Origin: Escherichia coli
GTDB taxonomy: Bacteria > Pseudomonadota > Gammaproteobacteria > Enterobacterales > Enterobacteriaceae
DNA: 64,000 bases
Direction: 5' to 3' (one strand)
NCBI RefSeq assembly: GCF_030013595.1
Contig: NZ_CP122768.1
Shown: piece after piece, positions 1 through 64,000 of the stretch
How positions within the stretch are numbered: the first letter of the stretch is position 1
How the letters are laid out: each line of letters begins with the position of its first letter
Position numbers and translations under genes: made by a program
The notes under the pieces: generated by a model
Databases searched by the model: none
What the model was told of the DNA's origin: nothing
What the model saw: only the letters and a program-made list of their open reading frames with translations

Positions 1-1520
1 CTATTTTGTGTGTTATCGTCAAAACTCAACACACCTCGTTTGTTTTCGGTGTTGAAAAGAGTAATGATGCGCCCATCAATAACACCAACAGAAGGTTTAA
101 TTAACGTGGCTTCCGGTGTATCGTGAACAGTCAGATTAACATAAACACTTTTACCAAATTCAACAATAACGTTATCAGTGTAACGCTGATATTTCACATA
201 AATGTCATAGTTATCACCGGATGTATTGACGGCAAATACATCAAAATCTTTGACGGTATTTCGACGATATGCAACTACGTTAAGTCCTTTAGGTCTATCG
301 TTACCACTACGGAGAAGAATTTCTACTACATCAACTTGGTCATATGCCGTAACGTTGTAACCATTACCACCATGAATACGGAAAAACACACTACGCCCGT
401 TTTGTGGAATTGTTGCGGTTGCCAATTTGAAATATGCAGATACGTTTTCGCTAGAATTGGGAACAGACATAACGACGTTTTTAACAAACATCTTATCAAC
501 TTCGGCTTTGGTGTATGCACCAATCTCGCCAGGAGTCGGCTTATCACCTTCGTGATACATCTTATAGCTAAAGTTCTTCTGTCCTTCTCTATCAAAACCA
601 TAGGTTTCAACACGAGATCCACCAGACGCATAACGGAAAGTAAATCCGCGACCGTGAGCTTTACCGGCAGAGTGAGGAACGTTAAGAGTTAGATCCATGA
701 GTCCATCTTGACCATTGGTACGGAAAGCACCAAAGTAGTTAAGATCTCTCGCTGTCTGGTCTTCCAAATAGTTAGCTGTTTTGGTTAACAGATACCCGCC
801 ATGCTTAGTGTTGGTATTCTTCTTGATGTAAAGAGCATCGTTACTACCTTCAATACCATCAATTCGACGGTTAGCGGCTGCGATCGCTGAATCAGTATCA
901 GTTTTGTTTTTGTCAACCTTTGCGTTAATAGCGGTATGGTTGCTATTCACCGTCCCTGTAAGGTTACTGATTTTAGTATCAACATCTTTCTTGTTGTCGG
1001 AAACGACCTTTTCAATCGCTGTTTTGTTAGCTGCAACCGTGCTAGTTAAGCTAGAAATTTTGTTATCTGCATCGGTTTTATTTGCAGTAACAGTTTTAGT
1101 CAAGTTGCTAACGTTGGTGTTAGTGGTATTAACTTTGTTGTTAATCGCGGTGTTATTGTCATTAACCGTCGTGGTTAAAGCTGCGATTTTATTGTCCGCA
1201 TCTCGTTTATTATTTGCTACAGTAGTTTCTATAGCTGATTTGTTAGATGCAACTGTCCCCGTAAGGTTATTGATCTTAGTATCAGCATCGGTTTTATTTG
1301 CCGCGATAGTCGCATCAGTAGTTTTCTTGTTATTGTCTACTTTTGTGTTTAAAGCATTATGACTTTCAGGAGAAACACTTACTTGAACTACTGCGTTATT
1401 TTTATCTTTGGTATAAATTACATGGTCTGCCATCTGAATAGCGATTTCACCGACCTGTAATTGTTCCGGCGTTGGCTTTTTACCAGCCGTCTGTGTGCGT
1501 TTAAATTGGATCGACTGCAT
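1..1520 (-). CDS. Tail fibre / tailspike-like protein, partial (3' end beyond window start); >500 aa in window
   Basis: Hand translation of minus strand from ATG at ~1518-1520 (SD GAGGTG upstream) is open to position 1: MQSIQFKRTQTAGKKPTPEQLQVGEIAIQ..., then ~29-aa periodic repeats (..NKTDADTKI.NLTGTV..), then Gly/aromatic-rich distal region. Not in ORF track because no stop in window. Confidence 0.6.
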   Translation of the reverse strand, partial: MQSIQFKRTQTAGKKPTPEQLQVGEIAIQMADHVIYTKDKNNAVVQVSVSPESHNALNTKVDNNKKTTDATIAANKTDADTKINNLTGTVASNKSAIETTVANNKRDADNKIAALTTTVNDNNTAINNKVNTTNTNVSNLTKTVTANKTDADNKISSLTSTVAANKTAIEKVVSDNKKDVDTKISNLTGTVNSNHTAINAKVDKNKTDTDSAIAAANRRIDGIEGSNDALYIKKNTNTKHGGYLLTKTANYLEDQTARDLNYFGAFRTNGQDGLMDLTLNVPHSAGKAHGRGFTFRYASGGSRVETYGFDREGQKNFSYKMYHEGDKPTPGEIGAYTKAEVDKMFVKNVVMSVPNSSENVSAYFKLATATIPQNGRSVFFRIHGGNGYNVTAYDQVDVVEILLRSGNDRPKGLNVVAYRRNTVKDFDVFAVNTSGDNYDIYVKYQRYTDNVIVEFGKSVYVNLTVHDTPEATLIKPSVGVIDGRIITLFNTENKRGVLSFDDNTQN

Positions 1521-1597
1521 CGAATCACCTCACTATAAAACAGGAATAAGGGAGGCGTTAACCTCCCAACGTTCATGTTTTATTTAGGTACGCAATC

Positions 1598-2431
1598 TTA
1601 ATACTCACCGAAATCGATCCGGTCCGTCTTAGCCACTGCGCCAATTTCGGCTGGCGTAGGCTTCTCGTTTGTTGTATAGACTTTAATCCATTCCGATTTT
1701 CCGTTGTCCTGAATATTTCGTACCCGCAAACGTGGAGCACCGGAAGTATTACACGTTAATTGCCATGCGCCATGCTCATTAGCTTGAAGATGAATTAACG
1801 ATGTATCAGCACCATAAGGGTTAGTGCTAGCCGTTCCTTTGTAGGTTACAAAGCGGTTTCCTGTCAGAGATTCACTATCAATAGGTCCGGTGAATGGGCT
1901 AACGCCTGAGCCTACGCCAAAATCCCCTTGTCGGATGAGTTTTCCCTCGGTCGCTATACCCCTTGCTAGAATCCCGCCATCTGGTTCAAGTTTAAATTCC
2001 AGTGTTACAGCTTTGTTATCACTACCACGGGTTTTATGTGATGTGACGTAAGCATCGAATATACAAAAGTACCCTGTGTTAGCAGCACTATAGCCAGAGT
2101 TCACAACATAGAACATACGGAAGCGTAAAGGTGTTTTATCCTCTACCGCTTTCATCAACATTGCTTGATGTTCGTCATCCAGAACACGGTTTAACGTGAG
2201 TGTCGTCGGTTCCAGTCTACGATAACCAGCAAGTTTCCCCGTAGCGTCCTGATCGTACTCTTCCAGAGTTTCAATCTCTGTGGATTCTGTTAGCGTAGGG
2301 AATGCTGCGACGTTCTCAATAGAACTAAAGCTAGGATCGAAAAAGTCGACCTGATTGTCTAGCTGGTTAGAGATCGACACTTCAACATGCGATCCCGTAA
2401 AAATATCTAAGTTATCTTGTGTAATATTCAT
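1598..2431 (-). CDS. Virion structural protein, 277 aa (putative tail protein)
   Basis: ORF track; ATG with AAGGGG SD; terminator-like hairpin downstream; C-terminal motif KPTPAEIGA echoes KPTPGEIGA in the tail-fibre ORF. Confidence 0.45.
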   Translation of the reverse strand: MNITQDNLDIFTGSHVEVSISNQLDNQVDFFDPSFSSIENVAAFPTLTESTEIETLEEYDQDATGKLAGYRRLEPTTLTLNRVLDDEHQAMLMKAVEDKTPLRFRMFYVVNSGYSAANTGYFCIFDAYVTSHKTRGSDNKAVTLEFKLEPDGGILARGIATEGKLIRQGDFGVGSGVSPFTGPIDSESLTGNRFVTYKGTASTNPYGADTSLIHLQANEHGAWQLTCNTSGAPRLRVRNIQDNGKSEWIKVYTTNEKPTPAEIGAVAKTDRIDFGEY

Positions 2432-2440
2432 TATTACCCC

Positions 2441-2911
2441 TTAAAAACGCGCTAGATAAGAAAATTTAAGGCTAAGTGTCCCAACGATACCCCCATCACT
2501 AGAATCATCGTCATAATCGGTATTAGAAGCTACTGGAGTGATATCTGAAATTGAGAAGCCCAAATCTTTAAAACGTGGGTTATCCGGCTGAATCTGGATT
2601 ATCTGGCAAATACCCTCATGAATTTTGGTTTCATGAATCTGAGAATACAATTGCATTTCGATAACGCATTCAGCTTGCATTGCATTACCGCCACGGACCC
2701 TATTGTAAGTCTCATTCATTCCGGTGATCCAACAAACCACGTCATCACTAAAGCCTTGCTGAGTTTGTTCTACGTTTAAAGCCAGACCTAAATCTTGTTC
2801 GATAATATCCTGCAAGGCGCGTTTGATTTTCAGTCTAGGCATATTATTAACGGTAGCGAGCATGTGTACCCCCTGCCAGAGTGATAAAGCAATCAGTTGT
2901 ATTGTCACCAT
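2441..2911 (-). CDS. Hypothetical virion morphogenesis/neck protein (156 aa as tracked; more likely ~140 aa from ATG at 2863)
   Basis: ORF track; internal ATG at 2861-2863 has a GGGGG SD, first ATG has none; sits in the head-tail module. Confidence 0.4.
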   Translation of the reverse strand: MVTIQLIALSLWQGVHMLATVNNMPRLKIKRALQDIIEQDLGLALNVEQTQQGFSDDVVCWITGMNETYNRVRGGNAMQAECVIEMQLYSQIHETKIHEGICQIIQIQPDNPRFKDLGFSISDITPVASNTDYDDDSSDGGIVGTLSLKFSYLARF

Positions 2912-3137
2912 TGCGCTTAACGTATTGAACTTTGAAACGCTGATTTTCTACAGTGACAATATCACCCTGCTTTAAGTCTCCCTCACGACAAAATAGAAAT
3001 TCTGTCTCTGTCATTACCCCTGATTCGTCGGTAGTAGTAATTTCATGATAAGCACGAATTGATTTACCACCTTCCACCGAAAATACAGGAGCACTTCGGA
3101 ACATTCTTGATAATTGTGATTCTGATAATTTGAACAT
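2847..3137 (-). CDS. Putative head-tail adaptor/joining protein, 96 aa
   Basis: ORF track; AAGGGGG SD; size and position immediately after capsid gene. Confidence 0.35.
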   Translation of the reverse strand: MFKLSESQLSRMFRSAPVFSVEGGKSIRAYHEITTTDESGVMTETEFLFCREGDLKQGDIVTVENQRFKVQYVKRNGDNTTDCFITLAGGTHARYR

Positions 3138-3165
3138 AGTTACCCCCTTTATGGAGTATTTACAT

Positions 3166-3194
3166 ACAAAAAAGCCCCACCGTTAGGCAGGGCT
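3166..3194 (-). terminator. Rho-independent terminator/attenuator after capsid gene
   Basis: Minus-sense hairpin AGCCCTGCCTAACGGTGGGGCT followed by T-run; same hairpin family recurs at 9845-9872 and 16351-16380. Confidence 0.5.
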
Positions 3195-3212
3195 AATTAT
3201 TATTTTGCTTTC

Positions 3213-3232
3213 GGTGGACGTCCCACCTTTTT
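3213..3232 (+). terminator. Plus-strand hairpin plus T-run (antisense terminator)
   Basis: GGTGGACGTCCCACC followed by TTTTT inside a minus-strand operon. Confidence 0.35.
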
Positions 3233-3286
3233 AGCTGTGGCTTTCGCCGTAACTACCGGAATTTCTTCCGGCAATTCTTCGTTATT

Positions 3287-5293
3287 TCACTCTTCGCCAA
3301 TTTTCAGAACTTTCAGAGCTTCCGGCTGTGCTACAACGTAGTCCAAATCTACAAAGATACGAGGCACTACCGCACCACGGTCACGGTATGTAGTTAGATC
3401 CATATCCAGTTCCAGACCGCCCCACTCACCGATGGTAATACCGGAGAAGTCACCCAGAACGATGTGGTCTGCCGGAATAACGCCAGAAGTAACTACTTCG
3501 TAACCAGCCAGTTTGCCGTTTTCGATGATATAACCGGAAACGCCGTTATCTTTCAGGGTAGATTCCAGTTCGGCAGCAGTTGCACCGCTCATTGCAAACT
3601 TGATCGCCTGAGCAGGAACGCCAGCGTCGGTCAGTGCTGCAATTTCTTTCAGGAAGTCTTTATAAGAGAAAGCAGCTTTCTTGGTAACGCGGCTAGCGTC
3701 TACCAGTTGCTTAACCAGACCAGCCGGACCACGAGCATTTTCTTTATCAGACAGAATCAGTTGTTCCAGTTTGATACGAACAGCTTTGTTAATGTGATCA
3801 GTGATCAGGGTAGCGATGCCCGGAACGGTTTTCAGCGACTGACGGCTGATCGGGTTGCCACCAGCAAAAGTTTTCGGAGACAGTTTCACGTTCGCAAATT
3901 CAGCTTTGCTTTCCGGTGCAGCACCGTTTTCATCAACGAAGCCGAAAGCGTCAACGCTGGAAGCGGTCATTTTTGGAATAGCGGTCGGGGAGTTCAAGCC
4001 ACTGTAAACAGTCACACCCAGACGACCCAGACACGAAGCAGGAAGCAGCATTTCGATGTAGGATTCAGTCATCAGTTTTTCGTCAGTGATAGCGGTCAGG
4101 TCGGCTTTGGTGTTACCAGCAGAAGCAGCACGCAGAGCAGCAGCCGGAACGAATACAGAGCCACCACGAGCAGCACGACCACGCTGCATAGTTGCAGTAG
4201 CAGCCATTGCGGAATATTCAGCTTCGTTAGCGCCGAGCACGTCGCCATCTACCAGGGAGCGGATTACGTTATTAAGATCGAAAGTTTTTTCCATGATTTG
4301 TTCCTTATTAATTTGTTCGTTATTACGTTGAGCATTGGTAATGTTATTTAGTGCCTTAGTGCGGAATGCTTCCGGCGTCATGTCTTTAATTGCCAATGCG
4401 CGTGCTAATTCAGAGTCATCAATATTTAGTTCGCGTGCAATTTCGCGAATTTCTAATTCGTCTTCTTCGGAACGTTCAGCCACTTCCTCGGTTTTTTCTT
4501 CTTCAACCGGAGCGGCTTCACGTTCTTCTTTTACTTCTTCTGTTTCCCGAACAGTTGAACTATCATCATCAACACTTTCAGGATGTTCAGCGTCTTTTCC
4601 GTCTTCGAGATTTTCATCTTCTTTATTCTCTTCAACTTGGCGCTCTTGAGTTTCTTCAACTTCCGGTTCTTTATTTTCTTCTACCGGAGTTTCTTCAACC
4701 TGAGCGGCTTCTTGTTCTTCTTTGATTTCTTCGATTTGTTCTTTAGTCATATCGCGTTTAGCCCCCAAATTAACTGTGATAGTATTTAGAGAGCGATTTA
4801 AACCGACCGTATCGTCTGCGGGCACCGACACCCATGAAATCTCGTGAGGAATCCATTTAGAAACAATGAGTTGCGATTTAGCGTAGTCGATGTGATATTC
4901 TTTAATGTCATAACCGACAGAAATTTTTTCCATCGTACCTTCAATGACTTTATTGCGAATATCATTAGCCAAAGTGCCATGCTTAGAGAATCTAACGGTC
5001 GCACGGCCTACGTTATCCGCATCGATTCGAGCGTTACAAACGACACCAATGTGATTATCGAAATTGTGATTGAACAGCAACGGAGCGTTATTATTCAGAC
5101 GAGACAGATCAACCGCTTCCGGTGTATGTACCAGAATTTCATCTAATACCACCATTTCTTGATTTTGCTCATCCCAAAATTGGCGCTGATAAGGCTGTGT
5201 ACTTGAGAAAGCAATTTCAAATTCGTATTGATCGTTATGCCCTTCATTAATAACTCCACCGTAACCGTTAAGATCGCGGCGAAATTTAAGCAT
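3287..5293 (-). CDS. Prohead protease / scaffold-like acidic linker / major capsid protein fusion (HK97-like), 668 aa
   Basis: ORF track; N-terminal ~170 aa protease-like (LLFNHNFDNHIGVV), central Glu/Lys-rich repeat segment, C-terminal ~370 aa capsid-like; SD AAAGGTGA. Confidence 0.7.
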   Translation of the reverse strand: MLKFRRDLNGYGGVINEGHNDQYEFEIAFSSTQPYQRQFWDEQNQEMVVLDEILVHTPEAVDLSRLNNNAPLLFNHNFDNHIGVVCNARIDADNVGRATVRFSKHGTLANDIRNKVIEGTMEKISVGYDIKEYHIDYAKSQLIVSKWIPHEISWVSVPADDTVGLNRSLNTITVNLGAKRDMTKEQIEEIKEEQEAAQVEETPVEENKEPEVEETQERQVEENKEDENLEDGKDAEHPESVDDDSSTVRETEEVKEEREAAPVEEEKTEEVAERSEEDELEIREIARELNIDDSELARALAIKDMTPEAFRTKALNNITNAQRNNEQINKEQIMEKTFDLNNVIRSLVDGDVLGANEAEYSAMAATATMQRGRAARGGSVFVPAAALRAASAGNTKADLTAITDEKLMTESYIEMLLPASCLGRLGVTVYSGLNSPTAIPKMTASSVDAFGFVDENGAAPESKAEFANVKLSPKTFAGGNPISRQSLKTVPGIATLITDHINKAVRIKLEQLILSDKENARGPAGLVKQLVDASRVTKKAAFSYKDFLKEIAALTDAGVPAQAIKFAMSGATAAELESTLKDNGVSGYIIENGKLAGYEVVTSGVIPADHIVLGDFSGITIGEWGGLELDMDLTTYRDRGAVVPRIFVDLDYVVAQPEALKVLKIGEE

Positions 5294-5338
5294 TTAATCA
5301 CCTTTAATTAATTGGGGGCATTGCGCCCCCGTTGGTTA

Positions 5339-6850
5339 TTAGGGATCGGCTGGGGAATTTTTTTCTTCACCCTCGCCATCAACGATAATATTTAGTGCGC
5401 TCTTTTCGGCTTGAATCTCTGAGAATACTTTTTCAGGATCATCACCACGTTCAAGAATAACGGCAGTACGTGATTTAAGTCCTTTATCAATTAAAGCAAT
5501 CTCGGCGCTTACGTCTTTAAATGGATCGACGGATTCAAAACGAGGACGAATAATAGTAGTGTTGTCGATAATATGCGGAATTGCAGTAATACGAATCGGA
5601 ACAATACCACGCGCGGAATAATGGCGTAGATATGCTTCGAAAATTGGCAATACCACTGTTTCAATCAATTTGTTTTGCAGTGCTTTAACTCGTGTGCGCT
5701 GGGTTAATTCACCGAAACGTGCGGCTGAGTAGTTGATCTGGCTAGTATCACCAGTCAAGCCCTGTTTAAACACGCCTAAGCCCATTGATACGCTAGTAAA
5801 CATCGCATCATTGAAGCTGTTAAAGTCATCACCGCTTTGCGTCGCCTGGATGCTCTTGATCGTTGCCCCTTCCGGCAATTCCTGAATAGTACCCGGTGCA
5901 AAATCCTGTACTACTTCCGGCGCTTGATATTGTTCATCCTCTTCACCAGTATCAAAATCGTCACCAGAATCTTTCGGACGTTCGATAAAGCCCATAGAAC
6001 TAGCCGCAATACGTTTCTGGACGATCGCAGTTTCGCGGAATGCGTCTTGATGTGCGATATCCTTAATCACTGGCAGGAAATCAGTCACACCACGCAGGGA
6101 TTCAGACGCAAGTGGTTGATAATAATGGAATACTTGCGAAGCATCGACGCGATAGTTATCACCTGTGTAAGTCTGAGTCAGTAGGTTGATTTTACGAAAC
6201 CAATATGCAACAGGGCGCATTGTTTCTACGTCATACTCGATCCCCTGATAGATAGCACGTTCTTTGCTTATTTCACGGTTTAGCGACCAGTCGCACTTAT
6301 CAGCAGACAGGATGGAAACATTTAACTCATTGTTTTCTTTGGTTAAAACGATGAAGCACTCACCACCCATAACGCGCTCACGTTCAGCCATTACCAGCAG
6401 TTCACGGAAGTTAAAGCGACCGTTACGAGAGAAGCGTTTAGCGTTCTGCGCCCACTTCCAGAAAGCATTCTCGATCTGCTTATTCAGTGCGCTATCAAGT
6501 TTGCCATTTGATTTAACGATTGACGGCTTCGGATCTAGGCCAGTACCTACCACCATATCGGTGATGTATTGCGTGTAGCGACTGCCAACGGAAGTGTTTA
6601 AGGCCAGAGTACGACCCTGATCATAAAGGCGCTCACCGTTCGATTTGAGAGCCTTATTGAAGGTTCCTGTAATGGTGTCTTGTTGAAGTGATCCATCAAT
6701 ACGATCACCAACCAGTCCTAAACTACGAGTCGCCAGAGATTTCTGGTATCTTTCTATAGATTTGTCGATGAAAATTTTTGGTTGTTGCTGGCGGTGATTA
6801 GTTTTAACTGGAGTTTCTACCGCCTTTTTGCGTCGAAAAAGATTAAACAT
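5339..6850 (-). CDS. Portal protein, 503 aa (family not determined)
   Basis: ORF track; size and position between terminase and protease-capsid gene; acidic C-terminus; AAGGGG SD. Confidence 0.6.
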   Translation of the reverse strand: MFNLFRRKKAVETPVKTNHRQQQPKIFIDKSIERYQKSLATRSLGLVGDRIDGSLQQDTITGTFNKALKSNGERLYDQGRTLALNTSVGSRYTQYITDMVVGTGLDPKPSIVKSNGKLDSALNKQIENAFWKWAQNAKRFSRNGRFNFRELLVMAERERVMGGECFIVLTKENNELNVSILSADKCDWSLNREISKERAIYQGIEYDVETMRPVAYWFRKINLLTQTYTGDNYRVDASQVFHYYQPLASESLRGVTDFLPVIKDIAHQDAFRETAIVQKRIAASSMGFIERPKDSGDDFDTGEEDEQYQAPEVVQDFAPGTIQELPEGATIKSIQATQSGDDFNSFNDAMFTSVSMGLGVFKQGLTGDTSQINYSAARFGELTQRTRVKALQNKLIETVVLPIFEAYLRHYSARGIVPIRITAIPHIIDNTTIIRPRFESVDPFKDVSAEIALIDKGLKSRTAVILERGDDPEKVFSEIQAEKSALNIIVDGEGEEKNSPADP

Positions 6851-6860
6851 GATTTACCCC

Positions 6861-7355
6861 TTATCGCGTAAGACGTAATTTGATATTTTTAATCGGACTA
6901 ATTCCCTGTTTACGTCGTTCGGCTTGAATTAATTTAGATAACTGACGTTCATAATCAGTCTTCAATTGCTGGAGAACACCCAATGACTCATAGGCGAAAG
7001 TATTCCCTTTCACGGTCATTTGAGATAATGCGGCTTCGTCCCCAGATAGCCTGGCGAAAATAACTTGCTCGATTACAGAAATCGTTTCGCGCAGATGTTC
7101 TTTTTTGGATTGTTTGGCGAATACTGGCAAAACAGTTAATTCCTGCATTGATACCAGTTCTTCATCAAGAGTAATAACAATGGTCATCTTCCCTTCTGGA
7201 AAGTCTAACGTTTTAATCTCGTGATTTTCCGGTGCATCATCGACCTGATAGACAATGCCTTTGCTATTACCTACCTGAATTGTTACACCCTCTTCATTCG
7301 CAAGCGTGACTTTTTCGCCTTTACGAATTACTAAGGGAATTAGTTCTAAACTCAT
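6861..7355 (-). CDS. Hypothetical head protein, 164 aa (occupies the gpW-like position between terL and portal)
   Basis: ORF track; AAGGGG SD; tightly spaced with neighbours. Confidence 0.35.
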   Translation of the reverse strand: MSLELIPLVIRKGEKVTLANEEGVTIQVGNSKGIVYQVDDAPENHEIKTLDFPEGKMTIVITLDEELVSMQELTVLPVFAKQSKKEHLRETISVIEQVIFARLSGDEAALSQMTVKGNTFAYESLGVLQQLKTDYERQLSKLIQAERRKQGISPIKNIKLRLTR

Positions 7356-7427
7356 AATTACCCCTTATTTAATTGTTATTGGATTAACAATATTTAGGAG
7401 TAAGCCGCCCCGAAGGACGGCGAGTTA

Positions 7428-9332
7428 TTAGAACGATGTTACCCAGCTACGGCCTCTATTTGGGCGTCTGACGATGTTTTGACGTTGTGGTCGTGTGATT
7501 GGCTTAGTTTCTTCGATTTGCTCGTCAGATTGCGATTTAGGAGCTTCTACAGGTTCTTCTGGTTCACGGTTCAAACTATCTTTGATGGCTTCGAGTTTTT
7601 CCCATGACATTTTATTGAGTACATGACGAGAAGCAGCATAGGAATAAGCCAGGCAGTCCAACGCTTCGTTTCGTGTTTGTCCAACTTTTACCCAACGTGT
7701 GGTATTACCCTGCCGTTTCAACTGTTCAGAAAGCAATTGCTCGCAATAGTCATCAGGAACGTCACCAATCTGGAAGACAGTGTGAGGATCGCCATCTCTC
7801 AAGTTCCGGTTAATCATTTCACGGATCATCGTTTTAAGGTTGTTTACGCCCAGAATTTTAAGGGTAAAACCACCCGTTCTTGTGTCTTTTACCGGAAGGA
7901 TTGGTGCATCAACATTGCTTGCGCCTTTAATGGCGGTTAGATTTTGCCACCGACTACAGAATCGATAGATCACGTTTGTAGCTCGTCCGTTCGATGAGTC
8001 CACGAAAGCAGATAACATCGGGATTCGTTCACCGGATCGGGTATAGAATTTAGCTTTCAGGAAGTTGTAAAGCTGGTTATATGCTGGTGATTCGTGGCGT
8101 TCGCAGTTCACATCATAGAATGATCGGTGATCAACTACGCATAGCCCTTTACGAGAAATACCCAGCAAGGTAGATTCCAGACGGTCTTTTTGCTGGTCAA
8201 CTCCACCTACCAGAGCCAGTACATCATCAGGAATATTGTCTAGGCTAATATCAGTTTTCAGCGTTTCTAATTCGTCGGCTGTGCGGTCTTCGTTAAGATC
8301 ATCGAAGGTTTCACCGAGGACTGTATTGTAGAACGTTGCCAGGGACATATTCGCGTAGCTATCAGCAAAGTCCACCACACACGCACGGATAGAACTAAAC
8401 GGAGACATAAGGCGGTTAGCATGAAAACCGATTACTTCCGCGTTTGGTTCGGTGGCGACCCATTCTCCCTGTCCAACAGCACGTAGGCGATCACCCTCGG
8501 TCCAATCGGTTTCACATTCAGGGCAACGGTAAACGGCTGTATCTGGGTTGGGTAATGATTTACCGTTAATCGTATGCCAATCGAAATGTACGTTACTCCA
8601 TTCCATTACGTGCTTGTGTCCGCAATGCTGGCAAACGACATGATATTTTCTCTTATCCGAGAGTTCCCATTGTTGGTTAATCGCCCCATCACGAGCGGTT
8701 GGAGTGGAAGCAATTACGATCCTTGCATCTTCCCCGAAAGTGGTTGCGCGTTGTTCCGCTAGTTGGATCGGGTTCCCTTCGTCTGACTCATCAGCCGCAT
8801 CAACTTCATCAAGAATAATCAAAGGGAGTGTTTTACCGCGAAGATGTGACGGACTATTCAACGACATGAAATACATAAACGATCCGTTACGAAGCTGAAT
8901 AATCGATGAGTTGTTAACGGCATTGCGATCTGATTTGTCGGTGATCATCGCCTTTAATTCTGGTGTTGCCTCTAATACTGGCTTCACCTTACCAGCGATC
9001 CAAGAATTTAGTTCTCTAACGTTACTTTGCAACACCCCAATATTAGTAGGGTTACTCGCGATCCGATGGAAGATAATTCCGTTAAGAATCATGGTCTTAC
9101 CCAACTGTGCCGAACATTTAAACACAATTTTTCTACGGTCTTCGGTGATCGCGTCCATCATTCCACGTTGGAAGGGATGCAATTTAATTAGCGATCCGGC
9201 TTTAACACCATCGGTTGCAACTACATTAGCCTCTACCCATTCGCTAGGTTTCATCGTTTTAGGTGGGCGAATTGCCGCAGAGATATTTTTAAGAATCTTT
9301 TTTAATTTTGCCTTGTTCGAAATCAGTTTCAT
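7428..9332 (-). CDS. Terminase large subunit, lambda GpA family, 634 aa
   Basis: ORF track; recalled lambda gpA similarity: ..HPFQRGMMDAI.. near N-terminus, Walker-A-like KCSAQLGKT, C-terminal RNEALDCLAYSYAA matching gpA RNEALDCFVYALAA. Confidence 0.85.
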   Translation of the reverse strand: MKLISNKAKLKKILKNISAAIRPPKTMKPSEWVEANVVATDGVKAGSLIKLHPFQRGMMDAITEDRRKIVFKCSAQLGKTMILNGIIFHRIASNPTNIGVLQSNVRELNSWIAGKVKPVLEATPELKAMITDKSDRNAVNNSSIIQLRNGSFMYFMSLNSPSHLRGKTLPLIILDEVDAADESDEGNPIQLAEQRATTFGEDARIVIASTPTARDGAINQQWELSDKRKYHVVCQHCGHKHVMEWSNVHFDWHTINGKSLPNPDTAVYRCPECETDWTEGDRLRAVGQGEWVATEPNAEVIGFHANRLMSPFSSIRACVVDFADSYANMSLATFYNTVLGETFDDLNEDRTADELETLKTDISLDNIPDDVLALVGGVDQQKDRLESTLLGISRKGLCVVDHRSFYDVNCERHESPAYNQLYNFLKAKFYTRSGERIPMLSAFVDSSNGRATNVIYRFCSRWQNLTAIKGASNVDAPILPVKDTRTGGFTLKILGVNNLKTMIREMINRNLRDGDPHTVFQIGDVPDDYCEQLLSEQLKRQGNTTRWVKVGQTRNEALDCLAYSYAASRHVLNKMSWEKLEAIKDSLNREPEEPVEAPKSQSDEQIEETKPITRPQRQNIVRRPNRGRSWVTSF

Positions 9333-9423
9333 GTAATTACCCTCATTACGAAATATGAAGGTATTTATTAAATTGTTGATATTTTGATAAATATGGGTAT
9401 TAAGGCAGAGTTCTTTATGTCGG

Positions 9424-9453
9424 TTGACGATGGAGAACTTTTTCCGATAAAAT
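9424..9453 (+). promoter_or_regulatory. Candidate sigma70 promoter for the 77-aa gene
   Basis: TTGACG, ~17 bp spacer, ATAAAA/TAAAAT about 45 bp upstream of the start codon. Confidence 0.4.
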
Positions 9454-9498
9454 GTAAGTCCTCTAAATAAAGGTGAACATTCACTTTAATTTGGAGAA

Positions 9499-9732
9499 AT
9501 GACTATGACTACTAAAGCTACTCGCGGTCGCCCTGCCCGTTATACTCGTGAACAGATGGCTGATATTGCCTACGCTTACTATACAGCGGATCGCGGGAAG
9601 GAAGCGAAAGAACAGATTCTTAGTGAACATGGGATTTCAGTAGCCCAATTCTATAAGAATATGAAGAAGTTAGACATTAAATTCTATGTTCAGATCGATG
9701 ACGGTCAGATCGTAGAAGCAACAGGTTTTTGA
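9499..9732 (+). CDS. Small putative DNA-binding protein, 77 aa (paralog of 13446..13628)
   Basis: ORF track; N-terminal RGRPARYTRE motif shared with the second small protein (ARPVKFTRE); own promoter and terminator. Confidence 0.45.
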   Translation: MTMTTKATRGRPARYTREQMADIAYAYYTADRGKEAKEQILSEHGISVAQFYKNMKKLDIKFYVQIDDGQIVEATGF

Positions 9733-9740
9733 TTCTCTTT

Positions 9741-9764
9741 GCCACTCTTCGGAGTGGCTTTTTT
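9741..9764 (+). terminator. Rho-independent terminator of the 77-aa gene
   Basis: GCCACTCTTCGGAGTGGC followed by TTTTTT. Confidence 0.6.
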
Positions 9765-9792
9765 GTATCTAAGTTATTGATTTTCTCGAACT

Positions 9793-9835
9793 TCACAATT
9801 TGTGGGAGTCGGGAAACATCCACAATTTGTGGGAG
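9793..9835. repeat. Two direct copies of CACAATTTGTGGGAGT (27-bp period), each with an 11-bp palindromic core CACAA-T-TTGTG
   Basis: Read directly; lies between two convergent terminators. Confidence 0.6.
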
Positions 9836-9844
9836 TTGGATAGT

Positions 9845-9872
9845 AAAAAGCCCCACCATTACGGCAGGGCTT
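9845..9872 (-). terminator. Rho-independent terminator of the 183-aa gene
   Basis: Minus-sense AGCCCTGCCGTAATGGTGGGGCT followed by TTTTT. Confidence 0.55.
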
Positions 9873-9876
9873 CTAA

Positions 9877-10428
9877 TCAGATTCCGAAGATGTCACATAG
9901 GTCGGCTGTGTGGCGTTCTTGTTTTGAATAGTAAATCCGTTCAGCTTCATATAACGTGATAGAATCATCATTAACGACGGTTTCAAACTCCCCTTCTATT
10001 ACCCTTTCTGTGTGCGCTTTACTGCGTAATTCGGCCTCTTCCATGCGATATAAGCCAATACAGATACTACCATATACACCATATTTTTTCTCGTCGAGAT
10101 GGCGACGACCTTTGCGTTGTTCGAACGGAAGATCGTAAGCGGTTATCTTTTTGCGGCGAACTCGATCATATCCACTCTCTTTGGCATCAATCATCATACT
10201 AATCAACATCCCACATTTAACAAGGGATTCAAGGCACTGACGAATAGAATTAGTTCTTGATTGTTTTAATTCTGGGTTAGGATCGTAATATGGATTATCT
10301 ATCCATGATTCATGAATAAGGAAATGTACGTCATCAGCCGTTAAAGGCCAACCACCAACACTTTCAACATCGGTCTTAGTACAATCAAACAGATCCAGAA
10401 TGAATTTCTTTTTGTGCGTCATTTTCAT
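9877..10428 (-). CDS. Hypothetical protein, 183 aa
   Basis: ORF track; last gene of a four-gene minus-strand operon; no family recognised. Confidence 0.45.
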   Translation of the reverse strand: MKMTHKKKFILDLFDCTKTDVESVGGWPLTADDVHFLIHESWIDNPYYDPNPELKQSRTNSIRQCLESLVKCGMLISMMIDAKESGYDRVRRKKITAYDLPFEQRKGRRHLDEKKYGVYGSICIGLYRMEEAELRSKAHTERVIEGEFETVVNDDSITLYEAERIYYSKQERHTADLCDIFGI

Positions 10429-10523
10429 AATGTTCTATCCTCAAAATACTTAAAAAGTACCATGCCGATTTTCGCGGCATGGTCAAAAAATCACCATACA
10501 CCCAATGGGCGTTTGGTTAAAAA

Positions 10524-11363
10524 TTAGATACCAAAGACAGCAAGTGATCCGGCGTTCTTACGAATCAATGCGGCGGTATTATTAACGATTGCACGAGCAT
10601 TGTTAGGCTGCGGTAATTTCAAAGTTGCTATCGTCTCTTCCTCAATCAAGCCCAATTCAACCAGCACTGGTAAACAGTCAGTTGTGAACTCAAGCTGACC
10701 ATGTGCTGATTGTCGGGCATACATGTAAGCAGGAGGAAGAACATCATAGCCACAAGGCTTACCAGAAGCATCCAGACGGCGCTCAATGTGTTTAGCCTCA
10801 CACAATCCCTTAAGAATACGTTGTACCTTCGTAGAGCCTCGTTTTTCGCCCAATAAGCGGGTTAAGCTGTGCCCGTCAATGGCACGGCGAACATGAAGAT
10901 CAATTAATTGTTCTTTTTCTTCCGCTAAAGTCAGAGCCTTACGAATCCAATCAACTTCGGTCATCTTGCTTGCGTCTGGGAAAGCGTTATTCTTTAATTC
11001 TTCATTTTCTTTCTTCAAACGCTGCCATTCATCAACCAGCATTGCGGTATAAACCGGATCGGTCTGTGCGATAACAATGTAGCTATCACGTTCAGTCAGA
11101 AGATAAACTTCAATTGGTTTGCCTTTACGGCCTAAACGGTCAGTTTTTGACCAAAACGCCACTGGCGGTTTGGTTACAATTTGAGCTTCAACCAGACGAT
11201 CAACCGTTCTCATAATATCGGTGTGACGGTTTTCACGCCCCATTAGTTCAGCAATACGCCAGGTAGAAATTGATAATTCTTTCTCTACAGAGTCATTTGC
11301 AGCAGTCAGGTCAACAGAAGAAGCAGTTTTAACAGCAGTATTCATAGTAGTAACAGTATTCAT
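10524..11363 (-). CDS. Rha-family phage regulatory protein (antirepressor-like), 279 aa
   Basis: ORF track; N-terminal ..STWRIAELMGRENRHTDIMRTVDRL.. resembles the Rha-domain pattern (recalled); C-terminal domain unrecognised. Confidence 0.5.
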   Translation of the reverse strand: MNTVTTMNTAVKTASSVDLTAANDSVEKELSISTWRIAELMGRENRHTDIMRTVDRLVEAQIVTKPPVAFWSKTDRLGRKGKPIEVYLLTERDSYIVIAQTDPVYTAMLVDEWQRLKKENEELKNNAFPDASKMTEVDWIRKALTLAEEKEQLIDLHVRRAIDGHSLTRLLGEKRGSTKVQRILKGLCEAKHIERRLDASGKPCGYDVLPPAYMYARQSAHGQLEFTTDCLPVLVELGLIEEETIATLKLPQPNNARAIVNNTAALIRKNAGSLAVFGI

Positions 11364-11451
11364 AGTAGTAATTCCCCTTTCGGTTTAGTGATATTGATCC
11401 TCCTAGTTCCGGCATCACCACCGGAACATTTTTATTTATGATAGAAATTTA

Positions 11452-11784
11452 TTACCAATCGATTTCTACTTGGTCTTCTTCATAATAAGGAATCGCATAT
11501 TCATAACGCCAATTTTCGATGATTTCACGTTCTTCATTAGTAAGAAGGTGATTGTTAACTGGAGTCGCATTGTGATTACCAGCTTCGAATTGCTCGCGAA
11601 CTTCCAGCATTGCATGAATACCAGTTAAGGACATCAGATCAAACGGAACATGCATACTACGGGAGATTGTTTCACGGGATACGCCCCAATCATTTTCTAC
11701 ATGGCTAGGGGTTACAGAAACGGTTTTGCCGGAGATTTTAACAGTCCAGTCATACAGGGATTTAGTGATGGTAAATTCTTTCAT
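11452..11784 (-). CDS. Hypothetical protein, 110 aa
   Basis: ORF track; directly downstream of a consensus promoter. Confidence 0.4.
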   Translation of the reverse strand: MKEFTITKSLYDWTVKISGKTVSVTPSHVENDWGVSRETISRSMHVPFDLMSLTGIHAMLEVREQFEAGNHNATPVNNHLLTNEEREIIENWRYEYAIPYYEEDQVEIDW

Positions 11785-11825
11785 GTTACATCCTCTTTAC
11801 AAATCTAGGTCAAATAGGTTCAAAG

Positions 11826-11883
11826 TTGTCAAGTGCGATAATCATAAAAAAGTTTGAAGATATTGTCAAATACCACTTGACAA
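11826..11883 (-). promoter_or_regulatory. Consensus sigma70 promoter (TTGACA-17-TATGAT, minus strand) bracketed by a 10-bp inverted repeat TTGTCAAGTG / CACTTGACAA
   Basis: -35 at plus 11864-11869, -10 at plus 11841-11846; inverted-repeat arms at 11826-11835 and 11874-11883. Confidence 0.5.
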
Positions 11884-11905
11884 GACACCAAAGGGTTGAC
11901 CTAAC

Positions 11906-12094
11906 TTACAGCATATCTAAGCCTTCATCGTAACCGTAGAAGCCATTCTGAGAAGAGAAGCAGATTGGTGCGTAGTCGTCGTCATCTTCGTCTTGTTCAT
12001 CTTGTTCTGGGGCTTCCTGAGCGGTTTCTTTGCCGTAGTTAAACATGGCTTCATCCAGTTCATAGTGGAAATCCTCTAAAAGAAAGTGAATCAA
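11906..12094 (-). CDS. Small strongly acidic protein (62 aa from TTG; 46 aa from internal ATG); frame uncertain
   Basis: ORF track (TTG start); acidic run EAPEQDEQDEDDDDY; an alternative overlapping frame has the better SD. Confidence 0.25.
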   Translation of the reverse strand: MIHFLLEDFHYELDEAMFNYGKETAQEAPEQDEQDEDDDDYAPICFSSQNGFYGYDEGLDML

Positions 12095-12700
12095 TCTAAT
12101 ATTATTTATAAAGAGAAAATTCTTGTTATTATGAAAGGAGTGATCTGGTAGAGTCCAAAACTGGTCTGTACTTGAAAGGTGATTGGATTCAGTCGGGCAA
12201 AGCCCTCCTTCATGTTTTGATTAAATCATCATCAAAACGAAGAAGTATCTTTAGAATATAAGATCTTTCTTTTGGAGAAATAATAATCAGGAAGCAATTT
12301 GGCAACCGAAGGTTGCAATCCCGAAGGGATAACCAATACCTTTCTAGAAAGTGATTGTTACTCACTTCGTTCGTTTACTAGAATCAGTTATCATCTGGTA
12401 TTAAATCCCTTTCTAAGAAAATCCTTTCAAAAGTGATTCTCGATGCCACGCAGTGGCGTCGCAGACGTTTGGGAGTGAGCGAAGCGAGCGAGCAAACTAG
12501 TTAATTCCTTCTAAGACCATCTAGTATCATCTAGTTTAAATTAGTTGTTACTAGAAGCAATTGGTTGGCGCTTCGCGCAGTCGGGCTAAAGCCCTCCTAA
12601 TTATCTTTTTGGTTATTTGTTGTTTTTAGTTTTACACATGAGCGTAGCGAATGTGTTATATAATATCTATGCACGCCCAATCCCCCGCTTTTTCCCCTCA
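12095..12700. other. ~600 bp hairpin-dense non-coding region (candidate structured RNA or DNA-level origin/packaging signals)
   Basis: No ORF; many short-loop hairpins (GCAACC-GAA-GGTTGC, ATCCC-GAA-GGGAT, GCCAC-GCA-GTGGC, GCGC-TTC-GCGC); CTAG-rich; ~20-bp direct repeats CAGTCGGGC(T)AAAGCCCTCCT at ~12190-12209 and ~12578-12598. Confidence 0.5.
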
Positions 12701-12743
12701 CTAAGTTAATGTTTTATAAAGAGTTTTTCTCACCAATCCTTTT

Positions 12744-12931
12744 CGGGGGCAAATTTCAGGGGCAAAAATTAGATTTTCAGGGGCAAAAATAGTGGGTTTC
12801 AGGGGCAAAAATGAGGGGCAAAATCACTGTTTCCCAGAATTTCAGGGGCAAAAATAGTGGGTTTCAGGGGCAAAAATGGGATGTGGAATCTAGGGGATTT
12901 TGGTTCAGGGGCAAAATTCAGGGGCAATTTT
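12744..12931 (+). repeat. Iteron array: 9 copies of (TTCA)GGGGCAAAAAT, including an exact 38-bp duplication
   Basis: Read directly; copies at ~12746, 12759, 12780, 12802, 12815, 12845, 12867, 12908, 12921; 38-mer TTCAGGGGCAAAAATAGTGGGTTTCAGGGGCAAAAATG at 12777 and 12841. Confidence 0.85.
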
Positions 12932-12968
12932 CATAGTGTAGGGCTAGTGTAGGTTTGAAAATCCTTTG

Positions 12969-13025
12969 TTGACACTGTGTAGGATCGGTGGTATACTTGA
13001 AAATTCGAGATAAATATGTTATAAT
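12969..13025 (+). promoter_or_regulatory. Tandem near-consensus sigma70 promoters next to the iterons
   Basis: P1 TTGACA (12969-12974), 17 bp, TATACT (12992-12997); P2 TTGAAA (12997-13002), 17 bp, TGtTATAAT (13017-13025). Confidence 0.55.
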
Positions 13026-13171
13026 ATTTGTATTGAAAGTGAAAATTTACCGATTTTCCTTCCTATTGTTATCACCGTGTTAAATTGTTATATGTCTGTG
13101 AAGATTTGGATCTGAGAGAAAATCTTGTAACAAATCTTTACAATTCATAGCTCAATTAATGCTCACCGCTT

Positions 13172-13310
13172 TAGCAAAAAGTGCTATGCCTTTTTCTAAA
13201 TTGATTGAATATACATCAATTTGGTTAAATCGTGTTCTTCGCTTTAGCAATTCGTGCTGTGGTTTAACACATTTAACACGTCTGATAACATCTGAATAAC
13301 ATTTTAACAT
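13172..13310 (+). promoter_or_regulatory. Operator-like palindromes and phased TAACAY repeats upstream of the 60-aa gene
   Basis: TAGCAaaaagTGCTA (13172-13186) and TAGCAattcgTGCTg (13245-13259); five TAACAC/TAACAT copies at ~10-11 bp spacing in 13264-13310. Confidence 0.45.
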
Positions 13311-13445
13311 ATCTCTGTTATAAATACATATATAAGAGATAAATGTGAGGGGTTGAAAAATAAAATACAATCCCATATAAATAATAGTGAGCGGTTAACG
13401 CTCTTTTTTAAGAAATCATTAATCCACATTGTAGGAGGATTCGAG

Positions 13446-13628
13446 ATGGCACGACCTGTTAAGTTCACTCGCGAAATCATCTTAGAAATGGCTAAACGCT
13501 ACTTTGAGTTAACGCCGGGTGTGAGAATTGAAGAGTGGTTTAAAAATGAGGGCATCGATAAATCAACCTTTCATAAACTGCTAAAACGATATGACATTAA
13601 AGTGAAGATTGAAGCTACCGTTTGGTAA
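13446..13628 (+). CDS. Small putative DNA-binding protein, 60 aa (paralog of 9499..9732)
   Basis: ATG with AGGAGGA SD inside tracked ORF 13353..13628 (which begins at TTG); MARPVKFTRE motif. Confidence 0.5.
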   Translation: MARPVKFTREIILEMAKRYFELTPGVRIEEWFKNEGIDKSTFHKLLKRYDIKVKIEATVW

Positions 13629-13742
13629 TCAACTTTGACTGAGAATTATATGATGGCTTTAAAAAAGAAAAAGCCTCCTTTGCTGCAACAAGGGAGGCTT
13701 GAAATGAACAATTAAAACTAACTTTCCATAGGAGTATTTATA

Positions 13743-14684
13743 ATGTTATTTTCCGCTAACTTTTTCACTAACGAAGTAACCAACGCTAAAGCAGTTATCA
13801 AATTTGGCACCGAAGCAAACAAGAAGATTCAGCCGAAAGTTGTTGCTCATGTTTCCTTTGCGCAGCAGAAATCCGCTTTCGCTGGCTTTAAAGCACATCG
13901 TGAAGCACTGATCGCGGCTGGCTTTGGTGTTGACGGTAAACTGCCTAACGGCATTCGTAAAGCAATCGACCGCGTTAAACCAGTTAAAGACGTTGCAGTA
14001 GACCACATCGTTACTTTTACCGTTAAGAACTCTTCTGAACTGTTCCACCTGGTTATTGCTGGTGATACTGCTATCGTTTCCGCTCCTAACATGGATTTTC
14101 AGGATACCGCTGATTGCCAGATCACCTTCGGTCGTCGTAAAGAAGTTACCGGAAAAGCTAAACTGAACTTCACTAAATCCGGCAATCCTTACTTTGCTGT
14201 ATTCTTTAACAGCCACGCTACCGAAAAAGAAGTTGTAGAACTGGTTGCTTATGAAGGTGAAGAGAAAGAACGTATTGAATCTTGCGAAGCATTTCTGGAA
14301 CTGGAAGCACAGGTGAATGCTGTTTCTCCGGTTGTTGAAGATCGCTTTGCTGCACTGGAAGCACAGATCGCAGAACTGAAAGCTGCACTGGAAGAAAAAG
14401 ACCAGATTATCGAAGCACAGAAAGCTGAGATTGAAGAACTGAAAGCTAAAGAAGTTGCTCCGGTGGCAGTAGTTGAAAACGCGGCTGATGAGGCCGCAAA
14501 TGATGAAGTAGAAGTGAAAATCGATGTGATGCGTGATCCGATGGCTGCACTGCAATTACTTCGTTCTTTTAAGGGCAAATCTCATTTTTCTAGTGATGTA
14601 GAAGATGAGGAAGAAGAACAGAAACGCAATGCTGCAATGCTTCATGATGAAATGTACGGTACTAACTTTTCTTACTGCCAATAA
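13743..14684 (+). CDS. Hypothetical protein, 313 aa: unrecognised N-terminal domain, coiled-coil, acidic C-terminal tail
   Basis: ORF track; AGGAG SD; heptad-like ALEAQIAELKAALEEKDQIIEAQKAEIEELKAKE; no NTPase or nuclease motif seen. Confidence 0.5.
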   Translation: MLFSANFFTNEVTNAKAVIKFGTEANKKIQPKVVAHVSFAQQKSAFAGFKAHREALIAAGFGVDGKLPNGIRKAIDRVKPVKDVAVDHIVTFTVKNSSELFHLVIAGDTAIVSAPNMDFQDTADCQITFGRRKEVTGKAKLNFTKSGNPYFAVFFNSHATEKEVVELVAYEGEEKERIESCEAFLELEAQVNAVSPVVEDRFAALEAQIAELKAALEEKDQIIEAQKAEIEELKAKEVAPVAVVENAADEAANDEVEVKIDVMRDPMAALQLLRSFKGKSHFSSDVEDEEEEQKRNAAMLHDEMYGTNFSYCQ

Positions 14685-14707
14685 AAAAAGGGACTCCGAA
14701 GAGTCCC
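14684..14707. terminator. Terminator hairpin (A-run/hairpin; works for minus-sense transcripts, possibly bidirectional)
   Basis: AAAAAA then GGGACTCCGAAGAGTCCC immediately after the 313-aa stop. Confidence 0.5.
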
Positions 14708-14780
14708 TAGTAAGTTTAGGTTAGGTTTGCACAACAAAGATGAGGTTATAATGAATATAATGCTACATTATTCTTTAAAG

Positions 14781-14811
14781 CCAGAAAAATAACCGCCCCC
14801 TTCGGGGCGGG
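14781..14811 (-). terminator. Second minus-sense terminator hairpin
   Basis: CCGCCCCCTTCGGGGCGG with T-rich tract on the minus sense; ~100 bp from the previous hairpin. Confidence 0.4.
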
Positions 14812-14968
14812 AGGATTAATACTCAATCTATACTTGTTATGTTTTTATGTTGTATAGTCACTGACTATGAAAACACTGTACTGAATGTGTTTTATGGCTT
14901 TTAATCGGGAACTCTCTTTCGAAAATTCCCTGTTAAAACCACATAAGGAGAAAAGGCAGATTACAATA

Positions 14969-15253
14969 TTATTTAGTCTGTTTGAAAACGAACGTTAAAA
15001 ATTCGATTAAGCAATATACCCAAAGTACGGTCAGCATCAAATGCATAGCAATAGTTGGATGGAAGTTAAAAAGTGTCATACTAACTAGGCCAACAATATA
15101 AGAAATTCCTTCGACAATTAACGCAAGGCTAGCAAATGCAACAAACGCACCTAAGAATAATTCGCCTCGTTCTTTCGGTTCGGTTCCGAGTTTATAAGCA
15201 GAGATAGCAGCCAGAATAGTAATGATGACAGCATAGGTAATAAAAGTAGCCAT
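14969..15253 (-). CDS. Small membrane protein, 94 aa (three predicted TM helices)
   Basis: ORF track; AAGAGGA SD; hydrophobic segments separated by charged loops. Confidence 0.5.
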   Translation of the reverse strand: MATFITYAVIITILAAISAYKLGTEPKERGELFLGAFVAFASLALIVEGISYIVGLVSMTLFNFHPTIAMHLMLTVLWVYCLIEFLTFVFKQTK

Positions 15254-15269
15254 AGTTTTATATCCTCTT

Positions 15270-15298
15270 AAAAGTTAAGCGGGGGATGTTCTCCCCCG
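15270..15298 (-). terminator. Terminator after the terS-like gene
   Basis: Hairpin CGGGGGATGTTCTCCCCCG with T-rich minus-sense tail. Confidence 0.45.
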
Positions 15299-15345
15299 TA
15301 GACGTTGACCATCAACATCTTTCATACATTTATTTATAACGCGTT

Positions 15346-15903
15346 TTAAGACACATCAAATTCATCGTCTTCTTCTGGTTCTTGTTCTTCCGGTTCATCC
15401 ATTAATGGTAATTCTTCTTCCTCGTCTTCTCCCAAATCTGCATTTTCGAACAAGTCCCCTACTTCATTTAAACGACGCTCGATGATCTCCCTTAGCTTAT
15501 TCTTTAATGTTTTCTGGTCATTGGCAGATTCGAGAATTTCTAGGGCATCGATCGTACAAATCTGCAAAATAGTCTGCTTCACTTTCCCGCAATATTCCGC
15601 TAGTTGCTGTTCTACATAACCGACAGGAATCAGGAGGTTCATTTTTTCCTGATTCTCTCGTTCGGCTGCATCTGCCATTGCTCTTTCTCTGCGGAGACGT
15701 TCTTGATCAATCGCTTCTTTGATTGAAGTTTGTTTAAGTGGGTTAATTACGTTCTTTAGCACCCAATCGCAACCTTCCTTTGCCGGAACACGCCTCTTAT
15801 TGGTATTGTAAGGTAGTCCCCTTTCTAACCATCGCTTACCGCCACCATTCAATGTATAGCCATATAAACGGGAAATTTCTGTAAGGGTTAATTCTTCTTT
15901 CAT
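15346..15903 (-). CDS. Nu1-like small terminase subunit candidate (winged-HTH protein with acidic C-terminus), 185 aa
   Basis: ORF track; strong GGAGGA SD; GGGK and W.ERGLP motifs loosely like lambda Nu1 (recalled); first gene inside the element boundary. Confidence 0.4.
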   Translation of the reverse strand: MKEELTLTEISRLYGYTLNGGGKRWLERGLPYNTNKRRVPAKEGCDWVLKNVINPLKQTSIKEAIDQERLRRERAMADAAERENQEKMNLLIPVGYVEQQLAEYCGKVKQTILQICTIDALEILESANDQKTLKNKLREIIERRLNEVGDLFENADLGEDEEEELPLMDEPEEQEPEEDDEFDVS

Positions 15904-16350
15904 TGGTTATCCTCCATTAAATTTGCGTAATTTTATTTATTGGTTTTACGCAAAATCTAAGCGCCTAAATCGCATTCTAACGAAGGGAAAGATCCAGTAA
16001 TGGTAAGGGCTAGGAAGTGGGTTAATAGTCGCGTAGCGACCGCGCTAGGACTGCACTGATCACGTTTTAAAATCTCACACGCACATCAAAAACCGGGGTG
16101 CCGAAAACTCGCTTTATCTGACCCCGATCCAGAACCTAAATCATTTGTCAAGTCTTTCCGATTCAGTAAAGGGGAACATGCATCTAAGCTAGAGAAGCTC
16201 ATAAAGACTAAGTATGAATGCGGTGTTGTTAGTCGGGATGATATGCGAGACGGTTACACTGAAACGCTACCATTTGAAGCATTGCCGGAGATCATCACTA
16301 TCACCAACAAAATGATAAGCGAAAGCATCCTCGTAAGTAATTGATTCCTA

Positions 16351-16380
16351 AGCCCTGTCCTTGTGATGGGGCTTTTTTAT
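16351..16380 (+). terminator. Hairpin plus T-run at the element edge (third member of the AGCCCTG...GGGGCTTTTT family)
   Basis: AGCCCTGTCCTTGTGATGGGGCT followed by TTTTTT. Confidence 0.45.
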
Positions 16381-16394
16381 TGGAAAAATTTTAG

Positions 16395-16724
16395 TTATTG
16401 GGGTTTACAACATTTAGGTTTGCCAATTCGTCTGGCTAACTCTTGCTGAGTGATTTCTGACTGTAAAAAAGCATTTAACAGCAATACCTTAGAGGCGACA
16501 CTCAAAGGCACTTCAATAAAGTGATCGTGACTATTTAATGGCGAAGGTAACGGGATAAGCTCGTTATCTTCAAAATAAAAATCAAATGCGGTCAGTAAAG
16601 CATCTTTTGCCGCTTCCATCGCTTCAGCAACTGTTTCGCCCTGGGTCAACGCTTCAGGGATATCCACAAAAGAAACCATATAACCGCCTTCCGGCGCGGG
16701 TGTAAGAGTGACGGGATAACGCAT
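16395..16724 (-). CDS. hicB: HicB antitoxin, C-terminally truncated at the element junction
   Basis: Matches recalled K-12 HicB from MRYPVTLTPAPEGGYMV.. through ..ARRIGKPK, then 5 non-native codons (CCKPQ) and a stop; C-terminal DNA-binding domain missing. Confidence 0.7.
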   Translation of the reverse strand: MRYPVTLTPAPEGGYMVSFVDIPEALTQGETVAEAMEAAKDALLTAFDFYFEDNELIPLPSPLNSHDHFIEVPLSVASKVLLLNAFLQSEITQQELARRIGKPKCCKPQ

Positions 16725-16769
16725 AATTTCGACTGTCTCTCGCATGTCATTAACCTTTTTAATTGGCGA

Positions 16770-16946
16770 TTAACTCAAACCGAGTTGCTTCAGGATTGCT
16801 TTACGCAATGGTTCTTTAATCTCATCGCAGGGGTGACGCGGCATGACACTGCGCCTCCCGTGAAACCTGAGTTTTAAATGGTTGCTGCCATTCGCTACAT
16901 CGACGCCCTGAGATTCGAGCCAACGTCTGAACTCGCTTTGTTTCAC
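16770..16946 (-). CDS. hicA: HicA mRNA-interferase toxin, 58 aa, GTG start
   Basis: Hand translation VKQSEFRRWLESQGVDVANGSNHLKLRFHGRRSVMPRHPCDEIKEPLRKAILKQLGLS; below the ORF-track size cut-off. Confidence 0.7.
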   Translation of the reverse strand: MKQSEFRRWLESQGVDVANGSNHLKLRFHGRRSVMPRHPCDEIKEPLRKAILKQLGLS

Positions 16947-17167
16947 ATCGCCTCCCTGCCGCTGAGTATATCAACAAAGTAAACATTAGTGTTTACCTCC
17001 GTGTGTAATTTGCTCGAAAATAGCACTAAATCGCCGCAACGGCAGAATGCAATGCAAAATCAGGAAGGAAGATTCCAGAATTTCTTTGCGCTAATTTGCA
17101 AAACTGAATAATAACCTCAAGAAACTATCGGCATCATAGCGGCAAAAGGTGAGAAAAAGGTGGCGGG

Positions 17168-17398
17168 ATGTTTACGAAGGCGTTATCGGTTGTCTTATTA
17201 ACGTGTGCGCTGTTCTCAGGACAACTCATGGCAGGGCACAAAGGACATGAATTTATGTGGGTAAAGAATGTGGATCATCAGCTACGTCATGAAGCGGACA
17301 GCGATGAATTGCGTGCCGTGGCGGAAGAGTCGGCGGAAGGTTTGCGCGAGCATTTTTACTGGCAAAAATCGCGCAAACCAGAAGCGGGACAACGTTGA
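17168..17398 (+). CDS. yncJ: Small secreted protein YncJ, 76 aa
   Basis: ORF track; signal peptide; K-12 position between hicA and ydcP. Confidence 0.6.
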   Translation: MFTKALSVVLLTCALFSGQLMAGHKGHEFMWVKNVDHQLRHEADSDELRAVAEESAEGLREHFYWQKSRKPEAGQR

Positions 17399-17404
17399 GT
17401 CATT

Positions 17405-17445
17405 TATTGCCGGATGCGGCGTGACGCCTTACCCGGCCAACAATA
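17405..17445. repeat. REP element
   Basis: GCCGGATGCGGCGTGACGCCTTACCCGGCC palindromic unit in an intergenic region. Confidence 0.5.
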
Positions 17446-17489
17446 TCATGCAGATTCAATAAGTTGTGAGTAACCAGAAAACTGGCGTT

Positions 17490-19493
17490 TTACCCTTTTC
17501 GCTTCGGCAATGTTTTCAGCAGCTCATCCGGACTTACGGAGGCGACAACACTTCCCGGTAACGGCATTTTCAGAATGTGATTTTTAATTTTGCCGATGAC
17601 GTGCATCTCGCATGGGCGGCAATCAAACTTTAGCGTTAATACTTCATCGCCGTTAACCAGTTGCATTGGCGTCGCCTTCCAGCTTTTGATATTGCCTTTC
17701 GCCTGTTTCGGGCACAGATTGAAGGCAAAGCGCAGACAATGCTTAGTGATCATCACCGGGACTTCGCCCTTCTCTTCATGTGCCTCATACGCCGCGTCAA
17801 TCAGCTGCACACCGTAGCGATGATAAAATTCACGCGCTTTCTGGTTGTATACGTTCGCGAGGAAACTCAGATGCGTTTGCGGATAAACCGGCGCAGGATC
17901 AGCAACCGGTTTACGGCTGCCCCGCTGGTAACCGGCAAGACGTGCAGCATCCAGCATGTCGGCGGCTTCACGGCGGAACTGGTTTAACAGACTGTTTGGT
18001 ACAAACAGCGCACCCGGCAAATTAATTTGCACATCGCGGGCGTAATAGATGGTTTGCCCCAGTTTTGCCAGACCATCCTTTAGATTGTTCATTGCTTTTT
18101 CGGCGTTATTGGCTTCGTCGAACTGCCCGTCCAGCGTATGCATGATGCTGACACCCTCTTCACTGGTGAGGGTCAGAATCAGTTGTTCCTGCCAGCCGCC
18201 CAGTTCAATGTCTACCGCCACCCGACGTTCGCTGGATGTTTTGGTCAGTGCCTGCTGCCAGTTATGATCAAGATTACGGTTTAGTGGGTGATGCGGGCGA
18301 ATTTTGTGCAACTCTGCTGGCATTTCATTGGGCCAGACGCGGTACTGATTTTCTCCGGTTTTCTCGACCGTATTGGCACGAAAGCCGACGACTTCACGTT
18401 TAATCATCACGTTCAGGCCATCGCCATTTGCCAGTGGTTCGGAAACGGCAACATCGAGATGATCTTTCGCCACTTTCAATACTTCACCCACCGGCAGGCC
18501 GATAAATTTCGGCGAATCGAACGCGCCAATATCGCCTTTACGGGCATTCACAAAATAATCTGTGCTACCACGGTGGAAAGTCTTTTCCGTCGATGGAACA
18601 AAGAAATGTTCAGTACGACCTGATGAAGCACGCGTCAGATCGACACGTTCTTCAATAATGGCATCCAGCATCTGGCGATAATGGGCGGTGATATTCTTCA
18701 CGTAGCTCATATCTTTGTAACGCCCTTCAATCTTGAAGGAGCGTACGCCAGCATCAATCAGCGCGCCGAGGTTGGCAGTCTGATCGTTATCTTTCATCGA
18801 CAGCAGATGTTTTTCATAGGAAACCACCCGCCCCTGATCGTCTTTCAATGTGTATGGCAAACGGCACGCCTGCGAGCAATCGCCACGGTTGGCGCTACGC
18901 CCTGTTTGCGCATGAGAAATGTAGCACTGACCCGAATAGGCCACGCACAGTGCGCCATGAATAAAGAATTCAATGGTCGCGTCCGTGGCCTGGTGAATCG
19001 CGCGGATCTGCTCAAGATTCAGTTCTCGCGCCAGCACAATCTGCGTGAAGCCAACATCAGAGAGGAACTTCGCTTTTTCTACTGTACGAATGTCGCACTG
19101 CGTACTGGCGTGCAGTTCAATCGGCGGAATATCAAGTTCCAGAATCCCCATATCCTGAACAATCAGCGCATCGACGCCGGTCTGGTAGAGGTCAGTAATC
19201 AGCCGTTGCGCGGGTTCCAGCTCATCATCATGCAAAATTGTGTTAAGCGTGACGAAAATTTTTGCACCATAACGATGGGCAAACGGCACCAGCTCGGCAA
19301 TATCTTTCAGGCTATTACTGGCATTATGACGGGCACCAAAACCAGGGCCGCCGATATAAACAGCATCGGCACCGTGCAAAATAGCTTCGCGGGCAATGGC
19401 GGCATCGCGTGCCGGACTTAACAGTTCAAGACGATGAGAAGATACAGTCACTTTCTTATCCAGTAGCTGAAAAATGGCGGCTATTTTAGCCAC
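17490..19493 (-). CDS. ydcP: U32-family peptidase-like protein
   Basis: ORF track (667 aa); U32-type motifs; K-12 synteny. Confidence 0.7.
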   Translation of the reverse strand: MAKIAAIFQLLDKKVTVSSHRLELLSPARDAAIAREAILHGADAVYIGGPGFGARHNASNSLKDIAELVPFAHRYGAKIFVTLNTILHDDELEPAQRLITDLYQTGVDALIVQDMGILELDIPPIELHASTQCDIRTVEKAKFLSDVGFTQIVLARELNLEQIRAIHQATDATIEFFIHGALCVAYSGQCYISHAQTGRSANRGDCSQACRLPYTLKDDQGRVVSYEKHLLSMKDNDQTANLGALIDAGVRSFKIEGRYKDMSYVKNITAHYRQMLDAIIEERVDLTRASSGRTEHFFVPSTEKTFHRGSTDYFVNARKGDIGAFDSPKFIGLPVGEVLKVAKDHLDVAVSEPLANGDGLNVMIKREVVGFRANTVEKTGENQYRVWPNEMPAELHKIRPHHPLNRNLDHNWQQALTKTSSERRVAVDIELGGWQEQLILTLTSEEGVSIMHTLDGQFDEANNAEKAMNNLKDGLAKLGQTIYYARDVQINLPGALFVPNSLLNQFRREAADMLDAARLAGYQRGSRKPVADPAPVYPQTHLSFLANVYNQKAREFYHRYGVQLIDAAYEAHEEKGEVPVMITKHCLRFAFNLCPKQAKGNIKSWKATPMQLVNGDEVLTLKFDCRPCEMHVIGKIKNHILKMPLPGSVVASVSPDELLKTLPKRKG

Positions 19494-19523
19494 AAGCGCG
19501 ACGTTGCGAAATAGTTTTCCCGC

Positions 19524-20060
19524 TTAACTGCGCGGGTAATGGATGAGGGAATGAAAATGTACGGTTTGCTCCCCTCCATTACGATAGACATGCGTGACGT
19601 CTGCAGCAAATCGAGCGCCTTCCCCACAATTAAGGCTCTGCCATTCACCATCAACGCACAGATCAAGTTGTCCATCAATGACGACGACATGTTCGATTAC
19701 CCCCTTCTCATGGGGCGTCGATTCGCTTATTGCACCGGGTGCCATCTGAATCGAGAAGTGTTCAAAGCAGAGTTGTGGATCATAAGGAAACAGCGAAGTG
19801 ATCACCATCGCCTGCCGTTGTGGATCATAAACTGAAGGCGTAGCGGACTGCGGCGGAGAAATAAATGTTGAAAATGGCACGTTCAACCCGGTGGCAATTT
19901 TCCATAATGTCGCGACCGTCGGGCTGGATTCATTACGCTCAATCTGCCCTAACATCGCTTTAGAAACGCCCGTCGCTTCTGCCAGTCGCGAAAGACTCCA
20001 GCCGCGCTGCTGACGTAGTTGTTTAAGTGTGGTGGATAAAAAGCGAGCGAGATTTTCCAT
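19524..20060 (-). CDS. ydcN: HTH (XRE) plus cupin transcriptional regulator, 178 aa
   Basis: ORF track; synteny. Confidence 0.7.
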   Translation of the reverse strand: MENLARFLSTTLKQLRQQRGWSLSRLAEATGVSKAMLGQIERNESSPTVATLWKIATGLNVPFSTFISPPQSATPSVYDPQRQAMVITSLFPYDPQLCFEHFSIQMAPGAISESTPHEKGVIEHVVVIDGQLDLCVDGEWQSLNCGEGARFAADVTHVYRNGGEQTVHFHSLIHYPRS

Positions 20061-20151
20061 GCGACTCCTCCGGCAAAACGGAAGTTTATCACTTGTGCGT
20101 TATAACGGACAAATGCTACGGTACCTGTACGTTATAACGCACGAGGTGACT

Positions 20152-21324
20152 ATGCGTCTGTTTTCTATTCCTCCACCCACGCTACTGGCGGGGTTTCTGG
20201 CGGTATTAATTGGCTACGCCAGTTCAGCGGCAATAATCTGGCAAGCAGCGATTGTCGCCGGAGCCACCACTGCACAAATCTCTGGCTGGATGACGGCGCT
20301 GGGGCTGGCAATGGGCGTCAGTACGCTGACTCTGACATTATGGTATCGCGTACCTGTTCTCACCGCATGGTCAACGCCTGGCGCGGCTTTGTTGGTCACC
20401 GGATTACAGGGACTAACACTTAACGAAGCCATCGGCGTTTTTATTGTCACCAACGCGTTAATAGTCCTCTGCGGCATAACGGGACTCTTTGCTCGTCTGA
20501 TGCGCATTATTCCGCACTCGCTTGCGGCGGCAATGCTTGCCGGGATTTTATTACGCTTTGGTTTACAGGCGTTTGCCAGTCTGGATGGTCAATCTACGTT
20601 GTGTGGAAGTATGTTGCTGGTATGGCTGGCAACCAAGGCCGTTGCGCCGCGCTATGCGGTAATTGCCGCGATGATTATTGGGGTCGTGATCGTTATCGCG
20701 CAAGGTGACGTTGTCACAACTGATGTTGTCTTTAAACCCGTTCTCCCCACTTATATTAGCCCTGATTTTTCGTTTGCTCACAGCCTGAGCGTTGCACTCC
20801 CCCTTTTTCTGGTGACGATGGCATCGCAAAACGCACCGGGTATCGCAGCAATGAAAGCCGCCGGATATTCAGCTCCTGTTTCGCCATTAATTGTATTTAC
20901 TGGATTGCTGGCACTGGTTTTTTCCCCTTTCGGCGTTTATTCCGTCGGTATTGCGGCAATCACCGCGGCTATTTGCCAAAGCCCGGAAGCGCATCCGGAT
21001 AAAGATCAACGTTGGCTGGCAGCTGCCGTTGCCGGCATTTTCTATTTGCTCGCAGGTTTGTTTGGTAGTGCCATTACCGGGATGATGGCTGCCCTGCCCG
21101 TAAGTTGGATCCAGATGCTGGCAGGTCTGGCGCTGTTAAGTACCATTGGCGGCAGTTTGTATCAGGCGCTGCATAATGAGCGTGAGCGAGACGCGGCGGT
21201 GGTGGCATTTCTGGTAACGGCAAGTGGATTGACGCTGGTCGGGATTGGTTCTGCGTTCTGGGGATTAATTGCCGGAGGCGTTTGTTACGTGGTGTTGAAT
21301 TTAATCGCTCACAGAAACCGATAA
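20152..21324 (+). CDS. ydcO: BenE-family inner-membrane transporter, 390 aa
   Basis: ATG at 20152 (MRLFSIPPP..) inside tracked ORF 20029..21324; polytopic membrane protein. Confidence 0.7.
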   Translation: MRLFSIPPPTLLAGFLAVLIGYASSAAIIWQAAIVAGATTAQISGWMTALGLAMGVSTLTLTLWYRVPVLTAWSTPGAALLVTGLQGLTLNEAIGVFIVTNALIVLCGITGLFARLMRIIPHSLAAAMLAGILLRFGLQAFASLDGQSTLCGSMLLVWLATKAVAPRYAVIAAMIIGVVIVIAQGDVVTTDVVFKPVLPTYISPDFSFAHSLSVALPLFLVTMASQNAPGIAAMKAAGYSAPVSPLIVFTGLLALVFSPFGVYSVGIAAITAAICQSPEAHPDKDQRWLAAAVAGIFYLLAGLFGSAITGMMAALPVSWIQMLAGLALLSTIGGSLYQALHNERERDAAVVAFLVTASGLTLVGIGSAFWGLIAGGVCYVVLNLIAHRNR

Positions 21325-21325
21325 T

Positions 21326-21350
21326 AAAAAGCGCCATCTTACGATGGCGC
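21326..21350. terminator. Bidirectional terminator between convergent ydcO and ydcL
   Basis: AAAAAGCGCCATCTTACGATGGCGC hairpin. Confidence 0.5.
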
Positions 21351-21358
21351 GGCTGGAA

Positions 21359-22027
21359 TTACTTTTTGTTAACGTCAAACATAGTGGCATCGGTCGCCAT
21401 GTCATCAATAACTTGTTTAATATTTTCGAAAGCCATTGGCGTACTTTCGTTATTCAGGTCTTTACCTTCGCCCTGACGAACGACTTTGATAACCGGTTTA
21501 TTAGTCGCTGCATCAATCAGCTCACCTTCAAAATAGAGGCGAGTATCCATGGTACGGTGGCCCGTCGCCATTTGCGTCCCCGCGACCACTAATGCGACAG
21601 GAACCACTTCATAGAATTGCAGCCCTTCTTTGCTGGTATCAACACCGGTAATGGCCCCACGGAAAATCAGACTACGCGGCCCAGCGGTGGTAACCAGTGG
21701 TTTACGCTGCGCTATCGCTTCTTTCATTTCGGTGTTGGTATAGTTCAAAATTTTATCCAGAACTTTCTGCCCTACCTGGGTTGAAGGTTTCGGTACCGGA
21801 TAATAAGTGATTGGGTTCCAGACGATGCTGTCATATTTGCTTTGATCAAAACTCGGGTCTACCCAACGTAAAACAGGTTTACCTGTTGCTGAGGTTGTTT
21901 CTTTTAAATCAGAGTAATTGTTTAAAAAACCAGAATATTTATCTGGCTGGGTGATTTTAGAGGCACAACCAGACAGAGCCAACAAGCCGCATAAAGCTGC
22001 AACTTTCGCAAATGATGTGGTACGCAT
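21359..22027 (-). CDS. ydcL: Lipoprotein YdcL, 222 aa
   Basis: ORF track; lipobox LSGCAS. Confidence 0.65.
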   Translation of the reverse strand: MRTTSFAKVAALCGLLALSGCASKITQPDKYSGFLNNYSDLKETTSATGKPVLRWVDPSFDQSKYDSIVWNPITYYPVPKPSTQVGQKVLDKILNYTNTEMKEAIAQRKPLVTTAGPRSLIFRGAITGVDTSKEGLQFYEVVPVALVVAGTQMATGHRTMDTRLYFEGELIDAATNKPVIKVVRQGEGKDLNNESTPMAFENIKQVIDDMATDATMFDVNKK

Positions 22028-22329
22028 GAATAGTTTCCTGAGATGATTATATTACTTTCTAAGTTATAGCAAAAAGCGCCGCTTCGTGTTGTGGCAAAAA
22101 AAGTGTTGGTGAAAATAAATTTTTTAGCCCCTTTTCAGACGACATAGTCAATGCCGAAAAAGGGGCTAAGTCAATCATCAGTAGTTAAATTTCAGTAAGT
22201 TAAGCGGCTAAAAAACTTCGACTACTGTGATTAATTTCACATCCCTTCGATAAAAAATATGCTTACCGAAAAGAAGAACAGTAAACCATCTCAGCGTGGG
22301 GAATTTTCACGCGCTTTGTTCTTACCGGA

Positions 22330-22923
22330 TCATTTTTTACGTGCCAGCATCGTGGCGAAACGCAGTTTAATACGATTACCGTTGGCGTCGGTACGGTGCA
22401 GCTCGCCGACGTCTTCATTGTATTTCACCCTCTCCCAGCCTTCGTAATATCGACGTAATTCTCCCTCTTTGAATGCAAACGGGAAGCCGACGGTACATGG
22501 ATAATCAGCGGTATCCATCGCCGCCACAATCAGGTTGTAACCGCCAGGTTTAGTGCAACGTTGCATATTGGCAATCAGCCCTGGGATGGTTTTAGCCTCA
22601 AGGAACATCAGCACCACAGTCGAAATAATAAAATCGTACTGTCCATCAAATGTGAGGTTATTCAGATCAACGACCCGGGTGTGTAAATTATCCAGATTTT
22701 CAATGGACTTAATGCGCTCGACGTTGGCGATACTCATGGCATTTTTATCCCATGCGTCAACATCATAACCATTGGCTGCCAGGTAAAGACTGTTACGACC
22801 ATTGCCACAGCCCAGATCCAGCGTTTTGCCCGGTTTAACCACTTTCACCGCTTCCAGCACTTCAGAGTGTGTGCGGGTTAATTCATATTTATCAGTAAAA
22901 TAGTTTTCATCACGAATGATCAT
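22330..22923 (-). CDS. tehB: Tellurite resistance methyltransferase TehB, 197 aa
   Basis: ORF track; SAM-MTase motif [10 protein letters not shown]; overlaps tehA by 4 bp. Confidence 0.85.
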
Positions 22924-23912
22924 TCTTTGTCCTCTGCTTTCATTAAAACGGCGCGCTCGGTTCTGACTAACAATTTTCCCTGCATCAGAAGCGCAAAAGT
23001 ACGGATGAGCAGTATTGCAATAATAAAATTGGTAAAGATAAACAGCGGCACCGCCAGCGTATGAAAAAATCCATTATCGCTGCCACTCCCCATATGCAAA
23101 CCGGTGGTTGCCAGTGCAGATACGCCGAACGAGAAACTCCAGAATGAAGCATTAAATGGCTGGGAGAGATACCATGGCATCAGACGTAGCATAAACAGCA
23201 GTTGCAGCAGCCCATAACCGAAAAGCATTTTCGCCAGCGTGTCACCCTCGCCGCCGTTGACGCTTAGCCAGGCACTACAGGCCACCAGCGCAGGAGCGAG
23301 CTGAATGCCGAGTGATGTCCGCAGTGCCGTGGGTAATTCTCCCGAACTGCGCAGACGCTGCAAGATCACCGGTTCAAGGCTTAGCCATGAGAAAACGCCT
23401 GCGCCTAAAAACACCAGACCGGCGTCGGTGTAGCCCAACGCACCACAGGCCATTGCGCTGATAAAGTTGTTGGCAACTGTCGGCAGATACAGTCCAGGCG
23501 TGGTAGCTTCTTCAGGGTGAGATCCGCGCCATAATCCCGCAGTTTGCCATGCGGCATAAGCCAGTTGCACCACGACACCAAAACTGAACAGGCACACCGC
23601 CAGTGGGCGAAACCACGGAACAAAACCAATCGCCACCAGCATCGTCGTTGCCGGAAACAAACTCACAAAACTGCTCAGCACTGGATGGCGCACTTCCGCC
23701 AGCACGCTATGCGGAAAGCGTATGAGTCGGGTAATAAATGCGCTAGTTAATAATCCCCAGATGATCATCGCCAGAATCACCAGCCCATCCCCTAACCAGT
23801 GGCTGACCTGCCAAACCTGGCTGGCATAGCGCCAGGCAAATCCCATCCCTATCGTCCCCAACACAATACCAAAGTAGCCTGCCGGCAAATTGAGCACTTT
23901 ATCGCTCTGCAT
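22920..23912 (-). CDS. tehA: Tellurite resistance protein TehA, 330 aa
   Basis: ATG ([15 protein letters not shown]..) inside tracked ORF 22920..24020. Confidence 0.85.
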
Positions 23913-24035
23913 CTTCTTACTCATTTTGTTTAATTTATAAAGTATATTTGAAATGCATTTTATGGAATTTTCTCGAGCATAGCCAGAGCCGCAGAATTTG
24001 CTACGGTTATAGTAAGTCACCTGTGGGAAAACGCT

Positions 24036-25016
24036 ATGCGCAAATATCGTCTAAGTGAAGAACAGCGAGCCTTTAGTTATCAGGAAGATGGCACTAAAAA
24101 AAGTGTGTTATTACGGCAGATTATCGCCATTAGCGATTTTAACGATGTGATAGCAGGAACCGCTGGCGGCTGGATCGATCGCGAAACGGTGTTAGCACAG
24201 GAAGGAAATTGCTGGATTTACGACCAGAATGCTATTGCGTTCGGCGGAGCGGTGATTTCCGGTAATACGCGTATCACCGGCACCAGCGTGCTGTGGGGAG
24301 AGGTTTACGCAACGGATAACGTCTGGATCGATAATAGTGAAATCAGCCAGGGTGCATATATAAGTGACAGCGTCACCATTCATGACTCATTAGTTTACGG
24401 GCAATGTAGAATATTTGGTCACGCCTTAATTGATCAACATTCTATGATCGTCGCCGCACAAGGCTTAACGCCCGACCATCAACTCCTGCTCCAAATTTAT
24501 GATCGCGCAAGGGTTAGCGCCTCGCGTATTGTCCACCAGGCACAAATTTATGGCGATGCCGTCGTCCGGTATGCTTTTATTGAACATCGCGCCGAAGTTT
24601 TTGATTTTGCCAGCGTTGAAGGTAATGAAGAGAACAACGTCTGGCTATGCGATTGCGCTAAAGTCTACGGTCACGCGCAGGTGAAAGCTGGCATAGAAGA
24701 AGATGCCATTCCGACGATTCATTACAGTTCGCAGGTGGCGGAATATGCCATTGTGGAAGGTAATTGTGTGTTAAAACATCATGTCTTGATTGGCGGAAAT
24801 GCCGTGGTATGTGGCGGACCGATTCTGCTCGACGAGCACGTTGTCATACAAGGTGAGAGCCGTATTACAGGTGCGGTGATAATTGAAAACCATGTGGAGT
24901 TAACCGACCACGCCGTCGTTGAAGCCTTTGATGGCGACACGGTTCATGTCCGTGGTCCAAAAGTCATTAACGGCGAGGAACGCATTACTCGAACGCCACT
25001 GGCAGGGTTATTGTGA
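24036..25016 (+). CDS. ydcK: Uncharacterised protein YdcK, 326 aa
   Basis: ORF track; synteny. Confidence 0.6.
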
Positions 25017-25547
25017 ATCGATAATAAGCGCGTATAAGTTCACATCATCATAGGCATCATTCAGGAACTCAGCCTGTTTCAGGCAACCTTCAAGGATAAA
25101 ACCATTGCGCAAAGCGACCTGGTTGCTTTGCGCATTGTCCACCCGACATTTGATCACGAAGCGTCTAAGTTCACCAGACTGAGCGTAATGATGAATCAAT
25201 GCCTGCAGCGCCTGAGAAATGATCCCCTGCCCCTGATGAGATTCGTCCAGCCAGTAGCCGATTTCAGCGGTTTTATTCAGTGGTTCAATACGATTAAACG
25301 AGATAACGCCGATAAGTTCATCTTCTTTGAAAATCATGAACATTTTGGCATAGCCGCGTTGATGCAACATCACATTACCCTGCACCGTTTTTCGCGTGTC
25401 CTCTTCACTCTGAACAAACTGCGGCCAGTTTAGCGACTGCTGTAACCAGGTTTTATTTTTACAGATTAACTGATAAAGAGGTATGACATGACTTTCTGCA
25501 ACAGCATGTAATTCAAGTGATTCACTTACTTTTATCGTTTCAGTCAT
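25008..25547 (-). CDS. rimL: Ribosomal-protein L7/L12 serine acetyltransferase RimL
   Basis: Start MTETIKV.. inside tracked ORF 25008..25562; GNAT fold. Confidence 0.8.
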
Positions 25548-25609
25548 CTTATCTCCAGTCAATCCATGCAGTTGTTAAAAAAGCCGCCTGGCTGGCGGCT
25601 TAGGAAAGT

Positions 25610-25834
25610 TTACACCTCTTTGACGCTCTCCTGCTGCAGGATTTTGAGCATCTCATCTTTTAACTGTAACTTTTGTTTTTTCATGCGGACCACTTCCGCA
25701 TTGTACCCTCGACCGTCGGAACCTTCCTTTCTGGCAATTTCATGATCAAGTTTATTGTGTTTATCGAACAAGGACATAAAGCGAGGATTTTCGTTTTTCA
25801 GACGGGATATTAAATCTCGGTATTCTGGAAACAT
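25610..25834 (-). CDS. ydcH: Small protein YdcH, 74 aa
   Basis: Start MFPEYRD.. inside tracked ORF 25610..25840. Confidence 0.6.
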   Translation of the reverse strand: MFPEYRDLISRLKNENPRFMSLFDKHNKLDHEIARKEGSDGRGYNAEVVRMKKQKLQLKDEMLKILQQESVKEV

Positions 25835-25973
25835 ACGCACTCCCTGTTAGTGGCTGACAAGGTGTATCTGAAATACACACTATCAGATTACTCATTTAAC
25901 TTAGGGAAAAATGCGAGCGGGATCGTGTTTAACCAGACGGCACCTCCCGAAGAAGGTGCCGAAGAAAAAACGA

Positions 25974-27629
25974 TTAACTCATCACGCGGTCGTCAACATA
26001 CTGACGTTTATCCGGCGCTGGCGGGAAATACTGATACAGCCATGTTTCACTGATAGCGTCGCCCTGACAACGCAGATACATCCGCATATCGACCGGATCA
26101 GTGGAGTCCGAAGTCGGATACCAGTCAAACTGAATACGATAACCATCAATGGGTTCAATATAGAGAATTTCGATTTGCTTCGCTTCCCCACTGGAAAGCG
26201 TAATCACCGGCTCAATGCCTTTTGGTGCGGCAGCTTTCAGATCACCACCAACGAAATCGACGGCAAAACGACGCGCCCATTTTTCGGGATAGTGTTCACC
26301 TGGCGCCCAACCTTCCGGGAAACCGCCCATGCCGGTACGCGTCGCCATAACGCGCGCTAATGGGCAATGAACAGGCGGTTGCGCACTCCAGTACAGACGA
26401 TACTGGAATGCAAACTCATCACCCGCTTTTACAGCTTTTTCTGGCTGCCAGAAGCAGACAATGTTATCCAGCGTTTCACCCGTAGTTGGGATTTCCATCA
26501 GGCCGATGGTGCCCTTACCCCACTTGTTACGCGGTTCCACCCACAGACTTGGGCGTTTGTTATACCAGCCCATAATGTCCTGATAATGAGAGAAATCACG
26601 ATCCAGTTGCAATAAACCAAACCCTTTCGGGTTGTTGTCGGTGTAAGCATTGAACTGCAATTTTTGCGGATTGCTCAGCGGACGGCAAATCCACTCGCCG
26701 TTGCCCCGCCACATGGACAGACGATCAGAGTCATGGATTTGCGGATGAATGGTGTCGCACATCCGACGTTCATTAGTACCGCAGCTGAACATGCTGGTCA
26801 TCGGCGCAATGCCCAGCTGTTTAATGTCTTTGCGCGCATACAGGTGATTTTCCACATCCATAATCACCTGACTTTTCTCACAATGGATAGTGAACTTATA
26901 GGCACCAGTAATGCTGGTGCTATCGAGCAACGCATAAACGGTAAAGGTGGTTGCCCCCGGTTTTACCGTATCAAACCAGAAGGCGGTAAAGTCGGGGAAC
27001 TCTTCTTTACTGTCGGTGTAAGTGTCGATCGCCAGGCCGCGAGCCGATAGACCGTATTGATATGTGTCGTCAACGGCGCGGAAATAACTCGCACCGAGGA
27101 ATGATACTACATCACGGCGCGCCAGTTCGGGGGCTTTAAACACGCGAAAACCGGCAAAACCGAGATCGCTTTGCCCTTCTAATTGTTTGGTATCAACACC
27201 CGCATCGTTGTATTTGAACAACTCCGGGCGAAAGTGAATTTCACGCGCCAGATGTGTTGCGGGATCAACAGAAAACATACGAACGCGGCGACGGAAACCC
27301 ATTCCCATATGGAAGAACTGAGCGTCCAGTTGACGGTTCTCAACGTTATGCCAGAGCGATTTTTCGGCGTCGTATTGAATACTGTTATAAGCCTGCGGCG
27401 TCATTGTCGCCAGAGTGTCAGGTAACGGACGCGGCGCACCACGCCACGCGGTTTGCGCTAAGTCGTGCGCCATTGACTGTAGAATGGAGAAGTCAAAACG
27501 CTGGGTTTGCCCGTCGGCAATATCAGAATCTGCCGCGAATGCCGCCTGAGAAAAAAGAGAAGCAATGCCGCTGGTACCGCACACGGCGGCCATAGCCATT
27601 GAACCTTTAATAAATCGTCTACGATCCAT
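25974..27629 (-). CDS. opgD: Glucans biosynthesis protein D (OpgD/MdoD), 551 aa, Tat signal
   Basis: ORF track; [10 protein letters not shown] twin-arginine leader. Confidence 0.85.
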
Positions 27630-27853
27630 ACCTGAAAGTGAGTCCTTCTGGTGTTGTGAATGGTCCCGCGCTGGTCGTTTTCAGCGGCAAGAAAGTGCTT
27701 ATTTATGACCGCTCACTCTAGACAATATTTATTAATAATCCAATTGTTGAACTCAGAGAATATGCATTAATCGGCAATTTTTTTATGTCGATGGGATGAG
27801 CCTGATTCGTTTGTAAAATCAGGCAAATTTTTGCAAAGGCGGATGGTCAGAAT

Positions 27854-29197
27854 TTAAAGCAAACCACAGCGACGTTTACTGCGATCTTCCGCTTCCTGAT
27901 AAAGCTGGAACTCATCCAAAACCGGGCAGCCCAACGCCTGCTCAAATGTTTCGCGACTGGCATTACCGTGACTGCGTGCCTGCGTTTCATTACCCAGATT
28001 TGACTGGAAGATCCCCGCCGCGCTAACGGGCAAGAAATCTTCATAGGTAATGGGTTGCGCCACTACCCAACCACGTTCAATTAAGGGCTGTGGATCGTCT
28101 CCGGGATGAATCGCCTGACGATGCGCCTCACCCGAAGGCGTCAGACGGTACCGGAACCATGCCAGCCCTTGCTGACGCATTAAAAACTCACTGTCAGGAA
28201 AAGCGCGGAAGGTTTCCTGTAAATGCATTTGGTGAGTGAGATTATCCTGCCCGGTTCCAGCGTTCCGCAGTAGATCATCATACAGTTGTCGTCCTTTCGG
28301 CGTTAATGCCACGCCACGCTGCTCTATTTCACCAAAGCGCGCGGTATGCGTGCCCTGTTTCTGCCCTGCAAACAACACCGTCTCTTCCAGTGCTTTAAAG
28401 CTGGTCTGGCGTAGTAAAATAGGTACCTCGCGGCGCGGCGGCCCTTCGATCAGAATTTTGGGTTCAATCCCGCATTCAGGCATCATCGACTGCACCCGGT
28501 CAATATCCAGCGTGCGTGGCGTCAGGTGGTTGATATGGCATCCAGGAAAACAGACCACATCAGCAATCAGCCGATGTTCGTTATGCAAGGCGCGATAGGT
28601 TACTTCATCCACCGTTGCTGACTGGTGCCAGCGAAACGTTTCCAGGGCTTCCTGCACAAACTCCTGTGCCTGTGTTTCGTTAAAACCGCCCCGCTGCTCA
28701 TATTCCTCTAACAGTTGTCGACAACGTGGGGTGAAGATATCGCGCTGACGCAGAATCTCCGCTGCTTTCTGGCGCAAAAATTCGTTCTCGATAAGCTCAA
28801 GGCGGAGTAATGAGGTAAAAATGCGGAAGGGATTACGCGCCAGAGAAGCATCATCAATGGGCCGAAATGCTGTGGAATGTACCGGCACTCCCGCCTGCGA
28901 GAGATCGTAATAGCTCACCGGGTACATCCCCATAATGGCAAACATCCGCCGAAGAGTAGCAAGCTCTTGTGCAGTCCCAACGCGAATCGCCCCATGACGT
29001 TCAACATTCAGTCGCGCCAGCTCGTCTGCATTTACCATTTTTTCGTGCAGTTGAGGATTGTTTTCCAGCACAGCCAGATTCACATCAGCTACCAGTTCCA
29101 GCAGCGTGCCGTACTGCGGAACTTCTTGCTGGTACATGGCTGACATTGCCTGCGAAAACTGTTCCCGAATCTCATCCGCCGTGATGCTGTTCGCCAT
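27854..29197 (-). CDS. ydcJ: Uncharacterised protein YdcJ, 447 aa
   Basis: ORF track; size and synteny. Confidence 0.7.
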   Translation of the reverse strand: MANSITADEIREQFSQAMSAMYQQEVPQYGTLLELVADVNLAVLENNPQLHEKMVNADELARLNVERHGAIRVGTAQELATLRRMFAIMGMYPVSYYDLSQAGVPVHSTAFRPIDDASLARNPFRIFTSLLRLELIENEFLRQKAAEILRQRDIFTPRCRQLLEEYEQRGGFNETQAQEFVQEALETFRWHQSATVDEVTYRALHNEHRLIADVVCFPGCHINHLTPRTLDIDRVQSMMPECGIEPKILIEGPPRREVPILLRQTSFKALEETVLFAGQKQGTHTARFGEIEQRGVALTPKGRQLYDDLLRNAGTGQDNLTHQMHLQETFRAFPDSEFLMRQQGLAWFRYRLTPSGEAHRQAIHPGDDPQPLIERGWVVAQPITYEDFLPVSAAGIFQSNLGNETQARSHGNASRETFEQALGCPVLDEFQLYQEAEDRSKRRCGLL

Positions 29198-29413
29198 AAT
29201 GTCTGCCTCCAGTGGTCAGTAATCTGGAGTGTAGGTAACCGCATTCACTCTGGCGGGAAGAATTTGCAAACTGTGATCTCGCCGCGAAAACATTAATATT
29301 ATCCATTTTGATGTAATACAATTGCTTTAATTGTTAATAATATTTTGCAATCAAGTTATCATAATCAAACAACTTCACTTGTCAGCGACACCGCTTCGTT
29401 TTTAACATCGCTT

Positions 29414-30337
29414 ATGGAAAAAAATAGTCTGTTTAGTCAGCGCATCCGTTTGCGCCACCTTCATACATTCGTAGCTGTCGCACAACAAGGAACTTTGGGG
29501 CGCGCGGCTGAAACCCTTAATTTGAGTCAACCTGCGCTCTCTAAGACATTGAATGAACTGGAGCAACTGACGGGCGCTCGCTTGTTTGAGCGTGGTCGTC
29601 AGGGGGCGCAACTTACCTTACCCGGCGAACAATTTTTAACGCATGCAGTCAGAGTTCTTGACGCCATCAACACTGCCGGACAGTCGCTTCATCGTAAAGA
29701 AGGTCTTAATAATGATGTCGTCAGGGTTGGTGCACTACCTACTGCGGCACTGGGGATATTACCTTCGGTTATAGGTCAGTTTCATCAGCAACAAAAAGAG
29801 ACGACCTTGCAAGTTGCGACAATGAGTAACCCTATGATTCTGGCGGGTTTGAAAACCGGGGAAATCGATATCGGCATTGGTCGGATGTCAGATCCTGAAC
29901 TGATGACCGGGCTTAATTACGAACTGCTGTTTCTTGAATCGCTGAAGCTGGTTGTCCGCCCTAATCATCCGCTACTTCAGGAGAACGTAACGCTAAGCCG
30001 GGTGCTGGAATGGCCGGTCGTTGTATCACCAGAAGGCACTGCGCCACGCCAGCATTCAGATGCATTAGTGCAGAGCCAGGGATGTAAAATTCCTTCGGGT
30101 TGTATCGAAACGCTGTCTGCTTCGCTATCTCGTCAACTTACGGTTGAATACGATTACGTGTGGTTTGTCCCTTCTGGCGCTGTAAAAGACGACCTGCGTC
30201 AAGCCACGCTGGTGGCCCTGCCTGTTCCTGGACATGGTGCAGGCGAACCGATTGGAATACTGACCCGCGTAGATGCAACGTTCTCTTCTGGTTGCCAGTT
30301 GATGATTAACGCTATTCGAAAATCAATGCCGTTCTGA
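29414..30337 (+). CDS. ydcI: LysR-family transcriptional regulator, 307 aa
   Basis: Start MEKNSLFSQRIRLRHLHTF.. inside tracked ORF 29345..30337; LysR HTH. Confidence 0.75.
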   Translation: MEKNSLFSQRIRLRHLHTFVAVAQQGTLGRAAETLNLSQPALSKTLNELEQLTGARLFERGRQGAQLTLPGEQFLTHAVRVLDAINTAGQSLHRKEGLNNDVVRVGALPTAALGILPSVIGQFHQQQKETTLQVATMSNPMILAGLKTGEIDIGIGRMSDPELMTGLNYELLFLESLKLVVRPNHPLLQENVTLSRVLEWPVVVSPEGTAPRQHSDALVQSQGCKIPSGCIETLSASLSRQLTVEYDYVWFVPSGAVKDDLRQATLVALPVPGHGAGEPIGILTRVDATFSSGCQLMINAIRKSMPF

Positions 30338-30374
30338 AAGGTGAAGGGATCTGTCGATCCCTCCTTTAACATTT

Positions 30375-32015
30375 TCACACCGTAGCGAAACTAACTGGTT
30401 TACCAACTCCGCGAGGTTCTGCCGACACAGAATGTTTGTTCAGACGGAATACGTCCACCGCCTCAGTTAATCGTGCAGCCTGTTCTTCAAGGGACACCGC
30501 CGCCGCTGAGGCCTCTTCTACCAGAGAAGCATTCTGTTGCGTCACCTTATCCATTTCAGAAATCGCCTGGCTAACCTGAGTTATGCCTCTACTTTGTTCA
30601 TCCGAGGCGGCGGCGATTTCCTGCATGATATGTGTGACACTCGCGACGGCATCAACAATAGTGCTCATGGTTTTCCCTGCCGTTGCCACCTCATCCGACC
30701 CCAGGTCAATTAACCTGACTGATTCACTGATCAAGCCTTCAATCTCTTTCGCCGCCTGAGCGCTGCGGCTTGCGAGTGTCCGTACTTCGCTGGCGACAAC
30801 GGCAAATCCACGCCCTTGCTCACCCGCTCGCGCGGCTTCAACGGCAGCATTCAGTGCCAGAATATTCGTCTGGAAAGCAATACTGTTGATGACGGCGGTG
30901 ATCTCAGAAATTTTCTTCGAACTCGTGGAGATAGCGCCCATCGTTTTTACTACACCGGAAACCGTCTGCCCGCCATCGCTGGCTTTAATAGAAGCCTCTT
31001 GCGCCAGTTTGCTGGCATGATGCGCGTTATCCGCATTCTGTTTCACCGTCGCAGTAAGTTGCTCCATGCTGGCGGCAGTTTGTTCGATAGCCGCCGCTTG
31101 TTCTTCGGTGCGAGATGACAGGTCCGCATTGCCAGCTGAAATTTCGCTGGTGCCACGATAAATCTCTTCCGCACCCTGTCGAACAGTCCCTACTGTCATC
31201 CCCAGTGAATGCTGCATTTGCTGTAAATGACGACTTAAGCGACCGATTTCATTACGACCCGCCGGTTCATCATTCATCGTCAGATCGCCACTGGCGATTT
31301 TTTCAATCCGTTGTGCGGCATGTTGCAGTGGACGAATGACGATCCGACGTAGCACTATAAATGTTATCAGCGTCATGACCAGGGCAAGCACAAACGCGCC
31401 AATCATGAACATCCCACCCAGGCGGGTGCGCTGATGGGCCAGTTCCGCCAGTTGGTTGGCTCTGGCGCTACGTATCTTAACGGCTTTGCTCAAAATATCG
31501 GTATAAGCATTATCCAGCGGTCGGATCTGCTCACTTTCATGATTGATAATCGCTTCAAACATGCCATTTTTGGCATATTTCAACATCGGTTGCATACCCG
31601 TGATATAAGCCTGGAAGCGTTGATTTAATTCAGTGTCGAGGGCTTCATCAGCAGGTGTTTTCACCGACCGATTCTGATAAGCACGATAACCTTGCTGCGA
31701 CTGTTTAATCTCCGATTCGGCTTGCGCAATATTTCGCTTCATTGCTTCCAATTCCGCAATACGACTCGCAGCACCGGCCTGAATCATATTGATCCGGGCT
31801 GAACGCAAAAAATCTGAACTGTTCGCTAACCCGGTCCGAATCTCAATCTCCGCAGTAACATCCCGCTGATCGCGATCGGCCTGCCAAAGGAAATAGCCGG
31901 CCAGGGCTGAACTTAATGCGAATAGAACTAAGATACCGCCAAGAATGCAGGCAAATAACGGAACCAGCCTGATGTGATGCAAAAAACCTAATCGCTGTGA
32001 GGGAGTTGTATTCAT
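30375..32015 (-). CDS. trg: Methyl-accepting chemotaxis protein III (ribose/galactose sensor), 546 aa
   Basis: ORF track; MCP signalling domain. Confidence 0.9.
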
Positions 32016-32355
32016 TACCGTTGTCTCTCGTCCAGGTTTACTCCTGATAGAAAGTCATCGGCACTTGACGGTAATTACTTATGACCAAAAACCTCTTTGC
32101 GTCACATTTTTACAACAATTATGGCAGAGAAAATTAATGCTATTGGAATGAAGAGAGTAACGAATGGCTAAACTGGCTAACCCGAATGACGAAAAATTCT
32201 GGAAAACAGCACGCAATTTCGTCAGGTGATTATTTTCGTCCCTAAGGAAACCACATAGGATGCTCACGGGTGCCTGAGACTTTCTGTTTTCAGGCTAACC
32301 GGGAATCAGAAAGACGAAGGCCCCGACCGATATTTCTATCAACCGAGGCCAACGA

Positions 32356-32563
<208 letters not shown>

Positions 32564-32634
32564 GGGCAAGCGCGGGGATTTTCCCCGCGCATCTGACTAG
32601 CAGATTCATTTTCTCATGGCACCCCTTTTACACT

Positions 32635-32787
32635 TCAGTTAGTGCATGTTTTTTTCGATGCACTAATAGAACCATCATTACAGACAAATTTGCCGCCTGC
32701 CGTACAGTGTGAGATCCCCCCTTTCGAACCAGAACAGGGTTTGCGCCCGGCATCGGCAAAAAAGGAAACAAGCGCTCCTATAACCAA
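32635..32787 (-). pseudogene. ydcA: ydcA-like small Cys-rich protein ORF with disrupted 5' end
   Basis: Minus frame encodes ..[43 protein letters not shown]; the only ATG (at ~32798) is in another frame and hits a stop after 6 codons. Confidence 0.3.
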
Positions 32788-33042
32788 GATGTTTTCATAT
32801 AACCTCCATGGTTTATCGAATCTTATGTTCGATTTGAACGTTATACGCTGGTTTATTTTGATACCGTTGATGAGATCAAAGATCGGGTGAATTGATTAAA
32901 GATAAGCCAGATGGACGTATGGATAAGGATTATGGTTTTATTTGTCATACAAATAAATATAATAGGCGCTTCCGATGTAGACCCGTATTCTTCGCCTGTA
33001 CCACGGGTCGGTTTTAGTACAGGCGTTTTCTTTAAATATCCT

Positions 33043-33573
33043 TCAGGAACGTTTACGCGGCATCATGCGTAGAAGTGTGTTGTCCTTCCAGAAATAGTGG
33101 TGTGCCAGTGCAGCCGCAGCGTGCAACCCGATGACAAAATATCCCAGATTCGCCAGCATTTCATGCCACGACTTTAAGCTATCAACCCGTTCGAAATTGG
33201 CCTCTGATGCATAAGGCATCGTCAAACCAAACGCAAACCACGGGTTGCCTCGGTTATACATCATCACCAAACCAATCACTGGCAGCGCAATAAACAGGAG
33301 ATAAATCACCAAATGTCCCAAATGCGCCAGTCCCGTCATCATCGGTTTTGGCTTAGGTATAATCGGCGGGGTTGGGTATTTCAGCCTTAACAAAAGACGA
33401 ACGACCATCAGCACGAGAATTGATATGCCACAGGAAACATGAATCATGTTGATGAGTGGCCGATCGCTACGTGGGAAGAAACCCCGAAACTCCATTGCGC
33501 AATACGCTGCGATAACCAGCATAAAGACCAGCCAGTGAATGCTGATTTGTAACCTTGAGTATTTATTTCCCAT
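33043..33573 (-). CDS. cybB: Cytochrome b561, 176 aa
   Basis: Start MGNKYSRLQISIHW.. inside tracked ORF 33043..33609. Confidence 0.85.
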   Translation of the reverse strand: MGNKYSRLQISIHWLVFMLVIAAYCAMEFRGFFPRSDRPLINMIHVSCGISILVLMVVRLLLRLKYPTPPIIPKPKPMMTGLAHLGHLVIYLLFIALPVIGLVMMYNRGNPWFAFGLTMPYASEANFERVDSLKSWHEMLANLGYFVIGLHAAAALAHHYFWKDNTLLRMMPRKRS

Positions 33574-33761
33574 AACATTTCCTGCTTTAACATAATTTTC
33601 CGTTAACATAACGGGCTTTTCTTAAAATTTCATTAAATATTGTTCACCCGTTTTCAGTACGTTACGTTTCACGGCAAGAATGTAGATTGCCCATCCCGCC
33701 ATCCTGGTCTAAGCCTGGAAAGGATCAATTTTCATCCGAACGTTCCTGACAGGAGAAGACC

Positions 33762-34763
33762 ATGAGTAAAGTTGGTATTAACGGTTTTGGTCGTATCGGT
33801 CGACTGGTGTTGCGTCGATTACTTGAAGTCAAAAGCAACATAGACATTGTCGCTATTAATGATCTCACTTCCCCAAAAATTCTCGCCTACCTGCTGAAAC
33901 ATGATTCAAACTACGGACCATTCCCCTGGAGCGTTGATTTTACGGAAGATTCACTTATCGTTGATGGAAAAAGTATCGCGGTTTACGCCGAAAAAGAGGC
34001 TAAAAATATTCCATGGAAAGCGAAAGGCGCAGAAATCATTGTCGAATGTACTGGCTTTTATACCTCCGCCGATAAATCGCAGGCGCACCTTGATGCTGGT
34101 GCGAAGAAGGTGTTGATTTCCGCCCCTGCCGGTGAAATGAAAACCATCGTTTATAACGTCAATGACGACACACTGGATGGCAACGACACCATTGTTTCCG
34201 TGGCGTCATGCACCACTAATTGTCTTGCACCGATGGCCAAAGCCTTGCACGACAGTTTCGGAATAGAAGTCGGCACGATGACGACCATTCATGCCTATAC
34301 CGGCACTCAGTCACTGGTGGATGGCCCGCGTGGTAAAGATTTACGTGCTTCACGCGCAGCGGCAGAAAATATCATTCCCCACACTACGGGGGCGGCAAAA
34401 GCCATTGGTCTGGTGATCCCGGAACTGAGCGGCAAACTGAAAGGTCATGCGCAACGCGTACCCGTGAAAACAGGTTCGGTGACTGAACTGGTGTCTATTC
34501 TTGGAAAAAAAGTGACTGCCGAAGAGGTGAACAACGCGCTTAAAAAGGCGACAAACAATAATGAGTCATTTGGTTATACCGATGAAGAAATAGTCTCTTC
34601 CGATATCATTGGCAGCCATTTCGGTTCGGTGTTTGATGCCACGCAAACGGAAATTACCGCCGTGGGCGATTTACAGCTGGTGAAAACGGTCGCCTGGTAC
34701 GATAACGAATATGGCTTCGTCACACAGCTCATTCGCACCCTCGAAAAATTCGCTAAACTCTGA
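33762..34763 (+). CDS. gapC: Glyceraldehyde-3-phosphate dehydrogenase C, intact 333 aa
   Basis: ORF track; NAD-binding [10 protein letters not shown] and active site [10 protein letters not shown]. Confidence 0.85.
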
Positions 34764-34803
34764 CGCACACAGGCGGAGGAAAAACCTCCGCCTCTTCCAC
34801 TCA

Positions 34804-36243
34804 TTAAGACTGTAAATAAACCACCTGGGTCTGCAGATATTCATGCAGGCCATGTTTACCATCTGCGCCGCCAATACCGGATTTACGCCATCCGGCGTGG
34901 AAGCCTTGCATAGCTTCGAAGTTTTCACGGTTGATGTAAGTTTCACCAAACTTCAGCCCTTTAATGGCTTTCATCGCGACGTTCAGATTTTGGGTATAGA
35001 TTGATGAGGTCAGGCCGTAATCACTGTCATTCGCCATTGCGATAGCATCTTCCAGCGTGTCAAATGCGACCACCGGCAGAACCGGGCCAAAGGTTTCCTC
35101 ATGCATAATCGACATTTCCTGGCGAACATCCAGCAGCAATGTCGGCGGATAATAATATCCTTTCCCCTCTACCGCTTTGCCACCCAACGCCACTCTCGCC
35201 CCTTCTTCTACTGCGCGCGCCACTTTTTGCTCGACCCTTTCCAGCGCCGCGGCGTTAATCAACGGCCCCATCGCAATGTCGTTGCGTTCTGCGGGGTTAC
35301 CAAATTGAACCGCCTGCAACGCTTCACCCAGCCGATTGACGAACTGATCATAAATGCCTTTCTGTACATAAACACGTTCTGCACAGTTACACACTTGCCC
35401 ACTATTAATGACGCGTGAATCAACGATGGCTTTGACTGCCAGTTCAAGATCGGCATCGTCCATTACGATAGCTGGTGCTTTACCCCCCAATTCCAGGCAC
35501 ACTTTGGTGATGTTTTTCGCCGCAGTCGCCATGATCTTTTCACCTGCAGAGACGCTGCCTGTCATACTGACCATTGCGACCTTTGGGTTACCCGCCAGTT
35601 CTTGCCCAACGGTTTCACCACGCCCCAGAACAAGGTTAAACACGCCGCGCGGAAGGCCTATTTCATCGACGATTTTGGCGAATGCAATCGCATTGTTTGG
35701 CGTAAATTCACTGGGTTTAATGACAATGGTATTACCAGTCAAAAGAGCGGGAGCCATTTTGCGGGCAATGAGGAAGAACGGGAAGTTCCACGGCAGAATG
35801 CCGGTAGTCACACCAAGCGCACGTTTAAACAGAAGAATATTTTCTCCTGGACGATCGCTTTGAATAATCTCGCCCTCGTAACGCCGTGCCCACTCCGCCA
35901 TGTAATCGATATAGTCCGCAGTAAAAGCCACTTCGACTTCAGCCAGCTGCTGGATCTTGCCCCCTTCTTCAACAATCAGCGCACTGATTTCACTGGCGCG
36001 TTCGCGGATCCCGGCGGAGATTTTGCGCAACCAACTGGCGCGTTCAATGGCAGGCAACGCTTCCCATTCTGGTTGTGCACGTTCTGCTGCATCGATTGCC
36101 TTACGGGCATCCTCGGCCTGACCATCGGGAATGCGGGAAATGACAACCTCAGTAGCAGGGTTTACCACATCAATCCATGCGTCTCCACGCCAGGTAACAA
36201 ACTGTCCATCGATATACATAGGATGTTGAACGGGTACTGACAT
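34804..36243 (-). CDS. aldA: Lactaldehyde/aldehyde dehydrogenase A, 479 aa
   Basis: ORF track; ALDH motifs. Confidence 0.9.
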   Translation of the reverse strand: MSVPVQHPMYIDGQFVTWRGDAWIDVVNPATEVVISRIPDGQAEDARKAIDAAERAQPEWEALPAIERASWLRKISAGIRERASEISALIVEEGGKIQQLAEVEVAFTADYIDYMAEWARRYEGEIIQSDRPGENILLFKRALGVTTGILPWNFPFFLIARKMAPALLTGNTIVIKPSEFTPNNAIAFAKIVDEIGLPRGVFNLVLGRGETVGQELAGNPKVAMVSMTGSVSAGEKIMATAAKNITKVCLELGGKAPAIVMDDADLELAVKAIVDSRVINSGQVCNCAERVYVQKGIYDQFVNRLGEALQAVQFGNPAERNDIAMGPLINAAALERVEQKVARAVEEGARVALGGKAVEGKGYYYPPTLLLDVRQEMSIMHEETFGPVLPVVAFDTLEDAIAMANDSDYGLTSSIYTQNLNVAMKAIKGLKFGETYINRENFEAMQGFHAGWRKSGIGGADGKHGLHEYLQTQVVYLQS

Positions 36244-36439
36244 GGGCGACTCCTGTGATTTATATGTTTGTTTTCGGTGAATACATTGTTAATTAACATC
36301 AATCATCAAAGAGACGGCATCGTGAAAGGACAATTCTGTGAAGGGCTTCATAAAAACAAGTGTAAAAGGAATAAAAGGCAGAAATAAACGTCAGGAGTCA
36401 TGCCCGTTTGCAAACAAGTGGTTCACAAACGGGCAATTT

Positions 36440-37240
36440 TTAACGTAACGAGCGACTTTCCATCGCCTCGATGAGCACCGCATCGTGTTTCAGCGTTTGC
36501 CATGCATGGATGACTTCTGCCGGAAAATCAACGTGAACGATAAAATCTCGCCCGCGGGGACCGTAGCCATCGCTATCATCGCGTAAACGCGGCAGCTCGC
36601 CAGTGAGTAGTGAGAGATAACGCTCAACCGGCCATAATCCTTGCAACGGATTAACAAAGATTACACTGTCTGCGTTGTTTCCTAGCTGAGGAACGAATCC
36701 GGGATAACTTAACCAGCGTGGTGCATCGGGATTGTCCCCAGTCATACGGCGGAACGTCGCCATCGTGCGCCGCTGCATGGTGGGGTCCTGAACAACGATA
36801 GCCGTATGAACTCGTTCTACGGCCTGATTCAATAGCGCGATGCTAAAGCGTGCGTTTTCACCGCAGTTTGTTGACTGGTCTTCAATCCAGATTTTTTCAT
36901 GCGGAATGTGCCAGAACTGATGAGCGATATCCGCCAGGATGGTAGCTTCTGCTCTGCCAGTGGTGCGGATAGTGTTGTAGTGCGGATGCTGTGCGATGGC
37001 ACTATACAAAAAAGTTGTCGAGTGACCGATACCACCACTAATCAGTAGAGGAATTTGCTGATCGCGGGCAATCTTGCATGCCGCATCGATAGTTGGCATA
37101 ACCGCATTGCCTGCAAGGATCACGCAATCGGCCTGATACGGCATCTCACCGGAGAAATCATCCTGCGCCAGCCACTGACCGATAACATTTATGGCATCTA
37201 TGGTTGCCGGCGAAAGCGTCGGAAACGGGGTAATGTTCAT
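36440..37240 (-). CDS. ydcF: DUF218-family protein YdcF, 266 aa
   Basis: ORF track; synteny. Confidence 0.7.
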
Positions 37241-37454
37241 GGTTCCTCCTTATCGTTTCCTTAAGAATACTGCGTGAGATAATAATGAGAAGCGGAGCAC
37301 TCTGAAAGGAGGAAGTCGTATTTCCTTAACCGCTACTCCGCAAGCCTGACATATCTTTTAAGGAAATGCTGTAGATAAACATTATTCATCTTGCAGCAGA
37401 GAATTGTATTTTTCTGAATTCCTGAATTTTTGCCCTTACCGTTTTAGAATTAAT

Positions 37455-37487
37455 AAAAAACCCGGCGCTAAATGCTTACCGGGTTTT
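37455..37487 (-). terminator. Rho-independent terminator downstream of hrpA
   Basis: AAAAAACCCGGCGCTAAATGCTTACCGGGTTTT. Confidence 0.55.
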
Positions 37488-37511
37488 AGATTTATCAGGC
37501 AAATAGCAGTG

Positions 37512-40500
37512 TTAACCGCTAATCTGCTCCATCGCCTGCAAAATACGCTTATCTGAAATCGGATAAGGCGTACCAAGTTGTTGAGCGAAGTAACTAACGC
37601 GCAGCTCTTCTATCATCCAGCGGATCTCTTTCACGTCTTCATCCTCACGACGTGCGGGCGGCAGTTTGTTGATCCATTGCTGCCACGCCTGCTGGACGTT
37701 TTCGACTTTCAGCATCTGAGCACGGTCACGATGCGGATCAACCGCCAGTTTTTCCAGTCGTTTTTCAATCGCCTGCAAATAACGCAGCGTGTCGCCCAGC
37801 CGTTTAAAACCGTTGCCAGTGACAAAACCGCGATACACCAACCCGCCCATCTGCGCTTTGATGTCAGAAAGCCCCAGCGCCATAGTCATATCCACCCGCC
37901 CTTTCAGGCGTTTGTTGATATTGAAGACTGCAGTAAGGATTTGCTCGACCTGCTTCGCAATATCCACCACCGTGTCGTTCAGTTCAGCGCGGACTTTTTC
38001 ATGCAGCGCAGCAAAGCCTTCTTCCGTCCAGACCGGGCCACCATTGGCGTCGATCAGTTGATCCACACCGCAGGAGATACAGTCGTCGATCAGCTCCAGC
38101 ACTTTGCCATACGGGTTAAAGTACAGCCCCAGCTTGGCTTTGTTTGGCAACTTCTCATGCAAATATTTGATTGGCGAGGGAATATTCAGCAGCAGTAGAC
38201 GGCGAAGACCGTTCCACATTGCCTGCTTTTGTTCCAGCGGATTATCAAACAGTTTGATCGCCACGCTGTCGCGTTCATCCACTAGCGCTGGCCACGCCTT
38301 CACTTTATAGTTGCCACGCTTCTGTTCGTAGCTTTCCGGCAGCTGACCAAAACTCCAGATATGTAAGCCGCTCTGCTCGATACCGTCATCCGCCACCGCA
38401 GACAGCGTTTCCTGCACTTTGCCTTTCAGCGCATCTTTCAGATCTTGTAGAGAGCGCCCTTCTTTTAGCTTCTTGTTTTTGTCATCCACCACGCGGAAGG
38501 TGATTTTCAGGTGATCAGGCACCTGATCCCAGTGCCAGTCTTCGCGGTCAACGGTAACGCCGGTCATCCGCCGTAACTCGCGCTCAAGGCTGTCGAGCAA
38601 CGGTAACTCCAGCGGTGTGACGCGGCCTAAAAACGCTTCGGCGTAGTTTGGCGCGGGCACAAAATTACGGCGTACCGGTTTCGGCAACGATTTAATCAAT
38701 GCGATGATCAGTTCACGACGCAGGCCGGGGATTTGCCATTCAAACCCGCTCTCTTCTACCTGATCAAGCAGCGGCAGCGGAATATGCACGGTCACACCGT
38801 CCGCGTCCGCGCCTGGCTCAAACTGATAGCTCAAACGCAGCTTGAGATTGCCCTGATGCCAGAAGTTCGGATAATCCAGCTTGCTGATTTTTTCCGCCCC
38901 TTCTTTGATCAACATGCTCTTTTCAAAGTTGAGCAAATCAGGCGTTTCGCGGCTGACTTTTTTCCACCAGCTGTCGAAGTGACGTGCGGAGATTACATCG
39001 TGGCTGATGCGCTGGTCGTAGAACTCAAACAACGTTTCGTCATCAACCAGAATATCGCGGCGACGTGATTTGTGTTCCAGCTCTTCCACTTCGGCCCGCA
39101 GTTTCAGGTTTTCACGGAAGAATGCGTGACGCGTCTGCCAGTCACCTTCCACCAGCGCGTGGCGAATAAAGAGTTCACGACATAACGCCGGATCGATCTG
39201 GCTGTAGTTGACCTTACGCGCAGCAACAATCGGCAAACCATAAACAGTGACTTTTTCCGTTGCCATCACCGCGCCCTGCGCCCGTTCCCAGTGCGGTTCG
39301 CTGTAGGTGCGTTTAATCAAATGCTGAGCAACGGGTTCTACCCATTCAGGGTCGATACGTGCCGCAATGCGCCCCCACAGGCGGCTGGTTTCTACCAGTT
39401 CCGCCACCATTACCCATTTCGGCGGCTTTTTAAATAAGCCGGAACCGGGGAAAATGGAGAAACGCGCGTTACGTGCGCCGGTATATTCTTGTTTATCGGC
39501 ATCTTTCATGCCGATATGGGAAAGCAAACCGGTCAGTAAGGCGATGTGAATTTCGCGATACTCCGCCGGTTCGCTGTTAACCGGAATGCCAAGTTCTTTC
39601 ACTACCTGACGCAACTGGGTGTAGATATCCTGCCATTCGCGCACGCGCAGATAGTTGAGATAATCGGTACGACACAGGCGACGGAAGGCGTTAGAAGAAA
39701 GCGCCTTTTGCTGCTCGCCGAGATAATTCCACAGATTTACAAACGCGAGGAAGTCGGATTCTTTGTCGTGGAAGCGGCGATGTTTTTCGTCCGATGCCTG
39801 CTGTCTATCCATCGGACGCTCGCGCGGATCCTGAATGGAGAGCGCGGACGTGATAATCATCGCCTCACGCACGCAGCCATGTTTTTGCGCTTCCAGCACC
39901 ATACGCGCCAGACGTGGGTCGACAGGCAACTGCGAGAGCTGGCGACCGAGCGGCGTCAGTTTATAGGCGCTGGCCTGTTCATCCGTGGTGATCGCGCCCA
40001 GTTCTTCGAGCAGACGCACGCCATCCTGGATATTGCGTTTATCCGGTGCTTCTACAAACGGGAATGCGGCGATATCGCCCAACCCCAGCGCGGTCATCTG
40101 TAAAATAACCGAGGCCAGGTTGGTACGCAGAATCTCCGGATCGGTAAACTCCGGGCGCGAGAGGAAATCGTCTTCGGAATAGAGACGAATACAGATCCCT
40201 TCGGACACACGACCACAGCGGCCTTTACGCTGATTGGCAGACGCCTGCGAAATGGGCTCAATCGGCAAACGCTGCACTTTAGTGCGATAGCTGTAGCGGC
40301 TGATACGCGCCGTACCTGGGTCGATAACGTATTTAATCCCCGGTACGGTCAGCGACGTTTCCGCGACGTTGGTCGCCAGCACAATGCGCCGTCCACTGTG
40401 CGACTGGAACACGCGGTTCTGTTCGCTGTTCGAAAGCCGCGCATAAAGCGGCAAGATTTCGGTATGGCGTAAGTTCAGCTTGTTCAGCGCATCGGCGGTA

Positions 40501-41414
40501 TCGCGAATTTCCCGCTCACCACTCATAAAGATCAGAATGTCGCCAGGGCTTTCCTGACTCAGTTCGTCTACGGCGTCAAAAATCGCCTGCAACTGATCGC
40601 GCTCGGTGTCATCGGCTTCTTCAACAATCGGGCGATAGCGCACTTCCACCGGATAGGTCCGACCGGAGACTTCGATAATCGGCGCATTATTAAAGTGGCG
40701 CGAAAAGCGTTCCGGGTCGATAGTCGCGGAAGTGATAATGATTTTTAGGTCAGGACGCCGCGGCAGCAACTCTTTCAAATAGCCGAGCAGAAAATCGATA
40801 TTCAGGCTACGTTCGTGCGCTTCGTCAATAATGATAGTGTCGTACTGCATCAGCAGGCGGTCTTGCTGGATCTCCGCCAGCAGGATACCGTCGGTCATCA
40901 GCTTGACCATCGTGTTATCACTTACGTGATCGCTGAAACGCACTTTGTAACCGATGCAACCGCCCGGCTCCGTTTTCAGCTCTTCCGCAATACGGTTCGC
41001 CACCGTTCGTGCCGCCAGGCGACGCGGTTGGGTATGACCGATCAGCCCTTTAATCCCGCGCCCCAGCTCCATACAGATTTTCGGTAGCTGAGTCGTTTTA
41101 CCGGAACCGGTTTCCCCGGCGACGATCACCACCTGGTGATCACGAATCGCGTCGAGAATGTCCTGCTTTTTCTGACTAACCGGCAAATTGTCGGGATAAG
41201 TGATTTCCGGTCGTGCCGCTTCACGCAGCAGTACTTTCCCTGCCGCCTGGTCAATCTCTTTCGCCATCTCCTGGAAAATGGCCTGTTGTGCATCAGGATT
41301 TTTAACCTTCTTAACACCGTGCAGACGGCGAGAAAAACGCTGTCTGTCGCGCAGCATCAGCGAATCCAGCCGCTGCTGCAAGGCCGTAAAGGTCAATTTT
41401 TGTTGTTCTGTCAT
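37512..41414 (-). CDS. hrpA: ATP-dependent RNA helicase HrpA, 1300 aa
   Basis: ORF track; DEAH-box motifs (GETGSGKT, DEAHER). Confidence 0.9.
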   Translation of the reverse strand: MTEQQKLTFTALQQRLDSLMLRDRQRFSRRLHGVKKVKNPDAQQAIFQEMAKEIDQAAGKVLLREAARPEITYPDNLPVSQKKQDILDAIRDHQVVIVAGETGSGKTTQLPKICMELGRGIKGLIGHTQPRRLAARTVANRIAEELKTEPGGCIGYKVRFSDHVSDNTMVKLMTDGILLAEIQQDRLLMQYDTIIIDEAHERSLNIDFLLGYLKELLPRRPDLKIIITSATIDPERFSRHFNNAPIIEVSGRTYPVEVRYRPIVEEADDTERDQLQAIFDAVDELSQESPGDILIFMSGEREIRDTADALNKLNLRHTEILPLYARLSNSEQNRVFQSHSGRRIVLATNVAETSLTVPGIKYVIDPGTARISRYSYRTKVQRLPIEPISQASANQRKGRCGRVSEGICIRLYSEDDFLSRPEFTDPEILRTNLASVILQMTALGLGDIAAFPFVEAPDKRNIQDGVRLLEELGAITTDEQASAYKLTPLGRQLSQLPVDPRLARMVLEAQKHGCVREAMIITSALSIQDPRERPMDRQQASDEKHRRFHDKESDFLAFVNLWNYLGEQQKALSSNAFRRLCRTDYLNYLRVREWQDIYTQLRQVVKELGIPVNSEPAEYREIHIALLTGLLSHIGMKDADKQEYTGARNARFSIFPGSGLFKKPPKWVMVAELVETSRLWGRIAARIDPEWVEPVAQHLIKRTYSEPHWERAQGAVMATEKVTVYGLPIVAARKVNYSQIDPALCRELFIRHALVEGDWQTRHAFFRENLKLRAEVEELEHKSRRRDILVDDETLFEFYDQRISHDVISARHFDSWWKKVSRETPDLLNFEKSMLIKEGAEKISKLDYPNFWHQGNLKLRLSYQFEPGADADGVTVHIPLPLLDQVEESGFEWQIPGLRRELIIALIKSLPKPVRRNFVPAPNYAEAFLGRVTPLELPLLDSLERELRRMTGVTVDREDWHWDQVPDHLKITFRVVDDKNKKLKEGRSLQDLKDALKGKVQETLSAVADDGIEQSGLHIWSFGQLPESYEQKRGNYKVKAWPALVDERDSVAIKLFDNPLEQKQAMWNGLRRLLLLNIPSPIKYLHEKLPNKAKLGLYFNPYGKVLELIDDCISCGVDQLIDANGGPVWTEEGFAALHEKVRAELNDTVVDIAKQVEQILTAVFNINKRLKGRVDMTMALGLSDIKAQMGGLVYRGFVTGNGFKRLGDTLRYLQAIEKRLEKLAVDPHRDRAQMLKVENVQQAWQQWINKLPPARREDEDVKEIRWMIEELRVSYFAQQLGTPYPISDKRILQAMEQISG

Positions 41415-41605
41415 AACGTTAGTGGGCAGTAGGCTGCCTGATTAATTTTCTTTTAAATGATAGATATAGAGTACCACATCGCGGCTTTCTATGCGTTGTT
41501 CAATAAATTCGAACATAGGCTTCGATTTATTGCGCTATCTCTGTGGCAGGATTGTGAATAAAGTGTCAGCAAGCAACGGGGCATCGCCCATTCAAACATC
41601 TATAA

Positions 41606-42220
<615 letters not shown>

Positions 42221-42234
42221 CCGGACACGATCTT

Positions 42235-42264
42235 GATGTGGACTGTAGATATTCAGTCCACATC
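42235..42264. terminator. Bidirectional terminator hairpin between azoR and ynbD
   Basis: GATGTGGACTGTAGATATTCAGTCCACATC. Confidence 0.45.
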
Positions 42265-42273
42265 TCAATCCGC

Positions 42274-45280
<3,007 letters not shown>

Positions 45281-45352
45281 CGCTGTATTATCACTGGTGG
45301 TAAAAAAATGTTCCCCAGGGATGCGTGAATTTTACATTTTCTCTATTTTCCT

Positions 45353-46249
45353 TCAGTAACAGCAGTAGCGAATAAAATAAAAAAATACCGGAGCGGTGAA
45401 AATTAATGAGTCAATCCTGTCAAGGAGTCCGCCATGTCCTGGTAATAGTTTTCCACTATCTTTAACACCAATATCTCGTTTGATGGCTGACATCACTACA
45501 TCGCCGCAAAAACCACTAATACCAATTAACAAACCCGCTAATAATGCCTGTAATGTATCTAGCGGTGTCAGCAACGGTCCAATAATCAGTGACGCAATCA
45601 TGGTGGTGATTACGCCGCCCATCAGACCTTCCAATGTTTTTCCCGGGCTGACTTTAGGGACCACTTTTCTTCTGCCGCAGGATTTTCCCCATAAATACTG
45701 TGCAATATCGTTTGACTCGGTTAATGCCAAAAGAAATAACACCAGTAACGCCCCGCCCTGGATATTTGTGGTTGGCAACATTAATAACCAGGCGGCATGA
45801 CTCAAGGCGAAAACGGTCATTATCCAGCCACAAAAAATGGCGCTCACGGTATGCAGAAAACCGGAGGGGTCACCCACTAAAACTCGCCAGGTGGCTAATA
45901 TCAGAAACCCAGCCAAAGGTATAAATAACAGAAACAGCTCAAAGCAATTAAAACCGATAAGCAAATAGTTAAGAGGAATACCCCAATATAACCAACGCGG
46001 AAAATGTACAGATATAAGCGTACAATATTCTTTCAATGCCAGAAAACTTATCAGCGCAAAAAACGTCAACGTCATCCAGCGTGGACCTGAAATCACCATT
46101 GAAAAACAAATGACGATGCCCCACCAGGTACGAATACGTAATGTAACTTCATCCCCTTTTCTCTCCGGTAACCGCCATACCAGAAAACGGTTTATCAGCG
46201 TTGCTAAAATTAACAACGCGAAAAGTGTTGCCAGAGATTTTTCCAGCAT
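45353..46249 (-). CDS. ynbB: CDP-diglyceride synthetase-like protein, 298 aa
   Basis: ORF track; CdsA-like C-terminal motif. Confidence 0.7.
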   Translation of the reverse strand: MLEKSLATLFALLILATLINRFLVWRLPERKGDEVTLRIRTWWGIVICFSMVISGPRWMTLTFFALISFLALKEYCTLISVHFPRWLYWGIPLNYLLIGFNCFELFLLFIPLAGFLILATWRVLVGDPSGFLHTVSAIFCGWIMTVFALSHAAWLLMLPTTNIQGGALLVLFLLALTESNDIAQYLWGKSCGRRKVVPKVSPGKTLEGLMGGVITTMIASLIIGPLLTPLDTLQALLAGLLIGISGFCGDVVMSAIKRDIGVKDSGKLLPGHGGLLDRIDSLIFTAPVFFYFIRYCCY

Positions 46250-46860
46250 TATCTTTCAGCGCTCATAAGAAGCACACTCCGACAACGATTAATCGCAGTC
46301 CAGAGAAGCAGAATTGAAGTAATGCTCCATAAAAGATTATTCCATTGCATCCATTGTGGATAAATGGCAATGGCCAGCCCCCACAAACCAAATATTAACG
46401 CGCGATCGCTTTTGCCAAATGGACCGACATAACTACGAATACCGTTAATCGTCTGCGCGAGTAAACCGCAAAACTCGGTCAATATGGTGCAAAATAACAT
46501 GAGTATCACGAGTGATGCATTACTTTCAGGTAAAAATAAAAACGGTAAATAGAGCGCAATATCGGAAATAACATCGCCAGTCTCATTCAAAATCGCCCCA
46601 AGACGTGTTTGCTGATTGCACTCACGCGCCAACATGCCATCCAGCGCATTGAGTGCCATACGAATAAAAAGCACGATGGGCAATAGCAGAAACATGCCAG
46701 GATATGGCACCAACGCCAACAACAAACCGGTGAGAAGAGAAAGTGCCAAAGCGGCAAGTGTGATCTGATTTGCAGACACTTGCAGCTTATGAAGCCAAAA
46801 CATCGTCGGCCTTAACAGCGACTGAAAGAGCGGTTTTATCTGGTAGAGCGTCATTATCAA
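46249..46860 (-). CDS. ynbA: CDP-alcohol phosphatidyltransferase-like membrane protein, 203 aa
   Basis: ORF track; D..DG motif. Confidence 0.7.
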   Translation of the reverse strand: MIMTLYQIKPLFQSLLRPTMFWLHKLQVSANQITLAALALSLLTGLLLALVPYPGMFLLLPIVLFIRMALNALDGMLARECNQQTRLGAILNETGDVISDIALYLPFLFLPESNASLVILMLFCTILTEFCGLLAQTINGIRSYVGPFGKSDRALIFGLWGLAIAIYPQWMQWNNLLWSITSILLLWTAINRCRSVLLMSAER

Positions 46861-47024
46861 TCCTTGATAATTCTGTTTGCGCTATGGTGCATCAATTCCC
46901 CTGACGGAGATATCGCAACACGCCGCTTCATTAAAAATTCAGAATATATCAAGGTATTGGGGACTCACCGTCAGGAATGATTATCCCCAATAAATCAAGT
47001 GGTTAAAAATTATTACGCTGTTAT

Positions 47025-49337
47025 TCAATACAACTCATCAAGTTTTCTCATCGCTTGTTCCCGTATTGCGCGCGTCTTACCGTTAAGCGCCAGCTGCCGA
47101 ACTAAATCCAGTTCAGGGTTAACAAGCTCTAACGCCAGCAAAGGATCACGTTTCAGCCTCGCCTTTAATACATCAACTGGAAAACGGGGATTATTCATCG
47201 CCACAATCCACCACTCGGGATCAATTTCTGCCGCCAGTACTGCAGGCGGTGTGTGGCGGTTGCTAAGTGCGCCGAACTTGAAAAATGTGAGATTGCTTTT
47301 CGCCAGTGTACTCCACCATATACGATCCGGTTGTTTTGCCAGTACATCCAGTTGTGCTAACGCATCGGGGTCTAGTGCATAATATACACGTAACGCTTCG
47401 TTAACCTGCGCACGGGAACTGTTTTCCTGCCTCAGAAAAAACTTCGCCAAAATATCATTGCGTGGCGTGTTTTGCTGTAATTCCTTGAGAACAACAGCGG
47501 GTAAATTATCCCAACTAATTAATGCACTCTCTAAAAAGTCCCAGCCTTCCGAACGTATCAGAGAGGTGGCATTTAATAGCATCTGGTCATCAACTTCACC
47601 GTGGCTAATCAGCTCAGACAAAATCATATCAGCGCTGGTTTCATATGCTGCAGAATCTGCTTTCGGATTATTTTTTCGATGCGATAAAGCGCGATGCCAA
47701 ATTTTTTGTTTCATCGCCGTACTCAGATACTGATTTTTCGCCAGATTACTCCACCCCGCAGGATCGTTGAAACGTGTCAATAACCGTTGTAAAGCGGCGT
47801 CAGAGTGAATTACCTGCATATCCTGACAGCAAAAATAGGCAGGAAATTTTTTCTCCATCTTTTTAACAAAATTAAACTGTAAGTTATCTGGCAATGCTAA
47901 AAATAACACACGTATTAGATCATCGTCATTCTCGAATTTTTGGTGTAAATATACTGCTATTTTGTCACTCTCTTGTGGCGTCATCCGCAACAATTGACCA
48001 TGGTGTTTCATCTCTGCCAGCTTTGACGCTAAGCTTGTGACAACATCGTTTGATGAATCGTTCGCCAACTGCATTGCCTGATTGTAGGTGAGTTGTCCTC
48101 CAGCACCGACCTGACGAATAGAGAAATCATCACTGCGGATATAGCCATCAATAATGGATTCGGGCAATAACCACGCATCTTTATAAAGCTCCTGAATGAT
48201 CATATCCCAATCTCTTTTCGCCAGAGTCATGACGATATCCAGAGGGAGATTTTCACGTAGCGCAAGATTCAACGGACCGACACCATCAGGTAGATGACTC
48301 ATTCGCGTCATTATTTCGACAGAGAGCGGTTCACGGTCGAGCAACCCCAGAACAACAGGCTGGTAACCCAATTGCTGATCGGTCAACTCCAGAATCTCAT
48401 TGTCAGGCATATATCTCGCCATACTTGCAATCGTTTGTCCATCATTGCTATTAATAAGTTGTTTGCGTAGGTTAGCTGAAATTCCTTTAAGCCTTGGGAG
48501 AGTTCGCATTACGGCAAGATCAAATGTCGCAATGTCTCGTCCTTCAAATGCAGCAACTTTGCCTTCATCCAGCATTTGCAATTCCTGCACTAACTCAGGA
48601 GAAGGCTTAGGGCGAAACAGCGCTTCTTTTTTCATCTGATTACAGACATTCCCTGCCATGCGAATATTGCTTCGCTTAAAAATTTCTTTCAGAGCATCTT
48701 CATCATTTATTAGGCCCCAATAATATGCATCAGGATTTATTATCGCCAGCGCTTTTTTGACATTTTCAGTGTCATTTTTGTCACTCGCACGGACCATGAA
48801 TTCACTATTTGTCGAAGACGCAACAACAGGTGCAATTATGTCATTGATAAATATCCCACGCGCATTAATACTCCCCTTAATCGTAGACGGATTATCGTAA
48901 TATGAGTCGATAAATACCAGTCCACTTGCATTTATCGAACCGGTAATTAACAGTGGTGAATCCGTAACTATATTCGTTGCCGTCACATCACCGAGAATAA
49001 CCCATGGATTAGAAAGAGAGAAAGTGGAAATATTACCTTTGACTGTCAAATTGCCAAGAACAATCAATTTTTGATTACTCTCTATATTACCTTCTACCAC
49101 TAAATCGCCACGATGCACTTTCCAGTCCGATGCAGATAAACCGAAGGGGACAAGATTCACGCTACTGTTGATAGCTTGTTCAACTTGTTGTTTATCTTCA
49201 GCGGTAGCCGCAGAAAAAAATGGTTCAATATCAACTGCATTTGCAACACATCGAAGTTCCGCCTGTACTGGAAGACTCAGCATAAACAGGGGAAGTAAAC
49301 CTATCCAGCTGCAAATCCTGGGCTTAAACATATGCAC
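47025..49337 (-). CDS. ydbD: Uncharacterised protein YdbD (770 aa tracked from GTG; 768 aa from ATG at 49331)
   Basis: ORF track; signal peptide. Confidence 0.7.
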   Translation of the reverse strand: MHMFKPRICSWIGLLPLFMLSLPVQAELRCVANAVDIEPFFSAATAEDKQQVEQAINSSVNLVPFGLSASDWKVHRGDLVVEGNIESNQKLIVLGNLTVKGNISTFSLSNPWVILGDVTATNIVTDSPLLITGSINASGLVFIDSYYDNPSTIKGSINARGIFINDIIAPVVASSTNSEFMVRASDKNDTENVKKALAIINPDAYYWGLINDEDALKEIFKRSNIRMAGNVCNQMKKEALFRPKPSPELVQELQMLDEGKVAAFEGRDIATFDLAVMRTLPRLKGISANLRKQLINSNDGQTIASMARYMPDNEILELTDQQLGYQPVVLGLLDREPLSVEIMTRMSHLPDGVGPLNLALRENLPLDIVMTLAKRDWDMIIQELYKDAWLLPESIIDGYIRSDDFSIRQVGAGGQLTYNQAMQLANDSSNDVVTSLASKLAEMKHHGQLLRMTPQESDKIAVYLHQKFENDDDLIRVLFLALPDNLQFNFVKKMEKKFPAYFCCQDMQVIHSDAALQRLLTRFNDPAGWSNLAKNQYLSTAMKQKIWHRALSHRKNNPKADSAAYETSADMILSELISHGEVDDQMLLNATSLIRSEGWDFLESALISWDNLPAVVLKELQQNTPRNDILAKFFLRQENSSRAQVNEALRVYYALDPDALAQLDVLAKQPDRIWWSTLAKSNLTFFKFGALSNRHTPPAVLAAEIDPEWWIVAMNNPRFPVDVLKARLKRDPLLALELVNPELDLVRQLALNGKTRAIREQAMRKLDELY

Positions 49338-49353
49338 TCCATGCCATTAAAAA

Positions 49354-50062
49354 AGAATAAATATCCTCCGGCATAGCCGGAGGTTTTTCAAATGCGCCTG
49401 TAAGGCTCTGTTACCAGCCGCGCCCTAACAGGCGCATACGATCTGACATTTGCATTCAACTTCGTTACTTACGGCCCGTAAACGGGCTGCCCGGATATGG
49501 AATCGATAACTGCTCCCCCATTTTATCCTCTTCAAGCTGGTGCTTTATGTAGTCCTGTATCTTCGCCGTGTTCTTACCCACCGTATCGACATAGTACCCT
49601 CGGCACCAGAACTCCCTGTTTCTGTATTTGAATTTCAAATCCCCAAACTGCTCGTAAAGCATCAGACTGCTTTTCCCTTTCAGATATCCCATAAAGCCGG
49701 ATACGCTCATTTTGGGTGGGATTTCCACAAGCATATGGATATGATCTGCGCAGCACTCTGCTTCCAGAATCCGTACGCTTTTCCACTCACACAGCTTTCT
49801 CAAAATACTGCCTATCGCCCTACGCTTCTCTCCGTAAAACGCCAGTCTTCGGTATTTCGGCGCAAAAACTATGTGATATTTACAGTTCCAGCGGGTGTGC
49901 GCTAAGCTCTTTTCGTCCCCCATTGGGACCCCCTTTTGATTTCTTGTTTGACACTTGCAGTTGCCAGACCGCAAGGTGTTTTAACAAATCAAAAGGGGTT
50001 TTAATAACTGGCTCAAAGCTGAAAGCTTTCCGGAACCCCCAGCCTAGCTGGGGGTTTTCTGT
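49354..50062 (-). mobile_element. IS200 (IS200/IS605 family), ~709 bp; boundaries approximate
   Basis: Contains tnpA; LE perfect hairpin AACCCCCAGC-CTA-GCTGGGGGTT at 50034-50056; RE hairpin CCTCCGGCATAGCCGGAGG at ~49365-49383. Confidence 0.8.
49465..49923 (-). CDS. tnpA: IS200 transposase TnpA (Y1/HUH), 152 aa
   Basis: MGDEKSLAHTRWNCKYHIVFAPKYRR.. with HxH motif (ADHIHMLVEIPP); inside tracked ORF 49465..49974. Confidence 0.85.
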   Translation of the reverse strand: MGDEKSLAHTRWNCKYHIVFAPKYRRLAFYGEKRRAIGSILRKLCEWKSVRILEAECCADHIHMLVEIPPKMSVSGFMGYLKGKSSLMLYEQFGDLKFKYRNREFWCRGYYVDTVGKNTAKIQDYIKHQLEEDKMGEQLSIPYPGSPFTGRK

Positions 50063-50145
50063 GCACAAATAAAAAACCGCAACCTGTATCAGCGTTGCGG
50101 TTTGTGTATCACATGCTAAAAATTAGAACGTCCAGCATCAGGACG

Positions 50146-50736
50146 TTACTGTTTCGGTCGCAGATTCTCATCAAATACCAGGCGCTGCCTGCCAGGTTCA
50201 ACTTCCCGCAATGGCTCGACTTGATGTAACGTCTGCTTACAGCGTGTCACCAGCACCTGGTACTCATGCGCACCCTGCTTTTTCCATGCCAACTCCTGCT
50301 CACTGAGTTCACGAATCGCTTTCGCCGGGCTGCCGACAATCAGGTAATTAGCTGGCATTTCTGCTTTGGCTTTCACAAATGCGGATGCGCCAACAATGCT
50401 GTTCTCGCCAATCACCGCACCGTCTATCACTACCGCGTTCATTCCCACTAATGCATTGCGGCGGATAATGCAGCCGTGAAGGATAGCGCTATGACCAATA
50501 TGTCCATCTTCTTCCACGACAGTATCCTGCTCGGGAAAACCGTGCATAACGCAATTATCCTGAATGTTCGCGCCATCTTTCACCACGATACGACCAAAAT
50601 CGCCACGCAGGCTGGCATTTGGCCCAACGTAAACACCCTTGCCGAGAATAACATCGCCGATCAATACCGCTGTCGGATGAACAAAACTCTCTTCTGGCAC
50701 AACCGGAGTCAGACCGTCTATCTGATAAATTGGCAT
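50146..50736 (-). CDS. paaY: Phenylacetic acid degradation protein PaaY (hexapeptide-repeat), 196 aa
   Basis: ORF track; left-handed beta-helix repeats. Confidence 0.8.
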
Positions 50737-50850
50737 AACGCGTCCTGTTCAATATTCAAGCCGCCAAAACGTTGAAAATACAGGCTTCCCGGCGCAGGCA
50801 GTTCACCGACCGAGGTTTCACCTTTTTCACTAACGAACGCTAAAGCAGCA
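50737..50850 (-). pseudogene. paaX: Probable 3' remnant of paaX
   Basis: Minus-frame coding potential immediately upstream of and overlapping paaY start; inferred from K-12 paaXY arrangement only. Confidence 0.3.
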
Positions 50851-50852
50851 GG

Positions 50853-51077
50853 CGCTACGCGCTGATAAAGTTTGCCGATAAAGGTTTGGTGGTCGCGCAA
50901 TATATTCGTAACCGTCGTCTCGATTTTTGTGCTGATGCGATTCGCCATGCCGCAGATGATGAAAAACTGGCAGGTATTGGCTTTCATTGGGGATTTTCCG
51001 ATCAGAGTCATTTTTCAACGGTATTTAAGCAACGCTTTGGGATGACGCCAGGCGAGTATCGACGTAAATTCCGCTAA
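50853..51077 (+). pseudogene. feaR: 3' remnant of AraC-family regulator gene feaR
   Basis: Plus frame encodes only the AraC-type C-terminal HTH (..IGFHWGFSDQSHFSTVFKQRFGMTPGEYRRKFR), open from a stop at ~50850, no plausible N-terminus. Confidence 0.5.
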
Positions 51078-51248
51078 CTAATTCGCGTTGCATGTACAGC
51101 AACGCGAATTAGTTAAAACAGATATTTGACTATGCATTTTTCAGGGCGAAAGGCAATTTGACAGGAATTTTTGAATATTCACCTTGTTTCCGGAAAATAG
51201 AATAATCGCCTTCTCCTGTAGCGTTATCCCGATATTGCGGTTTTGCTA

Positions 51249-51575
51249 TTAAAATTTTCGCACCCATTTACCGTTTATCCCTTGTACATATTCCCCCGGT
51301 TTAGCCCGAGCTACGAGCTTTTGCCCGGCGAGTTTCGCGATATCATCTACCGAGACATTATTTTGCTTTGCCAGTTGTTGGTAACTCGCTTTACGTTCGG
51401 CATTAATGTCGTTTACTAATTTCTCTGTTTCAGCATCTGTTTTCAGCGCAACCAGATAACCATAAAATGTTTCCCCTACCCGCCCCTGAGTTCTGGCTTC
51501 ATCCAGAGTCAATGCCATTACATTGCTGCTTACAAGCCCAACAAGAAACGCACAAAGAAGTAATGTTTTCTTCAT
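51249..51575 (-). CDS. ydbL: DUF1318 periplasmic protein YdbL, 108 aa
   Basis: Start MMKKTLLLCAF.. inside tracked ORF 51249..51656. Confidence 0.7.
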   Translation of the reverse strand: MKKTLLLCAFLVGLVSSNVMALTLDEARTQGRVGETFYGYLVALKTDAETEKLVNDINAERKASYQQLAKQNNVSVDDIAKLAGQKLVARAKPGEYVQGINGKWVRKF

Positions 51576-51582
51576 CATCGCC

Positions 51583-51768
51583 TCAGAAAAGATCGCTACG
51601 AGTCTCAAGCAGCTCTTCGACATCTTTGTCTGCCTTGATGATGATCTCATGCTCAATTTTAACGTTCATATTGATAGTGATCGGTTCCTTAGGTGCAGCG
51701 ACTTCAATGCGAGGCGTACAGCCAACCAGCATAAAAGATGACGTCAACGCAGCCAGTAAAATTTTCAT
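51583..51768 (-). CDS. ynbE: Lipoprotein YnbE, 61 aa
   Basis: ORF track; lipobox LVGC. Confidence 0.7.
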   Translation of the reverse strand: MKILLAALTSSFMLVGCTPRIEVAAPKEPITINMNVKIEHEIIIKADKDVEELLETRSDLF

Positions 51769-54404
51769 TGTTTTTCCTCACACTCTTTTCCTTGCGGACA
51801 GTCATTTCCCGGCAGACGTGCGTTCTGCTCCAACCATGCCTGGAGATTATCGCCAAAGCGTAAACTGCGCCACAGCGTAAAAATATTCTCTTCATGATGG
51901 TAATTAAGGTTTACCGTACCGCTTTTACCATCAACGCGACTGGTACCTGTAATGTTGGCCTGCATGGTTAATAAACCGAGATTATCTAAGTTAATTTTTG
52001 TCGATGAACGGCTAATTTCCATATAGCGCAACCAGTTAATTGCTGAACCCGCAGTCATATTATCTTTTACCACCGCATCAGCAGTGTCTTTATCCAGCCG
52101 CAAGGTCATTGGCCCACTATTTGCCAGCCAGCCATCTTTCACTATCCATTTTTCATTGTTTAGCCATAACGGCAATGCACCACTAAATGCCCCGGACATG
52201 GCGAATTGTTTCGGATTGACGGCGCTAACCAGTTCGCTGGATGAGAGATTATTCAGCCGCAACAGCGCCGGGTCATGTTGCGGCATGCGTAATTGTTTCA
52301 TCAGCACGTTACCGCCTAACACATCGACGCTAACATCAGTCAACAGCAATGGTTCTTCTTCTGTCCACGGATAGCGCCCTTGCAAATCAGCCGTAATATT
52401 TTTCGCTGTCACCAGATTAATCACTTCGGCAATTCGCAACGTAACGGGGCCGCGAGTCCCCAGATGCCAGGCTCCATCGGCAAAACGGAAAGGCAGGACA
52501 AAATCGACACCGTTAACCTGATTATCTGGCATCCAGGCACTACCGCCTTTCAACACGCCGTGCCCTCCCGCGCGGAATCCTTGTTCAGGCGCAGCAGAAA
52601 ATGCAACCTGAGCATACAGTTCACCATCGCGTAAGTTCATCTTCCAGTCGGGTGGCACCAGCGGCTGGAATACAGTCAGTGATTGTTTAGGCCACCAGGC
52701 GTTACCGCGCAGACGAATACCGTCCCAGCGACCATTTACCCGAACCGGGCCAATCTCACCAGCATGTAAATCGCCTTTAAAGAGGAAATACGTCGGATCG
52801 CGTCCATCGACGCTAAATTTTAAGGTTGATGGCGGTAACACACTGCCGCCAGTGAACAGCGTTTGCCCGGCGTCCAGTGACAGCGCGCCGCTAAAGGAGG
52901 GATGCTGTGCGTCACGTACCCAGACGACGGGCTTGTCGAGAATTAGTCGCGGCTTTTCTACCGTCATCGTACCGTATTGTAACTGGTCGAAACCGGTGGA
53001 GAGATCGGTCAGCGTAATCGTGCTGTCATGCCACTCACCCTTTCCTGCGACATCCCAGGTGGCATTCATCGGTGTAAAACTGCCTTTTCCCCAGTAGCGC
53101 CACTGCCAGCGGCCAGCGTCAGGGAGAAAATCATTCGCCAGTCCATCCATATGCAGCACGAAATCGCCCAGTTCATTTTCATGCGCCTGCAAAATGGCCT
53201 GCAAACGTCCGTCAACACCACGTTGGGTGACTTTTACACCCGCTAAAGGCCAGCGGATTTCATCGATGTCCAGCGAATCAATGACTCTTCCCTTTGAACG
53301 AAGTAACGCGCCAGGCTCAAAGGCCAGCGTTGGGTCAGTCAGACTTCCGCTTAGCTTCGCAGGTAAACGGGCATATAAAATGAGGTCCGCCTGTTTCGCT
53401 TCACCGGTCAGCTGCAGAGGCAGCTGGCTGTTATCCATGCTTAATTTTCCTGGGCCAAAATTAAGCACCGCGTTGCCTTTACCCGCTTGCCCCTGGGTCA
53501 GCACACTCAGTCGTCCGCTGACCAGAGCGTTCTCGAGCCCTGCCTGCCAGTTGTCGACTTTGACACCCAGTCTGCCACTCAAAGGAAAACCTGCATACGG
53601 CCAGCTCCAGCGACCATCGCTTACAGTCAATTGTTGGCGAGTAATTTGCCACGGCAAATCGAGCAACGGATCGCCATTATCCCGTGCCAGCACAATCAAT
53701 TGCCCGCTATTTTCCTGCCAGTCCAGCTCGGCATCCACCAGTGAAGGCTCCTGCGGCAAGTTTAACGTCGCAGTAGCATGACCACTTACCGGAAGTCCAT
53801 CCGGCACGAGCGGCATAGTAAATTCCCCCACCAGTTTTATCGGTGGCTGATTTTCAAACGCGGCGACATTCAGTTCGCTGACTGTAAGTTGTTGCCCTTT
53901 AAGCTGGCCTTGAAATTTAACTTTTTCGCCCTGATAACGCAGTTGCTGGATATCAGAGGTTAACGCGAGAGAGAGTTTTCCCTGCCACTCCTGCCAGGGA
54001 GAAAAAATCAGTTTATCGATATTGATCCAGGTGTTAGGCAACATGGCCTGCCACTGCGCGAGGGTTTTTGGAGCGGCAGGCGATTGCTCCGTCTGCGGCA
54101 ATTTCGCCAGACAAGCAGAATCAAGTTCTACCGTGCCGACGTTCAATAACCAGCGGCTCGGATGTGAAAGGCTGGCGTTGGTGATATGCGCAAGCTGACA
54201 ATCTCCCACCAGATAACGGAGATCGGGAATGATTAAACCTTTACGCGTAATGCGTGGGCTTTCATCTAATGCAATACGTGTCCCGAGCGGTAGCCAGATG
54301 CCCGCCAGCGTGGGAACCCACAAGCCGAGCGTCATCAGCAGCGTCAACGGCACAAGAATAATCAGTAATAACAGCGCGAGAACGGCTTTATATTTACCCA
54401 GCAT
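51765..54404 (-). CDS. ydbH: AsmA-like protein YdbH, 879 aa
   Basis: ORF track; N-terminal TM anchor. Confidence 0.8.
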   Translation of the reverse strand: MLGKYKAVLALLLLIILVPLTLLMTLGLWVPTLAGIWLPLGTRIALDESPRITRKGLIIPDLRYLVGDCQLAHITNASLSHPSRWLLNVGTVELDSACLAKLPQTEQSPAAPKTLAQWQAMLPNTWINIDKLIFSPWQEWQGKLSLALTSDIQQLRYQGEKVKFQGQLKGQQLTVSELNVAAFENQPPIKLVGEFTMPLVPDGLPVSGHATATLNLPQEPSLVDAELDWQENSGQLIVLARDNGDPLLDLPWQITRQQLTVSDGRWSWPYAGFPLSGRLGVKVDNWQAGLENALVSGRLSVLTQGQAGKGNAVLNFGPGKLSMDNSQLPLQLTGEAKQADLILYARLPAKLSGSLTDPTLAFEPGALLRSKGRVIDSLDIDEIRWPLAGVKVTQRGVDGRLQAILQAHENELGDFVLHMDGLANDFLPDAGRWQWRYWGKGSFTPMNATWDVAGKGEWHDSTITLTDLSTGFDQLQYGTMTVEKPRLILDKPVVWVRDAQHPSFSGALSLDAGQTLFTGGSVLPPSTLKFSVDGRDPTYFLFKGDLHAGEIGPVRVNGRWDGIRLRGNAWWPKQSLTVFQPLVPPDWKMNLRDGELYAQVAFSAAPEQGFRAGGHGVLKGGSAWMPDNQVNGVDFVLPFRFADGAWHLGTRGPVTLRIAEVINLVTAKNITADLQGRYPWTEEEPLLLTDVSVDVLGGNVLMKQLRMPQHDPALLRLNNLSSSELVSAVNPKQFAMSGAFSGALPLWLNNEKWIVKDGWLANSGPMTLRLDKDTADAVVKDNMTAGSAINWLRYMEISRSSTKINLDNLGLLTMQANITGTSRVDGKSGTVNLNYHHEENIFTLWRSLRFGDNLQAWLEQNARLPGNDCPQGKECEEKQ

Positions 54405-54611
54405 GGGTAGTTAATATCCTGATTTAGCGAAAAATTAAGCATTCAATACGGGTATTGTGGCATGTTTAACCGTTCAGTTGAAGGTTGCGCCTACACTAAG
54501 CATAGTTGTTGATGAATTTTTCAATATCGCCATAGCTTTCAATTATATTTGAAATTTTGTAAAATATTTTTAGTAGCTTAAATGTGATTCAACATCACTG
54601 GAGAAAGTCTT

Positions 54612-55601
54612 ATGAAACTCGCCGTTTATAGCACAAAACAGTACGACAAGAAGTACCTGCAACAGGTGAACGAGTCCTTTGGCTTTGAGCTGGAATTTTT
54701 TGACTTTCTGCTGACGGAAAAAACCGCTAAAACTGCCAATGGCTGCGAAGCGGTATGTATTTTCGTAAACGATGACGGCAGCCGCCCGGTGCTGGAAGAG
54801 CTGAAAAAGCACGGCGTTAAATATATCGCCCTGCGCTGTGCCGGTTTCAATAACGTCGACCTTGACGCGGCAAAAGAACTGGGGCTGAAAGTAGTCCGTG
54901 TTCCAGCCTATGATCCAGAAGCCGTTGCTGAACACGCCATCGGTATGATGATGACGCTGAACCGCCGTATTCATCGCGCGTATCAGCGTACTCGTGACGC
55001 CAACTTCTCTCTGGAAGGTCTGACCGGCTTTACTATGTATGGCAAAACGGCAGGCGTTATCGGTACCGGTAAAATCGGTGTGGCGATGCTGCGCATTCTG
55101 AAAGGTTTTGGTATGCGTCTGCTGGCGTTCGATCCGTATCCAAGTGCGGCGGCACTGGAACTCGGTGTGGAGTATGTCGATCTGCCAACCCTGTTCTCTG
55201 AATCAGACGTTATCTCTCTGCACTGCCCGCTGACACCGGAAAACTACCATCTGTTGAACGAAGCCGCCTTCGATCAGATGAAAAATGGCGTGATGATCGT
55301 CAATACCAGTCGCGGTGCATTGATTGATTCTCAGGCGGCAATTGAAGCGCTGAAAAATCAGAAAATTGGTTCGTTGGGTATGGACGTGTATGAGAACGAA
55401 CGCGATCTGTTCTTTGAAGACAAATCCAACGACGTGATCCAGGATGACGTGTTCCGTCGTCTGTCTGCCTGCCACAACGTGCTGTTTACCGGGCACCAGG
55501 CATTCCTGACAGCAGAAGCACTGACCAGTATTTCTCAGACTACGCTGCAAAACTTAAGCAATCTGGAAAAAGGCGAAACCTGCCCGAACGAACTGGTTTA
55601 A
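54612..55601 (+). CDS. ldhA: D-lactate dehydrogenase, 329 aa
   Basis: ORF track; 2-hydroxyacid dehydrogenase motifs. Confidence 0.9.
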   Translation: MKLAVYSTKQYDKKYLQQVNESFGFELEFFDFLLTEKTAKTANGCEAVCIFVNDDGSRPVLEELKKHGVKYIALRCAGFNNVDLDAAKELGLKVVRVPAYDPEAVAEHAIGMMMTLNRRIHRAYQRTRDANFSLEGLTGFTMYGKTAGVIGTGKIGVAMLRILKGFGMRLLAFDPYPSAAALELGVEYVDLPTLFSESDVISLHCPLTPENYHLLNEAAFDQMKNGVMIVNTSRGALIDSQAAIEALKNQKIGSLGMDVYENERDLFFEDKSNDVIQDDVFRRLSACHNVLFTGHQAFLTAEALTSISQTTLQNLSNLEKGETCPNELV

Positions 55602-55699
55602 TCTTGCCGCTCCCCTGCATTCCAGGGGAGCTGATTCAGATAATCCCCAATGACCTTTCATCCTCTATTCTTAAAATAGTCCTGAGTCAGAAACTGTAA

Positions 55700-56134
55700 T
55701 TGAGAACCACAATGAAGAAAGTAGCCGCGTTTGTTGCGCTAAGCCTGCTGATAGCGGGATGTGTAAGTAATGACAAAATTGCTGTAACCCCAGAACAGCT
55801 ACAGCATCATCGCTTTGTGCTGGAAAGCGTAAACGGTAAGCCCGTGACCAGCGATAAAAATCCGCCAGAAATCAGCTTTGGTGAAAAGATGATGATTTCC
55901 GGCAGCATGTGTAACCGCTTTAGCGGTGAAGGCAAACTGTCTAATGGTGAACTGACAGCCAAAGGGCTGGCAATGACCCGTATGATGTGCGCTAACCCGC
56001 AGCTTAATGAACTCGATAACACCATTAGCGAAATGCTGAAAGAAGGTGCACAAGTGGATCTGACCGCGAACCAGTTAACGCTGGCGACCGCGAAACAGAC
56101 ATTAACTTATAAGCTGGCGGATTTAATGAATTAA
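55700..56134 (+). CDS. hslJ: Heat-shock lipoprotein HslJ
   Basis: ORF track; lipobox IAGC. Confidence 0.8.
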   Translation: MRTTMKKVAAFVALSLLIAGCVSNDKIAVTPEQLQHHRFVLESVNGKPVTSDKNPPEISFGEKMMISGSMCNRFSGEGKLSNGELTAKGLAMTRMMCANPQLNELDNTISEMLKEGAQVDLTANQLTLATAKQTLTYKLADLMN

Positions 56135-56397
56135 TAGCTGCCACAGCTCCCGGCGGCAAGTGACTGTTCGCTACAGCGTTTGCCGTTGGGTAATGCACAC
56201 ATCCCAATCGCCGTACCATCCAGTTGACGGGCAACAGAAAGCGAACCGCCGATCATTGCACAACTTGCTTCTCCACTACTGGACATCGACGCTTTTAAAC
56301 CTGGCGCTACGTGCGCCGCAGTCGCCTGCTGAACAGGTTCACTACTACACGCCGACAATAATAAAGCGGCACACCCTACCCAAAACGCTGCTCGCAT
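56131..56397 (-). CDS. ydbJ: Lipoprotein YdbJ, 88 aa
   Basis: ORF track. Confidence 0.65.
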   Translation of the reverse strand: MRAAFWVGCAALLLSACSSEPVQQATAAHVAPGLKASMSSSGEASCAMIGGSLSVARQLDGTAIGMCALPNGKRCSEQSLAAGSCGSY

Positions 56398-56670
56398 CTT
56401 TTCTTCCTCTGATCTTCAAGCCAAACGACACCGCCATAAATAATAGGCAGCACAGAGGGCGACGTCGAGAGCTGTCCTGCGCGTTGCCCCGCATTTTTAC
56501 TTTTTTATGGCTATTTTTTTGCCCTCTGTTTGATCAAAACATTCATTACGCTGATGTGGGGGACACAAAAGCGAAAATGCAGAAGAAAGCCATTTGCTAA
56601 AATTGAAGGATTACTACTGGGCGCGCAGCAATTTCGTGCGCCCCTCATTTGCGCAATGTAAGGGTGTCAT

Positions 56671-59600
56671 ATGATTACTATTGACGGTAATGGCGCGGTT
56701 GCTTCGGTGGCGTTTCGCACCAGTGAAGTTATCGCCATCTACCCTATTACCCCCAGTTCCACAATGGCAGAACAGGCTGATGCCTGGGCCGGAAACGGCT
56801 TGAAGAACGTTTGGGGAGACACACCACGCGTGGTTGAAATGCAGTCGGAAGCGGGTGCTATCGCTACCGTGCATGGCGCTTTGCAGACGGGTGCCCTTTC
56901 AACATCGTTTACGTCATCGCAGGGTTTGCTGCTGATGATCCCGACGCTGTACAAACTGGCAGGCGAACTGACGCCATTTGTCCTGCATGTAGCGGCACGT
57001 ACCGTTGCCACACATGCACTCTCTATTTTTGGCGATCATTCCGACGTTATGGCGGTGCGCCAGACGGGTTGCGCGATGTTGTGTGCGGCTAACGTCCAGG
57101 AAGCGCAAGACTTTGCTCTCATTTCGCACATCGCAACGCTGAAGAGCCGCGTGCCATTTATTCATTTCTTTGATGGTTTCCGCACGTCCCACGAAATCAA
57201 TAAAATTGTCCCGCTGGCCGATGACACTATTCTTGATCTCATGCCGCAGGCCGAAATTGATGCTCATCGCGCCCGGGCGCTCAACCCGGAACATCCGGTG
57301 ATCCGCGGTACGTCCGCCAATCCTGACACTTATTTCCAGTCTCGCGAAGCCACCAACCCGTGGTACAACGCAGTTTACGACCATGTTGAACAGGCGATGA
57401 ATGATTTCGCTGCCGCGACAGGTCGTCAGTATCAGCCGTTTGAGTATTACGGGCATCCGCAAGCGGAACGGGTGATTATCCTGATGGACTCTGCCATTGG
57501 CACCTGTGAAGAAGTCGTTGATGAATTGCTAACCCGTGGCGAAAAAGTCGGCGTGCTGAAAGTTCGCCTGTACCGTCCCTTCTCCGCCAAACACTTGCTA
57601 CAAGCTCTGCCGGGATCCGTACGCAGCGTGGCGGTACTGGACAGAACCAAAGAACCCGGTGCCCAGGCTGAACCGCTCTATCTGGATGTGATGACCGCAC
57701 TGGCAGAAGCCTTTAATAATGGCGAGCGCGAAACCCTGCCCCGTGTCATTGGTGGGCGCTATGGTCTTTCATCCAAAGAATTTGGCCCGGACTGTGTACT
57801 GGCGGTATTTGCCGAGCTCAACGCGGCTAAACCGAAAGCGCGCTTTACGGTTGGTATTTACGATGATGTGACCAATCTGTCACTGCCGTTGCCGGAAAAC
57901 ACCCTGCCAAACTCGGCGAAACTTGAAGCCTTGTTTTATGGCCTTGGTAGTGATGGCAGCGTTTCCGCGACCAAAAACAATATCAAGATTATCGGTAATT
58001 CCACGCCGTGGTACGCACAGGGCTATTTTGTTTACGACTCCAAAAAGGCGGGCGGCCTGACGGTTTCTCACCTTCGCGTGAGCGAGCAGCCGATTCGTTC
58101 CGCTTATCTGATTTCCCAGGCTGATTTTGTTGGCTGCCACCAGTTGCAGTTTATTGATAAATATCAGATGGCTGAACGTTTAAAACCTGGCGGCATTTTC
58201 CTGCTCAACACACCGTACAGCGCAGATGAAGTATGGTCGCGCTTGCCGCAGGAAGTTCAGGCCGTGTTAAACCAGAAAAAGGCGCGCTTCTATGTGATTA
58301 ACGCGGCGAAAATCGCCCGCGAATGTGGCCTGGCGGCCCGTATTAATACCGTCATGCAGATGGCTTTTTTCCATCTGACGCAAATTCTGCCTGGCGATAG
58401 CGCCCTCGCAGAATTGCAGGGTGCGATTGCCAAAAGTTACAGTAGCAAAGGTCAGGATCTGGTGGAGCGCAACTGGCAGGCTCTGGCGCTGGCGCGTGAA
58501 TCCGTAGAAGAAGTTCCGTTGCAGCCGGTTAATCCGCACAGCGCCAATCGACCGCCTGTGGTTTCCGATGCCGCTCCTGATTTCGTGAAAACCGTTACCG
58601 CGGCGATGCTCGCCGGGCTTGGTGATGCCCTCCCCGTTTCGGCGCTGCCGCCAGACGGCACCTGGCCGATGGGCACCACGCGCTGGGAAAAACGCAATAT
58701 CGCCGAAGAGATCCCCATCTGGAAAGAGGAACTCTGTACCCAATGTAACCACTGCGTCGCCGCTTGCCCACACTCAGCTATTCGCGCAAAAGTGGTACCG
58801 CCTGAAGCGATGGAAAACGCCCCTGCCAGCCTGCATTCGCTGGATGTGAAATCGCGTGATATGCGCGGGCAGAAATATGTCTTGCAGGTGGCACCGGAAG
58901 ATTGCACCGGTTGTAACCTGTGCGTCGAAGTTTGCCCGGCGAAAGACCGTCAGAATCCAGAGATTAAAGCCATCAATATGATGTCGCGGCTGGAACATGT
59001 CGAAGAAGAGAAAATCAATTACGATTTCTTCCTCAACCTGCCAGAAATCGACCGTAGCAAACTGGAACGTATTGATATTCGTACATCGCAGCTGATTACA
59101 CCGCTGTTTGAATATTCCGGTGCTTGCTCCGGTTGTGGCGAGACGCCGTATATTAAATTGCTGACTCAGCTCTATGGCGACCGGATGTTGATCGCTAACG
59201 CCACCGGCTGTTCTTCAATTTATGGCGGTAACCTGCCCTCTACACCGTATACCACCGATACCAACGGTCGTGGACCGGCATGGGCGAACTCGCTGTTTGA
59301 AGATAACGCCGAATTTGGCCTTGGTTTCCGCCTGACGGTCGATCAACACCGTGTCCGCGTGCTGCGTCTGCTGGATCAATTTGCCGATAAAATCCCGGCG
59401 GAATTACTAACTGCGTTGAAATCAGACGCCAAGCCAGAGGTTCGTCGTGAACAGGTTGCAGCTTTACGCCAGCAACTCAACGATGTTGCCGAAGCACATG
59501 AACTGCTACGTGACGCAGATGCACTGGTAGAAAAATCAATCTGGCTGATTGGTGGCGACGGCTGGGCTTACGATATCGGCTTTGGCGGTCTGGATCATGT

Positions 59601-60195
59601 ATTGAGTTTGACCGAAAACGTCAACATTCTGGTGCTGGATACGCAATGCTATTCCAATACCGGTGGTCAGGCGTCGAAAGCGACACCGCTGGGTGCAGTA
59701 ACTAAGTTTGGCGAGCATGGCAAACGTAAAGCGCGTAAAGATCTTGGCGTCAGTATGATGATGTACGGTCATGTTTATGTGGCGCAGATTTCTCTCGGCG
59801 CGCAGCTCAACCAGACGGTGAAAGCGATTCAGGAAGCGGAAGCGTATCCGGGGCCATCGCTGATCATCGCTTATAGCCCGTGTGAAGAGCATGGTTACGA
59901 TCTGGCACTCAGCCACGATCAGATGCGCCAACTCACTGCCACCGGCTTCTGGCCGCTATATCGCTTCGATCCACGTCGAGCCGATGAAGGCAAACTGCCG
60001 CTGGCACTGGATTCACGCCCGCCGTCAGAAGCACTGGAAGAAACGTTACTTCATGAGCAACGTTTCCGTCGTCTGAATTCGCAGCAGCCAGAAGTGGCAG
60101 AACAGTTATGGAAAGATGCTGCAGCTGATTTGCAAAAACGCTATGACTTCCTGGCACAAATGGCCGGAAAAGCGGAAAAAAGCAACACCGATTAA
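56671..60195 (+). CDS. ydbK: Pyruvate:flavodoxin oxidoreductase, 1174 aa
   Basis: ORF track; two 4Fe-4S ferredoxin CxxCxxCxxxCP motifs and TPP-binding region. Confidence 0.9.
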   Translation: MITIDGNGAVASVAFRTSEVIAIYPITPSSTMAEQADAWAGNGLKNVWGDTPRVVEMQSEAGAIATVHGALQTGALSTSFTSSQGLLLMIPTLYKLAGELTPFVLHVAARTVATHALSIFGDHSDVMAVRQTGCAMLCAANVQEAQDFALISHIATLKSRVPFIHFFDGFRTSHEINKIVPLADDTILDLMPQAEIDAHRARALNPEHPVIRGTSANPDTYFQSREATNPWYNAVYDHVEQAMNDFAAATGRQYQPFEYYGHPQAERVIILMDSAIGTCEEVVDELLTRGEKVGVLKVRLYRPFSAKHLLQALPGSVRSVAVLDRTKEPGAQAEPLYLDVMTALAEAFNNGERETLPRVIGGRYGLSSKEFGPDCVLAVFAELNAAKPKARFTVGIYDDVTNLSLPLPENTLPNSAKLEALFYGLGSDGSVSATKNNIKIIGNSTPWYAQGYFVYDSKKAGGLTVSHLRVSEQPIRSAYLISQADFVGCHQLQFIDKYQMAERLKPGGIFLLNTPYSADEVWSRLPQEVQAVLNQKKARFYVINAAKIARECGLAARINTVMQMAFFHLTQILPGDSALAELQGAIAKSYSSKGQDLVERNWQALALARESVEEVPLQPVNPHSANRPPVVSDAAPDFVKTVTAAMLAGLGDALPVSALPPDGTWPMGTTRWEKRNIAEEIPIWKEELCTQCNHCVAACPHSAIRAKVVPPEAMENAPASLHSLDVKSRDMRGQKYVLQVAPEDCTGCNLCVEVCPAKDRQNPEIKAINMMSRLEHVEEEKINYDFFLNLPEIDRSKLERIDIRTSQLITPLFEYSGACSGCGETPYIKLLTQLYGDRMLIANATGCSSIYGGNLPSTPYTTDTNGRGPAWANSLFEDNAEFGLGFRLTVDQHRVRVLRLLDQFADKIPAELLTALKSDAKPEVRREQVAALRQQLNDVAEAHELLRDADALVEKSIWLIGGDGWAYDIGFGGLDHVLSLTENVNILVLDTQCYSNTGGQASKATPLGAVTKFGEHGKRKARKDLGVSMMMYGHVYVAQISLGAQLNQTVKAIQEAEAYPGPSLIIAYSPCEEHGYDLALSHDQMRQLTATGFWPLYRFDPRRADEGKLPLALDSRPPSEALEETLLHEQRFRRLNSQQPEVAEQLWKDAAADLQKRYDFLAQMAGKAEKSNTD

Positions 60196-60223
60196 ATGCT
60201 CTGGATAAGAATTATCCAATTCT

Positions 60224-60328
60224 AAAAAAAAGCCCGAACGACTGTTCGGGCTTGTCTCATTATTTGTTGGATAAACAGTAACAAGGGTCCAACAGAAAAT
60301 AATCTTTGTGACAATAAAGGCATATAAC
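60224..60328 (-). ncRNA. micC: MicC small RNA
   Basis: Minus-sense GTTATATGCCTTTATTGTCACA.. 5' end and hairpin plus U-tract terminator; between ydbK and ompN as in K-12. Confidence 0.7.
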
Positions 60329-60555
60329 CCGCGAAGAATAACGTATAGCAAATTAAAAGTATAATTTTTATTTTGTATGTATTATCTTCGATACATTCAC
60401 CAGACTTATTATCATTTCAGAAGAATTATTTGATTAAGGTTTTACTTAAGGCGTAACAAATGATATTTATCGGCTAACTGAACTTCTCCTTTAGGATGTT
60501 TTCACTCCCCGAAATGGGGATAAAAGGCAAATAAAATAACTAAAGGATTTATTCA

Positions 60556-61689
60556 ATGAAAAGCAAAGTACTGGCACTTTTAATTCCTGCCCTGCTCGCC
60601 GCAGGTGCTGCACATGCAGCCGAAGTTTATAATAAAGACGGCAACAAATTAGATCTGTATGGCAAAGTTGATGGCCTGCATTATTTTTCTGATAATTCAG
60701 CGAAAGATGGTGACCAGAGCTATGCGCGTCTGGGTTTTAAAGGCGAAACCCAAATTAACGATCAACTCACTGGCTACGGTCAATGGGAATACAATATTCA
60801 GGCAAACAACACTGAATCCTCAAAAAACCAGTCATGGACCCGTCTGGCATTTGCCGGATTGAAATTTGCAGATTACGGTTCTTTCGATTACGGACGTAAT
60901 TATGGCGTAATGTACGACATCGAAGGCTGGACCGATATGCTGCCTGAATTTGGCGGTGACTCTTATACCAATGCAGACAACTTTATGACTGGTCGTGCCA
61001 ATGGCGTCGCGACTTATCGTAATACTGATTTCTTCGGTCTGGTAAATGGTCTGAACTTCGCGGTGCAGTATCAAGGTAACAACGAAGGTGCCAGTAATGG
61101 TCAGGAAGGCACCAACAACGGACGTGATGTTCGCCATGAAAACGGTGACGGCTGGGGTCTTTCCACAACATATGATTTAGGCATGGGCTTTAGCGCTGGT
61201 GCGGCATACACCTCTTCTGACCGCACCAATGACCAGGTTAACCATACTGCGGCGGGTGGTGATAAAGCAGACGCGTGGACTGCTGGGCTAAAATACGATG
61301 CTAACAATATTTACCTGGCAACCATGTATTCAGAAACGCGTAATATGACCCCGTTTGGCGACAGCGATTATGCTGTTGCTAACAAAACCCAGAACTTTGA
61401 AGTTACTGCACAGTACCAGTTTGATTTTGGTCTGCGTCCGGCAGTCTCTTTCCTGATGTCTAAAGGCCGTGACCTGCACGCTGCCGGTGGTGCAGACAAC
61501 CCGGCAGGTGTTGATGATAAAGATCTGGTTAAATACGCCGATGTTGGCGCGACTTACTATTTCAACAAAAATATGTCCACCTACGTTGACTATAAAATCA
61601 ACCTGTTGGATGAAGATGACAGCTTCTACGCTGCCAACGGCATCTCTACCGATGATATTGTCGCTTTAGGTCTGGTTTATCAGTTCTAA
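60556..61689 (+). CDS. ompN: Outer-membrane porin OmpN, 377 aa
   Basis: ORF track; signal peptide; C-terminal ..GLVYQF. Confidence 0.85.
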
Positions 61690-61697
61690 ATCCTCCT

Positions 61698-61721
61698 GCC
61701 CGCTGTTATGGCGGGCTTTTT
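61698..61721 (+). terminator. ompN terminator
   Basis: GCCCGCTGTTATGGCGGGCTTTTT. Confidence 0.6.
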
Positions 61722-61748
61722 CTGCTTATTCTTCCTCCTTTGATCTAA

Positions 61749-62264
<516 letters not shown>

Positions 62265-62270
62265 CACTAA

Positions 62271-62296
62271 CGCCCGCACATTGCTGCGGGCTTTTT
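62271..62296 (+). terminator. uspF terminator
   Basis: CGCCCGCACATTGCTGCGGGCTTTTT. Confidence 0.6.
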
Positions 62297-62487
62297 GATT
62301 CATTTCGCAAATGTGCTGACATTTTCCCCTCTAATCCGTACCATACACGCCACAGTTTTTATATCAGATTTCTTATGCTGGGCGTTCCGGCATGACGCAT
62401 ACTCTTCTGATGCCATATAACGAATTGAGTCGCTTTTAAATGTCGCAAAATCAAGAAATTAGTAAGAAAGAACAATACAACCTGAAC

Positions 62488-62643
62488 AAGTAAGGGCAAA
62501 AATCACAACTATCTGACGCATAATAATTTTATTTATTTTTCAATACGTTAAGCAACATCAACAACTACAATAAGCTACGATAACCCACTCTTTTTTTGCC
62601 CCATTTTTGCCCCTTTTGCGGCTTTTTGCCCCATTTTTGCCAC
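62488..62643. repeat. Second GGGGCAAAAA(T) motif cluster (one forward copy, four to five inverted copies)
   Basis: TAAGGGCAAAAATCAC at ~62491; TTTTTTTGCCCCATTTTTGCCCC..TTTTTGCCCCATTTTTGCCAC at 62592-62643; same core as the 12744-12931 iterons. Confidence 0.7.
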
Positions 62644-62803
62644 TAAAAAAATCCTAAAACACCCAATCCGTGAACTGCAATTGGCACCCATGAATACTTT
62701 CCAATAGAATCTGTATCGGCTGGAAATCATTCAATACTCGCACTATCGAAAGTTATCCAGCCAGCCGCGGTACGTTCTTGCATACGACGTGCCGCGGCTT
62801 CTG

Positions 62804-63370
62804 TTATTCCACTACAAAATTCCTAACCGACCTCAAATCCTCCAGACTGCTCAGTTCCTCTTTCATCTCCCGCTGACGCCGATAAATCTCATCGTTGCGA
62901 TCGACCTGTGCCTGCACCATTGCAGTAAGCAGCTCATCCAGTTTCTGCATCGACAGTTTCACCTGTTGATTATCGGCATCACCCCACGCAAGGGTGGTTC
63001 GTGCCGTATCGGATTTCGCCGCCATTACTACCGGATAAAGACGGGCCATTGAGTCGGGGCCAGCATTCCAGGTACGACCGTTCCATTCGAACGTGAACGG
63101 CTGCGCTTCCTGTTCTGCACGCCAGGCGTTGATTTCCTGGCGTTTAGCGGCTTTTGCCGCTGCGATAAGTTCCGGCGTGACGGTGAACGGGGCGATTTCG
63201 CCCCATTTGCCGCTTTGTAACTCTTCCCAGATACGCTGACCTGTTGTTGCCGTGTCTTCTGGTGTGGCGGTGTACGGAACGGGGGCTTCCATACCCTCAA
63301 ACAGAACATCGCAGTCAATCGCACCGGATTCGGTATAACGGGGACTGGTAATCTCTTTTATCTGCATCAT
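62804..63370 (-). CDS. Tail fibre assembly (chaperone) protein, 188 aa
   Basis: ORF track; directly downstream of and overlapping a tail-fibre ORF. Confidence 0.55.
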   Translation of the reverse strand: MMQIKEITSPRYTESGAIDCDVLFEGMEAPVPYTATPEDTATTGQRIWEELQSGKWGEIAPFTVTPELIAAAKAAKRQEINAWRAEQEAQPFTFEWNGRTWNAGPDSMARLYPVVMAAKSDTARTTLAWGDADNQQVKLSMQKLDELLTAMVQAQVDRNDEIYRRQREMKEELSSLEDLRSVRNFVVE

Positions 63371-64000
63371 GCAATCCTCACAAACAAAGAAACTAAGCCC
63401 CGGTTATAAAACTTAACATCCGGGCCGCCAGATAAAGCGACATATGTACCAGGCAGGGTACCCCCGTAGACAAATGACCTCGCAGCAGCACTAAATCCTG
63501 ACGTGCGATACTCCGCTTCAAAGACCACCTGCCGGAGTCTTGAGCCTGACACGCCTTGTGCACGAAGTAACGTAACCTCACTGCTGCCATCGTCCGGTAG
63601 GTATGCAGCAAGAACCAGGCCTCCGGGGAACGGAGGACGCTTTGATGTATTTTCTGTTGCATACAACAGTTGCATCAGGCTATTACGTGACCAGAACAAC
63701 CGCGACCATGCTTTTGGTAGGTCTGGCGGACGCATGGATTTTTTAACCAGTACCTGATATTTCGCAGGACCTTCACCGAATCCCCCATCGTATTCTGCAT
63801 CACCATGAAACGTTATCCACCGACGCGCTTCTGCTTCAATACCGGCAGAGTCAATTCCGTATCGTATGTCTATATCCACAAGTCCACGGAAATAAGGTTG
63901 CCCCATGTCATACGCAATGATGGGGTTATACGAAGTGTTAGTCCCTCCATATTGTGTTACCGCGTAACGCCCGGGGGTGACTTCGAACACCCATTTCAGA
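63367..64000 (-). CDS. Tail fibre protein, C-terminal part (5' end beyond window)
   Basis: Tracked ORF 63367..63990 begins at a GTG 10 nt from the window edge and the frame stays open to position 64000. Confidence 0.5.
   Translation of the reverse strand, partial: LKWVFEVTPGRYAVTQYGGTNTSYNPIIAYDMGQPYFRGLVDIDIRYGIDSAGIEAEARRWITFHGDAEYDGGFGEGPAKYQVLVKKSMRPPDLPKAWSRLFWSRNSLMQLLYATENTSKRPPFPGGLVLAAYLPDDGSSEVTLLRAQGVSGSRLRQVVFEAEYRTSGFSAAARSFVYGGTLPGTYVALSGGPDVKFYNRGLVSLFVRIA

Follow-up and report, generated by a model that had tools for sequence, protein, structure and literature searches.

The locus between paaY and ydbD raises the question of how a copy of IS200 came to lie next to ydbD, and of what became of the genes found there in K-12. 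The window analysed here is a stretch of 64,000 nucleotides of E. coli DNA (contig NZ_CP122768.1, assembly GCF_030013595.1). In K-12 the gene order is paaY-ynbG-ydbA-pdxI-ydbD, with IS2 and IS30 inserted in ydbA; pdxI (also called ydbC) is the gene for pyridoxal reductase. The window holds a single IS200 copy, a 711-bp element on the minus strand between paaY and ydbD. The initial annotation assigned the interval 49338-50145 to this insertion. The interval does contain IS200, but it is the entire paaY-ydbD intergenic region, and the element occupies just 49356..50066 (Table 1). Elements of the IS200/IS605 family move as single-stranded DNA ('peel and paste') and do not duplicate their target. 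The locus as a whole is best explained, with high probability, by a canonical IS200 insertion and a separate 1,051-bp deletion of pdxI, relative to the allele of E. coli 042.

By its sequence features, the element belongs to the IS200 group of the IS200/IS605 family and is a canonical and intact copy of the single-gene Y1/HUH type. The 152-aa tnpA is the sole significant ORF in the 711 bp; tnpB is absent. TnpA matches Pfam Y1_Tnp (E=8e-37) and the NCBIfam equivalog transpos_IS200 (144 bits, cut-off 55), and its PDB relatives are 2ec2, 2f5g, 2a6m (IS608; E=3e-19) and 2xm3 (ISDra2; E=5e-16). It has the H61-I62-H63 motif, Tyr125 and Gln129; the motif and Y125 align with 2ec2. The ends of the element were set by an alignment of nine copies (the window copy and eight copies with flanks), four of which were checked against empty sites in K-12: fadR/ycgB, ompX/opgE, acrD/ypfM and feaB/tynA. 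Comparison of filled and empty sites at these four loci and at pdxI/ydbD gives an exact 711-bp insertion without target duplication. As TT stands at the end of both the left flank and the right tip, the boundary has an inherent uncertainty of at most 2 nt. There are no terminal inverted repeats. Subterminal hairpins are found at both ends, each preceded by GAAAA(A); those at the right end stop at element nt 702, 9 nt short of the tip, and the hairpin at 49365..49383 is terminator-like on both strands in a terminator scan.

Table 1. Features of the paaY-ydbD region and of the IS200 element in the window
Feature	Position	Strand	Description
paaY	50146..50736	minus	intact, 196 aa
paaY intrinsic terminator	50067..50103	minus	hairpin 50074..50103 and T-tail TTTTTTATTT; DNA fold -12.1 kcal/mol, z=-6.5; insertion target
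IS200 element	49356..50066	minus	left end 50066, right end 49356; reads GTGCACAG...GGATATTTATT
Left-end subterminal hairpin	50034..50056	minus	element nt 11-33; DNA fold -11.7 kcal/mol, z=-3.0
tnpA 5'UTR stem-loop	49930..49998	minus	element nt 69-137; pairs with the Shine-Dalgarno sequence; RNA fold -43.2 kcal/mol, z=-4.7
tnpA	49465..49923	minus	element nt 144-602; 152 aa; Y1 (HUH) transposase
Two right-end hairpins	49392..49437 and 49365..49383 (span 49365..49437)	minus	DNA fold -24.1 kcal/mol, z=-5.2
Right-end tail ATATTTATT	49356..49364	minus	final 6 nt similar to the T-rich target 5' of left ends elsewhere
Retained ydbD leader CTTTTTTAATGGCAT	49329..49355	minus	Shine-Dalgarno (SD) GGAG 49337..49340; ATG 49329..49331
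ydbD	47025..49331	minus	intact, 768 aa; DUF2773 domain

The Rfam family RF01405 (STnc490) models the left end and 5'UTR of IS200; it matches 49933..50056 (minus strand) over its full length with 146 bits (gathering score 56). This match lies on the tnpA-sense strand and takes in the left-end terminator hairpin. Its strand is not to be read as that of the small RNA, because the art200/STnc490 RNA, as published, runs antisense to the 5'UTR of tnpA (PMC4513863). Copies of IS200 at seven other loci retrieved for comparison (L001, L002, L005-L009) are 100% identical to the window copy over all 711 bp, so a chance match is excluded. Such identity between strains of different origin implies that the element has probably transposed or spread recently. 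The initial annotation had described a complete IS200 between paaY and ydbD, and the TnpA domains, the Rfam match, the hairpins at both ends and the seven identical copies bear this out.

IS200 of Salmonella enterica is 707-709 bp long, with a terminator at nt 12-34 and a repeat that sequesters the SD at nt 69-138 (Ellis et al. 2015, PMC4513863). The comparison with it is based on the Rfam model and these published coordinates, not on a direct alignment. Both elements have a single tnpA (152-aa Y1), a left-end terminator hairpin, a stem-loop sequestering the SD, the art200/STnc490 region and right-end hairpins, and neither duplicates its target. The window copy differs in being 711 bp long and an E. 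coli sequence variant; its left-end hairpin (nt 11-33) corresponds to the bidirectional terminator in Salmonella. A closer relative is IS200C of E. coli, the name used by RefSeq/PGAP (TnpA WP_000526135.1), which has the same 711-bp length, the same ends and the same type of target. Its copies in L003, L011 and L012 differ from the window copy at 27-29 of the 711 nt. The TnpA of the window is WP_000502112.1, which PGAP names merely 'IS200/IS605 family transposase'. IS608 of Helicobacter pylori and ISDra2 are the mechanistic models of the family. They share with the window element a homologous TnpA, subterminal hairpins, and insertion without duplication in which the left end comes to lie 3' of a short, conserved sequence. 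They differ in their targets, which are TTAC or TTGAT as opposed to the T-rich tail ending in TT beside a terminator hairpin found here, and in having tnpB.

The element and its arrangement are already annotated in RefSeq genomes; the IS is a known one and its location is typical. In tnpA orientation the insertion point is ...TTT^CTTTTTTAATGG (TTT^CTTTTTT). The right tip lies 24 nt from the ydbD ATG at 49331, which is the start annotated by RefSeq in the near-identical genome H1, and 18 nt from an upstream in-frame GTG at 49337. A distance of about 17 bp to the ydbD start had been given before; it holds for the GTG, evidently the start that was used, but not for the RefSeq ATG. As had also been stated, the right end closely precedes the ribosome-binding site of ydbD; the SD is retained.

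Comparison with K-12 confirms that ydbA and ydbC (pdxI) are both absent from the window. It had been proposed that IS200 simply took the place of these genes. For ydbA this fails, as paaY lies directly beside pdxI, with neither ydbA nor an IS, in at least 2,024 of 5,426 complete E. coli genomes, 042 among them; ydbA is missing throughout the lineage and commonly elsewhere, and its absence is unrelated to the IS. For pdxI it fails as well: the gene went in another event, a deletion of 1,051 bp that runs from one terminator T-tail to another. The full arrangement of the window (paaY, IS200, ydbD) is found in only 2 of the 5,426 genomes, the UK pig isolates HCP5S3_I2 and LCP30S3_I5, which over 12.8 kb share 99.96% identity with the window. 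Five genomes (KE55, GMF065, XJ6.1 and two others) have IS200 between paaY and a pdxI-ydbD pair.

The closest IS-free reference found is E. coli 042 (L019), which has the order paaY-pdxI-ydbD without IS200 at either site. The paaY flank, including the terminator and its 6-T allele, is 100% identical to that of 042 and relatives over 673 bp. The window and 042 also share the feaR'-paaX' remnant that marks a deletion of the paa/tynA/feaB cluster. In the window (50717-51076), a 153-bp 3' remnant of paaX (50717-50869) is fused to a 207-bp 3' remnant of feaR (50870-51076), and the feaB-tynA-paaZ-paaA..K cluster is wholly deleted at this joint. The joint occurs in 13P477T as well as in 042, so it is old and spans the lineage. 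Downstream of ydbD, ynbB is interrupted by IS1A in 042 (L019 986-1683), whereas in the window it is intact (45353-46249).

Relative to 042, the window has two changes: 711 bp of IS200 have been gained, and 1,051 bp with pdxI have been lost. All 861 bp of pdxI are lost, together with its upstream and promoter region and its terminator. In tnpA orientation, 042 reads ...GGTTGCGGTTTTTTATT^GCCGG...[pdxI]...CATTTCCCTTTTGTT^TCTTTTTTAATGGCATGGAGTGCATATG, and the window reads ...GGTTGCGGTTTTTTATT-T-[IS200]-CTTTTTTAATGGCATGGAGTGCATATG. The deletion joint falls within 50067..50069, where the allele of 042 is GCGGTTTTTTATT^GCC.... The paaY and pdxI terminators are co-directional, and the deletion joins their T-tails. 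Its end-points lie in imperfect 7-nt repeats that agree at 6 of 7 positions, TTTTATT in the paaY tail and TTTTGTT in the pdxI tail. It should be noted that any junction can be fitted post hoc to an illegitimate deletion, and that this repeat matches at just 6 of 7 nt. One canonical insertion and one deletion at short homology make the simplest account of the four routes that were considered.

The right-end junction of the window with ydbD is found in 63 genomes. Two of these are of the window type; the other 61 have IS200C between pdxI and ydbD. The pdxI/ydbD site is a hot spot for IS200, because IS200C has the identical right-end junction in these 61 genomes. The insertion in the window is independent of theirs, since the two elements differ by 27-29 nt. 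Our preferred order, to which we give an even chance, is insertion first and deletion second, since the pdxI/ydbD site is a proven hot spot. IS200 would have entered this site, 24 nt upstream of the ydbD ATG, and a short-homology deletion between the tails of the paaY and pdxI terminators would then have removed pdxI, probably by slipped or illegitimate recombination. An intermediate with the window variant of the IS at ...CCCTTTTGTTT|GTGCAC and with pdxI still present was found in none of the 5,426 complete genomes and not in a scan of metagenomes.

The reverse order is possible, if rather less to be expected. A 042-like ancestor would have lost pdxI (1,051 bp) to give GCGGTTTTTTATTT^CTTTTTTAATGG, and IS200 would have inserted there second. 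This comes close to the single insertion into a paaY-ydbD joint that the initial annotation had in mind. The joint would be a canonical target, a hairpin with a 10-nt T-rich tail ending in TT, as at acrD/ypfM and feaB/tynA. The IS in the window is moreover the variant seen at many other sites, not the IS200C found at pdxI/ydbD elsewhere. Against this, the insertion would have to fall 1-3 nt from the deletion joint and match, by coincidence, the right-end junction of 61 genomes. The IS-free paaY-ydbD joint (GCGGTTTTTTATTTCTTTTTTAATGG) is absent from all 5,426 complete E. coli assemblies and from metagenome contigs; a junction of this kind without IS200 is what would have contradicted the insertion as first described. 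EC261, ETEC4088 and 2017.18.04CC came into consideration as carriers of the IS-free joint and were rejected, since they have a different, partial deletion of pdxI.

The deletion in EC261 (L013), and also in ETEC4088 and 2017.18.04CC, is an independent, IS-free loss of the 5' two-thirds of pdxI. It begins 9 nt further into the tail of the paaY terminator (GCGGTTTTTTTATTGCCGGATG|ACGCAATG). As it is independent, pdxI appears to have been lost repeatedly at this spot.

Recombination could also remove pdxI if there were two IS200 copies in direct orientation, one behind each of the paaY and pdxI terminators; pdxI and one copy would be lost, either in a RecA-dependent manner or by resolution of a tandem made by TnpA. 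The two sites are indeed occupied separately, in the five genomes with IS200 between paaY and pdxI and in the 61 with it between pdxI and ydbD, and the copy in KE55 is identical to that in the window. This was the working hypothesis, and it rightly predicted a junction of the pdxI terminator with the IS left end, which was then found in 63 genomes at 99-100% identity; the examples inspected have the arrangement ydbD|IS200C|pdxI. The junction in the window itself, however, does not fit. Insertion into the 042 allele GCGGTTTTTTATT^GCC gives ATT|GTGCAC, but the window has ATTT|GTGCAC with one extra T, and a left junction of the KE55 type is different by 4 nt. The model calls for an upstream left junction ...TTTTTTATTT|GTGCAC, or for the empty-site allele GCGGTTTTTTATTTGCC in the lineage. 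It also needs at least three events and a 1-nt change, and no genome carries both copies together. We regard it as improbable. A deletion adjacent to the right end, starting from a KE55-like ancestor with IS200 between paaY and pdxI, was rejected on the same 4-nt difference in the left junction; the right flank, which is the canonical hot-spot junction, also speaks against this route.

The paaY terminator is occupied by different elements in different strains. KE55 (L002) has the window variant at this position and XJ6.1 (L003) has IS200C, with 27 differences (IS at about 8001-8711 in both), and the T-runs of the two terminators differ by one T. IS200C is found at the paaY terminator in three genomes. 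The difference between KE55 and XJ6.1 suggests that a single terminator was hit more than once or that IS copies underwent conversion. Elsewhere, L006 (NZ_CM128605.1) and L009 (NZ_CM128599.1) have a common right flank of IS200, a MarR-family gene, and different left flanks: one strain has the bamD terminator there and the other that of rpoS. The chromosome may therefore have been rearranged between IS200 copies.

The deletion might instead have been made by TnpA, with the paaY terminator acting as a pseudo right end that was joined to the left end of an IS200 located after pdxI. HUH strand-transfer chemistry, as in the IS608 mechanism, would allow a right end to be joined to a left end within the chromosome. 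The targets do resemble the right end of the element, being a GC hairpin with a T-rich tail of about 9 nt ending in TTTATT. By reasoning, though, any single consistent cleavage frame predicts one T fewer than is observed, and a precedent was not found in the literature. This route is very improbable.

The insertion, with the deletion that we place after it, may also affect ydbD. Upstream of ydbD there are now, in order, the paaY terminator, the left-end terminator hairpin of the IS and the terminator-like right-end hairpin. A search for sigma-70-like sites in 49150..50250 found none on either strand (shuffled sequence mean 1.9). The 63-bp pdxI-ydbD spacer of 042 gave no predicted promoter either; the single match lies inside pdxI and is deleted in the window. 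Transcription of ydbD should fall, because three terminator-like hairpins lie upstream and any read-through from pdxI is lost. Reduced transcription is plausibly the likeliest effect, unless a weak tnpA promoter reads through.

The insertion next to a terminator is not peculiar to this locus. In 31 of 31 distinct left junctions of the IS200 clade, the element lies directly 3' of a terminator-like hairpin with a T-rich tail ending in TT; by an explicit search for stems and tails, 0.78% of random positions fit the same rule. The junctions (window 50067-50103, L002, L005-L010, L012 and L020-L044) comprise nine in E. coli and 22 further ones; besides E. coli, 10 or more other genera of enterobacteria are represented, and at least a dozen species in all. 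The sources named for the 22 are Citrobacter, Brenneria, Kluyvera, Yersinia, Pluralibacter, Kosakonia, Mangrovibacter and Entomohabitans. In every case tnpA is co-directional with the terminator and the gene that it terminates, here paaY. The final six nucleotides of the target have the consensus T-T-T-[T/A]-N-T-T, which is similar to the right tip of the element, TTTATT.

We tentatively suggest that the IS200 clade may choose its targets by structure and enter only beside intrinsic terminators: a GC-rich hairpin with a T-tail of 5-10 nt ending in TT would mimic the right end of the element itself (hairpin and ATATTTATT). The GAAAA(A) 5' of both subterminal hairpins could guide cleavage at the T-rich site. 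Intrinsic-terminator-like sequences have been reported to be strongly enriched directly upstream of ISs, most of all for IS200/IS605, and the enrichment was read there as limiting transposase expression (bioRxiv 10.1101/2025.07.22.666184). The available part of this preprint agrees with the 31 of 31 junctions here; that part gives no nucleotide-level rule (a T-tail with a final TT 5-10 nt away from the stem) and no resemblance to the right end. An explicit nucleotide-level account of IS200 or IS1541 targeting terminators was not found in the literature, where the preprint's statistical report was the only related one.

The presence of IS200 together with the loss of pdxI is a marker of a clone represented by two of the 5,426 genomes. 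The locus also illustrates cleanly how IS200 is attracted to terminators that lie close together, and how the intervening gene is lost. The finding itself is routine; the preference for terminator tails is the only aspect that is perhaps worth pursuing. If targets are chosen by structure, tandem terminators would be recurrent hot spots for IS200 and the intervals between them prone to deletion, as at paaY/pdxI/ydbD. Current work on the IS200/IS605 family treats it as ancestral to RNA-guided nucleases. For this family, the terminator rule is a testable structural rule for target choice, and it would explain why IS200 is unusually quiet, as the element would always be insulated from outside transcription.

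Follow-up and report, generated by a model that had tools for sequence, protein, structure and literature searches.

A 17.75-kb deletion scar joining paaX and feaR remnants beside an intact paaY in Escherichia coli

The intact feaRB-tynA-paaZABCDEFGHIJKXY locus is known from E. coli K-12 and W. FeaR is the AraC/XylS-family activator of tynA and feaB, and PaaX is the GntR-type repressor of the paa operons. Previous work has shown that paaX and paaY form the paaXY operon, which is driven by Px, a promoter upstream of paaX, and that a dead-end CoA thioester arising in the phenylacetate pathway is hydrolysed by PaaY (PMC9493321). Goldstone et al. called the locus a region of genomic heterogeneity and described further internal deletions (PMC4951805). 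In UPEC transcriptomes, phylogroup A/B1 isolates had significantly higher levels of tynA, feaB, and paa transcripts than all other isolates (PMC4128348), and the same genes appear in the strain-associated gene-content table of a study of UPEC in preterm infants (PMC4819403). That lineages outside A/B1, extra-intestinal ones among them, have lost this catabolic island is already apparent from this literature and from RefSeq annotation.

Here we describe the locus in a 64,000-nucleotide stretch of E. coli DNA (contig NZ_CP122768.1), hereafter the window. A sequence-only reading of the window had noted a paaX-like fragment directly upstream of paaY, joined to the 3' end of an AraC-family gene, and had interpreted the join as the scar of a single deletion. 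The observation is confirmed and its interpretation supported, with numbers that were slightly off. We conclude that the deletion scar is real, ordinary, and already known, being annotated in RefSeq at a locus of published variability. Because this loss is already present in the literature and in RefSeq, the scar adds nothing new on mechanism or biology.

Gene remnants and the deletion junction

The 17 K-12 proteins of the feaR-feaB-tynA-paaZ-paaA..K-paaX-paaY block were used as tblastn queries against the whole window. Apart from the features given below and aldA, an unrelated paralogue, no other feaR, feaB, tynA, or paa homologue was found in the window. The features of the region, with the evidence for each in brackets, are:

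50146..50736, minus strand: paaY, an intact, orphan gene for a predicted 196-aa hexapeptide-repeat thioesterase (ORF; Pfam Hexapep; annotation of strain HCP5S3_I2)
50718..50869, minus strand: paaX 3' remnant, 152 bp (tblastn; K-12 DNA alignment, 1464338..1464489; RefSeq pseudogene)
50869..50870, no strand: deletion junction (two 5'-truncated genes head to head)
50870..51077, plus strand: feaR 3' remnant, 208 bp including the stop codon (tblastn; Pfam; RefSeq pseudogene)
51075..51115, no strand: perfect 17-bp inverted repeat (loop, 7 nt) that overlaps the feaR stop codon (repeat search)
51249..51575, minus strand: ydbL (DUF1318), the first intact gene on the feaR side (ORF; Pfam DUF1318; annotation)

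As expected, the order of genes is syntenic: ynbA-D, ydbD ... paaY-paaX', then, across the junction, feaR'-ydbL-ynbE-ydbH-ldhA. The paaY gene beside the scar is intact, as the sequence-only reading had it. Its complete 196-aa ORF is 97.4% identical to K-12 PaaY over the full length (tblastn), consistent with a full-length PaaY orthologue, and HCP5S3_I2, which is identical in this region, has the gene annotated as paaY. In that strain, the nearest complete genome, the scar query region has one matching place only.

The paaX remnant consists of 2 nt of codon 267, codons 268-316, and the stop codon. It overlaps the start of paaY by 19 bp and extends for 133 bp upstream of the paaY ATG; the presence of a paaX remnant there had been noted correctly, with its extent upstream of paaY put too low at ~115 bp. 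PaaX residues 267-316 matched positions 50870..50721 (minus strand) at 96% identity (E=3e-27, tblastn), and a Pfam search of the 49-residue PaaX remnant returned no match. Only the C-terminal 50 of 316 residues align, with the N-terminal winged-helix domain and the start codon missing, and by its sequence this piece is classified as a pseudogene remnant, not a functional PaaX.

On the opposite strand, the AraC-family 3' end is indeed that of feaR, but it amounts to a 3' quarter of the gene rather than the 3' third previously claimed: 1 nt of codon 233, codons 234-301 (68 of the 301), and the stop codon. FeaR residues 234-301 matched positions 50871..51074 (plus strand) at 100% identity (E=4e-42, tblastn). 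The remnant also matched Pfam HTH_18 (1.9e-15, positions 21-80) and HTH_AraC (3.7e-13), and represents the second helix-turn-helix, the distal part of the AraC-type DNA-binding domain. A FeaR protein would combine the AraC-type helix-turn-helix with an N-terminal regulatory domain; as residues 1-233 are absent, the piece is assigned as an orthologous remnant and not as a functional FeaR.

The retained paaX and feaR sequence is 97-99% identical to K-12 at the DNA level and 96-100% at the protein level. Judged by these alignments, the PaaX and FeaR matches are far beyond chance, and we regard both fragments as true orthologous remnants of paaX and feaR. In all five carrier genomes whose annotation was examined, RefSeq lists both remnants as pseudogenes, under the names 'PaaX ... 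missing N-terminus' and 'helix-turn-helix domain-containing protein ... missing N-terminus', and the same two names recur in the match tables for the remaining carriers shown. As a side observation, the deletion has also made a 97-aa mechanical ORF at 50718..51011 (minus strand), which starts at the ATG at 51011 and fuses feaR antisense sequence in frame to the last 49 paaX codons; this ORF is putative only.

Base-by-base comparison with the K-12 parents placed the junction at 50869/50870, with paaX on one side and feaR on the other, and not at ~50850 as first estimated. Positions 50145..50869 of the window aligned with K-12 MG1655 1465062..1464338 at 98.3% identity, and positions 50867..56455 aligned with 1446588..1441000 at 98.05% identity (BLAST, DNA); the 3-base overlap of the two alignments at the junction is a BLAST extension across a mismatch. 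The K-12 alignment, which had been proposed as a check on the deletion, bears it out: both flanks are collinear and 98% identical, and one contiguous interval, K-12 1446586..1464337 (17,752 bp), is absent from the window. On the intact strain 190693 (locus L006 2248..20000), this interval measures 17,753 bp. In K-12, it comprises 698 bp of feaR, then feaB, tynA, paaZ, paaA-K, the paaK-paaX intergenic region, and 799 bp of paaX, and it includes the Px promoter. The sequence-only reading was therefore right about the loss of the phenylacetate catabolon together with tynA/feaB; its size of 15-17 kb was too small.

Collinear flanks around one contiguous gap, with breakpoints that truncate genes functional elsewhere, are the hallmarks of a deletion scar. 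Because the gap ends inside ORFs that are complete in K-12 and 190693, the difference represents a deletion here, not an insertion there.

With a slash marking the break, the paaX parent reads ...GCTGATAAA/TGTTGATAC (short form right of the break, TGTTGAT), the feaR parent reads ...TACCGAAT/GTTTGCCGAT (short form, CCGAAT/GTTTGCC), and the window reads ...GCTGATAAA/GTTTGCCGAT (short form right of the break, GTTTGCC). Microhomology at the junction had been expected; instead, in-register identity between the paaX and feaR parents there is 0 bp, unlike the product of a microhomology-mediated deletion. An AATGTT hexamer is present in both parents, but it lies 1 nt out of register with the window product: recombination at AATGTT would yield GATAAATGTTTGCC, and the window lacks that T. 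A repeat search found no direct or inverted repeat and no insertion sequence at the junction, and the sole palindrome nearby is the native feaR/ydbL hairpin. Nor does an IS or an IS end lie at the junction, where paaX directly abuts feaR, which argues against an IS-mediated adjacent deletion. The nearby IS200 (49358..50070) is on the opposite side of paaY, away from the junction.

We propose that illegitimate joining fused a point in paaX (after codon 267) to a point in feaR (before codon 234). Lost with the deletion were feaB, tynA, paaZ, paaABCDEFGHIJK, and the Px promoter, along with the 5' parts of feaR and paaX; the leftover paaX and feaR ends, having neither start codons nor promoters, are dead pseudogenes. 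The allele did not arise in this strain; it is old, most likely of single origin, and inherited or exchanged among several E. coli lineages.

Distribution and origin of the junction

A 44-mer spanning the junction was present in 258 of 5,426 complete E. coli genomes, once in each, with at least 99% identity in 257. Strains of phylogroups B2, D, and F are among the carriers, as is the EPEC reference strain E2348/69, and the junction is identical in loci L002 (HCP5S3_I2), L003, L004, and L007 (E2348/69). With a 651-bp query, coverage of at least 80% was obtained in 259 genomes, compared to the 258 having the junction 44-mer; the extra genome may have a variant junction or a nearby change. A 1,623-bp query detected the scar in the EAEC reference strain 042 (99.6% identity) and in ST648 strains (98.4%). 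Sequence was continuous across the paaX breakpoint in 3,187 (59%) of the 5,426 complete genomes and across the feaR breakpoint in 3,332 (61%). Further truncation points are seen at the locus beyond those of the window type and the ST131 type.

The flanks of the carriers differ by up to ~5-6%, each resembling its own lineage. Window paaY is 99.5% identical to that of TL20, 97.5% to that of AF39, and 94.5% to that of E2348/69, and the feaR remnant with the adjacent intergenic sequence is 100% identical to the intact strain 190693 and matches other carriers at 93.6-97.6%. On its right flank, E2348/69 is similar to ST131. For the left flank of E2348/69, the native-to-B2 comparison is with the ST131 paaY remnant, a decayed pseudogene that is ~89% identical to everything. 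Without microhomology to guide it, the same junction would hardly be expected to form twice. We therefore favour a single old event, after which the allele descended vertically and had its flanks replaced by homologous recombination. Replacement as far as the junction would follow from heteroduplex tracts ending at the heterology boundary.

The flanks are also what could suggest a sequence-directed mechanism by which the same junction arose repeatedly across lineages. Around the identical junction, the flanks are lineage-typical, with differences that start within ~20-60 bp of it, and both the likeness of the E2348/69 right flank to ST131 and the identity of the window right flank to intact 190693 would fit such recurrence. 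However, the junction offers no microhomology, repeat, insertion-sequence end, or recombinase site to direct it, 257 of the 258 carriers match the junction 44-mer at the level of at least 99% identity, and other losses of the cluster have different endpoints. Taking into account that heteroduplex tracts stopping at the heterology boundary would produce flank replacement up to the junction, we consider repeated origin very unlikely. An ancestral short state, with the fea-tynA-paa block gained by insertion in K-12-like strains, might be entertained at a locus called a region of genomic heterogeneity between core genes (PMC4951805), where ~40% of complete genomes are not continuous at the breakpoints. 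Nevertheless, the gap ends inside coding sequences that are complete in intact strains, of which only PaaX 267-316 and FeaR 234-301 are kept, and an insertion could not create the missing 5' parts of two genes. In addition, the other truncation points elsewhere (252 bp of feaR' and 329 bp of paaY' in ST131) form a pattern of independent deletions. Gain by insertion is refuted by the truncated reading frames on both sides, and we give it a negligible probability.

The small size of the fragments, and nothing else, speaks for unrelated paralogues or for a join created in assembly. The first of these was the scenario that the sequence-only reading had set against its own interpretation, and it is excluded by 96-100% protein identity and 97-99% DNA identity to K-12 paaX and feaR in native synteny. 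The junction, moreover, is identical in 258 independently assembled complete genomes. With identity values, synteny, and recurrence across assemblies all refuting them, paralogy and artefact are left with almost no probability.

We conclude with high confidence that the window carries a 17.75-kb chromosomal deletion scar with a homology-independent join, constituting an old allele shared among lineages. Two points weigh against this explanation. Two or more nested deletions leaving one junction would be indistinguishable from a single event; a single clean junction without intermediates is most simply read as one event. Furthermore, because the carrier flanks differ, a strict single origin would have to be very old or to have been followed by homologous recombination that replaced the flanks.

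The orphan paaY gene and its surroundings

With its operon partner and the Px promoter gone, paaY is orphaned, as had been claimed. The deletion has placed it ~510 bp downstream of ydbL, and it shares its strand with ydbH-ynbE-ydbL. A scan of the minus strand from the junction to paaY found no sigma-70-like site, which is weak evidence given that the scan was a crude consensus match. Any expression of paaY would need read-through or a cryptic promoter. A strong hairpin (51075..51115; RNA fold of -31.7 kcal/mol, z = -6.6), which belongs natively to the feaR/ydbL intergenic region and survived the deletion, lies between ydbL and paaY, which now point in the same direction. Neither strand has a T-run after it, so it does not qualify as a canonical intrinsic terminator. 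A 42-bp BLAST match that could have been a second copy of the hairpin proved to be this palindrome matching itself in locus L002 (HCP5S3_I2). An Rfam scan of 49300..51800 gave only the IS200-associated STnc490 and nothing in the scar.

The paaY gene is intact in the window, AF39, and TL20, and pairwise dN/dS among carriers is ~0.06-0.16. Two further readings were considered: that PaaY has a role independent of the phenylacetate pathway, to which the intact orphan gene and its low pairwise dN/dS point, and that the locus is a long-lived presence/absence polymorphism under niche-dependent selection, to which the identical junction without microhomology on lineage-typical flanks in several phylogroups points. 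The low dN/dS may largely reflect time before the deletion, and the loss of the paaY start and stop codons in E2348/69, together with its truncation in the ST131-type allele, indicates that the gene is dispensable. We regard the two readings, taken jointly, as unlikely.

Given what tynA/feaB/feaR and the paa genes are known to do, the strain is predicted not to grow on 2-phenylethylamine or on phenylacetate as its carbon source. The unique junction is also a convenient lineage marker, present in ~5% of complete E. coli genomes.

The whole stretch around paaY is a hot spot of gene loss. An IS200-family element of 713 bp (49358..50070), containing tnpA (49465..49923, minus strand; Y1 transposase by Pfam) and STnc490 (49933..50056, minus strand), replaces 1,054 bp with pdxI (ydbC) that are kept in other carriers (locus L003 4418..5471). 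This is a second, separate gene loss beside paaY, and among the loci compared it is common only to the window and the pig isolate HCP5S3_I2 (L002). The ynbG/ydbA autotransporter region, which follows paaY in K-12 (locus L001 24063..29001) and carries IS2 and IS30 insertions there, is missing from the window (50070..50146) and from the carriers L003 and L004; strain 190693 and ST131 do have an autotransporter gene. Farther away, nifJ (ydbK) is intact in the window (56671..60195, 1,174 aa). In HCP5S3_I2, nifJ (L002 14072..16651) is annotated as incomplete at the C-terminal end, with an IS4-like ISVsa5 transposase gene coming after it, so the window comes from a related but different strain.

Comparison with known alleles

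Relative to the intact K-12/W locus, the window has the same flanking genes and its retained sequence is 97-99% identical. It differs from K-12 by the absence of 17,752 bp, with the catabolic function presumably lost.

The ST131-type deletion (Ecol_AZ159, NZ_CP019008.1) resembles the window in lacking feaB, tynA, and paa and in having a 3' feaR remnant beside ydbL. It was found in 564 of the 5,426 complete genomes, ST131 included. In this allele (L005 5633..6211), a 252-bp feaR remnant is joined to a 329-bp paaY remnant, which is decayed (~89% identical, with indels). Thus, paaY is destroyed and paaX wholly lost in the ST131 type, whereas the window keeps paaY intact together with the 3' end of paaX. 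As the ST131-type allele retains more of feaR, it could not have been derived from the window allele, and we conclude that the two deletions are independent.

The closest known alleles are those of E2348/69 and 042, in which the remnant lengths and the order paaY-paaX'/feaR'-ydbL are the same as in the window where annotation was examined. Differences exist: pdxI is replaced by the IS200 element in the window, and E2348/69 has flanking SNPs and a paaY that is 94.5% identical. In E2348/69 (L007 7269..7889), the paaY ATG is changed to AAG and the stop codon to TCA, in contrast to the intact paaY of the window, and this allele has 11-13 non-synonymous differences from the others, which suggests that the orphan paaY is decaying in the E2348/69 lineage. 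RefSeq annotates a paaX'/feaR' pseudogene pair in E2348/69 (O127:H6, NC_011601.1, 1592009..1592368) with a junction sequence identical to that of the window, and in E. coli 042 (NC_017626.1) the pseudogene feature names are the same and the whole scar region is 99.6% identical to the window.

Follow-up and report, generated by a model that had tools for sequence, protein, structure and literature searches.

The 64,000-nt stretch of Escherichia coli DNA analyzed in this work (referred to below as the window) contains, on its minus strand, the micC gene, i.e., a textbook small RNA (sRNA) gene at its textbook site, the biology of which is already known. The hairpin that ends MicC is placed between micC and the convergent gene ydbK, and it probably (we put the probability at roughly 0.65) acts as a strong terminator for micC and as a partial, leaky one for ydbK, both efficiencies being judged from sequence rules. 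An earlier note on this DNA took the same hairpin for a shared bidirectional terminator, which is a reasonable interpretation, yet an overstated one for the window sequence.

Identification of micC and its genomic neighborhood

The locus is composed of the following features:

56671..60195, plus strand: ydbK (nifJ), pyruvate:ferredoxin (flavodoxin) oxidoreductase, 1174 aa, converging on micC (TIGR02176, 1629.8 bits)
60224..60328, minus strand: micC, encoding the MicC sRNA; this allele is 105 nt long, counted from the +1 G through the last U of U8 (RF00121 and end-to-end alignment with K-12)
60556..61689, plus strand: ompN, porin, 377 aa, divergent from micC and co-oriented with ydbK (NF007841, 594 bits)
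61698..61716, plus strand: ompN terminator, the next plus-strand terminator after ydbK (terminator scan)

The Rfam search, named in the earlier note as the way to check its micC assignment, was run, and the MicC model (RF00121) matched positions 60216..60331 of the minus strand with 107.8 bits, above the gathering score of 90 (E-value 8.6e-17). The match spans the full model (positions 1–123) and was recovered again in the scan of the whole window, where it was one of four Rfam matches. Model score, synteny, seed and ompC pairing all agree on the membership of this RNA in the MicC family, and the identity proposed in the earlier note is thereby borne out. The remaining Rfam matches were the STnc490 Hfq-binding sRNA (49933–50056, minus strand; 146.4 bits, gathering score 56), as well as the sok antitoxin RNA (32268–32419, plus strand; 109.7 bits) and the RydC sRNA (32969–33032, plus strand; 92.5 bits), with about 550 nt between the last two.

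In the K-12 annotation, micC (b4427) occupies positions 1437121..1437231, and in the alignment the same two ends fall at 60328, the +1 G, and at 60224, the last U of the terminator run, which makes the 60224–60328 span put forward previously the exact counterpart of the K-12 gene at both ends. The gene is 105 nt long here and 111 nt long in K-12, the difference being a 5-nt deletion and one U fewer. Its minus-strand sequence runs GUUAUAUGCCUUUAUUGUCACA...GACAAGCCCGAACAGUCGUUCGGGCUUUUUUUU, and both elements recognized earlier on this strand were found in place: the RNA 5' end, GUUAUAUGCC, starts at 60328, and the terminator stem is formed by 60232–60239 and 60244–60251. The predicted fold of the RNA was better than those of 200 out of 200 shuffled sequences (z = −3.45).

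The ydbK stop codon (TAA) is located at 60193–60195. With uspF as a further neighbor downstream and ldhA upstream, the gene order uspF-ompN-micC-ydbK is the K-12 arrangement, read from the opposite strand. Across the homologous loci, found in Escherichia, Citrobacter, Superficieibacter and Pseudocitrobacter, the order ydbK, convergent micC, ompN was observed in about 29 of 30, i.e., the convergent PFOR gene is present in about 29 of 30 loci and ompN lies co-oriented beyond micC in most of them. In Salmonella enterica subsp. arizonae and diarizonae (loci L016 and L022), micC is accompanied by the convergent PFOR gene; an ompN homologue was not found within 3–4 kb upstream of micC, and therefore the pairing of micC with ompN is not universal.

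Region 60150–60560 is 100% identical to that of two pig isolates, the sole genomes identical across the micC region, and the RefSeq annotation of the identical genome also names ompN. In the pig isolates (L001 1-1546, NZ_CM149870.1), ydbK is broken by an ISVsa5-family insertion sequence, while the window carries the intact 1174-aa open reading frame (ORF). A sigma-70-like site, TCGATA-16-TATCAT, is present upstream of ompN (60388–60415, plus strand), the same as in K-12, and its location in the micC-ompN spacer makes it a candidate ompN promoter.

Conserved elements of MicC and target pairing

Within and just upstream of the gene, the following elements were distinguished:

60307..60328, minus strand: MicC 5' seed, nt 1–22 (GUUAUAUGCCUUUAUUGUCACA), pairing with the ompC mRNA leader; identical to K-12
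60265..60294, minus strand: MicC internal stem-loop, nt 35–64 (UGUUGGA/UCCAACA), from the Rfam consensus structure
60335..60340, minus strand: candidate −10 element of micC, TATTCT, at −12..−7, predicted from the sequence alone

For the comparative analysis, 27 homologues were collected by an exact-seed scan in which each species was represented by a single genome; their sources are Escherichia, Citrobacter and Salmonella arizonae/diarizonae, and the Superficieibacter and Pseudocitrobacter loci found in the same scan were excluded from this alignment. One further seed match, in a Clostridiales metagenome-assembled genome (L009), was a chance hit lacking the hairpin and was dropped. Among the 27 homologues, which represent several genera, MicC nt 1–21 are invariant, and 86.7% of the cells of the internal stem are paired, with a C-G/U-A exchange at one pair. 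It is in the loop of this stem that the 5-nt deletion and the majority of the differences between this allele and K-12 are located.

The seed forms 15 contiguous base pairs with the ompC leader at −29..−15, as calculated with the K-12 leader, not that of the window strain. The energy of this duplex was −27.9 kcal/mol vs. −13.7 ± 2.7 kcal/mol for shuffled seeds; the seed paired with the ompN leader at just −14.6 kcal/mol, no better than the shuffles against ompC. In the mechanism ascribed to Chen et al. (2004, J Bacteriol 186:6689, as cited in PMC5745476), MicC blocks ompC translation by Hfq-dependent pairing near the ribosome-binding site. Following that literature model, the first ~22 nt of the window RNA would pair with the ompC leader and cause the translation block, and the A/U-rich linker, the hairpin and the poly-U would constitute the usual Hfq-binding 3' module of MicC.

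The 60 nt upstream of the micC +1 are the same as in K-12 except for position −6 (T here, G in K-12), and the candidate −10 element did not pass the sigma-70 consensus scan. It is also worth mentioning that MicC was undetected in late growth and that both micC and ydbK are poorly expressed under standard conditions.

The terminator hairpin read from both strands

The junction of micC and ydbK contains the following elements:

60202..60218, plus strand: small 7-bp hairpin UGGAUAA-GAA-UUAUCCA of the ydbK 3' UTR, past the stop codon and ahead of the MicC terminator (predicted fold)
60224..60231, minus strand: U8 tract of MicC, A8 on the ydbK strand (read from the sequence; tail score 5.22)
60230..60253, both strands: terminator hairpin, 8-bp G+C-rich core and two A-U pairs, 4-nt loop (match in the minus-strand scan)
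60252..60266, plus strand: ydbK-direction tail TTGTCTCATTATTTG, an interrupted U-tract, complement of the MicC A/U-rich linker and the conserved GACAA

The core stem, 60232–60239 and 60244–60251, is GCCCGAAC/GUUCGGGC around a 4-nt loop. As the hairpin is a perfect palindrome, the same stem forms in transcripts of either strand, and the energy of the core was −13.8 kcal/mol in both directions. Among the 27 homologues, the terminator stem is essentially invariant and its loop variable. What differs between the two directions is the tail, which was scored with a decaying-weight U-tract score (our own implementation of the d'Aubenton-Carafa scheme) used together with the hairpin energies.

On the micC side, the tail score of 5.22 is unmatched by any other 15-mer in the window, and the consensus terminator scan flagged the hairpin in the micC direction only. 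The MicC 3' module thus has the make-up of a Rho-independent terminator with poly-U, i.e., a 10-bp hairpin followed by U8. The micC transcript, read from the minus strand starting at 60328, would accordingly be expected to end at the GCCCGAAC-AGUC-GUUCGGGC hairpin and U8 (60224–60253).

Read from ydbK, the hairpin core begins 36 nt past the stop codon and is preceded by the A8 run. The earlier description of the hairpin as directly following the ydbK stop was close, but not literal, given this 36-nt gap. After the hairpin comes the tail UUGUCUCAUUAUUUG (UUGUCUCA), with four U in the first eight nucleotides and eight U in 15 nt. Its score was 2.63 vs. 5.22 for micC and 4.30 and 4.20 for the canonical terminators of ompN and uspF, and in the window allele it failed the consensus terminator scan. 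On the other hand, this tail is within the top 2.7% of the window 15-mers for U-richness, and of all the perfect 8-bp G+C-rich hairpins that the window contains, that of micC alone has two tails scoring above 2.6. The tail on the ydbK side thus ranks as intermediate rather than null.

The same asymmetry was found in the 30 homologous loci, with scores of 4.7–6.0 for the micC tail and 2.3–3.3 for the ydbK-direction tail. The latter starts with UUGUC or UUAAA, nearly always with UUGUC, which is the complement of the invariant MicC GACAA. The gap between the PFOR stop and the hairpin was 22–41 nt in essentially all of these loci.

Upstream of the MicC hairpin, in the ydbK 3' UTR, the stem of the small hairpin is kept in Escherichia and its loop is variable, and there is no U-tract after it. 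In Citrobacter and others, a hairpin of unrelated sequence occupies the corresponding position, in many cases extending over the stop codon. In one Citrobacter metagenome-assembled genome (L015), the converging gene has a canonical terminator of its own, CCCCCAGC-CTA-GCTGGGGG followed by TTTTCTG, which is located about 10–40 nt downstream of the micC terminator and so just ahead of the MicC hairpin for the converging gene. This is the only locus in which the neighbor clearly does not rely on the MicC hairpin.

Two natural micC alleles in E. coli

The comparison with K-12 revealed a divergence hotspot at 60255–60307 (MicC nt 22–74), which includes the 5-nt deletion and is flanked by sequences that are about 98–99% identical. 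Of the 71 differences from K-12 counted over 2995 aligned bases, 16 are packed into ~80 nt of the MicC body, against an expectation of 1.9 (Poisson P = 2e-10). Very few changes were seen in the seed, the terminator and the 224-nt spacer separating micC from ompN. The MicC body (nt 22–72) shows 73% identity with the common E. coli allele, a distance similar to that of other Escherichia species (68–71%). Identity to the window micC among 5412 complete genomes was distributed as follows:

at least 99%: 449 genomes
95–99%: 52 genomes
90–95%: 1 genome
80–90%: 4910 genomes (K-12 type)

The window type is therefore a minority allele, present in about 9% of complete E. coli genomes. At least one strain, KY1497, carries a mosaic of the two alleles. 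The two types differ at the terminator in the following respects:

Terminator stem: perfect in the window allele; in the K-12 type, an A.C mismatch in the micC direction and G.U in the ydbK direction
Hairpin, micC direction: −13.8 kcal/mol in the window allele; −9.3 kcal/mol in the K-12 type
Hairpin, ydbK direction: −13.8 kcal/mol in the window allele; −13.3 kcal/mol in the K-12 type
ydbK-direction tail: UUGUCUCAUUAUUUG, score 2.63, in the window allele; UUGUCUUUUUAUAUG, score 3.24, in the K-12 type

The perfect stem of the window allele (60230–60253; K-12 counterpart, L002 1702–1725) is also the stem of the other genera. As a result of the stem and U-tract differences, a simple scan flags the ydbK direction alone in K-12 and the micC direction alone in the window. 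No description of this dimorphism was found, and it is unmentioned in Skippington & Ragan 2012. An ancient polymorphism would be one possible origin, and the acquisition of a short segment from a lineage not yet sampled would be another.

Termination of ydbK transcripts

In the terminator scan, no other plus-strand candidate was found between the ydbK stop and the ompN terminator at 61698–61716, and thus ydbK transcripts either stop at the MicC hairpin or run into ompN. According to Fabrega et al. (2012, as cited in PMC6176095), ydbK and ompN are co-expressed in a SoxS-activated operon, which was described in another strain, with constitutive SoxS. Such an operon requires read-through of the MicC hairpin. 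The evidence of these authors is said to be RT-PCR across the junction, which does not quantify read-through.

Under the preferred reading, i.e., a strong terminator for micC and a leaky one for ydbK, the palindromic hairpin, with A8 before it and UUGUCUCAUUAUUUG after it, would stop some of the ydbK transcripts. The remaining ones would cross micC and its promoter in the antisense orientation, enter ompN and be released at the terminator of that gene.

A hairpin that is an efficient, truly shared bidirectional terminator, leaving ydbK monocistronic, was the proposal of the earlier note, and we consider it unlikely, even though several observations speak for it. Part of the proposal stands, namely the geometry (convergent genes, a hairpin 36 nt past the stop and A8 upstream of it) and the lack of any other plus-strand candidate. 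The 22–41-nt PFOR gap is conserved across genera and nearly all loci have no separate canonical PFOR terminator. Moreover, the scan accepts the ydbK direction of the K-12-type allele, with a hairpin of −13.3 kcal/mol and the tail GUCUUUUUAU, which indicates that the weak ydbK tail is partly specific to the window allele. There is also a precedent, since the rpsO T1 terminator and that of the SraG sRNA are the same bidirectional terminator (PMC5029454).

The part that does not stand concerns the ydbK side. Of the features of a bidirectional terminator, the G+C-rich hairpin between convergent genes is present, but the U-tract is found on one strand only, being U8 on the micC side and interrupted on the ydbK side. 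The ydbK tail has four U in eight positions, failed the scan and scored 2.63 vs. 4.2–5.2 for nearby working terminators, and the reported co-expression of ydbK and ompN (as cited in PMC6176095) also argues against complete termination.

A U-tract may, however, matter less where polymerases converge. Bidirectional terminators are common between convergent E. coli genes (Ju et al. 2019, as cited in preprint 10.1101/2022.10.23.513370), and termination driven by collision, which does not need a good U-tract, has been described at stem-loops between such genes (Ju 2019; Wang et al. 2022, same preprint). The geometry of this class, a convergent pair with a stem-loop, is present here, and at times of micC transcription the hairpin could therefore be an efficient stop for ydbK. 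As for mapped transcript ends, the Term-seq supplements of Adams et al. 2021 contain no ydbK/micC entries, the only local 3' end being antisense to ompN, and no ydbK/micC 3' ends were found in the SMRT-Cappable-seq supplements.

Still less probable, in our view, is that the hairpin plays no part in ending ydbK transcripts; its position would then result from gene packing, and the ydbK transcripts would all read through to the ompN terminator or end by Rho or processing. That the ydbK tail is rich in U could be explained simply by its being the complement of the conserved MicC linker AAUAAUGAGACAA, and the ydbK-ompN operon, as reported through PMC6176095, also speaks for this reading. However, a G+C-rich hairpin of −13.8 kcal/mol followed by UU and eight U in 15 nt normally gives some pausing or termination, and the position of this tail in the top 2.7% of window 15-mers likewise speaks against the absence of any role. 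Finally, the chance that the region codes for a small protein instead of an RNA is negligible: although an 81-aa ORF (60106..60351, minus strand) is mechanically listed among the six-frame ORFs, it starts with TTG, runs antisense to the ydbK end and contains the 5-nt indel that separates the E. coli alleles, as well as many non-multiple-of-three indels across homologues, for which frame-breaking changes between alleles and species this reading was rejected, and the covariance-model match with the conserved structure fully explains the region.

Comparison with known systems

The window gene resembles K-12 MicC in its locus, orientation, identical 22-nt seed, internal stem and terminator architecture, with the promoter one base off. 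It differs in the body (nt 22–72, 73% identical, with the 5-nt loop deletion) and at the terminator, where a perfect stem (−13.8 kcal/mol) stands against the A.C mismatch of K-12 (−9.3 kcal/mol) and a ydbK tail of 2.63 against one of 3.24.

In the rpsO T1/SraG pair (PMC5029454), an sRNA gene and a convergent protein gene similarly meet at one hairpin. That terminator is labelled bidirectional in the cited work, whereas the micC/ydbK junction has an interrupted U-tract on the protein side and a reported read-through into ompN. The terminators described by SEnd-seq (Ju et al. 2019) and by Wang et al. 2022 share with it the convergent pair and the stem-loop between the ends. However, that class is defined by transcript ends with both units transcribed, while the micC/ydbK junction is known here from sequence and both of its genes are poorly expressed. 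The micF-ompC locus offers another likeness, an sRNA repressing a porin and divergent from another porin gene (PMC5745476), but micF belongs to a different RNA family and its target is ompF.

Possible antisense read-through and its significance

The leakiness proposed for the ydbK direction allows a further, speculative idea, which we regard as rather improbable, that the hairpin is a tunable gate, leaking under SoxS- or RpoS-driven ydbK expression, yielding an antisense copy of micC and differing in leakiness between alleles. When SoxS or RpoS drives ydbK, leaking polymerases would copy full-length micC in the antisense orientation on their way to ompN. This read-through would interfere with micC transcription, and the antisense RNA could also pair with MicC, so that stress-induced ydbK transcription might raise OmpN and free OmpC from repression by MicC. 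Under this idea, leakiness and the termination of micC itself would both vary between the two E. coli alleles.

The finding of micC in the window has little import beyond correct annotation, and the terminator question is of modest interest. Nevertheless, in most E. coli genomes the RefSeq/PGAP annotation lacks micC, with no features under the match, which makes its recognition useful housekeeping. The two natural alleles constitute a ready-made test of how mismatches and U-tract interruptions affect direction-specific termination. If ydbK transcription does read through micC into ompN, an sRNA that regulates porins would be faced with an antisense mRNA induced by stress.

Follow-up and report, generated by a model that had tools for sequence, protein, structure and literature searches.

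What prophage end lies beside the host gene uspF in this Escherichia coli chromosome, and why are the genes that occupy that position in K-12 missing from it? In K-12, the Rac prophage approaches uspF in the order stfR-tfaR-pinR-ynaE-ynaM-attR-ttcC-uspF. The window analyzed here is one 64,000-nt stretch of E. coli DNA, and the prophage end occupies positions 62265 to 64000. An initial annotation had reported that the pin and cold-shock genes are absent, and their absence was confirmed, as tblastn searches with K-12 StfR, TfaR, PinR, YnaE, and YnaM gave no match at an E value of 1e-3 or lower in the 64-kb window. A serine invertase gene next to the fiber genes was likewise lacking: neither the window nor the 49-kb locus of the relative P13-6 contains a PinR homologue. 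The counterpart of ynaE in other genomes is annotated as cold shock protein YdfK. The reported distance of roughly 540 bp to the next gene was also accurate: the gap after uspF is 539 nt long (62265 to 62803) and is followed by a minus-strand gene at 62804 to 63370. The gap had been described as holding only repeats, and repeats are indeed present at 62591 to 62644, but it also contains a terminator, a ttcC remnant with an att core, an attachment arm, and two hairpins. The host junction has the following features.

61830 to 62264, plus strand: uspF, the prophage-flanking host gene (open reading frame; Pfam Usp, E 3.6e-31; annotated uspF in a 99.9%-identical genome)
62272 to 62291, plus strand: intrinsic terminator of uspF, a GC-rich hairpin followed by TTTTT (terminator scan; identical in K-12)
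62440 to 62493, plus strand: ttcC-like remnant, the native ttcA 5′ end, 17 codons and a TAA, in the attR core region
62449 to 62461, plus strand: match to the IHF consensus WATCAANNNNTTA within the ttcC remnant, read from the sequence
62464 to 62489, unstranded: 26-nt Rac att core AAGAAAGAACAATACAACCTGAACAA, an exact match to the site in Rac-SA53 (KU052037)

The ttcC remnant begins 175 nt after uspF, and 51 nt of it (62440 to 62490) are identical to K-12 ttcC (b4638). Integration of the prophage displaced the original start of ttcA and thereby yielded the remnant. Rac has been placed between ttcA and ttcC (Liu et al. 2015; PMC4632033), and an IHF consensus has been reported at the ttcC locus of Rac attR, without an IHF peak there (PMC8407004). 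The 26-nt core is labeled "attB" in KU052037 and lies at the uspF end of Rac-SA53. An Rfam scan of positions 60000 to 64000 put MicC alone above its threshold; a weak CssrB-like match at 62766 to 62821, whose 28 bits fell short of the cut-off (76), was dismissed. Inward of the core is an attachment arm of approximately 170 nt with the following layout.

62494 to 62503, minus strand: lone copy of the arm motif in inverted orientation, GGGCAAAAAT, adjoining the core (inverted-repeat pairs I5 to I9)
62504 to 62590, unstranded: arm spacer from core to repeats, common to other Rac-type prophages and the less conserved part of the arm
62591 to 62644, plus strand: five direct copies, (T)TTTTGCCCC / TTTTGCGGC / TTTTTGCCAC, at a spacing of 9 to 11 nt (repeat family D1)
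62645 to 62660, unstranded: last bases in common with K-12 Rac, the mosaic boundary of the arm (BLASTN)

By BLASTN, homology to K-12 (97.6%) starts in host DNA at ydbK, runs through ttcC and the repeats, and ends at 62660. The two prophages therefore have the host junction, the ttcC remnant, the att core, the arm, and the five repeats in common and differ in everything inward of 62660; K-12 Rac has a Caudo_TAP helper gene, an invertase gene, and ynaE, and the window has none of the three. Presence of the same five repeats in K-12 Rac indicates that they are not peculiar to this strain. In megablast comparisons, homology to ATCC 8739 and O157 stops within 10 to 20 nt of the outermost repeat. 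Across five Rac-type arms, invariant columns make up 83% of the repeat block, 63% of the spacer (62492 to 62590), and 18% of the DNA distal to the block. The inverted copy at 62494 to 62503 also occurs in K-12, ATCC 8739, and Rac-SA53, and the O157 arm is substituted at this point. All Rac-type prophages retain this arm.

The window ends at position 64000, and what lies beyond, including intR and xisR at the far end and a Rac-type early region, was observed only in relatives, namely, the near-identical P13-6 and also Rac-SA53. In P13-6, which is 99.9% identical, a prophage of approximately 48 kb extends from this end to xisR-intR-ttcA and carries intR, xisR, recET, kilR, and racR. A survey of 5426 complete E. 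coli genomes found the same 1736 nt in 36 of them. Several features that mark a Rac prophage are found here, namely, the position between uspF and ttcA, the ttcC remnant, the 26-nt core, and an arm homologous to that of K-12. We conclude that a Rac-family prophage with P27-type fiber cargo has very probably inserted in the 5′ end of ttcA and that positions 62265 to 64000 are its attR end, with a DUF4376 chaperone and IntR sites as putative components. Read inward from uspF, this end consists of the terminator, the ttcC remnant with its core, the arm, and then lineage-specific cargo. The arrangement is already known from public genomes and from the described phage Rac-SA53, and it is ordinary mosaicism.

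The cargo is the last two genes of the late operon, a tail-fiber gene and a translationally coupled gene for a DUF4376 protein, and it is followed by a pair of hairpins.

63367 to 64000, minus strand: 3′ part of the tail-fiber gene, last 210 codons, with the frame open to the window edge
62804 to 63370, minus strand: DUF4376 gene, 188 aa, probable tail-fiber chaperone (Pfam PF14301, E 4e-17)
62718 to 62799, unstranded: two adjacent hairpins directly 3′ of the DUF4376 gene (inverted repeats I1 and I2)

The 210 fiber residues are 100% identical to residues 455 to 664 of the 664-aa P13-6 fiber, 99% identical to L56 of the Stx2e phage phiP27, and 93.8% identical to tail3 of Rac-SA53. The full-length P13-6 fiber, which matches PHROG 2636, contains Phage_fiber_2 and PF08400 (E 9e-62) domains; its similarity to StfR is confined to the N-terminal domain, PF08400, at 41% identity, and to a single short repeat. 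Pfam returned no match in the 210 window residues, where the StfR-like distal domains (Gp34_trimer, Collar, and Phage_fiber) were not encountered, and those residues gave no significant alignment to the C-terminal half of StfR. A PDB search with the full fiber matched only the N-terminal and repeat parts of other fibers. The 188-aa protein scores 63 bits against PF14301 over residues 71 to 175 (cut-off, 25 bits) and matches PHROG 1141 with an E value of 1.4e-88. It is 100% identical to its P13-6 counterpart, 84.6% identical to phiP27 L57, and 85.6% identical to Rac-SA53 tail4. Its ATG overlaps the TGA of the fiber gene in an ATGA at 63367 to 63370, and the order of fiber gene and then DUF4376 gene is repeated in five related loci.

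One way in which a fiber cassette could come to lie next to uspF is if a K-12-like Rac end lost pinR, ynaE, and ynaM by local deletion and a TfaR/StfR-type pair was thereby brought up to the host gene. Consistent with such a deletion, the first approximately 395 nt after uspF are K-12-like, and the fiber belongs to a family whose N-terminal domain is common with StfR. The two proteins are not TfaR and StfR orthologues, however. The helper is unrelated to TfaR, as the initial annotation had suspected: BLASTP gave an E value of 5.5, and the two belong to different Pfam families, with TfaR matching PF02413 (Caudo_TAP) at an E value of 2.7e-43 and the 188-aa PF14301 protein giving no PF02413 match. 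The fiber tip is likewise unrelated to StfR. Moreover, the same cassette stands at the end of free phages as well as of full-length prophages (Rac-SA53, phiP27, and vB_Apl-pPE4), and the K-12 pinR-ynaE-ynaM block is itself a mosaic piece, being approximately 99% identical, from 190 nt inside attR, to pinQ-ydfK-ynfT loci in other genomes (Qin gene names), so K-12 does not offer an ancestral state for comparison. The TfaR BLASTP, the StfR comparison, and tblastn together effectively refute local deletion as the source of the missing pin and cold-shock genes, and we regard it as highly improbable. We conclude that tfaR, pinR, ynaE, and ynaM are absent because the lineage carries a different late module.

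The suggestion of a different lambdoid fiber module at the Rac position is correct in that the DUF4376 gene and the fiber tip differ from those of K-12, but "lambdoid" applies to the N-terminal domain of the fiber only, because the module of the relative encodes a contractile tail. In P13-6, the module that the fiber and helper pair ends encodes a contractile tail rather than a lambda-like one and includes sheath and baseplate wedge genes. Rac-SA53, a full-sized Rac-like prophage with LT-IIa (Jobling 2016, as cited in PMC5917428; GenBank KU052037; described here from that record and the author's 2018 letter), has a structural module of the P13-6 type. It occupies the same site between ttcA and uspF, with the same core at the uspF end and the same order at the right end (fiber gene tail3, DUF4376 gene tail4, att, and uspF), and its nucleotide identity over 62675 to 64000 is 92.5%. 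It differs in that its fiber is 1061 aa long, compared with 664 aa in P13-6, and in that it carries LT-IIa and pertussis-like toxin genes, whereas P13-6 has no annotated toxin cargo. In phiP27 (AJ298298), the L56/L57 pair likewise lies at the extreme right end by attR, after an earlier fiber and Caudo_TAP pair; unlike the present locus, phiP27 has its own annotated 11-nt attR, an extra small open reading frame (L58), a fiber of 490 aa, and no cluster of the arm repeat TTTGCCCC at its right end. The fiber and DUF4376 cassette also occurs in vB_Apl-pPE4 and ETEC1716. The hairpins at 62718 to 62799 are kept in Rac-SA53, phiP27, and vB_Apl-pPE4 and survive in relic form in many Stx phages; the hairpin block moves together with the cassette. 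A classical intrinsic terminator was rejected for these hairpins, which have no T-run and drew no call in the terminator scan.

Fiber chaperones of the DUF4376 family, encoded 3′ of fiber genes, have been described in the Alteromonas phages V22 and A5 as well as in the CJIE1 prophage of Campylobacter. V22 gp27, A5 gp9, and the gene 3′ of the CJIE1 H-fiber gene belong to the same Pfam family and hold the same position after a fiber gene; the relationship is one of common family, and the partner fibers are unrelated. The 188-aa protein is most likely an intermolecular fiber chaperone, a role carried over from these distant relatives. As such, it would assist trimerization of the C-terminal fiber tip and may cap the tip transiently. 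Alternatively, the protein could be a structural component of the distal fiber, an adhesin or tip subunit that remains on the virion and touches the receptor. The name "tail fiber protein" is given to it both by PHROG 1141 and in the Rac-SA53 record, Pseudomonas phages have "tail fiber component" proteins that its first 60 residues resemble, and the Alteromonas study proposed that such proteins can remain on the fiber as a transient cap. Active V22 fibers need the V22 DUF4376 protein, however, and the CJIE1 H-fiber requires coexpression of the downstream DUF4376 gene. In addition, the AlphaFold model of the 188-aa protein (pLDDT, 96.7) is helical with beta-hairpins and prefoldin-like, unlike a receptor-binding knob. 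We consider a structural role unlikely.

The fold matches of the 188-aa protein in BFVD were phage DUF4376 proteins, and a PDB sequence search found nothing meaningful, the best E value being 0.41. The A5 and V22 proteins were reported to have a fold like that of intramolecular chaperone domains (T5, 4UW8; K1F, 3GW6); here, the best matches among solved structures are prefoldins. On the basis of the model, DUF4376 fiber chaperones may have a prefoldin-like architecture. E. coli W encodes a 79%-identical DUF4376 protein alongside a strongly diverged fiber tip, and the pairing of DUF4376 protein and fiber is therefore not strictly tip specific. For annotation, the gene adjacent to attR is better called a DUF4376-type fiber chaperone than a "tail fiber protein" or TfaR.

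The arm itself carries the motif TTTGCCCC, of which the window has 12 copies where 2.56 would be expected; 0 of 100 shuffles reached 12. The block at 62591 to 62644 is also the strongest array of T-tracts phased at 10 to 11 nt in the window and is predicted to be intrinsically curved. Two further copies, in the same orientation, lie directly after the intR stop codon at attL in K-12, P13-6, and Rac-SA53, although these three attL sequences are nearly identical to one another and amount to roughly one observation. No TTTGCCCC cluster was found in phiP27, vB_Apl-pPE4, or ETEC1716, which have the same fiber cassette with other integration modules; in vB_Apl-pPE4, a different motif, ATTTCGGGG (shorter copy, ATTTCGGG), flanks that phage's own attP region on both sides. 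IntR of P13-6 matches PF12167 (Arm-DNA-bind_2) with an E value of 2e-26, a match made with the relative's protein. Going by sequence and position, IntR most likely uses the five phased copies as arm-type binding sites. The N-terminal arm-binding domain of IntR would bind the five repeats and the two copies beside intR, and repeats on both arms together with the curvature of the phased T-tracts would help to loop the arm back to the core when the prophage integrates or excises.

The proposed layout resembles lambda attP, whose arm-type sites (P1, P2, and P′1 to P′3) are bound by the N-terminal domain of Int, in having short direct repeats on both arms and an integrase with an N-terminal arm-binding domain. 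At approximately 100 to 155 nt, the distance of the distal cluster from the core is similar to that of P1 and P2 in lambda. The layout differs from lambda in its motif, in having five tightly packed copies at 9- to 11-nt spacing with phased T-tracts, and in the Pfam family of the arm-binding domain (PF12167).

The repeats could instead be a static bend only or sites for XisR, Fis, or a replication protein. Phased A/T tracts by themselves curve DNA, and no other T-tract array in the window is phased as strongly as this block. Moreover, a near-identical 11-mer occurs eight times at 12746 to 12915, in a different prophage and 3.5 kb from the end of that element, where an att arm is excluded, which leaves room for recognition of the motif by some factor besides IntR. 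Among open reading frames near this second cluster (9.4 to 16.9 kb), Pfam identified HicA and HicB only, and a match to Rha fell below the cut-off. Against these alternatives, both att arms carry copies in one orientation, the arm-binding domain of IntR requires such sites, and the cluster accompanies the intR/att module rather than the neighboring cargo, with homology between Rac lineages of unrelated cargo ending just beyond the last copy. In a published gel shift, XisR bound a probe with the repeats and the core but not a probe with the repeats alone (PMC4632033). We mapped both probes onto K-12 and found that the unshifted probe, AttM, contains all five copies; XisR was rejected as the repeat binder on this basis, and the result counts against XisR but names no other binder. 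A literature search found no published IntR footprint and yielded only this XisR gel shift. We regard a bend alone or another protein as possible but less likely and retain IntR as the favored binder.

A bolder reading, which is plausible but which we hold only tentatively, is that the five copies at 62591 to 62644 and the two beside intR are the unmapped arm-type sites of Rac and set the limit of its minimal attP, that the eight-copy 11-mer cluster reflects a shared DNA-binding specificity, and that DUF4376 chaperones may be prefoldin-like. If the minimal Rac attP ends outward at the last copy, this limit would explain why every Rac-type lineage changes cargo within approximately 20 to 40 nt of it. 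Similarly, the nearly identical 11-mer in the other prophage would point to a related arm- or iteron-binding protein or to a host factor.

The locus illustrates prophage mosaicism cleanly: interchangeable cargo is attached to a single integration module consisting of the ttcA core, the arm, intR, and xisR. That cargo is pinR, ynaE, and ynaM in K-12; sitABCD in ATCC 8739; DUF1076-family genes in O157, which from the family name we take to be NleG-like effector genes; and a fiber gene with a DUF4376 gene in this strain and E. coli W. K-12 Rac should not serve as the reference state. The value of the locus as a discovery is small, and its use lies in annotation and in a testable candidate for the sites of IntR: the conserved repeat block offers a concrete IntR arm-site candidate in a much-used model cryptic prophage.

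The segment at 62265-64000 is the attR end of a Rac-family prophage in ttcA, and its features and those of the adjoining host genes were as follows.

Features at the uspF-side prophage end (window positions; strand where applicable)
56671-60195, plus strand: ydbK (ORF and profile calls)
60216-60331, minus strand: MicC small RNA (Rfam, 107.8 bits; gathering score, 90)
60556-61689, plus strand: ompN
61830-62264, plus strand: uspF
62272-62291: uspF terminator (terminator scan)
62440-62490 (plus TAA): ttcA remnant of 17 codons, identical to K-12 ttcC
62449-62461: IHF-consensus match within the ttcA remnant
62464-62489: 26-nt att core, identical to the annotated uspF-end site of phage Rac-SA53
62494-62503: single inverted motif copy
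62504-62590: spacer from the inverted copy to the repeat block
62591-62644: five direct copies of TTTTTGCCCC or near variants, spaced 9-11 nt
62718-62799: two hairpins
62804-63370, minus strand: 188-codon ORF (DUF4376 gene), converging on uspF
63367 to window edge, minus strand: open frame of the fibre gene, converging on uspF

The fibre-gene stop and the start of the 188-codon ORF overlap in ATGA. The gap from uspF to that ORF measured 539 nt (62265-62803), in agreement with the ~540 bp given in the initial annotation, which was right to place repeats there but not to make them the sole content, as the terminator, ttcA remnant, att core, and hairpins lie there too. MicC sits between ydbK and ompN, its position in K-12.

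MG1655 has the gene order stfR, tfaR, pinR, ynaE, ynaM, the Rac end, ttcC, uspF, ompN, micC, and ydbK. BLASTN of window 60000-64000 against this region returned a single alignment (97.6%) that starts in the host genes, takes in ttcC, and ends at 62660, 171 nt inside the annotated Rac boundary, and inward of that point just a weak 41-nt K-12 match. StfR, TfaR, PinR, YnaE, and YnaM gave no tblastn match in the whole window, and the pin and cold-shock genes that had been called missing are therefore truly absent. Despite their absence, the outermost ~170 nt of the prophage arm is, judged by alignment, Rac. Moreover, from 190 nt inside attR the K-12 pinR-ynaE-ynaM block (7085-8769 of the K-12 Rac end, L002) is ~99% identical to pinQ-ydfK-ynfT loci (the gene names used for Qin) in many other genomes, and thus the K-12 Rac right end is itself mosaic or recombinant. 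The Rac-specific part of the K-12 right end is confined to its outer 189 nt. The K-12-type junction from uspF to ynaM was found in 844 genomes.

The 188-aa protein scored 63 bits on PF14301 (DUF4376), where the cut-off is 25, and also matched PHROG 1141. Neither profile search nor BLASTP detected similarity to TfaR, a Caudo_TAP protein, which bears out the earlier description of the assembly protein as not obviously TfaR-like. Identity was 100% to the homologue in P13-6 (an O141:H4 E. coli strain), 85.6% to Rac-SA53 tail4, 84.6% to L57 of the Stx2e phage phiP27, and 79% to its counterpart in E. coli W. A 63-sequence alignment was drawn from 1.84 billion cluster representatives (346 hits at E ≤ 1e-3). 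The predicted structure (pLDDT, 96.7) comprised an N-terminal beta domain (residues 1-60) followed by a helix, beta-hairpin, helix, beta-hairpin, and long helix (66-175); Foldseek with this model found no solved homologue, and its BFVD matches were other phage DUF4376 proteins. In Alteromonas phage V22, fibres are active only with the DUF4376 protein encoded downstream of the fibre gene, and the Campylobacter CJIE1 H-fibre likewise needs its own; the Alteromonas study also proposed that such proteins are transient fibre-tip caps. We infer that the 188-aa protein is probably a fibre chaperone.

Residues 1-62 of the protein (62807-63370, minus strand) were 38-40% identical to the starts of Pseudomonas aeruginosa phage proteins annotated "tail fiber component" in many records (e.g., E79 and PaP1_EPu-2019), which suggests that the N-terminal beta domain may be separately mobile. 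More than 150 Stx1/Stx2 phage records carry at their right end an unannotated ~240-nt relic, 82.7% identical to 62705-62953. This relic takes in the final ~40 codons of a DUF4376 gene together with the hairpin block behind it, and appears to be a vestige of the fibre/DUF4376 cassette.

The 210 fibre residues within the window matched the C terminus of the 664-aa P13-6 fibre at 100% identity; for the other fibres, tip identity was 99% (phiP27 L56), 98.6% (an ETEC1716 fibre), and 93.8% (Rac-SA53 tail3). One and the same tip is therefore carried by fibres of 431, 490, 664, and 1061 aa. Between the full-length P13-6 fibre and StfR, similarity is limited to the N-terminal PF08400 domain (41% identity) and a single short repeat. 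In the long fibres of Rac-SA53 (L008 900-4085) and E. coli W (L011 4575-7715), a module with the signature DIYDRT.G.LA.PG.FG.G ... PGRY occurs three times, and the tip domain of the window is its last copy. The short fibres appear to have lost the internal copies, and the repetition is reminiscent of the knob duplication reported in Alteromonas A5-type fibres.

The repeat block is also present in K-12. TTTGCCCC occurred 12 times in the window against 2.56 expected, a count reached in 0 of 100 shuffles, and 5 of 8 copies in the 49-kb P13-6 prophage locus lay within ~160 nt of an att core. On the attL side, two copies in the same orientation, 11 nt apart, directly follow the intR stop codon in K-12, P13-6, and Rac-SA53. 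When five Rac-type arms (window, K-12, O157, ATCC 8739, and Rac-SA53) were aligned, invariant columns made up 83% of the repeat block, 63% of the spacer, and 18% beyond the block, and homology between lineages with unrelated cargo ended no more than a few tens of nt from the final repeat copy. As a control, we took phages in which the same fibre/DUF4376 cassette comes with a different integration module (phiP27, vB_Apl-pPE4, and an ETEC1716 prophage near sufA), and none had a TTTGCCCC cluster. In vB_Apl-pPE4 the attP region is flanked on each side by a motif of its own, ATTTCGGGG, one copy of which is the shorter ATTTCGGG.

The block is also the strongest 10-11-nt-phased T-tract array in the 64 kb, and intrinsic curvature is therefore expected. 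The repeats could possibly be a bend only, or else the target of another binding factor. In published XisR gel shifts, both probes of which we placed on the K-12 sequence, a probe with the repeats, core, and host flank was bound, and one with all five repeats that ended at the core edge was not (PMC4632033). The IntR N terminus is an Arm-DNA-bind_2 domain (E, 2e-26). On balance we lean toward the repeats being candidate IntR arm-type sites within a curved arm.

The window's other prophage has a second cluster, within ~2 kb that lack long ORFs: eight TTTGCCCC copies on the minus strand (12746-12915), mostly TTTCAGGGGCAAAAAT units 21-22 nt apart, with the 11-mer ATTTTTGCCCC in common with the Rac arm repeats. 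This cluster lies just upstream of a promoter-like TTGACA-17-TATACT (~12971-12999, read by eye), is kept in strain MEI003 (L005 14111-14280), and resembles iterons or operators. The window's first prophage or island ends inside hicB (16395-16745, junction 16412/16413); homology to K-12 begins at 16413, with 105 nt left to the stop of K-12 hicB, and hicB is thus truncated, being annotated in MEI003 as a partial pseudogene. At 21323/21324 the window is without the IS609 copy (insQ) that MG1655 has between ydcL and ydcO, the two K-12 alignments abutting exactly at the IS ends.

Of 5426 complete E. coli genomes, 36 contained the full 1736 nt, with the best match (99.9%) in P13-6; many of these 36 were porcine ETEC or STEC isolates. 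The fibre-tip/DUF4376 cassette was present in 57 genomes, and 166 had a homologue of the DUF4376 gene. The P13-6 prophage (~48 kb) runs from the uspF-side end to xisR-intR-ttcA, with a Rac-type early region (recET, kilR, sieB, racR, ydaS, and ydaT) and a late module whose genes include those for a tail sheath and a baseplate wedge protein as well as two pairs of fibre and helper. The layout of the window recurs in E. coli W, where the fibre tip has diverged. The same Rac arm is followed immediately on its inner side by three DUF1076-family genes in O157:H7 (L009 3081-5081), presumably NleG-like effector genes, and by sitABCD in ATCC 8739 (L010 3086-5379). These loci mark the site just inside attR as a cargo hot spot. 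In vB_Apl-pPE4 (L013, PP818812.1), a phage reported from Actinobacillus pleuropneumoniae, an E. coli-type fibre/DUF4376 cassette (91.5% nucleotide identity) adjoins an unrelated integrase; either the cassette moves between genera of pig-associated bacteria or the assigned host is worth checking.

We conclude that, with these refinements, a different or recombined tail-fibre module occupies the Rac position, as initially proposed. The arrangement is already known: it is the same in Rac-SA53 (GenBank KU052037), which Jobling calls a full-sized Rac-like prophage (PMC5917428), and the phiP27 genome record (AJ298298) already includes the fibre pair. Only two points are mildly new, the putative arm sites of IntR and the prediction of a prefoldin-like shape for the DUF4376 domain.

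Follow-up and report, generated by a model that had tools for sequence, protein, structure and literature searches.

TGCCCC repeats beside uspF in Escherichia coli as probable arm-type integrase sites of a Rac-type attachment site

A short repeat, GGGGCAAAAAT, occurs in two places in the 64-kb stretch of DNA analysed here (hereafter the window), which is Escherichia coli chromosome. One set of copies, the main array, lies inside a phage-derived region at the start of the window (prophage 1), and a second set, mostly inverted, lies at the edge of another phage-derived region. This raises the question of what the second set is, and of whether the shared motif links the two regions. The original prediction offered a common DNA-binding factor, a recombination substrate between the two elements, or a conserved phage-end feature as explanations.

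The repeats and their place in a Rac-type attR

The window holds 14 matches to GGGGCAAAAAT when one mismatch at most is allowed, against 2.2 expected, and none of 100 shuffles reached 14. Six of these matches fall in the main array (12759-12918), four at 62592-62643 and one at 62493-62503, with three further matches scattered as singles. The four inverted copies and one forward copy of the original prediction were thereby confirmed at the latter two places, one of the inverted copies being exact and three having one mismatch. Their reported location between uspF and the tail-fibre region also holds: uspF ends at about 62264, and the array is followed by a minus-strand ORF (62804-63370), a DUF4376 domain-containing protein per RefSeq annotation, which adjoins the tail-fibre gene. 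The distance to the main array (12746-12927) is likewise about 50 kb, as had been stated.

Two parts of that description needed revision. The sequence taken for a "fifth" inverted copy is present (CCGCAAAA, 62614-62621), but it is a variable 8-bp spacer between two pairs of sites rather than a repeat. The motif proposed as the repeat unit is non-random, as the counts above show, but it is not the unit that is conserved. Read on the plus strand, the array is TTTTTTTGCCCC ATTTTTGCCCC TTTTGCGGC TTTTTGCCCC ATTTTTGCCAC, and the conserved register is TGCCCC, starting at 62597, 62608, 62627 and 62638 (the last being TGCCAC). The TGCCCC sites form two pairs with 11-bp spacing, and they start 108, 119, 138 and 149 bp beyond the end of the att core listed in Table 1.

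From its sequence, the location of the array can be identified as the attR of a Rac-type prophage integrated in ttcA, because both ttcC and the 26-bp Rac core are present. The altered N-terminus that TtcA acquires upon Rac integration was described by Liu et al. 2015 (PMC4632033). The bacterial side of attR has a perfect IHF consensus inside ttcC; Kasho et al. 2021 (PMC8407004) reported the equivalent consensus at both attL and attR of K-12, with an IHF peak at attL only. At attL, the equivalent IHF site is carried by the phage-supplied ttcA start. Between the core and the array, the IHF-like sequence TTTCAATACGTTA at 62538-62550 is a candidate bending site; its TCAAT and GTTAA are kept in an alignment of eight Rac-type attR sites, and similar sites occur in related attPs.

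Table 1. Features of the attR region, in window coordinates
Feature	Coordinates	Strand	Remarks
ttcC, displaced original 5' end of ttcA (translation MSQNQEISKKEQYNLNK, then stop)	62440..62493	+	Translation identical to the K-12 pseudogene ttcC beside uspF
Perfect IHF consensus AATCAAGAAATTA	62449..62461	+	Inside ttcC, bacterial side of attR; pattern scan
26-bp Rac att core AAGAAAGAACAATACAACCTGAACAA	62464..62489		Exact matches at both K-12 attL and attR; annotated attB in phage Rac-SA53
Phage-side arm of attR (integrase-distal "P" arm)	62490..62660		Conserved module ending just past the array; phage DNA from 62490
Forward near-copy AGGGCAAAAAT	62493..62503	+	One mismatch; without the fourth G/C; abuts the core
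IHF-like site TTTCAATACGTTA	62538..62550	+	One mismatch; after an A/T-rich tract; pattern scan
Copy 1, GGGGCAAAAAA	62592..62602	-	One mismatch; plus-strand TGCCCC at 62597-62602; first site of the proximal pair; TTGCCCC invariant in the eight-attR alignment
Copy 2, GGGGCAAAAAT, exact	62603..62613	-	TGCCCC core at 62608-62613; 11 bp from copy 1
Spacer CCGCAAAA, 8 bp	62614..62621	-	Between the pairs; most variable stretch of the array (eight Rac-type attR sites; also IMG/VR variants)
Copy 3, GGGGCAAAAAG	62622..62632	-	One mismatch; TGCCCC core at 62627-62632; first site of the distal pair
Copy 4, GTGGCAAAAAT	62633..62643	-	One mismatch; core TGCCAC at 62638-62643; 11 bp from copy 3; outermost arm site
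A7 tract	62645..62651	+	Closes the array

The same array is found in K-12 Rac (K-12 25806-25858), and strain P13-6 has an attR region 99.9% identical to that of the window, with a 48-kb prophage that ends xisR-intR-ttcA. In the alignment of eight Rac-type attR sites, the TGCCCC positions are invariant apart from the hexamer of the fourth site and the spacer between the pairs is variable, and similarity collapses directly after the fourth copy and the A-tract. The hexamer of copy 4 is TGCCAC, TGCTAC or TGCCAT among these eight and TGCCCC in one IMG/VR variant. The arm is carried by 574 of 5426 E. coli genomes, and most of the matches listed stop at query position 171, which corresponds to window position 62660. 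This end point is independent of the neighbouring cargo; in SPF_0923, for example, the same arm adjoins sitABCD rather than tail genes.

The forward near-copy is invariant in all eight Rac-type attR sites (8/8), within a block, GTAAGGGCAAAAATCACAAC, that adjoins the core. As a match to the motif it is compatible with chance, there being three other single one-mismatch matches elsewhere in the window. It is possibly a component of a core-proximal binding region, or else a chance match.

Two further observations concern variation in and beside the arm. E. coli strain 162.2 (L209) has one additional exact 11-bp unit, TTTTTTGCCCC, at the position equivalent to window 62592, which gives five TGCCCC sites and amounts to a change in copy number by one helical turn. 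Just past the att arm, a strong hairpin at 62763-62800 (-27.8 kcal/mol, z = -5.5) is followed by UUCUGUUAUU on the plus strand. In its K-12 Rac counterpart, inner stem and loop are unchanged but the outer stem differs, and UUUUUC follows; the 62763-62800 segment is 90-95% identical in many Stx phages. The hairpin looks like a terminator that would block transcription from the displaced ttcA promoter, passing through ttcC and the arm, from entering the prophage.

TGCCCC pairs on both arms and across the integrase family

The motif is also present on the other side of the attachment site. Downstream of intR, 11-28 bp past its stop codon and ahead of the phage-supplied ttcA start, lies TTTGCCCCCAATTTGCCCC, which is another TGCCCC pair with 11-bp spacing in the same orientation as the distal array. 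K-12 and P13-6 both have it, as does every IMG/VR contig that reaches past the intR stop, and an IHF consensus lies between this proximal pair and the core. An intact attP in circular form was available in the IMG/VR contig L126, and it holds both sets of sites in one orientation, about 200 bp apart: counted in bp from the integrase stop, the proximal pair has its sites at +11 and +22 and the distal array its start at +209. The two distal pairs occupy +209 to +250 in the attP reconstructed for Rac as well as in that of L126.

The integrase of the window's own strain is encoded outside the window, and we used that of P13-6 as its counterpart. P13-6 IntR has an Arm-DNA-bind_2 domain (PF12167; residues 5-69, E=3.1e-26) together with a catalytic domain, and the accompanying XisR is a DUF1233 protein. 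In the available part of Smyshlyaev et al. 2021 (PMC8138268), integrases with PF12167 (those of BPP-1, an Stx2a phage and Gifsy-2) are placed in an arm-binding subgroup named IntBPP-1 and are called "putative" there. IntR is 42-45% identical to the integrases of 933W, VT2-Sakai, Gifsy-2 and Fels-1, and the N-terminal domains of the integrases whose attPs were compared are 48-52% identical to that of IntR.

We compared intact attPs from phages with integrases 42-45% identical to IntR (the 933W-like phi315, the Gifsy-2-like FSL SP-016, SaltyDalty, CobraSix and RothD), and attL sites beside IntR homologues at 56-68% identity from Klebsiella, Salmonella, Yersinia and Citrobacter. The total of 14 sites is made up of six complete attPs, four attLs, the K-12 attL, IMG/VR attLs, L126 and a further IMG/VR contig, L008. 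All 14 have a TGCCCC pair with spacing of exactly 11 bp at the 3' end of the integrase gene, between -60 and +22 from the stop codon, across integrase identities from 98% down to 42% and at least three different adjoining host genes (ttcA and two others). Each of the six complete attPs has a further set 198-211 bp on in the same orientation, which is one pair or, in phi315 and Rac, two pairs. The chance of this pair architecture was estimated at about 7e-6 per locus. The sequences that flank the hexamers differ between lineages, and TGCCCC pairs are absent beside integrases at 28-32% identity (phiCTX, LLS and LMessi). The search for the motif at other prophage ends, which had been suggested along with the original prediction, returned TGCCCC pairs at 14/14 related attP or attL sites. 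Among the three explanations it had offered, that of a conserved phage-end feature is borne out: the array belongs to the outer arm of the Rac-type att site, which is kept whatever the cargo and has counterparts in the attPs of related integrases.

A scan of viral contigs that started from the motif instead of the integrase, using the pattern TGCCCC-N5-TGCCCC-N13/14-TGCCCC, retrieved 33 distinct arrays. A fourth copy, not required by the pattern, stands at +10 to +12 in 22 of them. Three contigs contain an intact attP, and in these the array is 154-212 bp from the 3' end of an IntR-family integrase gene; otherwise the arrays are found at prophage ends. The corresponding scan of viral contigs with the IntR protein returned only relatives at 98% identity or more, mostly trimmed 3 bp past the stop, and was uninformative on the distal arm; distant relatives were instead collected using tblastn against complete phage genomes. 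A PDB sequence search with IntR matched only the catalytic part (6emy, 6en0 and 6emz, each an "Int protein"; XerA; IntI4) and retrieved no structure of the arm domain. A literature search found no mapped arm-type sites for Rac, Stx or Gifsy phages or for PF12167 integrases, and a full-text search for the motif strings gave unrelated primers only.

Two other features of these attachment sites were seen. A block, AAGATCGTCCARGAGCGC, is common to the 933W-like, Gifsy-2-like, CobraSix and RothD attPs (L088-L092), at about +55 to +95 after the integrase stop. It lies on the integrase-proximal arm despite the differing integration sites of these phages, and the Rac attP does not have it. In L008 (3821-3907), a Rac-type integrase gene is followed by a partial core and then by unrelated sequence, with the junction at CAATACAATCTGAA before TATATT. 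The sequence after this core contains TAAATCACAACTAT, which resembles the core-adjacent block of the window without GGGCAAA. This may be a secondary attachment site or a variant attP.

Integrase, excisionase, curvature or a second prophage

The position, conservation and architecture of the array are established by the comparisons above. The sites are separate from the crossover core and no more than about 200 bp away, the cognate integrase (P13-6 IntR) has an N-terminal arm-binding domain, the same TGCCCC motif stands on each arm of attP, and both motif and layout follow the integrase family across differing cores and host sites. Since our literature search found no binding data for IntR or any IntBPP-1-type integrase, the assignment of function rests on this architecture, which makes it probable, in our judgement, that the array consists of arm-type (accessory) sites for the IntR N-terminal domain on the integrase-distal arm of a Rac-type att site. 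On the model of lambda Int, IntR protomers would bind the TGCCCC sites through their N-terminal Arm-DNA-bind_2 domains, and their core-binding and catalytic domains would hold the 26-bp core. Bends of the IHF type and the intrinsically curved T-tract DNA of the array would fold the arms back, and the folded arms would produce a nucleoprotein complex that gives recombination its direction. In the simplest relatives there are four sites in total, which we infer to match the protomers of a tetramer, one site to each. The array is real and not random. It is an ordinary part of an attachment site of the lambda style, newly described in this group of integrases, and since the repeat at the prophage edge is then a normal element of such a site, no new mechanism is needed.

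The repeats might instead be sites for the excisionase XisR, a recombination directionality factor (RDF), which we consider unlikely. On this reading, XisR molecules would line up head to tail in a filament along direct repeats spaced by one turn of the helix, and would bend the arm for excision. Direct repeats with 11-bp spacing on one strand are typical of RDF sites, as for Apl in the available part of PMC7498355, and each related phage that was examined has a XisR homologue along with the motif. As the excisionases of all compared phages are homologous (DUF1233), conservation of the motif across phages cannot alone separate Int from Xis. The published gel shifts bear on the question more directly: in a single experiment with His-tagged protein, Liu et al. 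2015 (PMC4632033) found that purified XisR shifts AttR and not AttM. When we mapped their primers on K-12, AttR spanned 25790-26083 and AttM 25669-25959, with the array inside both, so the 291-bp AttM, left unshifted by XisR, holds the entire array; on the published EMSA and this primer mapping, the array does not behave as Xis-bound DNA. Moreover, the same TGCCCC pair is also found on the integrase-proximal arm in Rac and its relatives, and not on one arm only as would be looked for in Xis sites. Tn916 Xis is a precedent for an RDF that binds both arms. The 933W-like, Gifsy-2-like and RothD-like attPs carry a different tandem repeat (e.g. two copies of TTAACGAACTT) between the core and the TGCCCC pair, which is the expected place for Xis sites. 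We favour Int over Xis because the motif is on both arms and XisR leaves the array-bearing AttM unshifted. A purely architectural role is, in our estimate, quite improbable; here intrinsically curved, phased T-tracts, perhaps with a Fis site, would replace a protein-induced bend, with no sequence-specific contact by Int or Xis. The array is the best helically phased A/T-tract cluster of the 64-kb window (score 6.33, rank 1), with tracts T7, T5, T4, T5, T5 and A7 at 9-11 bp intervals, that is, at least four helically phased tracts of at least 4 nt; the main prophage-1 array ranks second (score 4.56). By inspection, the tandem GGGCAAAAATGGGGC fits the Fis consensus, GNNYAWWWWWTRNNC, with one mismatch, and in lambda Fis acts in the equivalent arm. 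However, the relatives keep TGCCCC and its 11-bp pairing but not the A/T tracts (e.g. ATGCCCCATCCATGCCCCATC and GTGCCCCCGAAGTGCCCC), and a pure bend has no need for an invariant G/C-rich hexamer on both arms. As related att sites do not keep these tracts, the curvature is probably something added in Rac that helps the arm to fold. A sigma-54 promoter (TGGCAA-N5-GGGCA) was also tried and rejected, as it has too many mismatches and is not kept in relatives.

The remaining alternative is a functional link between the Rac arm sites and the prophage-1 array, with one protein (the IntR arm domain or the binder of the prophage-1 array) recognising both and causing cross-talk. The two arrays have up to 15 identical bases and the core TTTTGCCCC/GGGGCAAAA in common, an exact common 10-11-mer between independent repeat families is unlikely a priori, and the arrays take the first two ranks for A-tract phasing in the window. 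Nevertheless, we think such a link very doubtful. The prophage-1 array (12746-12927) has nine copies in the window and 6-9 in relatives, and is situated about 3.4 kb into the prophage, within 1.5 kb of non-coding DNA, for which reason it is not an att arm. Across 15 relatives of prophage 1, the conserved unit is TTCRGGGGCAA with a variable A/T tail, at spacings of 13, 21, 22, 30 and 41 bp, against TGCCCC at 11 bp in the Rac family. Only GGGGCA(A) is conserved in both: the IntR family keeps the T before GCCCC and varies all else, and the relatives of prophage 1 keep the TTCR flank and vary the A-tract. The longest exact stretch common to the two arrays is 15 bp, and their best local alignment is a string of motif copies with gaps between them, its score of 20 comparing with a null maximum of 18-19. 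Given these two results, the similarity is confined to the G4/A-tract, with no extended alignment, the outcome that had been named in advance as speaking against a link. HMMs of the IntR arm domain and of XisR found nothing in the whole prophage-1 sequence (best E=0.2; positive controls about 1e-42 and 1e-33), and the prophage-1 lineage uses a large serine recombinase, identified in its strain ES2 member; a structural analogue dissimilar in sequence is possible. A scan of viral contigs for arrays of the prophage-1 type returned that lineage only, plus chance or coding matches. The arrays thus show none of the marks of one family, be it extended alignment, the same conserved positions and spacing, or a homologous binding protein.

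The two arrays are best read, on the sequences compared, as unrelated site families that have a short G4CA core and an A-tract in common, because there is no extended alignment, the units and spacings differ, no homologous proteins were found and the prophage-1 array is restricted to its lineage. The idea of a common DNA-binding factor did not survive this comparison, given the serine recombinase of prophage 1, its negative HMM searches for the IntR arm domain and XisR, and its different unit and spacing. A recombination substrate between the two elements is equally unsupported by the 15-bp longest match and the alignment score of 20 against 18-19, and no junction at the array was seen in any genome. 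Homologous recombination between the arrays was rejected on the same grounds, an identity of 15 bp at most being too short. The apparent link between the prophages comes down to a common core of 6-7 bp, and is not evidence of a shared element. A speculative variant, to which we give very little credence, is that the prophage-1 TTCRGGGGCAAAAAT array mimics the IntR-family arm core TTTTGCCCC and titrates the IntR arm domain, or that its binder occupies the Rac attR; if either were true, each strain that carries both prophages would have one of them modulating how the other excises or integrates.

We would also like to record several observations on prophage 1 itself. The prophage (window 1-16320) ends near 16320, where it adjoins the chromosomal hicB (16395-16745), and in strain ES2 the same phage lineage interrupts ycdX (L007 14168-15847); with the hicB side used here and ycdX in ES2, the lineage uses different integration sites in different strains. 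After the main array, the region 12960-13350 has near-consensus sigma-70 hexamers (TTGACA-17-TATACT) and about 350 bp without an ORF. The proteins that flank the main array matched no PHROGs, NCBIfam or Pfam family, and the 313-aa ORF at 13743-14684 gave weak coiled-coil noise only. A role as origin, operator cluster or partition site is conceivable for the main array. In addition, ARAGORN reports a 91-nt tRNA-Gln at 2586-2676, inside the prophage-1 ORF 2441-2911, an assignment that is doubtful because of its length and location.

Comparison with known attachment-site systems

The comparison yields a putative, testable signature of arm sites for the Rac, 933W and Gifsy-2 group of integrases (IntBPP-1, PF12167), namely pairs of TGCCCC sites at 11-bp spacing, one set on each arm, with about 200 bp from set to set. 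Such a signature could help to fix the exact ends of prophages, Shiga-toxin phages included, and could guide studies of excision.

Among known systems, the attP of lambda (P1, P2; P'1-P'3) is similar in that each arm has short repeats beyond the core, no more than about 150 bp from the crossover, with neighbouring sites about one helical turn apart, as in P'1-P'3. The integrase-proximal side of Rac also follows the order of the lambda P' arm (core, IHF site, arm sites, integrase gene), and in both systems the integrase has a dedicated N-terminal arm-binding domain. The domains themselves differ in family, that of lambda Int being Arm-DNA-bind_1 (PF09003) and that of Rac IntR Arm-DNA-bind_2 (PF12167), as do the site sequences, which are C/AAGTCACTAT in lambda and TGCCCC in the Rac family. 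Furthermore, the Rac sites are arranged in 11-bp pairs of a single orientation, with four contiguous sites on the distal arm, whereas lambda has two there, split by an IHF site.

RDF sites (lambda X1/X1.5/X2, those of 186 Apl and the tripartite site of Gifsy-1 Xis) are, like the array, direct repeats in an att arm with a period of about one helical turn, according to PMC7498355 and PMC2603039. They differ in that the Rac motif stands on both arms and that XisR leaves the array-bearing fragment unshifted. Phased A-tract DNA of the kinetoplast type (CA5-6T) shares A/T tracts of 4-7 nt, G/C-rich spacers and a recurrence of 9-11 bp with the array; in Rac, however, the G/C spacer consists of a conserved hexamer, and related att sites do not keep the tracts; curvature is probably secondary.

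Further counterparts are found within the IntBPP-1 subgroup. IntR carries the DUF3596/PF12167 arm domain of this subgroup, and the attPs of the 933W and Gifsy-2 types have the same TGCCCC pair architecture as Rac. The available part of PMC8138268 gives no arm sites for these integrases, whereas the comparison made here suggests TGCCCC as their putative signature.
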